NCBI GenBank assembly: GCA_003990765.1
Contig: RBNJ01000062.1
Location: 1 to 45,365, forward strand
Length of the DNA stretch: 45,365 bases
Direction: 5' to 3'
From: Jimgerdemannia flammicorona
Lineage: Eukaryota
Part shown: positions 1 to 45,365 of the stretch, piece by piece
Numbering within the stretch: the stretch's first letter is position 1
Layout of the letters: the number at the start of each line of letters is the position of its first letter
Translations under genes and position numbers: made by a program
The notes under the pieces: model-generated
Seen by the model: the letters and a program-made list of their open reading frames with translations, nothing else
Told to the model about the DNA's origin: nothing
The model's database searches: none

Positions 1-99
1 GTGAACCTTGTATAATCTTTGAAATCCGAAAACACCTACTGACATACTTTTGACCGGTTCCTTATGCCGGTCTTGGTTGCTATAAACCAACTGATGAGC

Positions 100-880
100 C
101 CCTTAAGCAAGGGCGAAACCGGTTCCATAGGCAACCCATCTTCCATTGTCGTGGGCAAACGCTCAAATTCTTGCTATGCGTCATCTACTGAACGTGGTCC
201 CGCGGCGAGAATGTGCCATGCGACGTCGAGCGCCACGCGCGTTTGAGGTGGTTCGAGTTTCCGACAAGGCCACACATTGATCCATGCGAGGACTTGCGCG
301 TCAGCCCCACGAACGATGGGACACCAGAGTCACTCTTCAAAATGTGGCGCCACTTGAAGCTCGCCCTTCTGCCCACACCGCTTGAGTTTTTGATGGATGC
401 CGTTGATGCGCCCACAGACACGTCACCGCATATGCAACCTTTTACGTGTATGTCCGCGCGAGCACCCAGTGACCTGCCAGACATTTTTCGAAGCTGCGCG
501 GAAAGGTGCAGGCACCACTGCCAGCGTACGTTAAATGGCGGCTCGAGACCAGGTGCCGTCGCGTGAAACTCCACCATAAGTTTGAGTATCTGCTGTTGTC
601 CATTGATGGAATCGAGTCATGGCGAGACTTCTTGATGTGATTCCAGCTTCACACTTTGTTCATACTTTTGGTTGTTGACCTCACACTCACCCTCATCTTC
701 CAACATGATCGCATAATCGAAAGCGAGCTTCTACAAAAAAAGAAACCCCGTCGAGTCCACAAACTCCTGCCTCGTCTTCAACGTCATCGACCCGCCGAAC
801 TGTTCCACAGGCCCCACCCGTACCAACGATCCTTCGCCTATTAACCTCTCTCTCAGCTCGGACACGAAAACCACATGCTC
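100..880 (-). pseudogene. CpG-rich degraded coding-like sequence of unknown family
   Basis: Bases 1-1700 keep CpGs, unlike most of the window. A minus frame reads ...FVSELRERLIGEG...FL*KLAFDYAIML...VSP*LDSINGQQQILKLMVEFHATAPGLE. After a frame change it reads CPIVRGADAQVLAWINVWPC...LPMEPVSPLLKGLISWF. No motif recognised. Confidence 0.2.
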
Positions 881-2756
881 GCGGCATTAGTCCACCTCCT
901 GCCATTTCAAGGAGCAGGATCCCGACGTCATATACGGATTAGTCCCTCGAGAATTGTGCTCCTCCGTCACGGCCTGAATGCGCGGGTCCCGGGCGCTTCA
1001 GAGAATCTGCGCTGCTTGGAGGATCTCGTTCATGAGGAGCTAGTTCACCTAGTTCATCGGCAGATTTGTCATAGGTAATGATGTTACGCTCGCTGGCAAT
1101 TTGATTGGCTGCAGTCTTTATCCATGTCAACCTCTTTAAATTATGAAAACACGCTCAACCCATACAACCTCTTTAAGATGCAATCTCTTAAGCTTCCCAG
1201 GGGCGACCCCAATCTGATCCCCGACAAGTATACTATCCTTGTACAATGCCTGCGGCCGCCTTTCCCATGTGTCGAGCCCATCGCCTTATGGTACTGAGTC
1301 CACACTTTTTTATTTATTTTTCTTGGAGGATATAAGAGAACATTCGCTCATGAAACGAAACGTGTCCAATAAGGCACCTCGATAAAATCATCCCTCAAGA
1401 ACCCAATTCTTTCCGATCCTTCTCTATCAGATTCAGCAAGAGAAGCCTCGACGTCAATAAACTGGCACGTGAGAGCTTCATCAGAGACCGGTGGGTAGAG
1501 AAGCTGGCGCATCCATCCATTCTCATTTTCATACATTGACGCTTATCCTCTTGCTCCCCTCGAAATTCAGATAAACTTGCTGCTAGGTTCTTGTTCATCC
1601 AGTGGGAGCAGAAGTCTGTTGAGGAGGCTGAAACTCTCGCTTCGCATGCTCTCCTGCCTCTCCACATGAGGACACTGCTCTTCTGCATACTTGTTCGTGT
1701 TTGGATGATTTTATTTTATTTTTATTTTATTTTTATATATATAATCAGAGGAATTATCGAATAAAGAATGATGTGTGCGTCCATTTTGTGCTAGGTATTC
1801 ACGTCTGCCCATTGGGAACTCAAAAGGATAGAGAGATTTTTTTTTTTTTTTTTTTTTTTATTTTTTGGTGGAGACGAGAGTTGGATAAGATTACAATGTT
1901 ATAGTATTACCTTTCTTTTACCTAAAGTGTTTAGTAGAGATTATTTTACTCCTTTCTATAGATCTTTAGAATATTATTGTAAATAGTATCAATGTTTAGC
2001 AAATATAAATTATGCTTGAGGAGATTAAAGATATTATATAATTAGTTACTTTTAATAGTTGTAAATAGTTGGTCTGTATATAATTTAGTGAATAAGTGAA
2101 ACTCTACTGAAGTATATATTGATTAAATAGAGTTTTTAGTATAGGAAGATTAGAAAATCATATTTTGGAAGATAACTATACTTATTATAGCTCAGAGGTT
2201 AATTTTATTTATTTTTATATTCTTTTAATTTTGTCTGAGTATCTTTCTCTTATATACATATTAGTATATGTTCAAATTGAATAAATATACATTCTAAACT
2301 TCTGGCTATATAATGTATAAGATTGACTGAGTATAATAAGATCAATATCATATATATATTTTTATTTTTTTTTATTTATTTTTTTATCTGTAGTAACTAT
2401 AAATAACCTTATCACCAATTTTGAATAAAGATTGTAAAGAGTATAAGGGATTATTAAAGATATTTGACATAAAGTATTATTAGTATTATAAATTACTAGA
2501 GTTTGGTCTATCAATATAAGAGCTTGAATATATTATATATTGTGATGTCTACAATTGATCCTGTCCAAATTCAGAGTACCCTGTGACCACAAGATCAGAT
2601 GACATTATGGTGCAATAACTGGTGACCAGCCCAATCTGTCAAGTGATTTCACTAAAAGAAGATAAGATGATCTGAGCCAAAATGAAGACCACATTATTTA
2701 AGGAACCATACTCCACCTCAGGGATCAGCACCAAAGAACCAAGTATCTACCACACA

Positions 2757-3746
2757 ATGCCTCCCATTCACCGATCCAACTAGACCTCCCACTGCTCTAC
2801 CCCTTTGCCTGGCCCAAAGACCCTGATCTTTGAAGCTATCAAGAAGGCCATCTGGAGCTCAGATACTTCTGAACACTTGAACTTCTACACCAAGGACCTT
2901 GGACACTTCATCAACTACTAGTATATAATGACCCAACAGCTCAAAGACACTACCGAACGAATGACCCTCTGGCATGACTACGAAATCGGACACTGCCTTC
3001 ACAAGGAGACTCAAGAAGATGACCAGGAAGACCTCATTACCGAAATGTTAACCACTAGCCAGCTAATCAAGAGAGCCCTCCATGTCCACCAAATCTTCCG
3101 CCATATTCCCTGGGCTATAGCACACTTACAAGGAGTGACTGCTGGCAGCCTCTCCCGCCTTTCAACCAAAGATGCTGACTGGATAGAATCTGAAGTAGCC
3201 AACTCTATTGGCAGCAACCGGGTTGCTGTAGGAAGCCAACAAACCGAACCTACTCAGCCAGGTTTCTACACCACCCCACTCTGAGACAACCATCAAGGTC
3301 ATCTAATGAGTCTTATGGAGATATTTGAAGGACTGCCCATTACCATAGAAGCACCTGTTGGAGCTACCCCAACCACCCACCACTCTGTCAGCCACAACTC
3401 ACATCTCATCATTTGGGAACCGAATCAAGAAGAAGCCCAAGAGGTCCCTATCTTTGAAGAAGAAGCCCAAGAACTCCAAGACCCTGTCTATGAAGAAACC
3501 CCCTCTGATACTGAAACTGACGAGTCTTCAGAAGAAGAAGAGGAGCAACAGAGAGTCTACCAGTCCTCTGTCCGCATTCAAGCTGTTCAAGGGTTGGAGA
3601 ATGTTGTTGAAGATGACTGGCCACTTTTCTACCCCCTCACCTCTTGGCCGGCACTCCCCCCCTTTGAGGAGAGATATGATGAAGAAGAAAACACAACCCA
3701 GCAAGATTTGCCCACCACAGATGAAGGGTACTACTATTCCCTCTAG
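2757..3746 (+). pseudogene. Gypsy accessory ORF (uncharacterised family) with acidic tail, inside D
   Basis: One frame: ATG 2757, ORF 2928-3284 and ORF 3306-3746, with 3 internal stops. Motifs LWHDYEIGHCL and KRALHVHQIF match the accessory ORFs of A, C and G. Confidence 0.65.
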
Positions 3747-3772
3747 AGTACCGCCCCATCAGCCGTGAGAAT

Positions 3773-4140
3773 CAGCATTTTTTGTCAGCAAGTCCGAATC
3801 TAGTATTGCTATCCAGTGCCACCATTTTCAGCATTTTTTGTCAGCAAGTCCGAATCCAGCATTGCTATCCAGTGCCACCATTTTCAGCATTTTTTGTCAG
3901 CAAGTCCGAATCCAGCATTGCTATCCAGTGCCACCGTTTTCAGTATTTTTTGTCAGCAAGTCAGTAAGTCCGAATCCAGCGTTGCTACCCTCCACAACCG
4001 TTTCTGGCAACAATCATCATATCATTTCAGCTCATCCATTTCCAGCATTGCTATCCAGTACCACTGTTTTCAGCATTTTTGTCAGCTCATCCGTTTTCAG
4101 CATTGCCACCCTCCACAACCATTTCCAGCGTTGCTATCCC
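3773..4140 (+). repeat. 56-bp tandem repeat (3 near-perfect units plus degenerate copies) in the U3-like part of D
   Basis: Unit cagcattttttgtcagcaagtccgaatccagcattgctatccagtgccaccatttt starts at 3773, 3829, 3885, and partially at 3941. Confidence 0.9.
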
Positions 4141-4251
4141 CTACAACCCAATCCGTAGTAAACAATAGCCTGCACCTCGCATCGTGCAAGCCAACAGCAT
4201 AGCAAATGTTCGCCACAATGTAGTATACCTTAGCCGTGCCCATAGCTAGCA

Positions 4252-4295
4252 AACTTGTATAAATAACCCATATTCTTAGAGTGAATAAACCTCAG
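4252..4295 (+). promoter_or_regulatory. LTR core: TATA-like box plus AATAAA polyadenylation signal (D)
   Basis: aacttgtataaataacccatattcttagagtgaataaacctcag, nearly identical to the block in the C LTRs and to the reverse complement in the A LTRs. Confidence 0.6.
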
Positions 4296-4437
4296 TCAAT
4301 TGGTTTTGAGAAATAACCACTGCCTCCAAGAGACTGGATAAATTCTGAGAACAAGATATGTAACAACCTAGAGCAATGGATCGCTCGGAAGTTTGAGTTA
4401 AAGAATTTTCTCTTGCCACGGAAAGAAAACATTACCA

Positions 4438-4500
4438 GACTGCCATTCGGACTGCTATTCGGACCGCCATTCAGACCACGCATTCGACCGCCATTCAAGA
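4438..4500 (+). repeat. About 12-bp degenerate tandem repeat (gaccgccattcg) in the U5-like part of D
   Basis: gactgccattcg gactgctattcg gaccgccattca gaccacgcattc gaccgccattca. Confidence 0.7.
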
Positions 4501-6067
4501 TTCAAGACCCTGGCAACACAGCTAAAGAATCCAAGGAACCCAAGTTACCCAGCCAAAGGATACTAGACCGCCAAAGACCAACCCGCTGCCAAAGACCCAA
4601 ATGACCGCCAGGAACCTTTCAAGTTAAACAAGATAGACGAGCAAGCCGTCAACCTCCATTTTCCCGACCTACTGTACCACGAACTGTTTAAAGTCAAGAC
4701 TATCGCCGAGTTTGCTACCAAGTTAATCGCCACCAGGAAATACCCTTTTCCACTAAACAATTGAGCCATCGACATCCTGAGCCAATGAACAATCGAACTC
4801 CTGCTGTTATTGCACGTTTCGAATGACCCGATCATGTGACCAATGACCCGCAACCATCGCAAACGCACTCATATCCATCGTGCGCTTCACCAAGTGGCAC
4901 ACATTGAGCTGTGCAGTCGAAGTTCATTGTACATAACCAACACTATAATATATATATCTATATATATTTAAGTATATTTATAAATAGATGTACATATCTA
5001 ATATATAAGTCATATAATAGATTCAGATTGAAGGATTTAGATTGAGTGATTCAGATTAAAGATTTGAATTGAGTAATTCAGATTGATCTAAGTTGGTTCA
5101 GATTATTTTAGATTTAAGATTTAGATCAAACTGCTATATAATAAATTAAATCTAGATTTGATTTGAATTAACTTATTTGAAGTACTACTTTCAAGTGTCT
5201 AGAATCTATTAAGTTAGGTGATAATAATATTATCTATACTCAAGGAAAATGAAATAAGGGATATATCTCTATAGTAATATTGTAGAATCTATTGATATCT
5301 TTTTAGATATATTATATACTTTAAATATCAGTAAAAAAAACCTCTTTTTAATAGGGAAAATGATATCTTATATTAATAAAGATATATATATATTTAAAGA
5401 ATACAACAGTCTATGACTTGAGTGAAAATAAAACAATCTTTTTATAATTAACAATATATAATAGTATAAAAGCTTCTCCATATATAATAACTATATAAGG
5501 GAATACTTTATTAAGATATTATTATATAGTTTTAGAAGAGATTTCTAGAAGTTCTGGATATTCTGAAAGACTGTTTTCTTAAGATTAAGATTAATTTTAT
5601 ATAGAGTATATTCTCTATACTTATTGATTTCAAGATCTGATTGACATCTCAATCAAATTCCTTTTCTAGACTTATTTTAGATATTCAGGAGTTTTTATAT
5701 TTCAGGAAGTTTAAGAAAACTAAGACCATCTTAAGTGCTTCAAATAGATACAATTTATCTGGATGAGATTCAATTCAGATTCATCATGTGATGAATTTGA
5801 ATCAACTCAGATTGGTCTTATGATCTGATCTAGATTGATCCAGATTGATCTAGATTACTTGAAATCTTTAGTAACATCACCCTTTCTTTATCTTTTGTGG
5901 CATCACTCTTTCTTTATCTTTAGTGATATCATTCTTTTTTTATTTTCTCTTTTTTTATTTTCTCTTTCTTTATTCTCTCTAATATTTTTTTTATTTCTCC
6001 TATTACATCATAAACAAATAAATAGTAGCTCTTAATTGTACATTTGTCTACTTATTTTTTTACCAAA

Positions 6068-8700
6068 TGATCATCAAAGGAGGAAATATTCAATATAAAA
6101 AAGCACTCTCTACTGATAATTTAAATTCTTTCTCATATGAGTAGTATATAAGCTGCTCATCAAAAGCCAAAGTAGTAATAGTGATAGCAATGACAATAGT
6201 AATGACAATAGTGATGAGGATGAGTAAGAATTCTAGCAATAACTCACAGTGACTCTTTAGACCTCGGAATCTATAGTCCTTATAGCTATATATGTGAGAG
6301 TCTTTTTAGAGCAGTCAATAATAGATATAGGTTGTCTTTTCACTACTATATTTAAATTTTCACAATATAACTAAGTTAATTTTGTACTATTTCTCTTTTT
6401 CTCAGGGTCTACAGCTCTATAGTTAGATCTGTTAACTTTATTTACAACATCTGGTCAAGATGAAGAAAGGCAGGAAAAGATTGTAAGGTATACCTTTGGT
6501 AACTGAGCTGTTAAGTCAATATATCATATGGTAGAGATCTCAAAAGTATTATAAGCAAGTCATTATGAGCAATTTTGTATAACTTATCTACCCAAATTAT
6601 CTGCAAGTAATTTATTTTTATACTCTTTTCTGAATACTTACTCTATATTTTATTTAACTTCATTTTTATATATTCTCCTCTAAAAACTCCTATATGATAC
6701 TTATATATAATCTGTCTATATACTTAACTCAGCTCACTACTCAGATCAATGCTCAGTTCCACTATAGAGAAGAATTCAAAGTTATCTAAGTTCAACTACA
6801 TCTGGCATCTGATCAAATAGAGAAGTTCAAGGATAAGTTATTCAGCATGAGTAACATCAGTATTACTATCAAGACTTGGGAGTCTATATTCAAATCAGAG
6901 CCAATTATTCTAGATCAAGGAGTCCATTGACCTACTGGAGTATTCAATAATGAAGAGAAATACATCATTGTTAATGAATATAGAGAGGTTGTTATAGTAG
7001 TGATAAGAAATCTCTATAGTGATAAGCTTTGTTGCTATATTGATGAGATTTGCTAGAATTGCATCCAATACTAGGTAGAGAAAAAGAGAGGGCATAAAAA
7101 GCAGAGAGGGAGAGTTTGGACAGAAACCATGTATACTACAATATTGAAAAAGAGTGGATTCCCTAGAGTTTTTTCTATATTTGTCTCCTTTTTTTTGAGA
7201 TTTTCTTTATAAATCTATTTTTGTTAAATTTCCAGAGATATACAGAATTCTGTACCCTTATCAGAACTTTAGAAGTATTATTGAAGAATAAGCTGCATAT
7301 AAGCATAGCAATGGCAGCTATGATCTGAAGATCTTTGACCAGATAGCTAGACTGAACAGCAGGCTAGCTTAGTAGTGCTCTCAGTATAGCTATATATATA
7401 TTCTTAGTATAATTTAGCATATTATATAAGGTGAGAAGCTTGATTTTTTTTTAGTGCAGCCTGAGGGTTTCTGTCTCCTGCTTGTGAAAAGAAAGAATTT
7501 AACTAGATGCTATCTATTTTGGTAGGTTTCTAAGCCAGGACTCCTAGGGCTGGACAAAGGACAGATATTCTCCAGTACTGTCTAACAATATGAGGTCCTA
7601 GGCTAAGAGTTTATTCAACTATATACTTACATTATATCAGAGTACATCAGGTGCAATATTTCTCTATCTATATATATAAATAACAATATTACTCTAGTAA
7701 TATTTTACATTCTGGAAAGAAGGGGCCCAACTTAAGAGGATAGTGGCAACATCTGGTATGATCTCAACTATGATTTTGGAGTCCTGTTTGTAGCCAACAC
7801 AGCTATTCTATTCTAACCACATGACCTCCACAGTACTGTTGCTTTCAAGGTGAGCTCAGATACTATAGTTATTGTACTCATAATAGATAATAGACTTATT
7901 GAGATCTGGGACTAGTGAGTGGAGCTATTTTATAAATAGATAGCCTTATATATAAGTTAGGTAGTCTTTTGTAAGAATTAGGCTATCTTTAGTAAGAGTT
8001 AGGTAACTAGGTGTCTCTTTTGTTTTATAGTATTAGTTTTTAGCTTTTAGTCTTTTGCTGGACTCTTCTGGCCCCTTGGGGTTAGAATATTTACTAGAGT
8101 CCAATCTGTACTAGAGTGCAACTACTTGAAGTTGCTTCTTATAGTGGGTCAGTGGGCCACAAATTCTGTATACTCTCTCTAATCTATACTCTACACCAAC
8201 CTATATCTTGGAGCTGCCCCATATTACTGAGGGAGGGTTACAAATTTTACATATTCCCTCTACTGACCCTGCTAACTCCCACTCAACTCCTTTTTGTTTT
8301 GCAGTACTAGTTTTCACTTTTGCTGAGCTCTACTGACCCCTTGGCCCCACTTTGTAATACTGCTAGTATAGTACTGTAGTGTAGGATTAGAGTATCTGTC
8401 AGACCTAAATCTGTGCCAGAGTCTGATCTGCACCAGAGTCCAACTGCTTGAAGATACTTCTTACAGTATTTCATTGGGTTGCAAAATCTGCAGCTCTCTC
8501 TGACCAGACTTCTGTACCAACTTGTAGCTTGGGATCACTTCTTACTACTAGTAGAGGGCTACAAATTTTGTATAATCTCTTTACTAACCCTGCTAACTCC
8601 TGCTGATCCCCCACTAATTCAACTAACCTCCTCCTCACTTAGGCTCATGAGGGGCCACAAATGCTCTCTTTGCTGGCCATCTTATATTCTGAGCTGAACT
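6068..8700 (+). pseudogene. Spliced passenger gene within the hAT; putative TET/JBP-like 2OG-Fe(II) dioxygenase with acidic N-terminus and repetitive C-terminus
   Basis: Exon from 7526 reads ...YIRCNISLSIYINNNITLVIFYILERRGPT*EDSGNIWYDLNYDFGVLFVANTAILF*PHDLHSTVAF...DNRLIEIWD. Reverting C>T/G>A changes gives H-x-D-x-D (7673-7687), GGN...DY...AANT...FRP, and H-G-T (His intact at 7829). Acceptor-like sites end at 6405, 7235 and 7525; donor-like sites lie near 6607, 7131 and 7431. Gene ends approximate. Confidence 0.55.
8080..8610 (+). repeat. Diverged direct duplication, about 210 bp, offset about 320 bp
   Basis: 8095-8290 (agagtccaatctgtactagagtgcaactacttgaag...gagggttacaaatttt...ctgaccctgctaactcc) versus 8415-8610 (agagtctgatctgcaccagagtccaactgcttgaag...gagggctacaaatttt...ctaaccctgctaactcc). 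Confidence 0.75.
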
Positions 8701-10628
8701 CTCTTTTTTTCTTTCTTTAAATAATTTATAAAAAATAATTTATTTTCAACTCTTTTTTATTTAAAGCTACAGGACTCACTCAATTTTAGTGGCCTATACC
8801 CCACCAAGCCTTTAGACATATATAGACCTGGATTGCCTCAGTATTCAGTACACATCTCTTAGAGAAAACAAGATCTGCTCTACTAGAGAATATCTACTTG
8901 ACTGGAGTATTGATGGTAGGAATGGCTAGGTAGTTCCAAGATATACCATATAGGCTGAGGAAGTCGGTTTGACATATCCATAGCCACTTACCCCAGGGAT
9001 TAGAATAGTAGTTAGAATGATGGATAAAATTGGCCCAACCCTACTAACTACCTGTGGAAAGACAACCCACCTTCTACTAATTGAGTACCTCTGTGTCCTT
9101 TAGTAGGATCATATTGTTACTGGTAAGATAAATAGTAAGTTTGTCTATTGATAGCAGTTCTTCCACTGATGGCTCTCTCTTCCTCTTTCTGCTGAAGTAA
9201 ATATGTAATAAAAGAGATCCTTCAGTATATTCATTAAGACTTCAACCAGAACTTTATTATAATATATAGTTTTTCTGATAAGTTTCAATTAGAACTTACT
9301 TGGCTTCTTCAATATAGTACTACTCCCAGCCCTAATCTTTGTGGTATTATAGCTTTAAGCATGAATCCAATACTGTTTTGAGAAAGAGAGTGAGTTTTGC
9401 AGAGATTTCTCTTTTTTTTTTTTTTTGGAAAGAGTAACTGCTATGCTAATATACCTATACTAATTGAGTATATAAGAGCATCTGTTTTGAAGTAGTATTT
9501 TCTAAGCTTGCTCAGAGCAACTATTATAGCATCTTTCTGATCTGAGCTAAACCAGAAATCACTACTACTCTTCAGCTTTTCCTTAAGCTTATCCTCTAGT
9601 CAGATGCAGAGCTTATTGTTAGAGTTGTTTGTTTGATAATATTCTTCATACAATCATCAAAACACTGGTAGTTAAGAATAATACATTGTTATATTACTAT
9701 GTAAGGTAGATAAAATGAATATAGAGGCAAAGTAATGATCACTTATTATTAAAATACTGACAAAATTCCTTAGTACATCCCACTTACTTTCATCTATAGC
9801 CTCACCTTACATTTCCTTATTAGCAACAACTGTGGAATCTATTATTTTATTTTATTTTATTTTTTTAAAAAAAAAAATATACATTTTAAAATTAATTAAT
9901 TAACAATTCTCTGTCTTCCAAAACAATTTCCTTCAGCCAATTGGAAAAAGAGCACATACTACAACAAACTCCAGCATGCACTGGATCATTGTAAATATTG
10001 GGTTCCAATATATATATATATCTAATATCAGCTCTTTCAGAACTAAACTGATTGCTCTATACTGTATAGCAAATTTATTTCATTATTATAAAGATGATCA
10101 GACCAATACAATCAGTTTGTATAGTTTAGAATTAATACTCAGAGTTCTCTCACTTCCAGATATTTTGTCTATCTGTATCAGATAATCCTGAATAGTAAGA
10201 TTCATATATAGGCCTGATAACATATATGGCAGTTTTCTATACTGAAGATCATATTTTCCTATTGAAGGTTGACTGCTAAATTTTGGAAAAATGTTGAGTT
10301 GATTGTAGTATTATCTATAGTAATGGCCAAAATCTGTACTTGAAATTTTCAGTTAGTAAATTTATATAAAAATAAATAACAATTAAAATCTGTTTTATTT
10401 TAAAACTTCTCTCAAAAATGACAACCAGATGATAAGCCCACCTTTTTATCTTAGTTGTAATCCTGAGCTTCCAGATATACATAACTAATAAAAGCATCTA
10501 CAATGTTTTCTCCTGAATGAAGACCAGCAAGTTTGATGAAGTTAAGGGTAAGATATTTAAGTTGCCAATTGAGGTCAATCCAATAATCAGTAATACTCAG
10601 AAATAAAATTACATTGAGAGGTATCTAT

Positions 10629-11823
10629 TGTAATGTGTCTGGCTCAATGAAGGCAAATTATAAGGTTGGGGGTTGATGTAGTTTGGCTTGAGCCCCCAGT
10701 TACTTTGTTAAAAAGCAACAAAATGTTCAAGTATCATATAGGTGTCTAGTGGTATAATATTCAAGCTGGAGAATTCTGTATGCGATTTCCTAATTTGGCA
10801 GTATTCTTAGGCTGATGGCGATTTGCATGTTGATCCTTTGTGAGCAAGTGGATTTCCTTCTTTGAGTGGTGAACTAATTTCATGCTATCCGGCGATCTTG
10901 AGTAATCAGGTGGATTTCCTTAAAAGCACAGACTCTCTGGAGATGGCAATTAGTTTCCTTGCAGGTTGCTGGTGTGACAGCAATCTTTGTCAATTGGATT
11001 CCTTTTCTGGCAATCAATTGGTACAGTTTGAGTGGTGCAGTTCGAGCAGTGCAATTCGGTTTACTTGGATGATGCAATTTAAATGGACGATGCCATCTTT
11101 GGATGATGAATGAGGTGGATTGGCAGAATATGGCAGATCGGCAGACAAAAATGTGGTGGACTTCTTGAAAAACAGCAGCTGGTAAGTTGCATCAAAGACT
11201 GGCTTCGTTTGTGTAAATGATTTACTGTGAAGTTGAATTGAGGACTGGCTTTTGAGAGCAGCAGGCTTAAACTGGTGGATTACTCAAAAAATGGCAGCTT
11301 ATTCCTTAAGCAGCAGAAAATGGCAGACTTCTTTTATCAGAAAGTGGACTGGAGTGGAAATGAACAAAGCTCACAATCTCCTAGTAGTGGCTGTAGAGCA
11401 GGCATTTCTCCTAAATATTGTAATCCAATTCCTTTAGGATCAAGTGGCTTTTGGCAGGCATATCTCTCGAAGTGTAGTAGGCAGACTTGTCTTTTGCTTT
11501 TGAACTTTTGGAACTGAGGTTTATTCACTCTTGTCTCTGGGGTATTTTATACAAGTTGGTTGCTATCTGGTTGCTATCTGGCTAACTATAGAATGCTATT
11601 TATGGGGTGACATTTGCTGTCAGAGTGGTAGCTACTGTCAGGGTGACAGCTACTGTCAGAGTGACAGCTACTGTCAGGGTGACAGCCACTATCAGGGGTT
11701 TTTCTTTCTTTAGCTATCTGGGTTATTTATACATTTTCTGCAGCAATGGTTGCTGGTTATAATGCTAATGTTCACATCACCTGGTTAGGTTTTGAGATTG
11801 CTACATTTTTGCAGCTTGTTACA
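10629..11823 (-). repeat. 3' LTR of A
   Basis: TGTAAT...GTTACA, a direct repeat of 19361-20560. Adjacent to cagtggggactga (PPT-like, minus strand 11824-11836). Confidence 0.95.
11606..11697. repeat. 18-bp tandem repeat of palindromic TGACAG-N3-CTGTCA units in the U3 of the A LTR (also at about 20340-20432)
   Basis: gtgacagctactgtcagg repeated about 5 times with eroded variants, present in both LTRs. Confidence 0.85.
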
Positions 11824-11862
11824 TCAGTCCCCACTGAAGAATAGTCTGTCCCAGACTGTTCT

Positions 11863-12369
11863 TCAGTCATCATCCCAATAGGCATAAGCTGCTTCTGCAT
11901 CTATGTCCATTCTATCATCTTCATTATCTGTACCAGGGTCACTCCATTCTGGCTCTGGATCCTCTTCTTGTTCTTCAGGAAACAGAGTGTCCACTTGTTA
12001 AAGAATACTCTGAAAGGTGGTCTCATTTATCTGATGGATATCATTGAGATAGAAGTGAGCCTGTACCAAGGCTCTAACATTTTGATTGTACAGAGTGTAG
12101 ATTCATTTGGCAGTTCTTGCTTCTCTGAGAGTAATTCCAGCTGGGCTCCTGATGTAAGGTTGTTCAGTCAATAGCTGTCCAATGTTGTAGAAGGCTTGTA
12201 GATGGTGGATCTGAAGTAACCTCTGGGCAATGGCAAGGTTCTCTTGATGCTTCTGGATCAATTGTATAGGAGTTCCTTCAAGTTGGCAAAACTGGGATAG
12301 GGGAATTGGCAGAGCTTGGAAAGAGCTGAGAATGAGGGTCTGGAGGCATTGATCTATTCTCTGAGTCAT
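11863..12369 (-). pseudogene. Gypsy accessory ORF downstream of integrase in A
   Basis: MTQRIDQCLQ...LQAFYNIGQLL...RTAK*IYTLY...acidic tail EEQEEDPEPEWSDPGTDNEDD. Its ATG overlaps the apparent pol stop (ATGA, 12369-12366). Confidence 0.7.
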
Positions 12370-15300
12370 GGTTTGTACAGGTATATCTTGAGGCAATTGA
12401 TGTAGACTGGAGTTCAAGACACATCTATCCATGCTTCTTATATAAATGCTAGTTCCTCTGATATTGTGTACAAGATATGGTCCTTCCCATTTCAGTTCCA
12501 GTTTGGCAGCAAAATTTGTTTCTATCATGCTTCTCCAAACTAGGACTTGATTGCCTATCTTGATCTTCAGATCCTTCTGTTTCTGGTCATAATACTTCTT
12601 TTGTCTTTCTTGGGCCTTGATAATCTGATTTCAGGCTTCATTTCTCAGCTAATCTCCTTTTTCAAGAAGTTTTCCGAGATTCTCATGATCAGCAGTTCTG
12701 GTTTTCTTAGCAAACATAATTTTGTATTTGGTTGAGGCTGCAGGGGTATTTCGGATTTCCCCCAGGATTTCGGGTAAGCAGAGGTTCCAATTGGTAGGAT
12801 TGACCTTGGCTAATCCTTTCTTGATGATCTGGTTCATTCTTTCAGTCATTCCATTGGTTTGTGGATGATAGGAGGTAGTTCCTTTCAGGTGGATCCCATG
12901 AATTCAGGCATAACTTGAGATTATGTTATTCACGAACTCAGTTCCTTGGTCAGAGATAAGTTCTTCAGGGGGTCCAAATCAGTGGATAAGTTCATGGAGG
13001 TATCCAACAATGGTCAGGGCATCTGCAATCTCTATGGGGTATGCTTCGGGCCATTTGGTCAAGTATTCAACAAACACCAGGATGTACTTGTTCTGTCTTG
13101 GTGTTACTGGTAGGAGTCCTATCACATCTACTCCCCATCTTTGAAAGATGTGAGTGGGTGGGGGAATCGGTTGTAGAGGGGCTTGATAGTTCTTCTTTCC
13201 TTGATACTTCTGGCAGGTGTCACATTTCTGGATAGTGTCTCGGACTTGTGTTCTGAGGTGGGGCCAATGCTGATATTGTTTTTGAATTTTGTCTTCTGTA
13301 CTTGCCTGTCCTTGGTGAGCTTTCTGGTATTCTTTTCAGATGAGATCTTCTTATTCCTTGATGGTCACAGAGACTTCCTTTAGGGTACAGTTCCAGGGGG
13401 CACCCTTTCTTTGGTTCATTAGGGCATGTGGAAAAGAACATCAACATTGTTGTGAGTTCTTCCTGCTTTGTGGATGATGTCGATTTAATAATCTTGCAGA
13501 ATGAGGATCCATCTGGCAAGAATTCTGATAGGGTCTTTTCGGTGCAGTAGCCATTTGAGGGCTGCATGGTCAGTGATCAGAGTGAACTTCTTTCTGATAA
13601 GATAATGTTTAAACAAGGTGACTGCCCATATGACTGTAAGGTATTCCAATTTGGTGCTCCCATAATTGGCCTGTTGCTTGTTAGTGGCTCTGCTTGCATA
13701 AGCTATCACATGGTGCTGTTTATCAGGTCCTTCTTGTGCTAGGATTGCTCTGAGACCATTCTTGAATGCATTAGTATACAGAATGAAGGATTTCTATAGG
13801 TCTGGTCAGACTAGGATTTGTGCTGAGGTCAGGCATTGTTGCAGTTTTTGGAAGGCTTCTTTTTGTGGTTCTTTCTATTAGAATAGTACTCCTTACTTTA
13901 GCAGGGTTCAAATTGGGGTGGAGATTTCAGTAAATCTCTTGATAAATCTTCTATAGTATGATGCAAGCATCAAGAAGGATAGGGCTTCTTTCAGAGTCTT
14001 TGGGACAGGAAAATTGTTGACTTTTTCTATCTTCTTGGAGTCTGTATGTATTCCTTCTTTAGAGACCATGAATCCAAGGAATTCGAGTTTCTGCTTCCCA
14101 AAGTAACACTTCTTGGAGTTGAGTCTCAGGTGGTTTTGCTGGGTGAGTTTAAAAAACTCCTCAAGGTCATGCAGGTGGTCTTCAAAATTTGCTGAGTAAA
14201 TGTTGGAATCATCTACATAGATGATTAGGCAGTGGTGAATAAGAGGGGCATATACTGAGTTCATCATTTGCTGGAAGGTTGGGGGTGCATTATAGAGTCC
14301 AAAGGGCATTCGAAGATATTCAAACAATTTTCCTAGGGCAAGGAAAGCTGTCTTTTGAATGTCCTTGGGATCCATAAGTATCTCATAGAATCCTGCAAAT
14401 AAATTCATGCTGCTGAAGTATCTTGCATTTTGTAGTTGGTCCAGTAGGTCATCAATTTGGGGCAAGGGGTAGACATCTTTTTCAGTTACTGAGTTGAGTT
14501 TTCTAAAGTCTACAATAAGTCTCTATCCTCCTTTCTTTGGCACAATAAGTATAGGGCTAGCCCAGGAGTTGGTAGAAGGTCAGATGACTCCATTGTCTAA
14601 AAGTTCCTGAATATGTTCTTTTTTGAATGTTTTTAGATGATGGGGTATTCTGTAGGGTTTCTGTTGGATGGGTACTGCATTTCCTGTATTTATACTGTGG
14701 TGGTATGACGGGTTGTATGGTAGGTTGCCATAGTCTATAGTGAAGATGTCCTGATATTTATGCAGAAGTTCAGTCAATTGATGTTGTTGCTGAGGTGTCA
14801 ATTCTTCTCCAATGTTTGTGGAAGGCTTCACTTTCTCCTGGGTCGCAGAGGGGCCTTTTCTTTCTTCTGTGACCTTTTGCTGTTTCCCTGTAAGTTTAGT
14901 TCATAAACTTCTCTATATGTTCGGTTGAGATAAGGTACCAGATGTCCAATGACAGTTCCCTTTGGCAGGATGATGTTGTCCTAGCCCATATTGGTTGCTT
15001 GGAAGTGTACTGGGTTCATCTTGTCTGGAAATGTATATCCTTCTATGTACAGATGTTGGATTTCTTCACTTGGTTCAAAGAAGATGTTTCTGGGATCGGG
15101 TGGTGCAAAGATTTCGATAGTAGCCTGTTCTCCAGGTTCTAGGATGAGGTTCTTGTGAAGCTTCACTGGTTGGCGGAGTACTTGCTGTGGGACATTTGTC
15201 TTAAATTGATTGACTTGGAGGAGATGTACTTCTTTTCTATCTGAGCTCCCAAATCCTTTGGTCTGTCTGGTGCCTTGAGTGAGTTCTGGTACTTCTTGTA

Positions 15301-18300
15301 GCTAAGGGGTCTTGTATTTGAGGAAGACCGCCTGTGTAATTTTGTCTTTCTTGTAGATTTGAATCCATTCACTGCTTCCATTCTTCAGGATGATCTTGAT
15401 TTCACCTATGTATCCTGGGTCAATTGTTCCTCCTTCAGTGGTGACTCCTTGCAGGGCTAAGCCAGATCTTGAGATCAACTGAATGTATGTTCCTCTTGGT
15501 GGTTGTATGGCTAAACCAGTTCTGATGAGTGTTGTCTTGTTAGGTCCTATGGTTGTGTTATATAGGCTGCAAAGGTCATAACCAACATCTTCTTGGTGAG
15601 CCTTTTTGAGTGGAATTGCCTTGGGATGTAGCAGGGTGAATTATACAAGATCCTTGCCAGGTGAAGGCTGTCCTTGAGCTGAGGCTCCTGTGACATTAGT
15701 TCTCTATCCTCTGATGTTTAGGTGTGGCCATCTTACTCCAGTGGAGGGATCTCGAAGATAATTGATTCCTCTTTTTCTGGTAGGGTCTAGTGCTTCCATA
15801 AAGTTGATTGCATCTTCTATCCATCCCTGTCAAGTTGCATAGTGAATAAGAGCTAGGATATCTTCTCCTAGGTCATATATCTTGAGGACCTTTTTCACAG
15901 GCTTCTTCTTTCTTTTTTTGTTTCTGATTCTTGCTCGGTTATCTCCTCTTTTGAGTGTATGTACAATCACATTCTTGCTAAGATGGATTTTTTCGTGGTC
16001 ACAGGTCCAGCATCTAGGATATTGTCCATGATAACAGTATCTCATAGCTTGGAAGTATTCTTTCTTTTTTCAATTTCATTCAGCTTGGGGAATCAGCATC
16101 TATTTGCATTGTACTTGGGGTAGAGAGGGGCTTTACTTCTGTTTGGGTGAAGTATCCTACTCCAACTTGTCTTCTTTGAAGTATAGTGACAGACTCTTGG
16201 AATGAGGTTCCTTCTGCAATGATTTTCAGGGATTCTGGTACAATACACTGCCTTGCTTGCTGGTCCAATATGTGGCATTGGTAACAGTAGTCTTTTGGTG
16301 AATGGAAAACGACTTGGTGAGGGCATCTACCTAATTGGAAGGCTCTTTCTTGGTGAGTTTCGGGCCTTGAGACCACTAGTTGAGTACTGGGTCCAGCTTC
16401 TTCATTCCAGGGGGTGTTATCATTTTCTCCTTCTTGTGGTACCCAATTTGGATCATCCCAGGCAACAATTGCAGGGAGGTCTTCATTTTCGGAAATGCCA
16501 TCATCTTCTTCCTCTGATGGTTGCTCCCAAATTGCTTGAACTTCTGCTACTTCAATTTCAGGATTCTTTGGCTGGGTGTCATGGAGGTACTTCTTCTTCT
16601 TTCTTCTGCAGTCAGAACAGGTTGTGCCAGGGTTTTTTCGAGTTCCAATATATCTGGATGAGTGTTCCTCGCATTTTTGTCTTTGGAGGCATTTGGTACA
16701 TCCTCTGGCTTTACCAGCAATGGCTCCAATTGTGATGGGGATTGTATCTTGAGCCCAAACATTATCTTCTGGTCTGTCTTATACTATGTTGATTTGGGGC
16801 CATAGTCTGGGGTCATTGTTATCTTCAGAATCCTTTTCTTCTTCTTCTGTTGTGGATTCTTCACTACTGGTATATTCTTCTTGAATGGTGACCTTTTTCT
16901 TCTTTTTTGTTGGCTCAAAGCTAGTGACTTTAACTCTGTACTTCTTTCCTCTGTAGTTAAATTTGAGGGCTTGTTGTCTAATGTTGACATCTGCATTCAT
17001 CTCTTTCATCCAGTTGGTGCCAAGGATCATATCATAGGTGACAGCTTCAGTTACAACTGCCTTGGAGATAGCAAACTGGATGTGTCTAAGAGTGATGGTA
17101 ATATTTTGGACTTCTCCCAAGGGCTGAGTTTGGACTCCATCTGCTACTATGATGGTGAGACTAGAGGGTCCATCAATGGGTCATTGAATGCTGTCTAAGA
17201 ATTTCTTGACAATGATATATATAGCTGCTCCTGTATCAATGAGAATTTTCGCCTTCTGGCCTCCAATTTCTCCAAACAGGTAGGTACTGACATACCTTTC
17301 TGCAGCTTTTATTGCTGAGGGTGCTGGTTCTTCTTGAGGGATGGGAACTCTTCCTGTATGAGATCTGGTGGTTTGTAGCAATTTGTTTCTGACTCCAGCA
17401 GATGTGAGCTGAAGGAATTGCAGGAGTGGTACTTCCATCTTGGCTTCTTGGATCTTTTGCCAAGCTTCATTATAGATGTCCTGGGGTATAGTCTTTGGGA
17501 TGTATTTCTTTTTGGGCTTTGGAATCTTTGTTTCCACTTCTGGTTCTTCTTCCATTTCTTCATCAGCAGATTCTGGTATGGGGTCTTCTTCATTGTTGAT
17601 GTCTTCTGGAACAAAAGGTGAAGGGGACTGGGGAGGTGTGTCAACCTGTTCTTCTCCATCTTCTTCATTTTGAATGATCCTTTTGCTTATTCTTTTGGGT
17701 GGCCTTCCTACTGGTTGGATTCGGTCTTCTGCTCTCTTCCTTTTTTCTGCTGGGTAGACTGTTTTTCTGTATTCAGCCTTGGTTGGGTACAGGTCTAGGT
17801 CACTGTATTCCTCACTGTCACTCTGCTCATAGTCTTCGACTGGGTGAGCTTCTGTTCTTTTGTTGTGGGTGTCCTTTCGATTTGATAGTTTGGAATTTCT
17901 TGGGCTATCTTGGCATTCAGAAGCATAGTGGCCTTGCTGTCCACACTTGTAGCATTGGACTTGTGTCCTATCTCTTAGAGGATAGTTTCAATTTTCGGAG
18001 GGTGGGTAGCTTCTCTGGTAACCCTGGTTTTGTGGGGGATATCTTGGCTGATAATTCCGATTTTCACGTGGATAGCTTGGCTGAAAATTCCGATTTTTGC
18101 ATGTGGTGAGTTTTTCGATTTGCCCAACCAGTCTGTCTACTTTTGAGTTGAGGTCCTGGATCTCATTCTTCTCTTTCTTCCATTCCTTGGTGAGTTTCTC
18201 TCCTCTTGGTTCTCCTTGAAGAATTCCTTGTAAGGCTTTGACCAGGAGGTCTTCCTTATCTTCTTTCTTGTTGTCTGTCCAAGTGGTTCCTTGCTTAACA

Positions 18301-19280
18301 TTAAAATATCCTTGGGCAGCATCAACTTGCTCCTCAGGCTTCCTGATGCCCAAGGTTCGGACATGTTGAGCAATATTGGGTGGAATTCCATTCATGAATG
18401 TCATTGGGCCAATAATGTCTTGATTGGCCACATTGAATCCAGCAGCATGCATTCTTTTCTGGATTCTGGTAAAGAATGCTCAGGGAGATTCTCCAAGATT
18501 CATCTTCATTCTCATGATAGATTCTTGGGCCTTGTGGCAAGTTTCATTTCCAGCATACTTTTCAATGTTGCATGGCTTCATACTGTTTATCATCAGTATT
18601 TGCATTTGCTATGACATCTCCTAGATCTGTGTCAACATCACTTGCTGCTCTGATGAAGATGCCTTTAGCTGGTTCTCTTAGTTGTGCTCTAAAGACATTA
18701 ATTCACCTTTGGGTTGTCAAGTTTCTCAGGGCTCCTATCCCTTTGATTGCATCTATGAATTCTCTTGGATCTTCTTCTGGGTACCCTGCAAATGTGGGTA
18801 GTGGAACAGCCATTTCGTCTTCACTGCTTTCTGATTCTGTGTATGATCCTGAGCTGTTGACTGTTGAGAGATAGCTGTCTGAGAGAACTGTAGATAGTGC
18901 TCTTCTCTATACTATTCTGGGGAGCCTTGTAGGTTGGACTCTTGAGATTGGAGTAGCTGGTCTTGACCATCTTGGTAAATCAGAGAAGACTCTTGGTGGA
19001 AATATTTCAAGATGATGATTGAGGTCTCTGATGAGGTCATCGAAATCTTGGTTGGCTGTTTCATCAGGTGTATTCACAAACTGTGGGCTAGGAGTTCGGA
19101 CTATTGGTGGTAGATTTCATGCAGTACTGACTTCTGCAGATTCTGGTCCTTCTGATGCTGAGTGATATCTGATTCTAGAGGAAACTATGTCTCTTCCTGT
19201 CCAAACACTCTGTAATACTGGTATTTCTTCTTCTGTTATGGCTGAGATTGATACTGTGTCAAAGGTTGTAGGTATGCTAG
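12366..19280 (-). pseudogene. Gag-Pol polyprotein of A
   Basis: CYKCGQQGHYASEC knuckle (about 17940); LIDTGA protease (about 17230); RT YPLPQIDDLL, MPFGLYNAPPTFQ, YVDD; RNase H IAYASR, LITDHAALKWL; IN CDTC, ISDQGTEF, YHPQTNGMTERMN; WEGPY. Many stops. Start approximate. Confidence 0.95.
15240..15645 (-). pseudogene. dUTPase domain in Pol of A, between protease and RT
   Basis: LLHPKAIPLKKAHQEDVGYDL...RTGLAIQPPRGTYIQLISRSGLALQGVTTEGGTIDPGYIGEIKIIL...KDKITQAVF...RQTKGFGSSD. All five trimeric dUTPase motifs are recognisable. Confidence 0.9.
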
Positions 19281-19341
19281 TATCCAGGTTGAATGTTGGG
19301 TTCTTGTGAGCTGAAAAGTCACACTAATTCTTTGAGAATAT

Positions 19342-19358
19342 TCTCAGTTGAGCCCCCA
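19342..19358 (-). other. Primer-binding site of A, tRNA-Pro-like
   Basis: Minus strand TGGGGGCTCAACTGAGA, 2 nt after the LTR. Resembles the tRNA-Pro PBS TGGGGGCTCGTCCGGGA, with mostly transition differences. Confidence 0.7.
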
Positions 19359-19360
19359 GA

Positions 19361-20560
19361 TGTAATGTACCTGGCTCAATAGAGGTAAATTACAAGGTTG
19401 GGGGTTGATGTAGTTTGGCTTAAGCCCCCAGTTACTTCATTAAAAAGTAACAAAATGTTCAAGTATTGTATAGGTATCTAGTGGCATAATATTCAAGCTA
19501 GAGAATTCTGCATTCGATTTTCTAATTTGGTGGCATTCTTGGGCTGACAGTAATTTGTATGTTGATCCTTTGTGAGCAAGCAGATTTCCTTCTTTGAGCA
19601 GTGAACTAATTTCATACTACCCAGCAATTTTGAGTAATCAGGCAGATTTCCTTAAAAGTGCAGACTCTCTAGGGATGGTGATCAGTTTCCTTGCAGGTTG
19701 CTGGCATGACAGTGATCTTTGTCAATCAGATTCCTTTTCTGGCAATTGCTCGGTATGGTTTGAGCAGTGCATTTCAAGCAGTGCGATTTGGTTTACTTGA
19801 ATGATGCAATTTAAATGGATGATGCAGTCTTTGGACAATGAATGAGGCAGATCAGCAGAATGTAGTGGATCGGCAGACAAAAACATGGCAGACTTCTTGA
19901 AAAATGGCAGCTGGCAAGTTGTGTCAAAGACTGGCTTCATTTGCATGAATAATTCACTGTGAAGTTGCATCAAGGACTGGCTTTTGAGAGTGGTGGGCTT
20001 AAACTGGTAGATTACTCGAAAAATGGCAGCTTATTCCTTAAGTGGTAGAAAACAGCAGACTTCTTTGTATCGGAAAGTGGACCAGAGTGGAAATGAACAA
20101 AGCTCACAATCTCCTAGTAGTGGCTCTAGAGCAGATGTTTCTCCTAAGTGTTGCAATCCAATTCCTTTAGGATTAAGTGACTTTTGGCAGGTGTATTTCT
20201 TGAAGTGTAATAAGAAGACTTATCTTTTGCTTTTGAACTTTTGGAACTGAGATTTATTCACTCTTGTCTCTGGGGTATTTTATACAAGTTGGTTGCTATC
20301 TGATTACTATCTGGCTAACTATAGAATGCTATTTATGGGGTGACATTCACTGTCAGGGTAGCAGCTACTGTCAAGGTGACAGCCACTATTAGGGTGACAG
20401 CTATGTACTGTCAGAGTGATAGCCACTGTTAGGGATTTTCCTTTCTTTAGCTATCTGGGTTATTTATACATTTTCCACAGCAATGGTTGCTGGTTACTAT
20501 GCTAATGTTCGTGTTGCCTGGTCAGGTTTCGAGATTGCTACATTTTTGCAGCTTGTTATA
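19361..20560 (-). repeat. 5' LTR of A
   Basis: TGTAAT...GTTATA, a direct repeat of 10629-11823. Confidence 0.95.
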
Positions 20561-21382
20561 CTATATATGAATAATAAATAAAATTCTGCCTACTGAATTC
20601 TATTTATTGAATGTGAGATTAAATTGGTGAGCTCTTTATATATATATATAATTAAGCTTGTAATGATCATAGTATTGCTCTTATTTATTTATTTTACCTA
20701 AAGTATTTAATAAAGATTTTCATACTCCTTCTTATAGATCTCTAGGACATCTTTATAAATAGTGTCAGCACTTGGCAGATATATATAAATTATGCTTGAG
20801 AAGAGCAAAGAAGCTATGTAACTGGTCACTCTCAATGATTGTGAATGGTTGGTCTACATACACAATTAAGTAAATAAGTCAATTTTAAAATTCTGCTAAA
20901 AAATATGACTAAATATTTTTAATTAAATAGAATAGTCAATATGGAATTGGTTGGACAATCAGATAAATATACCCACTATAGCTTGGATATCAATTTTATT
21001 TATTTTTATGTTCTTTTTGATTTTATCAGAGTGTTTATCTTTTATATGTTGATATATATTTAAAGTTGACCCATTAAGCATTTTGAACTACTGACTGTGT
21101 AGAATACAAGAGTTGGTAGAAATAAGATCATATGTATGTCAAACAAAAGTATCAGTTATATTATAAATGTACCTTCTTTTTTTAATTTTTTACCTACAAT
21201 AATTACAAATAATATCATCTCCAGTCTTAGTACAATGTTGCTAAATTTGGAGTGAGGATTATATAGAAAGTGTAGAACTATTGAGAATGTTTGACTTGAA
21301 GCATCATCAGTACTATAAACTATTGAAGACTGTTCTGTTGATATATATATTTATATATATATATATATATATTTGTATATAT

Positions 21383-21829
21383 TATAATAGTCAATCTAAA
21401 TCAGTAATTTGAATTAGAAAATTAGACATTTGATCATGGTACCTGAATTCAATTCCCAAAATAGCTTAGCCTTACAAATAGCAGTCATATTTCACTACTG
21501 ACAAAAATTTTACTATTGGCAAAGTTTTGGGAGATAGCAAAATCTTTGCAAATGGTAAAAGATTCAATACTGATAAAAAATAACTCATTACTTAGCCACC
21601 TTATAGCTAGAAAACTTATATAAATGACCCAGTATCTTAGAGTGAATAAACCTCAGATTAAAATAGTTCAAAGCAAAGAGAAAGTAAAGGAACTAGTAAG
21701 TCTGTAGGTAGATATACTTTGAACTTACTCACTCCTGCATCCTAAGGACTCTGTGGAGTCAAAGAAGATCAAGTTTTTAAGATATAGAAATCTGACATAC
21801 TTCCAAGGTTAAGCATCTGCTATGTTACA
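21383..21829 (+). repeat. 5' LTR of C
   Basis: TATAAT (eroded TGTAAT)...GTTACA, matches 29325-29772. Confidence 0.9.
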
Positions 21830-21949
21830 ACTTGGTGCCCATTGGCTGATGACTTAAGACAAATCTCTCACTTTCAAGCAGAACAACAAACAACTACTAC
21901 TACTTGAACAATCATATAAACCAAGTTAAGATATCTAGACAAGATAGAT

Positions 21950-23533
21950 ATGAGACTACTAGTATTCTATGAATATACCTCAGATGAATTAATCATCATC
22001 TTTATTGATGATTTTGAGCAGTATACTGCCATAAGAACCCTGACAGCAGCACAGCAAGTAGCTCTCATGCTCTTCAGCCTATGAGGTCCTGCCAGAGCAG
22101 TATTTACAGCTACAACCCATATAGGAAATGATGCTGATACCATACTGATAGCACAGAAGACCTGGTTTCAAAACATTTATTATATAGATGAGATCAAGCA
22201 AGCTCTGAAGGATCCACTGAATACAATATGCCAGGAATAATTGAGAATCTAAACACATTCTACACCAGAATCCAATATCAGATAATTCTTACAGATTATG
22301 CTGATGCTATCTGAGATCAAGTAGCTGAAGCAACCTTCATGAAAAGAGTCTACTCAGAGATAGCTATAGTCATTCGGTCATCACCAGTAGTTCCGAATCT
22401 GCCACAGAAGGTCACCTATGCTCAGTGATATTGGATAGCCAGATATCCACAAGACTATATAATAGAAAGAGTCACTAGAGTTAGAATTGAAGCACCCAAG
22501 GCAACCAGTGTGATCCTAACTACAATGATCAATTGAAACACACCTCAGCCAAGAGCTATAGAGCAGCAGAGAAACAGTGACCCCATGTGGCCACCAGGAA
22601 GACCTAAGAAGAATCTGATAGAAAAACAAACAGAGATAGCCATAGAAAGCCAAGCTGAAGAAATGGATCAAGATATGGAGCAGTTCAGAACATCATCTGA
22701 GAAACTACTCCAATCAGTAAAGGAGAAAAGGAGAAGAAGCTCTGCAAGACCAAGACCTTCAAGTATGATATCTTTAAAGACCTCAGCCAACAAAAGATCA
22801 ATGCAACCTTTGGTCAGCTTGCAGAAATTCCCACCTTCAGACAGCAAATGAGATTTGGACTGATAGAAACAACCAAAGAGCAAGGTTGGAAGATAACAGA
22901 GGCCAACAATGTTCAAGAAGACTCTGGAGAAGAAAGTGAAGATAACTGCAAGACTTCTGCCTATACAATCTGCCAAATTGAAGACAGAATCTTTGAGGCC
23001 ATCATCAATACTAGAGCAAGAGGATGTCTTCTCAGCAAAAAGGCAGCAGACTGCCTAGGTTGAGAAGTTGAAGAAGCAACCAAGTTGGTATTCATCACAG
23101 CTGATGGCACAAGAGCCACATCTCTGGGAAAAATTCAAGATGTTCCCATCAAGTTTGGAGGAGCAATCATTCTAGTAGATGTAATTGTAACCAATGGGAC
23201 CAACTATAATATCCTCATTGACAATCAATGGCTTCACAAAGCCAGAGTAATAATTGACCTCAATGCACAAAAGATGCAGATCATTTACTGAGGACAGAAG
23301 ATACAAATTCCCATCAATGTCAACAAAGGAGTTCTGCTCAACATAGAGGAAGAAGAGAGCAAACAAGAGAAAGCTTCATGATCACAAAAACTGGAGCCTA
23401 AGTGGGAAGAACCTTATCTTATGTAAGATATAAAAGGAACCACCTTTTGGCTATTAAAACTTTCAAGCATAATTATTCCTACTACCATCTATTGAAACTG
23501 ACTCAAGAAGTACTATGAATAACCAATAAAGTA
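21950..23533 (+). pseudogene. Gag, aspartic protease and integrase C-terminal (GPY) remnant of C
   Basis: AIINTRARGCLLS (eroded DTGA), FITADG...SLGKIQDVPI, YNILIDNQWL, then immediately SQKLEPKWEEPY (GPY module). No RT, RNase H or integrase core in between. Confidence 0.8.
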
Positions 23534-23668
23534 ATGCAACTGTCTTCAGGATCACAAGTGCTGCCCAATAAGCCATAAAAAGACACTGGTGTTCTACTGA
23601 GCCACCCAAAATGGAGAAATCCTTTGACAGCATCCAGAGTATAGTCCAGACCCACTTGTCATGGATTT

Positions 23669-23834
23669 TGTTGAGATTTCTAGCTAATCAACTCGGTATG
23701 TAGCTCACGTGAAGGTGGCGCAGCTCATGTGTGAGGACATCATCAGTGGAAACGTCATCAATGCGTAAATACGCGCTTCGCGCATATCAATAAAGATTGC
23801 TCCTTTATCCCTCAAATTCCAGTATTTCACAATA
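23669..23834 (+). repeat. 5' LTR of B
   Basis: TGTTGAG...CACAATA, matches 28805-28970. Confidence 0.97.
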
Positions 23835-23846
23835 AGTTATGAGCCC
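23835..23846 (+). other. Copia-type PBS (internal / half tRNA-iMet type)
   Basis: AGTTATGAGCCC directly after the LTR, matching the GGTTATG(G/A)GCCC PBS of copia-like elements. Confidence 0.75.
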
Positions 23847-23908
23847 CGGTTAGTGGCTAACCAAAACACCTCTTTAATATATGCTACACTACTCTACATG
23901 CAAAAGAG

Positions 23909-26900
23909 ATGTCAAATACGCCAGGGAGTCCCTCGGCGGGTGCCGGAATGGGTACCGGAATGGGTGCCAGAATGGGTACCAGAACGGGTACCAGAACGGG
24001 TACCGGAACAGCCCCAGCGGCAACTACTACGACTGTCATGACGATGTCAATTCCAGCCCCAGCGGCTATTACGACAGTGCAAACGTCCAAGAGGTCTATC
24101 CCTATCTTCGACGGGAAAGATTACGCAATCTGGGCCTATCATATGAAGAATCTCCTTATCAAATGTGGCTTGGCGGACTACTAGAAGCCGCAAGCACAGA
24201 TTACGGGATACAATGTCGCTAACGACGAGAGAGCCTTACACGAGATTACGTTCACACTATCTAACGCACAACTGAAACACGTCATCTACGCTATAACAGC
24301 AAACGAAGCCTGGGAGATCTTATACGATCTATACCAAAAGGACTCCGCCTCAAACAGATTCCACTTGAAATTGCAACTATTCAGCCTACGGATGAAGTCC
24401 AAGAAGATGATCCGTGAATACGCCGATCGGGTTGACGAGCTGACGAATCACATTAATGCTCTAAGCGCACCAGCGGATTATGTCAAGGACGATGACAAGG
24501 TCCTGGCCCTTACACGTGGTCTTCCCGAGACGTATAATATCGTTGTCATCGTGATGATGGAGAGCGGTAAGCTTTCGGACTACAAACATGTGATAATGAG
24601 CCTCCAGAATGTGGAATCTCAGGCACAGGAGAACGACGATGACGAAAGAGCACTCTACGGCTCGCGTGGACGAGGCAAAAAGCAGTGCAAGGGTCAACAC
24701 GGCAAAAGCCAGTGCGACAAAAGCCAGCAAGGCCAAGACCAATCAGAGAAATTCGACGGGAGCTGCTATTATTGTGGCAAGTATGGACACCGTGCGAATG
24801 AATGCATGAAAAAGGAAAAGGACAAGGGTGAAAAGAAAGGAAAGAGTGGCAAGCAAGCGAATAGCGCAGATTCTAATGCCGATAAGGGAGGATTGTTCTT
24901 CGCCGATATAGTTTCGGACCCTTTTGGACTGGTGAAAAATGCGCAAGCCACCCCGACATCTACGAGATCTAGTTCTACATCCACCAGCGCCAGTTCTACC
25001 TGCAAATGTGCTTGCTCGACATCTACGGAACCCGACATTCGGAATACTTTTCAAGGTGCGAAAAGTGGCGGTGACGTAAACAGCATGTGCGCCAGCACCA
25101 GAGACGAGTATACACCAAGCGCTAACATTGCATGCGACGAAGAGGACATCTGGCTCCTAGATTCGGGCGCATCCCAGCATATGACTTCACACCACGAGTG
25201 GTTCTCTACGTACGAACCCTTTGACAACCCCGTGCATATCAGATTGGGCGATAATAAGGTTATATACGCTCAGAGGAAGGGCAATGTTGGCATGTATTTG
25301 CATGGAAACGTTAAGAAACCCTACGCGACCTTTATGGACGTACTGTACGCTCCAGGAATAGGAAAGAACCTCTTCTCGATGGGTCGAACGCTAGCACGAG
25401 GGGATAAGCGAATCTCAGGAACGTGCGATGGCGTGAAGATATACGATCTCGACAGCAAAGAAGCATTAACGACCAGGAAGCATGAATACTTATACGCAAT
25501 AAACGGAACGCCGAGTGGTGCAGCTGCGGCGAATGCAGCGTGGTCTGGAACGACCAGCGTAGTGTATACCTGGCACCGGAGACTCGGACATATCAGCCCG
25601 ACAAGCCTCGAATGTATGATAAGGAATGGTTCGGTGAGCGGACTCCCGGACAACTTACGCCCAGACCATATGCCATGTGATGATTGCGCAATGAATAAGG
25701 CCTGTCAACAACCCTTCCAGGAACGGACAAAACGAGCCTCAGGGATACTCGATTTGGTACACTCAGACATATGGGGACCTGCGAGAAATAAATCACACTC
25801 CAGGAAGAAGTATTTTATTACGTTCATCGACGACTATACACGCAAGGTCTATGTATACCTTATGGCGGTGAAGAGCGAAGCTTTGGAAAAATTCGGAGAA
25901 TACAAGGCTATCGTCGAAAACGAGACCGGATGTAAAATTCGAGCACTATGCTCAGATAACGGCAAGGAGTACGTTAATAATCAGTTCAAGAACTTCTTGA
26001 CGAGATACGGGATAAAACACCAAACGACGGCTCCCTATACGCCTCAGCAGAATGGCGTAGCGGAGTGTTTTAACCGAACGGTAGTGGAGATGGCCCGTAC
26101 AATGCTCAACGCGGCCGATCTATCGAAGCCCTTTTGGGCCGAAGTGGTGAATATGGCGGTGTATATACGCAATAGGTATATTTCTCGAGCTCTAAGCAAG
26201 GATGCTTGTGGCAACGATCAGCAATCCAGGAACGAGGATAATGCTACGCCACATCAGCTATGGAGTGGAAATCGGCCTGATATCTCACATCTACGCATAT
26301 TCAGAAGCGAAGCCTACGTGCTAGATAAAAGCGGAAATAAGGATAAGTTTGATCCAAAGGCTACTAAGCATGTGTTCCTCAGGTATAGCAATGGTTGCAA
26401 AGCGTATAGGCTGTGGAATCCAAGGAAGCGGAGAATTGTTAACTCCTATGATGTTACATTCAAGGAACCTGGCATACAGGATTCACATGTGAATATCGAG
26501 AAGATGACTACGATTACACATACGCTTCCGGGAACGCCCCCGGCAATCAACCTTACGCCTCCGGCGGCCAGTACTATGCCTCCGGCGAGTCCTCCGGTCA
26601 CACCCCTGAAGACACCCCCAAAAATGTCACCTATCCCGGTGAGGATTCCTTCGCCACCTCCTGGACCGAGGATAACTGAGATAAGGGATAGCGATGATGA
26701 GACTAGCAAAGCGGAGATGATTCTCCCATCTACGAAAGGTAAACAAAAGTGCAAATCCAGGACATTGGATACGGATCTAGGAGACTATTGGAATGTTCCG
26801 AAGACCCGACGCAAGCATCACGTGAACTATGCTTGCGAGTGTGCATACTTAACAACGGTGGATCCACGATTATATGACGAAGCTGTATCCTCCCCTGATA

Positions 26901-28466
26901 GCAAGGAGTGGAAGCAAGCGATGGATGAAGAGTATAATTCACTCATCAGCAACGGTACTTGGGATCTAGTACCTCTTCTGAGGGATCGTCAAGCTATAGG
27001 ATCTCGTTGGGTATATAAAGTTAAGCGTCAAAGCGATGGAAGCATAGAGCGGTACAAGGCACGCTTCATTGCTAAGGGATATTCACAGGATTACGGCGTA
27101 GACTATGACGAGACGTTCTCTCCTGTATTCAAGCTCACTTCTCTACGCATACTACTGGCTATCAGCGCCGAGTACGATTACGAAATACAGCAGATGGACG
27201 TTAAGACTGCGTTCCTGAACGGTGATGTAGATACGGAACTATATGTCCAACAGCCGCAAGGATACAAACTATACGACAGGCGAAAAGAGCTCGTATGCAA
27301 ACTACGTAAAGGGTTATACGGAATCAAGCAAGCAGCGAGACTATGGAATTGGAAGATCGATCAATACATATCTGCTTGACAACGGATTTCGGTGGTGTGA
27401 AGTGGATCCATGCATATATACACGACATACATCCTCAGGAACGGTATACTTGGGGATATGGGTTGATGACATCATAATCGTTGGCAAGAGGAGCCAAGTT
27501 AACGAAGTAAAAGCTACGCTACGCCAGAAATTCAAGATGACGGACTTAGGCAACGCGTCCTTCTTATTGGGGATAGCGATTACATATGACAGAAACGAGC
27601 ACGCTATACACCTATCCCAAGCCACCTACGCTAAGCAAGTACTTGAATGATTCAGGATGAGCGATTGTAAGCCAGTGGCGACGCCAATGGAAACTATGAC
27701 AAGGCTAAGGAAAAGTGACCCTACGCCTGACAAGAACATCTCCTATAGACAAGCGGTGGGATCTCTTATGTATCTTATGCAAGGAACACGACCAGACATC
27801 TCCTATGCAGTAAACAAAGTGGCGCAGTACGCCTCATGCTATGACAACTCGCATTGGACGGCAATTAAGCGCATATTCAGGTATATCAAAGGAACAGCGG
27901 ACTATACGCTCAGTTTGGGCGGTGATAAAGGACAAAGCGGGAGTCACGTGCATGTCTCCGGAGCTTGCGATGCTGATTGGGCCGGCGACCTTGATGACCG
28001 GTGCTCTATGACTGGATATCTCTTCCATATCAGCAAAGGGGTTATCTCGTGGCAAACACGTAAGCAATCATCGGTGGCCACATCCTCTATGCAAGCGGAA
28101 TATCAAGCATTGTCTACAGCAACTAAGGAAGCCGTATGGCTATGGGAATTACTAAAGGAATTAGGGTATACTCAGGAACGAGACTCTATGCTGATCTTAC
28201 AGGATAATCAATCTACGATTGCATTAGCAAAGAACCCTATACATCATGCAAGGACTAAGCATATCGACATTCAATATCATTATATACACGAATGCGTGGA
28301 AAATGATACTATATGCCTGGAATATACGCCAACGGAGTCTATGATGGCGGATTCTCTTATGAAGGCCCTTCTGAGGCCAAAATTCGAACACTGCGTGCAA
28401 GGGATGTGTCTTACGAGCAACCCTATGCTATGGCCAGGATTCAGGGACCACCAACAACAACAATAA
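23909..28466 (+). pseudogene. Copia Gag-Pol polyprotein with about 3 disabling lesions
   Basis: FDGKDYAIW, CYYCGKYGHRANEC, WLLDSGASQHMT, WHRRLGH, LVHSDIWGP, FIDDYTR, SDNGKEY, TPQQNGVAE, QMDVKTAFLNG, WVDD, DADWAGD, QDNQS, TKHIDI. Lesions: stop 24182-24184, frameshift at about 27365, stop 27648-27650. Confidence 0.97.
23938..24009 (+). repeat. 6 x 12-bp coding minisatellite in the Copia gag N-terminus
   Basis: Unit gggt(g/a)cc(g/a)gaa(t/c) x6, encoding GAGM GTGM GARM GTRT GTRT GTGT. Confidence 0.9.
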
Positions 28467-28804
28467 TCGACGCAAATCACGAGACTTTCCTAACGGCGAA
28501 AAGCCTCCAACATATACATCTTACATCCCCTATGAACATTGCACATCCGTACTGCATTTCTATTTGCAAGCAAGCAAGCAAACATTTCAAGCGGACATCC
28601 ATTTCAGACATTCGGACTGTTTATCAGTTCCTAGCGCACCCTTTCTACTACATATTCTACCTATTTTAGTGCTTATAAGCAGGGAATTCGGATATTTTTA
28701 GATTGATAGATAGCACCCATTCTACCTATCGTTTCCTGCATTGCATTCATTAGTTAGTTAGCATGCATTTCTGCAGTTTGAGCGCATATCTCATTGAGCG
28801 GGAG

Positions 28805-28970
28805 TGTTGAGATTTCTAGCTAATCAACTCGGTATGTAGCTCACATGAAGGTGGCGCAGCTCATGTGTGAGGACATCATCAGTGGAAACGTCATCAACGC
28901 GTAAATACGTGCTTCACACATATCAATAAAGATTGCTCCTTTATCTCTCAAATTCCAGTATTTCACAATA
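28805..28970 (+). repeat. 3' LTR of B
   Basis: Direct repeat of 23669-23834. Confidence 0.97.
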
Positions 28971-29324
28971 GATTTTACATTTTAAGACCTACTAGAACTG
29001 AACCAAGCTTCAAGAATACTTCAAGTTAGGACAACTACTGAATTCAAAACCAAACATAGGAAAAGAAGACAGGATCAAGGAATGTCAACTCTCCTATACT
29101 CAGATTACAATCACTAAGAGAGTGTACAAGTTATTCAAAGATGATGAACCAGCTCTATCTTATTTTCAAGAAGTACCCTCAACTGACTTCAGACACATCA
29201 AGAGACAACATTGGAAGAATATCATGGTACAAATCACACAATACAAGGAGATACAAATTGTAGAAGCCTGGGAGTTCAAGTAAATAAGATACTTTAGAGA
29301 TAAATCATCTATTCAGGAGAAAGT

Positions 29325-29772
29325 TGTAATGGTCAATTCAAATTAGTAATATGAATCAGGGAATTAGACATTTGATCATAGTATCTGAATCTGATTCCCA
29401 AATATAGCTTAGCCTTATAAATAGCAGTCATATTTCACCACTGGTGAAAACGTTACCATTGACAAAGTTTCAGGAGATGGCAAAATCTTCACAGATGGTA
29501 AAAGATTCAATACTAGCAGAAAATGATTCATTACTTAACCACCTTATAGCTAGCAAACTTGTATAAATAACCCAGTATCTTAGAGTGAATAAACCTCAGA
29601 TAGAAATAGTTCAAAGTAAAGAGAAAGTAAAGGAACTAGTAAGCCTGCAGGCAGATATACTTCAAACTCACCCACTCCTACATCCTGAGGACTCTATGGA
29701 GTCAAAGAAGATCAAGTTTTCAAGATATAGAAAACTGACATACTTCCAAGATTAAGTATCTGCTACATTACA
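29325..29772 (+). repeat. 3' LTR of C
   Basis: TGTAAT...CATTACA, followed by ATAT. Confidence 0.9.
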
Positions 29773-29851
29773 ATATTTATATATTTGTATACATATATAT
29801 TTATATATGTGTATTTGTATAGATATATCTAGTATATGAGTTATGTAGATA

Positions 29852-30200
29852 ATTCAGATTAGGGAATTCAGATTGATGGATTTGGATTAGATAATTCAAA
29901 TAGAATGATTCAGATTAAAGAATTCAGATTGAGTAATTTGGATTAAGTGATTCAGATTAAATGATTCAGATTAAATGATTCAGATTGAGTGATTCAGATT
30001 GAGTGATTCAGATTAAGTAATTCAGATTGAGTAATTCAGATTAAGTAATTCAGATTGAGTAATTTAGATTGAGTGGTTCAGATTGAGTAGTTCAGATTGA
30101 GTGATTTAGATTGAGTAATTTAGATAGAGTAATTTAGATAAAGTGATTTGGATGGAGTAGTTTGGATAGAGTGATTCAGATGGAGTAATTTGGATTAATC
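29852..30200 (+). repeat. 14-bp subterminal tandem array of the hAT (about 24 units)
   Basis: Consensus TTCAGATTGAGTGA. TTCAGA and TTTGGA variants imply ancestral TTCGGA. Ends about 100 bp from the TIR. Confidence 0.9.
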
Positions 30201-31443
30201 TGAGTTAATTTAGATTGTTTCAGATTTGAGATTCAGGTCAAACTGTTATATGATGAATTGAATCCAGATTTGATTTAAGTCAACTTATTTGGAGTACTAA
30301 ACATCTTAGTTGAATTAGCATATTGCTGCAGCAATATTCAATTAGAAAATTTTGGAATCTGGTTAGGAGTAAGACTTAATATATATAGGATTAATTTACT
30401 TAAGAGTAGTTTGTGAGTTATTAAATAGATTTATTTACTATTTATGATATTGCTATTAGCTAATACTAAGAGTAGTGTGTGAAGGAGTATTTGTGTAGAG
30501 AAGTGTTCTTAACTTATTCATCTGTATTCTTATCTAAGTTTCTGAGATCTGGAAGAGTGAGTATTTATAATAATGAGAGATTATCTGGATATTTTTTAAT
30601 GAGATCACTATTGATGACTTTATCTCTGATAAAGTAGTTATCTAGGAAGAGCAGTTCTTGGATGACATCTATCTATTCATCATATAGTAATATATTGAGA
30701 TCATATTACTATTTAACAGAATGATATCATCTGTCTTATATACTGAGTATAGTATTAGTGAGTAGAGAAAGAGTATATTGTCTACACTTTCATTGGATTC
30801 ACTATCAGTATATCTTCAATAAGTTATAGTGCTATGTATTGCAGAGGTATAGTATACTGATAGCAGTTTTTCATTTTGCTTGTTCTTGAAAGGTGGGGTT
30901 TTTAGTTCTATCTCAAGAGTTAGCTAGAGGTATAGATTGTATTTTCTGATCTCTTTATTATAGTTAAAGTAATTGAGTGTGAATGTAGATTAGTACTCAT
31001 ATCAGTGGTCATTATCTCAATAGGTCTTATATATAATTATAAATTATTATAAGGTCATTAGCAAGATTGGCAGAGTGATCAGAGTTGGTAGTGATTCTTG
31101 ACTAGAGGTTATATTAGCATTGAAGAGATCATTGTCTTCTACTTTATTATTATCAAACTGGATTATATTGTAGATATCCTTTATAGTATATTCAACTTAA
31201 GGCATTTGTAGAATGTGATCATCTAGATATGGGAAGGGTTCATCTGTAGTTTGAATATACTTAATATATTTGTGATTAAGTTCTTATACTATGTCATTGA
31301 TTTGGCTATAGGTTAAAGAGATAATCATTTCAGTAATAGTAACTCAGAGGTAGGGAATAACAGTACTGTGTTTATAAAAGAGTTCTCAGTACTTATATAT
31401 GATGAGTTTCTAGTATTGTAACATTTTGATAATATCTATATTA

Positions 31444-32400
31444 TTTTTTTTTTTTTTTTTTTTTTAGAGTCATGTGGACTTTTACTTTATTACTAAACTA
31501 TCTATAATATACTACTAATACAAATGTGCTCCTCATCCAATCCCACTCAGAAAGTCCCTCTCCCCCTCACCATTTCTCAAAAAATAATATCTATATCATA
31601 GTAGTGGTTAACTATATCTTCCAGAATGTAGTTGATTTAGTAGTAGCTTGAGATTTGTCCAATTTAATTGACCTTACAAAGTATATTCAGGGCATTCCAT
31701 TGAGCTCTCATGAAATAGAGAAGTGCTAGACTATGGATATTCATGAGGAGCAGGGGTGCTATAGCTCAGTTGATAATGGTATTCTAAATGTCAGTACAGA
31801 TGTAGTTATAGATTTCAGTAATCATAGCTAAGTATATATTTGAGAGTTATGGTTGTTTGTTTTGATTTATTATGGTTCATCATTTTGACATATTGTATAT
31901 TCAGTATATATACTTTTGGTCTTGATTAGAAAGGTTCTGTTTGTGTAAATCTTATATTCTGTAACTTTAAGCTAACTTAGCTTTATGATCTGTAACTTCA
32001 TTTTGACTCAGCTTCATGATCTGATAGATAATTTCTAAATTTGTTCTGAGGGTAATATGGCTTGGAGGTTGTATACTTATAACTCTCCTATTTGTAGTTT
32101 TTGACATTCTCATCAAGGTCTTCTAATTTGGTCTAGTGTTGTTATATCATTTGGATGGTCAAAAGTTCAGTAATATTCTTTTTTCTCAAAAAGTAGCATA
32201 CTTATAGTACAGTTGTCTAATATATTAGATTTATACATTAAAGGGTCATATATTTGATATCATACATCAGAAGTAATTCTGATATCATTCACTGCTGAAG
32301 AATTTTCTCTAAGGAGTCTTCTTAAATATCTATATCTCATTTTCCACCAGTGGTATAGAGAGAATAGACTGCTTTCAGTTTTGCTATTTCTCTAGAGGGT
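31444..32400 (-). mobile_element. Possible 3' fragment of a non-LTR (LINE-like) retrotransposon
   Basis: Poly-T run 31444-31465 (poly-A on the minus strand), downstream of an eroded frame EYTICQNDEP...TITLKYIL that could derive from a C-x2-C...ETxxH zinc finger. No TSD or RT found. Confidence 0.3.
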
Positions 32401-33331
32401 CAGTATTTCTTTTTTGTCTTGACTTGCTGAGTTCTTGATTTCTTCATGATAATTATAAGAGTACATTTAACAATATTCATGAGGGGTGATATATAGTATA
32501 GAAATAATAGGTATTAGAGTATTCAAACTAGCTATTCAAGGAGTTATATTCCTGAACTAAATAAGCAGCATTCTGGAGGTTTTATTTGAATTTCCATATA
32601 GCATCATAGATTGAATAATCTTTCTATTTGATAAGATATTCTAGATGATTCATATGGCTATATTTATTGAGAATTTATTTAACTTTATATTCTTTTTAGT
32701 CATTAATAATATATAATAGATACTAGTGGTTTTGTAGTTAGATTTGGGAATAGTTTATTATCATTTTTATTATATTGCTTGAGATATTGGACATTGAAGA
32801 TTGGGTGGATCTTGATGATATCTGGTAGTACTAATTTGTAGGATATTGGAGAGATTTGTGCAGTGACTTTGAATAGGCCAATAAACTTACTATTCAGCTT
32901 TGTAGAGGGTTTGTGCTTGAGGTTGTTAACTTAGTATCCTCAGTTATTTAGTAGAACTTTTTCTCTAATATTAAAATCTTCTTAGTAGTACTAATTGATA
33001 TATTATGATTGTTACTCTTGAGCTCAAGATAAATTCTCAATTACTATCTAGCTTAAGTTATACATTTGGAGTAAAAACTCTTCAACAGCTTCAACAGTAG
33101 AGAGTTCATCAGTAGTTCTGATAAATATCAGGAGAGTTTTCAGATTTTGTTCTATATTGGCAAGAATAAGGTCATTCTAAGAGATGCTTATTTACTATTA
33201 TCATATAGCAAACTTGACTATAGTAAGATATTCATACTAATCATCTTGCCTAAAGAAATATAGTTCCTTAGTATTTGTTCTAAAGTTCAGTTCATTCTTT
33301 TGGTTTAGCCATCAGTTTTAAAGTAAAAGGC

Positions 33332-33785
33332 TGTAACAATTTCACAGTCATATTTAGTCTTAGTACATTTTTTGCATCTTTTAGTCAGTCTTTTCTTGTC
33401 ATTTCTTGAATATTCTACTATATTCTGGCACCTTCTACTTGCTTAGAAACCTTCTCTCAGTACACAAACACTACTAGAACATTCTTGTCTTTCCTTGGTA
33501 TCAAGTATCTTATCTCAGCTAGTTATGGAACCTTTTGGAATATTGTAGAATAGTATTAGTCAGCTTTGCTGAGAACCTATTTCTTGGTATTTCTCTTTCT
33601 TTCCAAGATCCTTCCAGATCTTTCTTTCAGATCATGAATAAATATCTCTAAATAAAGCTCAGAATATTTTCTCCCAGAAATCCTTCAAGAATACTTGAAC
33701 CTTTAAGAATCTCTTCAAGCTACTTTAGGCCAACTAGAACTTCCAGATTTAGCTGCTTCCTCTTAAAGAAACTAGAACCATTATA
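33332..33785 (+). repeat. 5' LTR of E
   Basis: TGTAAC...CATTATA, matches 38975-39439 with one indel of about 11 bp. Confidence 0.95.
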
Positions 33786-33875
33786 CTTGGTAGCAGTAGT
33801 GTCATTACATCTTACCTTATTAAGAAACTACACATGAATTCGGAAACCAGTCAAAACTAGTCACATGAAACTGAA

Positions 33876-36800
33876 ATGAGCCATGAAGAATCAGTCTACT
33901 AGCCAGACCCCTCTGCTACAGAAGAAGCAGGAGGATTGCAGCTCAATATAGAAGATATGATCAATACTATGACCCATCAAATTTAAGAACTTCAAGTACA
34001 ACTAGAATAGCAGAAAATATAAACTATGAAAACATCACATCCTGCCATAGCACCAGTCAGTTTCAAGCCACTCAAGTCAGATACCTTCGATGACCATTGA
34101 GGAGGACTATCTACAGATACATGGATCTTCCAATTGGATCAATACTTCAAGCTCACAAGAATGGAAGATAACATGTAAGTCCAATTTACCACCACACTTC
34201 TCCAAGGAAATGCAGCCATATGGTGGCACAATTATATCATAGTTACATCTGTACACTTATATGCATAAATCAGAGATTGGGAAGCTTTCAAGAGAGCTCT
34301 TTATAAGTAGTTCAAGCCTGCTAATGCCACCAAGCTAGCCAGGAACAAGCTAGCGAATGTCAAGCAACTCAAGTCTATGCAAAGCTATAATGCACAATTC
34401 CTGTTAATACTACTTGAGCTACCAGTGGTATCCAAGGATGAAAAGATAGACCACTATGTCCAAGGTCTGAAGAGAAACACACAAGTCAAGGTTGAGCTAG
34501 AAGAGCCCAAAACTCTTGATGAAGTCATGAGAATTGCTGATAGATTTGATATCATCACCTTTGGTAACTGCTTTGAACCAAAATACCATAAAAAGAACCA
34601 CTTTGAGAACCACCACAGAAACCAACCAAGGACAGTTGGCCTGGTACCAATGGACTTAGACACCATGAACAAAATGAACACCAAGCTTACTCCTGAAGAA
34701 AAGGACTGTCTGAAGAAATCTGGAGCTTATTTCTTCTATTACCAAATAGGACTAATTGCAACCAAATATCCTAGGAAGACTAGCAAACCCTCAAGACCAG
34801 TCACCATATTGTCCAAGAACACACCTATCAATTCCACTACCAGCCAACTTGAGCTCAAGATCCAGAAGCTGCATCCAAAGGCCCAGGTTCCTTAATATCA
34901 AACAGAAGGAGCCATTGGTCTTGACCTACACTCAGTCAAATAAGTCACTATTCCAGCCAAGGGCCACACTTTGGTGCCTACTGGAATTATAGTTCAATGT
35001 TCTGAAGAACATTATGCTAAAATTGCACCATAATCAGGACTCAGTATCAAACATCATTTAGATGTAGGCACTAGTATCATTGATCCAGACTTTTGAGGAC
35101 AAGTTCAAGTCTTGCTCATTAACCAGAAGGATCAAGACTATACAGTTAAAGAAGGAGACCGAGTCGCACAAATGATCCTGGAAAAAGCCAGTCAACTCAA
35201 GATTACAGAAGTCCAAGAACTCTCTGAAACCAAACAAGATTAAAAGGGTTTTGGCAGCACTGATCAAGCAGTAAGTCTTAGTGAAAATTGAGCTCAAGCT
35301 ATGCTCATTTTCAAAGATCTAGTTAAAGGAAAAGAAGTTCAAGTACTCATAGACAGCAGAGCTGCAGGGAACTTCATCAATCAGTATCTCATTAAAAACC
35401 TCAAGATCCTCACCAAGCCTGCACCCAAGAACAATAGTATAGTCACTGCAGATGGTACTCTGCACCCCATTGAGTCAATTGCTGCCAAACTACCTATCAA
35501 GATCCAGAAATATTGGGAATGAGTAGACTTCAAGATTGCTCTATTAGGAGATTATGATCTGATCTTAGGAAAACCCTGGCTTATGAAACACAATCCAGAT
35601 ATTGATTGGTGTAAGAATGAAGTCACTTTACTTCAAGATGGAACCAATATTATAATCAAGACAGACAAGACCACAAGCAAGGCTCAGATTGCAATACTGT
35701 CAGCTATATAGTATAAGAAAGCACTCAAGAAGACAATGCATATCTTTATTGTAATGATCCACCCCAAGAAACAAGACATGAGACTATTAGTCAATAAAAG
35801 TATCAAGCTATTGTTAGAGAAATTCAAGGATATCTTTTCAGATAAGCTACCTGGCCTACCACTTACATGAGAAGTTGATCATGAAATTGAACTGACCCCA
35901 GGAGCTATACTATCCAAGAAACATATGTACCATATGTCACCATTCGAAATTGAAGCAGTCAAGAAGGAACTAGAAGAACTACTTGTATGAGGAGCCATCC
36001 AGCCAAGCAAATCTCCTTATGGCTCACCAGTCTTATTTGTCAAGAAGAAGAATAGTACCCTGTGAATGTACATAGACTATTGTGTACTCAACAAACTCAC
36101 TGTCAAGAACTGCTATCCATTACTCTTGATTGATCAAATATTTGATACTCTCAAGAATACCAAGAACTTCACTAAGTTAGATCTCATATCAGAATACCAC
36201 TAGATTCGAATCAAGCCAGAAGACATTCCCAAGACTGTATTCATGACCCTCTTTAGACTCTACAAATTCCTGGTCTTAGCATTTGATCTCACCAATATAC
36301 CCACTATATTCAAGACTCTGATGAACAAGATATTCAAGGACTAACTATTTATTTTCCTATTGGTATATCATGATGACATTCTGATCTTTAGTACAACTAA
36401 AGAAGAATACCTCAAACACATTTGAATAGTTCTGGAGATCCTGCAAAAACACAAGCTTTATGCCAAGCTCAAGAAGTATGAATTCTTTAAGGAACAAGAC
36501 AAATACTTTGGCCACATTATCTCTGTATAAGGAATTCAAGTAGACCCACATAAGATAGAAGCAATCGATAAATGACCCATTCCATCAAACCTTACAGAAC
36601 TCTGATCCTTCTATGGTCTAGCTGACTATTACTACCACTTTGTCCAAAACTTCTCTAGCATTGCTGAGCCACTGACTAACCTCATGAGAAAGGCCCCACA
36701 CTCAGACCACTATATACCCTATACCTGGGATCTCTTCTGTCAACAAGCCTTTCAAGAACTCAAGAACTACCTGATCCATGCCTCAGTCCTGTGTAATGTA

Positions 36801-38673
36801 GATCAAGGCCTAAAATTCATATTCACTACTAATACATCAAATTTTATCATTGAAGTAGTCCTGTTACAAGATGATGGCAAAGGACATCACTCTATTGCTT
36901 TTAAGTTCTGCAAGCTAGCCCTAGCTGAACAAAAGCTAGCTACTCATGAGAAGAAACTACTAGCATTAATATATACACTAGACCACTGGTGATGCTATCT
37001 AGAAGGTGTTGAGTTTGATATCATTACTGATCATCAATCTCTCAAATACATCAACACCCAACCTACTCTGTCACATCTACAAGCCAAGTGGAGCCTCAAG
37101 CTTCAAACCTTCAATCTGACAATTATCTACAAGCCTGGCAAGATACTGGTAGTACCAGATGCCTTATCAAGACATCCAGACCTTACTACAATCATACAAG
37201 TCACCTTGGCATCAGAATTCCTAGACCAAATCAGGCAAGCTTACAAAGAAGACACAGTTGCCACTAGAGTTTTCTCAAATGAACTCACAAATACATATGT
37301 ATACTATCAAAAACAATCTGATCTATCATCAAGACCAAGTCTATCTACCTGAAAACATAAACCTATGTTACAAGGTTTTGCAAGAACACCATGACTCTCC
37401 TCTTACCAGTCACCTGGGAATTGAGAAGACTGTCAAGAATATCCAATGCCACTATTATTGGCCAAACATTGTCAAAGAAATCAAGAACTATATTGCCAGC
37501 TGTGATCTATGTCAGTGCAACAAGTCTACCAACCAAGTACCCACCAGTTTGCTACAACTACTGCCAATTTCTACCAAGAAGTTCGAGCAAGTCACTATGG
37601 ACTTTATAACTCAACTATCACAAACTCAATCTGGTACTGATGCTATCATCATATTTATTGACCACCTGACCAAGACTATGGTTGCTGAACCAACTACTAC
37701 CAATGCTACTGCATCTGAGATTGCAAGAATCTTCTTCAAGTCCATCTTCTATCACTATAGTCTACTATAAGTAATTGTTAGCAATCACAACCCCAAGTTC
37801 ACCAGCTACTTCTGAAAAACCCTCTTTAAGACTCTGGGAACCCAATTGGCTTTATCTACTGCCTTTCACTTACAAACCAATAGACAAACTGAGCACATAA
37901 ACAGAACTCTAGAACAAATGCTTAGAAACTATATTTCTTATAAGTAAGATGATTGGGACATCTACCTGACTTATACAGAGTTTGCATACAACAAGGCTGT
38001 CCAATTATCTACTGGTCTTTCTCCTTTTTGGTTACTCTATGGTCAAGATCCTGAGACCCCTACAAGTCTATTCCTTTTTAAGAAAACCAGTCAAATACAA
38101 GTCCCAACTGCCAAGAACCTTATAGACAAAATGGATGAACTACTCAAGATTGCTACCATAAACCTTCAGAAGGCTCAACAGTATCAAGTCAAGTATGCTG
38201 ACAAGAAACACCATGATGTCACTTATACTGTTGAAGATCAAGTCCTACTGTCTACCAAGAACCTCAAGATACAATCTCAAGTCAACTGCCCTTTGAATAA
38301 GTTCCAACCCAAGTATATTGGACCTTTCAAGATTACTGAACAAGTCTCTGCATCCTCCTATCATCTCAAGCTACCTGAAACAATGAGAGTACACTCAGTC
38401 TTTCATGTGTCACACCTCAAGACCTGGAACCAGTCACCACCCTACTCTGGTTAAATTCTAAAGCCTTTCGCCCCTGTGATTATTGAAGACCATATCAAGT
38501 ATAAAGCTGAGAAAATTCTTGTTAAATGAATCTGCTACCACTATTCTGAATACCTAGTCAAGTGGATGAGTTATCCTGAATATGATGTTATCTGGAAACC
38601 ACTAGTCAACCTCAAGAACTCTCAAGATCTAGTTCAAGACTTCAAGATAAAATGCATTACCCAATCTCTATAG
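33876..38673 (+). pseudogene. Gag-dUTPase-PR-RT-RH-IN-chromodomain polyprotein of E
   Basis: LQGNAAIWW, PMDLD, LIDSRAAGNFI, SPYGSPVLFVKKK, YHDD, ITDHQSLKY, HLGIEKT, SCDLCQ, VTMDFI, PKYIGPF, EYLVKWMSYPEYDVIWKP (chromodomain, about 38490-38645). Confidence 0.95.
34851..35264 (+). pseudogene. dUTPase domain between Gag and protease in E
   Basis: LKIQKLHPKAQVP*YQTEGAIGLDL...VPTGI...YAKIAP*SGLSIKHHLDVGTSIIDPDF*GQVQVLL...GDRVAQMILEK...KGFGSTD. In frame with both gag and protease. Confidence 0.92.
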
Positions 38674-38974
38674 TGACTTTCTTGGATTATTGACAACCTA
38701 TGGTAATGACCAGTGCCTTATGCATCAGAAGTTTACTTTGGGACCCTGGAATCAGCAGAACATTTAATGAATAAGAAGTCCACTGAAATGAAGCTACTAG
38801 CTAGGTTTGAACCCCTCCTAGTTAGTCAGTCTGAAAATAGGCCCTCTGCCCTATATAAGGATGGCCAATTCCTGCTAATACACCAATTCAAGTTTGAGAA
38901 ATTTTGGTAAAGTATATCTAGTCTTATATTATCTAAGAACTCAATGAGGATATTGGTTCTTAAGGAGGGAGGGA

Positions 38975-39439
38975 TGTAACAATTTCACAGTCATATTTAG
39001 TCTTAGTAGATTTTTCACATCTTTTAGTCAGTCTTTTCTTGTCATTTCTTGAATATTCTACTATGTTCTGGTACCTTCTACTTGCTTAGAAACCTTCTCT
39101 CAGTACCCAGACACTACTAGAATATTCTTGTCTTTCCTTAGCACTAAGTATCTTATCTCAGCTAGTCATGGAACCTTTTGAAACATTGTAGAATAGTATT
39201 AGTCAGCTTTGCTGAGAACCTATTTTTTGGTATTTCTCTTTCTTTCCAAGATCCTTCTGGATCTTTCTTTCAGATCATATATAAATATCCTTGTTCTCTG
39301 TCTGAATAAAGCTCAGAATATTTTCTCTCAGAAATCCTTCAAGAACACTTGAACCTTTAAGTATCTCTTTAAGCTACTTTAGGCCAACTAGAACTTCTAG
39401 ATTTAGCCACTTCCTCTTAAAGAAACTAGAACCATTATA
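38975..39439 (+). repeat. 3' LTR of E
   Basis: Direct repeat of 33332-33785. Confidence 0.95.
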
Positions 39440-42400
39440 AAGGCTATAGATAGTACAATTTTCACTCTAAGGTATATATATAGAACTTTTTAAAAATAGC
39501 TAGTAAATTTTGGTTCTTAGTCACTAACAGTAATCTTAGGAGGACTATAATAGTAGAAGATGTTGTTAAATAAGAGTATAGCAATTTTAAGTACTATTGC
39601 AGTTATAGCCATAGATATGAAGTGAACTTGTTTACTAAGATAATTTACAAAGACAACAATTGCATCTTTCATTCTTAGTTTGGGATAGTTATATAATGAA
39701 GTTTATAGAGATTTATTTCCAATTCATAGAGAGTACAGAAATAGAATAGAGTAGTCTGGGTTTTGCTAGTTTTGAGGACTTATTGTATTGTCAGATATTA
39801 CAGAAAGTGATAGAAGTCTTTAACTGATCTATCATATAGGACTAATAGAAGTTTTAGAAAATAACTTTATAATATTTATTAAATCCTAGATGTCTAGCTT
39901 TAGAGTTATCATAATATTCAAATAGGATAGTGCTTCAGAGGTCTTATTGTTAGGAATATATAATCTATTCTTATAATAGATAGTATTATCTTTCAATTAG
40001 TATTAATAATACCAAGAGTATTTGTCAATATCATCACTGCTCAGAATATCTCAGAGTGCTTGAGCTTCTTTATCATCAGAAATGCTATAATAATTTATTC
40101 CATAATAAAGTTGGTAACTAAGATGAGAGTTTATATGACTTCTTTAATTAGTGGTCTGAAGATATTTCATTGTCAAAATTGGTGAGGACTTTTATCTATC
40201 TGGCTTGCTTTTGAGAAAGAGTAGCCCAGATCTTGATATTGATTAATGATTTATAGTCTATTAATATGGTGAAGTATGATTCTTTGAGATATATGTAGTT
40301 ACTATTTAATCAGGGTGTCTACAATGGCTAATATTTCTTTCTTATGAGTTATATAGTTAATTTCAGCATTATTGAACTAGTGAGAGTGATAGGCTATAGA
40401 GTATTCATCTTACATAAGTACTGCTTCAAGAGCTAGATCAGAGGAATTAGTAGTAACTTTATATAGTAGAGTATGATTTTTCACTTAAAGTACTGGAGTA
40501 GTTATCAGAGTATCTTTTAGAGGATTTCACATTTGCTGAGTTTTACAAAGAGTTGGATTTCTTGAAGCTTTAGTAGTACTAGTTTAAGATGTTTCAGATA
40601 TTCCTCCAGAGTTTTTCTGAAGACTCAGATGTTATCAATGTAAACAATAACAAATTTGTCTAGATATAGGTATAGAATAGTATTCATCAGAATCAGAAAG
40701 GTTGCTGGAGCATTGGTTAAGCCAAAGGACATAACTAGGAACTCAAAATATTCAAAAGACAGTTTTGTAGATATCTTCTTTTATGACAATTTACCAGTAG
40801 CTATTTTATAGATCAAAGAGCTTATGAATTATAGATTAGTAAGCCTATCAAATATTTTATTAATTCAGAGTAGTAAATAACAGTTCTTATTGGTCTGTTC
40901 ATTGAGGTCCCAGTAGTCAATATATATTCATAGGTCTCTTCTTTTTTGATGATGAAGAGAACTAGTATACTATATGATAATATACTAGGTTTAATGAATT
41001 CTGGTTCTAGGAGTTCATTGATTTCCTTCTTAAATATATTAATTTCTTTAGGAGATATGTAATAGATTGAGTTTAAGACTGGCTTGATATCTGATACATA
41101 TGGTTTTGATTGTATGATCAACTACTTATTTAGGTAATAGACCTTTTGGAAGTTTCTTTAAGAATATATCTTTTTATTCTAGAGTAAGGGTCTAATATAA
41201 TTGTTGACTTTAAAAAAGTCTTCTTCAAGATTCTTAGGTTGTTCTTTAGATAGTTATATAGATATAGCAAAGAGAGGGCATTTCTTGGCTGATTTCTGGA
41301 GTTATAGTTTATTGATACATATGAGTGATCTTTGGACCTGAGTTATTAGAACTGAGTGGGTCATTTTTACCTTAGAGTTTGAAATTATATATTCTTTCTT
41401 GATGATCAGAGAATAGTTTACTCAATCAATCATAGGGTTCTTCTGTTTTAACTATAGAGTCTCAAGGATGATCACATTGTCAGAAAGTAGTACAATTTAG
41501 AAAATAACATATACTTAGTAGTTGCCAATTCTGAAGGAAAAATTGTAGACTTTCTTACTGATGATATATAAGATTTTATCAGCTATAGTGACAGCTTGAG
41601 TTTATCATACTAAAGAGGTCAGAACTTTAAGTCTGTTGGCTGTTTCTTTATTGATGAAATTATCTGAGGTACTACTATCTACTATAATCTTGACAAGAGC
41701 TCAATTAATAAAAGCTTAGAGAGTAAGCAGTTAGTTTGATCTAATTGTGGTGATTTTAGTTATTAGAGACATTCTTCTATTGACTCTTCATTGGGCCAGT
41801 TCATTGATATAAGAAAAGCAACTATTGATTATTCAGAAAGAGTATATTTCAATACCATGAGGATATCAATCACTTGGTACAAATCTATCTTCAATTTTCC
41901 TGTAGAATTATTCTTTCTTATTTGTAGTAGATTGGGCTAGAGCTTTGTTTGATAATATAAATCCTTTAGATCCTTAGATAGTAGATAGTAGTTTGGGAAC
42001 TTTCTTGACTATCAGAGTTAATTTTATTTTCTCAAATAGAATCTGAGCAATATAGTAATCAATAGGAATCCTTGAATAATATCCAACTATGGTTTCAGAT
42101 GAGGATAAAATTTTTGTCTGTTTAATCTTCATCAATGACTCCTCTTTCTACTGAGAGTTCTTTTAATACTAGGCTGCTGTAACAATATATCCTTTCAATA
42201 TATTCTTCAGAAATTTGAATGCTAATTCCTATATAGACTTGCTTAACTTCTCAGTTGGAAACTATAGCTTTTTCAGCTATATATAGGACATATCTAGCTG
42301 TTTTTTAACTTTCTTTGATTGGGGCTATAGCTGTTATCCTTAACTTGACAAGTCTAGTATCTGGATAGTCAGATTGTTGAGATGATGCAGAGTAATAACA

Positions 42401-42659
42401 GTAGCTTATATTATTGTTCAGGGTTTTTAATTGAGATAGATACTGACTATGTATCCTGTCTTTTAGCAATAGAAGTATACTCAACTTCTTTGAAGTTTGT
42501 TTATTTCTCCTTCGGTGAGTTTTTTGAAGATACTCAGCTAAGTAGATTCAGAATTTCAGGATATCTATAAGGTAGTTGTCCTAGAGGATAATGGGATATA
42601 TATTAGCCTACATAAATCTGTATGTATAAGATTAAGGATCCCAGATATATACTTTAATC

Positions 42660-43686
42660 ATTCCTCAAATAGTCATCAGAATGCTTTGTTTTCTATACAT
42701 ATCTTATAAAACATATCCTCCAGATATATATGTATTGGTAATCCATTCATTTAGCTATTTTGGATCATACTTTTGAGGCTTAATTTGCCAATATATTCTA
42801 AGTAGTAATGCTATATATAGAATACATCAGATATAATTATTATATATATGGAGGCTTTTATACTATTCTCATTTAGCATACTATTGATTGTGTAAAGATT
42901 GTTATATTTTGAGGCTGTTATCAGCTCATTGTCATCCAAATTATATATAGTTGTATTATTTGAGTATATATATATATATTTATAACTGTGGGATATCATT
43001 TTGCCTATTGAAAAGAGGTTTTTGTTGATTTTTAAAGTATATAGTATGTCTAGAAAGATGGCAGTAGGTTCTATAATATTGCTGTAGAGATATATCTCTA
43101 TATTTTCCTTTTCTTGAGTATAGATGACATTGTTATCTCCTAGTTTGATAGATATAGAGTATTTGAATAACTCATATATATAGACCTATTTTCTATATAG
43201 CATCATATATTATATGACTTCAGAATTCATTAGTCAGATATTATTTTCATTGACTATATTTACAGTATATTCATCAGATATATGGCTGATATCATTGCTA
43301 CTTTTCTTTGAGCAAAACATATTTTACTGACTAAGATTTGTAGATAACATATTGATGGATTTAGCAGTAAGAATATAGTCATCTACATACATTGCTTACA
43401 TGAAAAATATACCACCATTTTTATCTATTTTGGTAGTATTTGCATTATCATGCTTCTCTTTATCTTAATAATTCTTTTTATATCTATAGTGACTTTTTTG
43501 AAACTTATTTTTACTGCTCTTCTTGTCATTTTCCCAGTAATAGCAATTGTACTTCCTGTATCTATACTTGCTACAGTATTTATAGTAATTATCATACTTA
43601 GTTAATTGGCTGGACTAGTTATCATATTAATTTTGGGTTTGGGTTTATTGCTCTTATTATTGTCTATTTTTAGTCTCATTTGATAC
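42660..43686 (-). mobile_element. Old Ty1/Copia fragment (gag knuckle to protease region), cut by G
   Basis: Minus strand NCYY (knuckle remnant, about 43545), *LMNSEVI (eroded WLMDSGA, about 43225), INKNLFSIG (compare GKNLFSMG in B, about 43015). Confidence 0.55.
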
Positions 43687-45365
43687 TGTTATCTATGGGA
43701 CCTATAGAAGATATTTTCATCATTATTACCACTGTTTTCTTAATATTGTAACAGTGATCCCAGAATGATGACATCAGTACAGGAGACAGTCTTTCCTTAC
43801 AAGCTACCAGATCAGAGCACAAAAAGATCATACAGCATATGAGATGAGCAATAATGACCAACTGTGAGTCATTGTGACCACAGTATAGTACCTCGAGGAA
43901 TATAAAAGAAGGATCAAGGAACTGCAGTAGCAGCAAACCCACAAGACCCACTAATCCCAAAATAGCTCAAAGACTTACCATAAATAAAATGCCTGCTGCT
44001 CACCAAACCTCAAGGTCAAGGAACCACCAAGGCACCTCAGTTGAAGAAAGGATGTTATAAGACATTCAGAGAGCTATGAGAACCTGCTCAAGAAGAACTC
44101 CTAGTGTCAACCTGGGTACTGGTGACCCATATCATTATATTCTCTACCACCATGAAATTGAAACAAGGATCACCATTGCTACTGAATGCCTCCAAATATG
44201 GCAGAAGTACAAAATAGGAAATCTCCTCTGCCAGGAGTTCCCACAGGCTAGCCCTCAAGAGCTACAAGATACCACTCTCATGGATATATGCAAGGTAAGA
44301 ATGGCCAAGAAGATCCATTAGATCTTCAGGTATGTATGCACTATGATCAATCCCCAACTTGGAGTATATTAGAGTCTCAGATTTCAGAGACCTATCATCC
44401 TGCTATATCAATACACTAGAAGCCAGAGTAGCTACAGAAGCCCAGTCCACTATCACCCTCAATAGTGATGAAGTAGAAGACTTCTGGCATCCCATCCTCC
44501 AGAACAACCCAGACTAATTCTTGTAAGGATTGATCTCAGTATTCCAAGGCCCAAGCATCTAGGTCAGACCTCTCCAAGACCCCACATTTGTTCCTTATTT
44601 TGTTGAAGAGAACCTCATAGATTGGAGAGCCCCCAATTTCCCTGCTGCTAAATGTGATGACATCATCGGTGATGACATCATCCCATGCAACTTCAATATA
44701 TATAAAACACATGACCTATATGATAAATTTGCCGTCCTCATCTTCTTTGAAGATATCCTGACCTCTGATGATGAGGATGAAGCCACCATGGTCTTGAACA
44801 TTTTACTCTAAGTCTCTTGTTATACTGGATAATGCCAGCACTGATATTCTGAGGTGATATAGAATTGTTCTAGTACTAGTATTTTGATGTAATACTAAAT
44901 AATACTAGCACCAGTATTCTGATGTGATACTGAATTATACCAGCATCCTGAACCTGTACAACCATCAGTACCGACCCTGAAACTTAGTAGTTCTAGTTAT
45001 TGAAATTTATATTTAGCTTTATATCTTAGCAACTATTGAATTATATTTTGTATAAATATCCCTCTTATTTCCTCTAAAATAAAGTCAGTTCTGGTTTCAC
45101 TTATACACACTTCCTTGCAAGCAATCTAAGAGATAACAAAATAGTAAAAGATAAGAAGTTTGAGAACTCTAAGACCTTAGAAAGGCACTCCAATAAGAAC
45201 TTGATTATAATAAACTTGAGTTAGTCTAAGAGATATATCTTGAAGAGAATCTGGTATATTTGAAGGACTCAGCGACCACTACATGACAACTTGGTGCCCA
45301 TTGGCTGGTGATACAAGACAAATTCCTCACTTTCAAGCTGAAAAATGAATAACCCCAACAACAAC
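43687..45365 (+). mobile_element. Ty3/Gypsy element G: 5' LTR of about 1.6 kb (43687-45288), PBS and start of the internal region (runs off the window)
   Basis: TGTTAT...ATGACA termini, then acttggtgcccattggctg...aagacaaat...ctcactttcaagc, nearly identical to the leader of C. TATA-like box at 45051, AATAAA at about 45078, 35-bp tandem repeats at 44830-44945. Confidence 0.75.
43989..44810 (+). pseudogene. Gypsy accessory ORF inside the putative 5' LTR of G
   Basis: MPAAHQ...ML*DIQRAM...VNLGTGDPYHYILYHHEI...LQIWQKYKIGNLL...RMAKKIH*IFRY, with acidic tail DILTSDDEDEA. Collinear with the ORF in D. Confidence 0.65.

Follow-up and report, generated by a model that had tools for sequence, protein, structure and literature searches.

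A dead copy of a hAT-like transposon occupies positions 5733-30299 of the window, the whole stretch of 45,365 nucleotides of Jimgerdemannia flammicorona DNA that was analyzed. Between its ends, the remnants of two genes lie tail to tail: a dioxygenase-like gene on the plus strand (about 6790-7939) and a transposase on the minus strand, the latter split by a nested retrotransposon. The limits of the element are set by imperfect terminal inverted repeats (TIRs), a target-site duplication (TSD) matching at 7/8 positions, and a terminus that recurs in a second, partial copy. Without the nested LTR retrotransposons, the element is about 6.2 kb long. The surrounding genome is repeat-rich.

Termini and limits of the element

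Transposons of the hAT superfamily are marked by an 8-bp TSD, short TIRs, and an RNase-H-like DDE transposase with a C-terminal dimerization domain, which we take to be Pfam PF05699. In the window, the left TSD ACCATCTT (5725..5732) pairs with the right TSD AACATCTT (30300..30307) at seven of eight positions, an agreement with a chance of about 1e-3 that has the length expected of a hAT. An alternative 7-bp reading (5725-5731 against 30300-30306) agrees at 6/7 and needs a 1-nt indel, an extra base, in the left TIR; the choice between 8 and 7 bp is judged from one insertion. The left TIR, AAGTGCTTCAAATAGA (5733..5748, plus strand), pairs with the reverse complement of 30284-30299, with 11 of the 16 positions identical and 4 more differing by transitions, and is short, as in hATs. 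The 13-mer AGTRCTYCAAATA is found exactly at three termini only (5733, 5187, and 30299) and, when up to one mismatch is allowed, five times against 0.56 expected. Inside the left TIR, a subterminal region (5749..5870, plus strand) can be read directly as short GATTCA and GATTGATC-type repeats, and can be aligned, if only loosely, with its counterpart at the right end. That counterpart, together with the right TIR ending at 30299, covers 29774..30299 on the minus strand and holds 14-nt tandem repeats at 29846-30217.

The second copy of the same family (1912..5187, minus strand) is left-truncated and consists of an N-terminal piece of the transposase and the right terminus only. Its segments 1912-2344 and 5021-5187 resemble 20688-21130 and 30132-30299 of the element at 70% and 76%, respectively, and it ends at 5187 with a terminus of about 60 nt common to the element. 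This copy does not extend into the region where the dioxygenase gene would be expected.

Transposase remnant and nested insertions

The C-terminal two thirds of the transposase lie at 8790..10628 (minus strand) and the N-terminal part at 20561..21381 (minus strand). By eye, the former shows hAT-like blocks of the form D-x-W ... H-S-G-E-N-I (10451-10624) and L-x-K-Y-Y-x-K-T-D (9441-9599), and the latter a BED-like stretch (20959-21087) and a further hAT-like block (20765-20878). The transposase frames are heavily decayed; none of them gave a Pfam match, and the remnant has no sequence match in the PDB. From the motifs read by eye and the geometry of TIRs and TSD, we infer that the minus-strand region 8790-10628 encoded a hAT transposase. 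The whole interval 5733-30299 would then be what is left of one autonomous transposon of the hAT type, which moved by cut and paste.

The element that splits the transposase is a Ty3/gypsy LTR retrotransposon (10629..20560, minus strand), with LTRs at 10629-11821 and 19361-20558 (87% identity), 4-bp flanks CTAT/CTAT, and long minus-strand pol and gag frames. A second nested LTR element (21382..29773; repeat pair 21382-21830/29324-29773, 87%) contains in turn a young copia element at 23669-28970, whose repeats (23669-23834/28805-28970) are 96% identical. A direct repeat pair of about 185 nt (8096-8279 and 8418-8600, 73% identity) lies between the two gene ends, and is the only one of the window repeats to overlap 5860-8860.

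The dioxygenase-like gene and its relatives

The plus-strand gene remnant has a three-exon layout, with intron positions common to the metagenome relative L001. The first recognizable exon, now a pseudogene, covers 6790..7170 and matches both the relative P0005 and exon 1 of L001: 6931-7170 aligns with residues 92-172 of P0005 (E 2e-3) and 6931-7137 with L001 exon 1 (E 9e-5), each against a 3.2-kb subject, and the frame back to 6790 crosses one stop. A middle exon probably starts within 7238..7273, where 12 residues weakly match the beginning of exon 2 of L001 (E 0.47). The last exon (7526..7939), which would encode the catalytic core, carries six in-frame stops before its terminal TAG (7937-7939) and begins at a position shared with L001. 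The preliminary description had quoted the reading frame from 7526 correctly, and its account of a spliced plus-strand gene that faces the transposase remnant tail to tail and is enclosed by the TIRs and the TSD agrees with the exon matches and the termini.

A phmmer search of 1.84 billion representative proteins returned five matches at E<=1e-3. The best relative, the 136-residue metagenome protein P0001, is 61% identical over 130 residues (E 1.2e-43), and tblastn places it on 7535-7930 (plus strand) over 132 codons without gaps. An AT-rich, stop-ridden sequence with no Pfam match might be taken for a frame left open by chance in degraded repeats, encoding nothing. Such an origin is practically negligible in probability, and is refuted by the phmmer and tblastn matches to P0001: an independent metagenome protein matches at 61% identity across 132 ungapped codons with an E of 1e-43 among 1.84 billion proteins, four more relatives exist, and the intron positions are common with L001. 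These sequences place the gene in a small family of unannotated proteins, so far known from metagenome fragments only. One fragment lineage among the relatives is multi-copy and decaying.

The position of the metal-binding motif H-x-D in the last exon (7673..7681) here reads Y-I-N, and that of the distal histidine motif (7826..7834) reads H-S-T, where the relatives' alignment has H-G-T/S. Both TAT at codon 7673 and AAT at codon 7679 could have arisen by a single C>T or G>A change from codons for the H and D of P0001, and AGT at codon 7832, opposite a glycine in P0001, is explained by G>A at 7832. The distal histidine is retained in the window copy. The preliminary description had rebuilt the lost H and D by undoing C>T and G>A changes, and natural relatives do carry this H-x-D as well as the distal H, P0001 having both H at 7673 and D at 7679. 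H-x-D is present in the alignment in P0001, P0002, P0005, P0006, and L001, while P0003 and P0004 have H-V-N in its place. In P0005 numbering, the putative triad is H283, D285, and H335. R298 is invariant in one alignment of the relatives and is a candidate 2-oxoglutarate-binding residue; in another, no arginine is conserved beyond the distal histidine.

Mutational decay

Of the 52 mismatches to P0001, 42 are consistent with C>T or G>A and 5 with the reverse direction, and all six in-frame stops fall on positions where P0001 has W or Q. The observed/expected ratio of CpG over 5733-8960 is 0.01; every sub-stretch of 5733-10628 gives values of 0.00-0.03 at a GC content of 0.30-0.40. The decay is uniform across the dioxygenase-like gene and the transposase.

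Possible assignment to the TET/JBP family

The family has the H-x-D ... H facial triad and a beta-rich C-terminal half, features that an Fe(II)/2-oxoglutarate dioxygenase should have; the TET/JBP triad is seen in most of the relatives, and its H-x-D part is lost in the window copy. Sequence profiles give no support to the TET affinity that had been proposed for the gene. P0001-P0005 gave no Pfam family at E<=10, and P0006, the L001 exons, and the window reading gave only unrelated sub-threshold matches, with neither Tet_JBP (PF12851) nor the Tet-like PF20515 among them. The relatives' family profile likewise has no sequence match in the PDB.

Language-model features point to TET-like clusters. 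The first ESM-Atlas match of P0005 is a Basidiomycota cluster in which 15% of members carry PF20515 (score 0.96, 209/256 features), and the 30 matches listed for P0006 in a search of named clusters are PF20515 (8) and Tet_JBP (22), with scores of 0.90-0.94. The nearest named clusters by these features are those of CcTet from Coprinopsis cinerea and PF20515, the AG type found on Kyakuja and Zisupton transposons, although no member of the window gene's family matches the PF20515 profile.

Structural comparison had also been proposed as a check, and gave a mixed answer. The two AlphaFold models are of low quality (mean pLDDT 34.1 and 40.1), and the fold matches are therefore weak leads. With a low-confidence model, Foldseek found no match at E<=1e-3, and VIA-align against 48,161 chains placed NgTET1, CcTet, TET2, and CMD1 within the top 50. 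These four have Z-scores of 4.3-4.9, and their 149-169 aligned residues extend from the helices at the N terminus into the barrel; for CcTet (7vpn_A), Z is 4.9 and the alignment covers 149 residues. Most other alignments in the top 50 cover about 55-80 residues, and the uppermost ones are generic cupins at Z 5-6.

The head of this fold list, the low confidence of the models, the missing Tet_JBP and PF20515 profile matches, and the lack of a recognizable 2-oxoglutarate-binding arginine would all suit a protein whose likeness to TET is superficial: another 2OG/Fe(II) oxygenase, a cupin, or a non-enzymatic beta-helix protein with no action on methylated DNA. This is unlikely, given that all 30 named Atlas matches listed are PF20515 or Tet_JBP, that the four solved TET-family representatives show the longest alignments among the top 50, and that the family is colinear by eye with the PE type, a fungal TET-like type for which the AlphaFold-database comparison of Kojima 2025 (PMC12730594) gave CMD1, NgTET, and CcTET as relatives at E<1e-5. 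The reading with the best support is a TET-like dioxygenase with a double-stranded beta-helix; the triad of the relatives, the language-model neighbors, and the weak fold matches stand against the absent profile matches. Membership of the gene in TET/JBP is no more than suggested.

Comparison with published TET-carrying transposons

The preliminary description knew of no hAT-TET pairing. This is outdated, because Kojima 2025 (PMC12730594) describes twenty TET-carrying hAT families ("hAT7") in six Puccinia species. According to that paper, the carriers of TET genes in fungi comprise hAT and ten other DNA-transposon lineages, and an anti-silencing role is proposed for the TET-carrying transposons of rust fungi. 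The combination of a hAT with a TET-like gene is real in the window, and had already been described for rust fungi in 2025. Like the window element, hAT7 is a hAT-type DNA transposon with a transposase and a TET/JBP-like dioxygenase, in a host that hypermutates C to T in repeats.

The window element nevertheless appears to differ from these published TET-carrying hATs in dioxygenase type, gene order, and termini. hAT7 encodes a PU-type enzyme; blocks typical of it, such as GG-x-MW-x-GWRK and PH-x-D (read by eye from Table S1), are not seen in the window gene's family, and neither is, also by eye, a conserved arginine at the position of the PU-type R-L-G-L-S. In three named hAT7 families TET precedes the transposase and is read in the same direction, whereas in the window element it follows the transposase and converges on it. 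The hAT7 termini presented in that paper begin with CAACGG or CAGCGA and those of the window element with TAGTAC or AAGTGC, and none of five terminus words occurs at a terminus among the supplement cells listed. The TSD of hAT7 is 7 bp; in the window 8 bp fits better (7/8 against 6/7), but 7 bp may also hold.

There is also a likeness to the PE type of the same paper (PMC12730594). The passages of Table S1 and the relatives' alignment are colinear block for block, by eye only, sharing in order (Y/H)-SAG; A-(L/V)-(L/V)-(W/F)-N; (I/L)-P-R-(M/L)-(N/D); H-x-(E/D) with an R about 15 residues on; GG-x-F...YG...N-(S/T)...HGT; and G-(L/M)-S. Both groups are nearly invisible to sequence profiles: for the PE type HHpred reportedly gave E-values of 1.4 and 19, and it was comparison with the AlphaFold database that linked it to CMD1, NgTET, and CcTET. 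The hallmark of the PE type is H-x-E (section 3.4), in contrast to the H-x-D of the window gene's family, and the abstract of the paper names no hAT carrier for it, whereas the window member sits in a hAT-like element. From AG the family differs in spacing, with about 25 residues from H-x-D to GG-x-(F/W)-Y against 8 from H-x-D to W-Y-D-L in the AG rows listed.

Origin of the gene within the element

The dioxygenase-like gene presumably travelled as cargo with its hAT family. It might instead be foreign to that family, having reached a single copy by nested insertion, capture or transduplication, or as a chimera, without ever moving with the hAT. Only one copy (5733-30299) holds the gene, the 185-nt repeat pair (8096-8600) lies beside it, the metagenome contigs with relatives (3.7 kb and 2.9 kb) show no transposase adjoining the gene, and TET genes are described as moving between transposon families without terminal signatures (Kojima 2025, PMC12730594). 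Yet no TIR, LTR, or TSD surrounds the gene, the inverted repeats found being AT-rich and 70-86% complementary, and its decay matches that of the transposase. By the standards of hATs, the distance of 3.1 kb from the left TIR to the transposase end is long, but the TET-carrying hAT7 consensus sequences measure 8-10 kb (Table S1, PMC12730594), and a long two-gene hAT is therefore normal in the hAT7 group. On balance, a separate arrival of the gene is rather unlikely, and cargo status is the preferred reading.

Proposed role and significance

Taken jointly, the observations are probably best explained by a dead hAT copy with a convergent three-exon gene for a TET-like dioxygenase that countered the methylation-linked silencing and hypermutation of its host. 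The activity of the enzyme and its substrate are conjectural. In the living element, the enzyme would have acted on the DNA of the element itself by oxidizing 5-methylcytosine or a different modified base, and this oxidation would have blunted both the methylation-linked silencing and the C>T hypermutation that the host aims at repeats. In the present copy the host defense would seem to have won, with C>T and G>A changes throughout both genes, the loss of the H and D ligands, and practically no CpG left.

It is conceivable, if still somewhat doubtful, that the window element represents an independent and undescribed capture, in which a canonical hAT outside the hAT7 set acquired a fourth transposon-borne kind of TET-like enzyme, a sister of the PE type that keeps H-x-D. 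If true, such a capture would add to the carriers, and also to the enzyme types, in the arms race that pits fungal transposons against methylation-linked mutation.

The dioxygenase-like gene and its relatives

The plus-strand frame that opens at 7526, inside the hAT-like element at 5733-30299, translates exactly as quoted in the preliminary description. When this 133-residue reading, with stops written as X, is compared with 1.84 billion representative proteins, five matches are found at E<=1e-3. The top match is P0001, a protein of 136 aa with 61% identity (E 1.2e-43), of which tblastn aligns residues 2-133 to window positions 7535-7930 in an ungapped manner. Judged by these comparisons, the frame is a gene remnant, and a chance open frame is ruled out. 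The longest relative is P0005, with 374 aa, and word-indexed homologue searches add only one further protein, P0006. One scan of JGI metagenome contigs recovers two loci with relatives, L001 and L002, which are 99% identical across 2.7 kb; L001 holds an intact three-exon gene, and in L002 in-frame stops interrupt the exons. All members of the family come from metagenome or Logan assemblies, without informative names.

The three-exon layout is common to the window gene and L001. The upstream exon is found on the plus strand at 6931-7170, where it matches residues 92-172 of P0005 (E 2e-3 against a 3.2-kb subject), and exon 1 of L001 matches it at 6931-7137 (E 9e-5, likewise against a 3.2-kb subject). 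Its frame extends upstream from 6931 to 6790, with one stop on the way. A weak match at 7238-7273 (plus strand) is the probable beginning of the middle exon, and the last exon, also on the plus strand, begins at 7526, the same start point as in L001 and P0001, and leads to a TAG stop codon at 7937-7939. The dioxygenase core is the only match between L001 and the window by tblastx.

The metagenome relatives look multi-copy and partly decayed. P0003 and P0004 carry H-V-N where the others have H-V-D, and the 90% cluster of P0003 comprises 28 members on many contigs. Given these features, the near identity of L001 and L002, and the stops in the latter, the gene may be repeat-borne in the metagenome lineage as well.

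Metal-binding motif and mutation spectrum

The relatives P0001, P0002, P0005, P0006, and L001 share a P-T-H-x-D motif followed, about 50 residues on, by H-G-T/S. At the same sites, the window copy reads Y-I-N and H-S-T. Window codons agree with P0001 residues at 80 of 132 positions, and C>T or G>A alone, applied to a codon that specifies the amino acid of P0001, accounts for 42 of the 52 mismatches; the reverse direction accounts for five, and each transversion class for none to two. All six in-frame stops fall at W or Q positions of P0001. Relative to this protein, codon 7673 has changed from H to Y, codon 7679 from D to N, and codon 7832 from G to S. The histidine at 7673 and the aspartate at 7679, which had been proposed by undoing such changes, are both present in natural relatives, taken here as a stand-in for the family consensus, so the loss of these residues that had been named beforehand as the mark of a wrong reading is not what the family displays. 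The triad (H283, D285, and H335 in P0005) and its spacing are compatible with a 2OG/Fe(II) oxygenase, and R298 (P0005 numbering), invariant in the family alignment A2, is a candidate 2-oxoglutarate-binding arginine.

The same mutational signature can be followed in the surrounding repeats. The CpG observed/expected ratio falls to 0.01 across 5733-8960 and to 0.02 across 8800-10628, against 1.10 in the first kb of the window. In the nested gypsy LTR pair (10629-11821 vs 19361-20558), transitions make up 148 of 156 differences. The most frequent dinucleotide difference is CA vs TG (n=36), the pattern that opposite-strand CpG decay in the two LTR copies would give, and the CA/TA and TG/TA differences, 19 each, show additional C>T change beyond CpG. 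Almost all differences are likewise transitions in the LTR pairs 21382-21830/29324-29773 and 33329-33785/38972-39439. Taken together, the LTR comparisons point to C>T decay centred on CpG, with extra change outside it. The copia element at 23669-28970 has a 1064-aa open frame, two more long frames, and LTRs that are 96% identical, and looks young and possibly intact. Its CpG observed/expected ratio of 1.05, compared with 0.01-0.13 in its neighbours, indicates that it has so far been largely spared by the mutation process.

Termini and copies of the hAT-like element

The terminus of the hAT-like family reads TAGTRCTYCAAATA. Set against the reverse complement of the right terminus (30299, TAGTACTCCAAATAAG), the left terminus (5733, AAGTGCTTCAAATAGA) shows 11 identities and four transitions in 16 positions. 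The flanks, ACCATCTT and AACATCTT, match at seven of eight positions, for which the chance is about 1e-3 at the local base composition. An alternative 7-bp TSD, ACCATCT/AACATCT, with six matches in seven and one extra base in the left TIR, is also conceivable. Positions 1912-5187 contain another copy of the family, truncated on its left, in which a transposase piece is 70% identical to 20688-21130. The last ~60 bases of this second copy can be aligned with the first copy's right end, after which the flanks diverge, and the position of the terminus is fixed by the point at which this alignment stops. The 13-mer AGTRCTYCAAATA is found exactly only at three family termini; with up to one mismatch it has five matches where 0.56 are expected, a number reached in none of 100 shuffles. 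The near-matches at 3322 and 45257 are attributed to chance, since similarity stops at the motif.

In both copies an interruption (2345-4947 and 21382-29773) falls at one TA-rich spot that separates the start of the transposase from the right end, and a stretch of 54 nt in the second copy (4242-4295) shares 89-94% identity with the LTR of the element inserted into the first. The common site could reflect either an insertion hot spot or duplication of the copies after that insertion.

On the whole, the window presents decayed transposable elements inserted into one another, and is probably fungal. Positions 1-1900, beside the truncated hAT copy, are GC-rich (0.53 over the first kb), have a normal CpG level, and look like ordinary non-repeat DNA or a gene. 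At 3770-4130 there are 56-nt tandem repeats, up to 97% identical, amid long open frames of odd composition. Two decayed pieces of one copia-like family, 73% identical and in opposite orientation, are found at 42831-43153 and at 5204-5496, the latter within the 545 bp separating the two hAT copies.

Transposase and nested insertions

The minus-strand frames at 8790-10628 contain blocks that, recognised by eye, we take to be those of a hAT transposase: D-x-W ... H-S-G-E-N-I at 10451-10624, I-D-N at about 10300, L-x-K-Y-Y-x-K-T-D at 9441-9599, and a C-terminal stretch at about 8860-9040, all on the minus strand. A gypsy LTR retrotransposon (10629-20560; LTRs 87% identical, flanks CTAT/CTAT) interrupts the frame after 10628, and the frame resumes on the minus strand at 20561-21381, with a BED-like stretch. 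It is followed by a second LTR element (21382-29773), which contains the copia element and precedes the right subterminal region, where 14-nt tandem repeats occur. Pfam searches of all six frames of 5001-12500 and of shorter pieces gave no relevant match, and the transposase piece has none among PDB sequences; the hAT assignment thus draws on the termini, the TSD, and blocks identified by eye.

After subtraction of the nested insertions, the element is about 6.2 kb in length. Its two genes, the dioxygenase-like one and the transposase, are convergent, with their ends ~850-920 bp apart, and the spacer contains a direct repeat pair of ~185 nt (8096-8279 and 8418-8600; 73% identical). Several observations bear on a possible cargo status of the gene. 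The second hAT copy is without the region that would hold it, and on the metagenome contigs with relatives no transposase is found within 0.7-1.7 kb of the gene. Four points speak for a gene integral to the hAT: a search for separate ends around it found none, no other window repeat overlaps it, its decay equals that of the transposase by CpG observed/expected ratio, and a length of 8-10 kb is on record for the consensus sequences of two-gene hAT7 elements (PMC12730594).

Nature of the encoded protein

Pfam returns no families at E<=10 for P0001-P0005; for P0006 and the L001 exons it gives only unrelated rows below threshold. The family profile has no matches among PDB sequences at E<=10. Two AlphaFold runs on shallow alignments gave low-confidence models (mean pLDDT 34.1 and 40.1), both showing helices and then a series of beta strands, and with such a low-confidence model Foldseek finds nothing in the PDB at E<=1e-3.

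Other lines are more suggestive. In the ESM Atlas, the nearest neighbour of P0005 is a Basidiomycota cluster with PF20515 on 15% of its members (score 0.96, 209/256 features). A search restricted to named clusters with P0006 shows PF20515 in eight and Tet_JBP in 22 of the 30 matches shown, with scores of 0.90-0.94, the PF20515 clusters including ones that are 72% and 97% annotated. Compared with 48,161 PDB representatives, the second model finds generic cupins first (Z 5.0-6.0 over ~60 residues). NgTET1, CcTet, TET2, and CMD1 are all within the top 50 and give the longest alignments there (149-169 residues), although at Z 4.3-4.9 and rmsd 5.1-6.2 these rows, below Z 8 and from a low-confidence model, serve as a lead only. 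These weaker lines, namely Atlas neighbours, fold rows, and triad, agree in suggesting a TET-like character for the gene.

Comparison with published TET-carrying transposons

TET/JBP genes have been described within complete elements of eleven DNA-transposon lineages, and a role of the enzymes against silencing by methylation and against C>T hypermutation has been proposed (Kojima 2025, Biology (Basel) 14:1741, PMC12730594). Among them are twenty hAT families with a 7-bp TSD ('hAT7') from six Puccinia species, all carrying the PU type, one of three transposon-borne enzyme types (PU, AG, and PE) of that study. The preliminary description is confirmed in its observation and partly supported in its interpretation, and its statement that no hAT-TET pairing had been described is outdated by the Puccinia families. 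No further literature on such a pairing was found.

The window element differs from these families in several respects. In three named hAT7 families, the TET gene precedes the transposase and shares its orientation, whereas here it lies downstream and convergent. The hAT7 termini shown begin CAACGG or CAGCGA, and none of five words from this element's termini occurs at a terminus in the supplement (first 400 characters per consensus), which speaks against identity with a listed family. A PU-type identity is rejected, the Table S1 sequences being dissimilar by eye. The PE type, from Agaricales and Pezizomycetes, is hardly detected by HHpred (E 1.4 and 19) and was tied to CMD1, NgTET, and CcTET via predicted structures (PMC12730594). 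Its sequences are, by eye only, colinear block for block with the window family, except that their hallmark is H-x-E, as opposed to H-x-D. By profile, the window dioxygenase falls outside the three types as published, with PU and PE compared by eye. Both the type of the TET-like gene and its arrangement in this dead hAT are absent from the set described in that paper.

Significance

The element being dead, this copy has value as a pointer to a family and not as a working system. In fungi, a TET-like enzyme borne by a transposon is a candidate means of countering genome defence by DNA methylation. If the gene is family-wide cargo, it would represent one more independent capture, and would offer a handle on an enzyme family invisible to Pfam.
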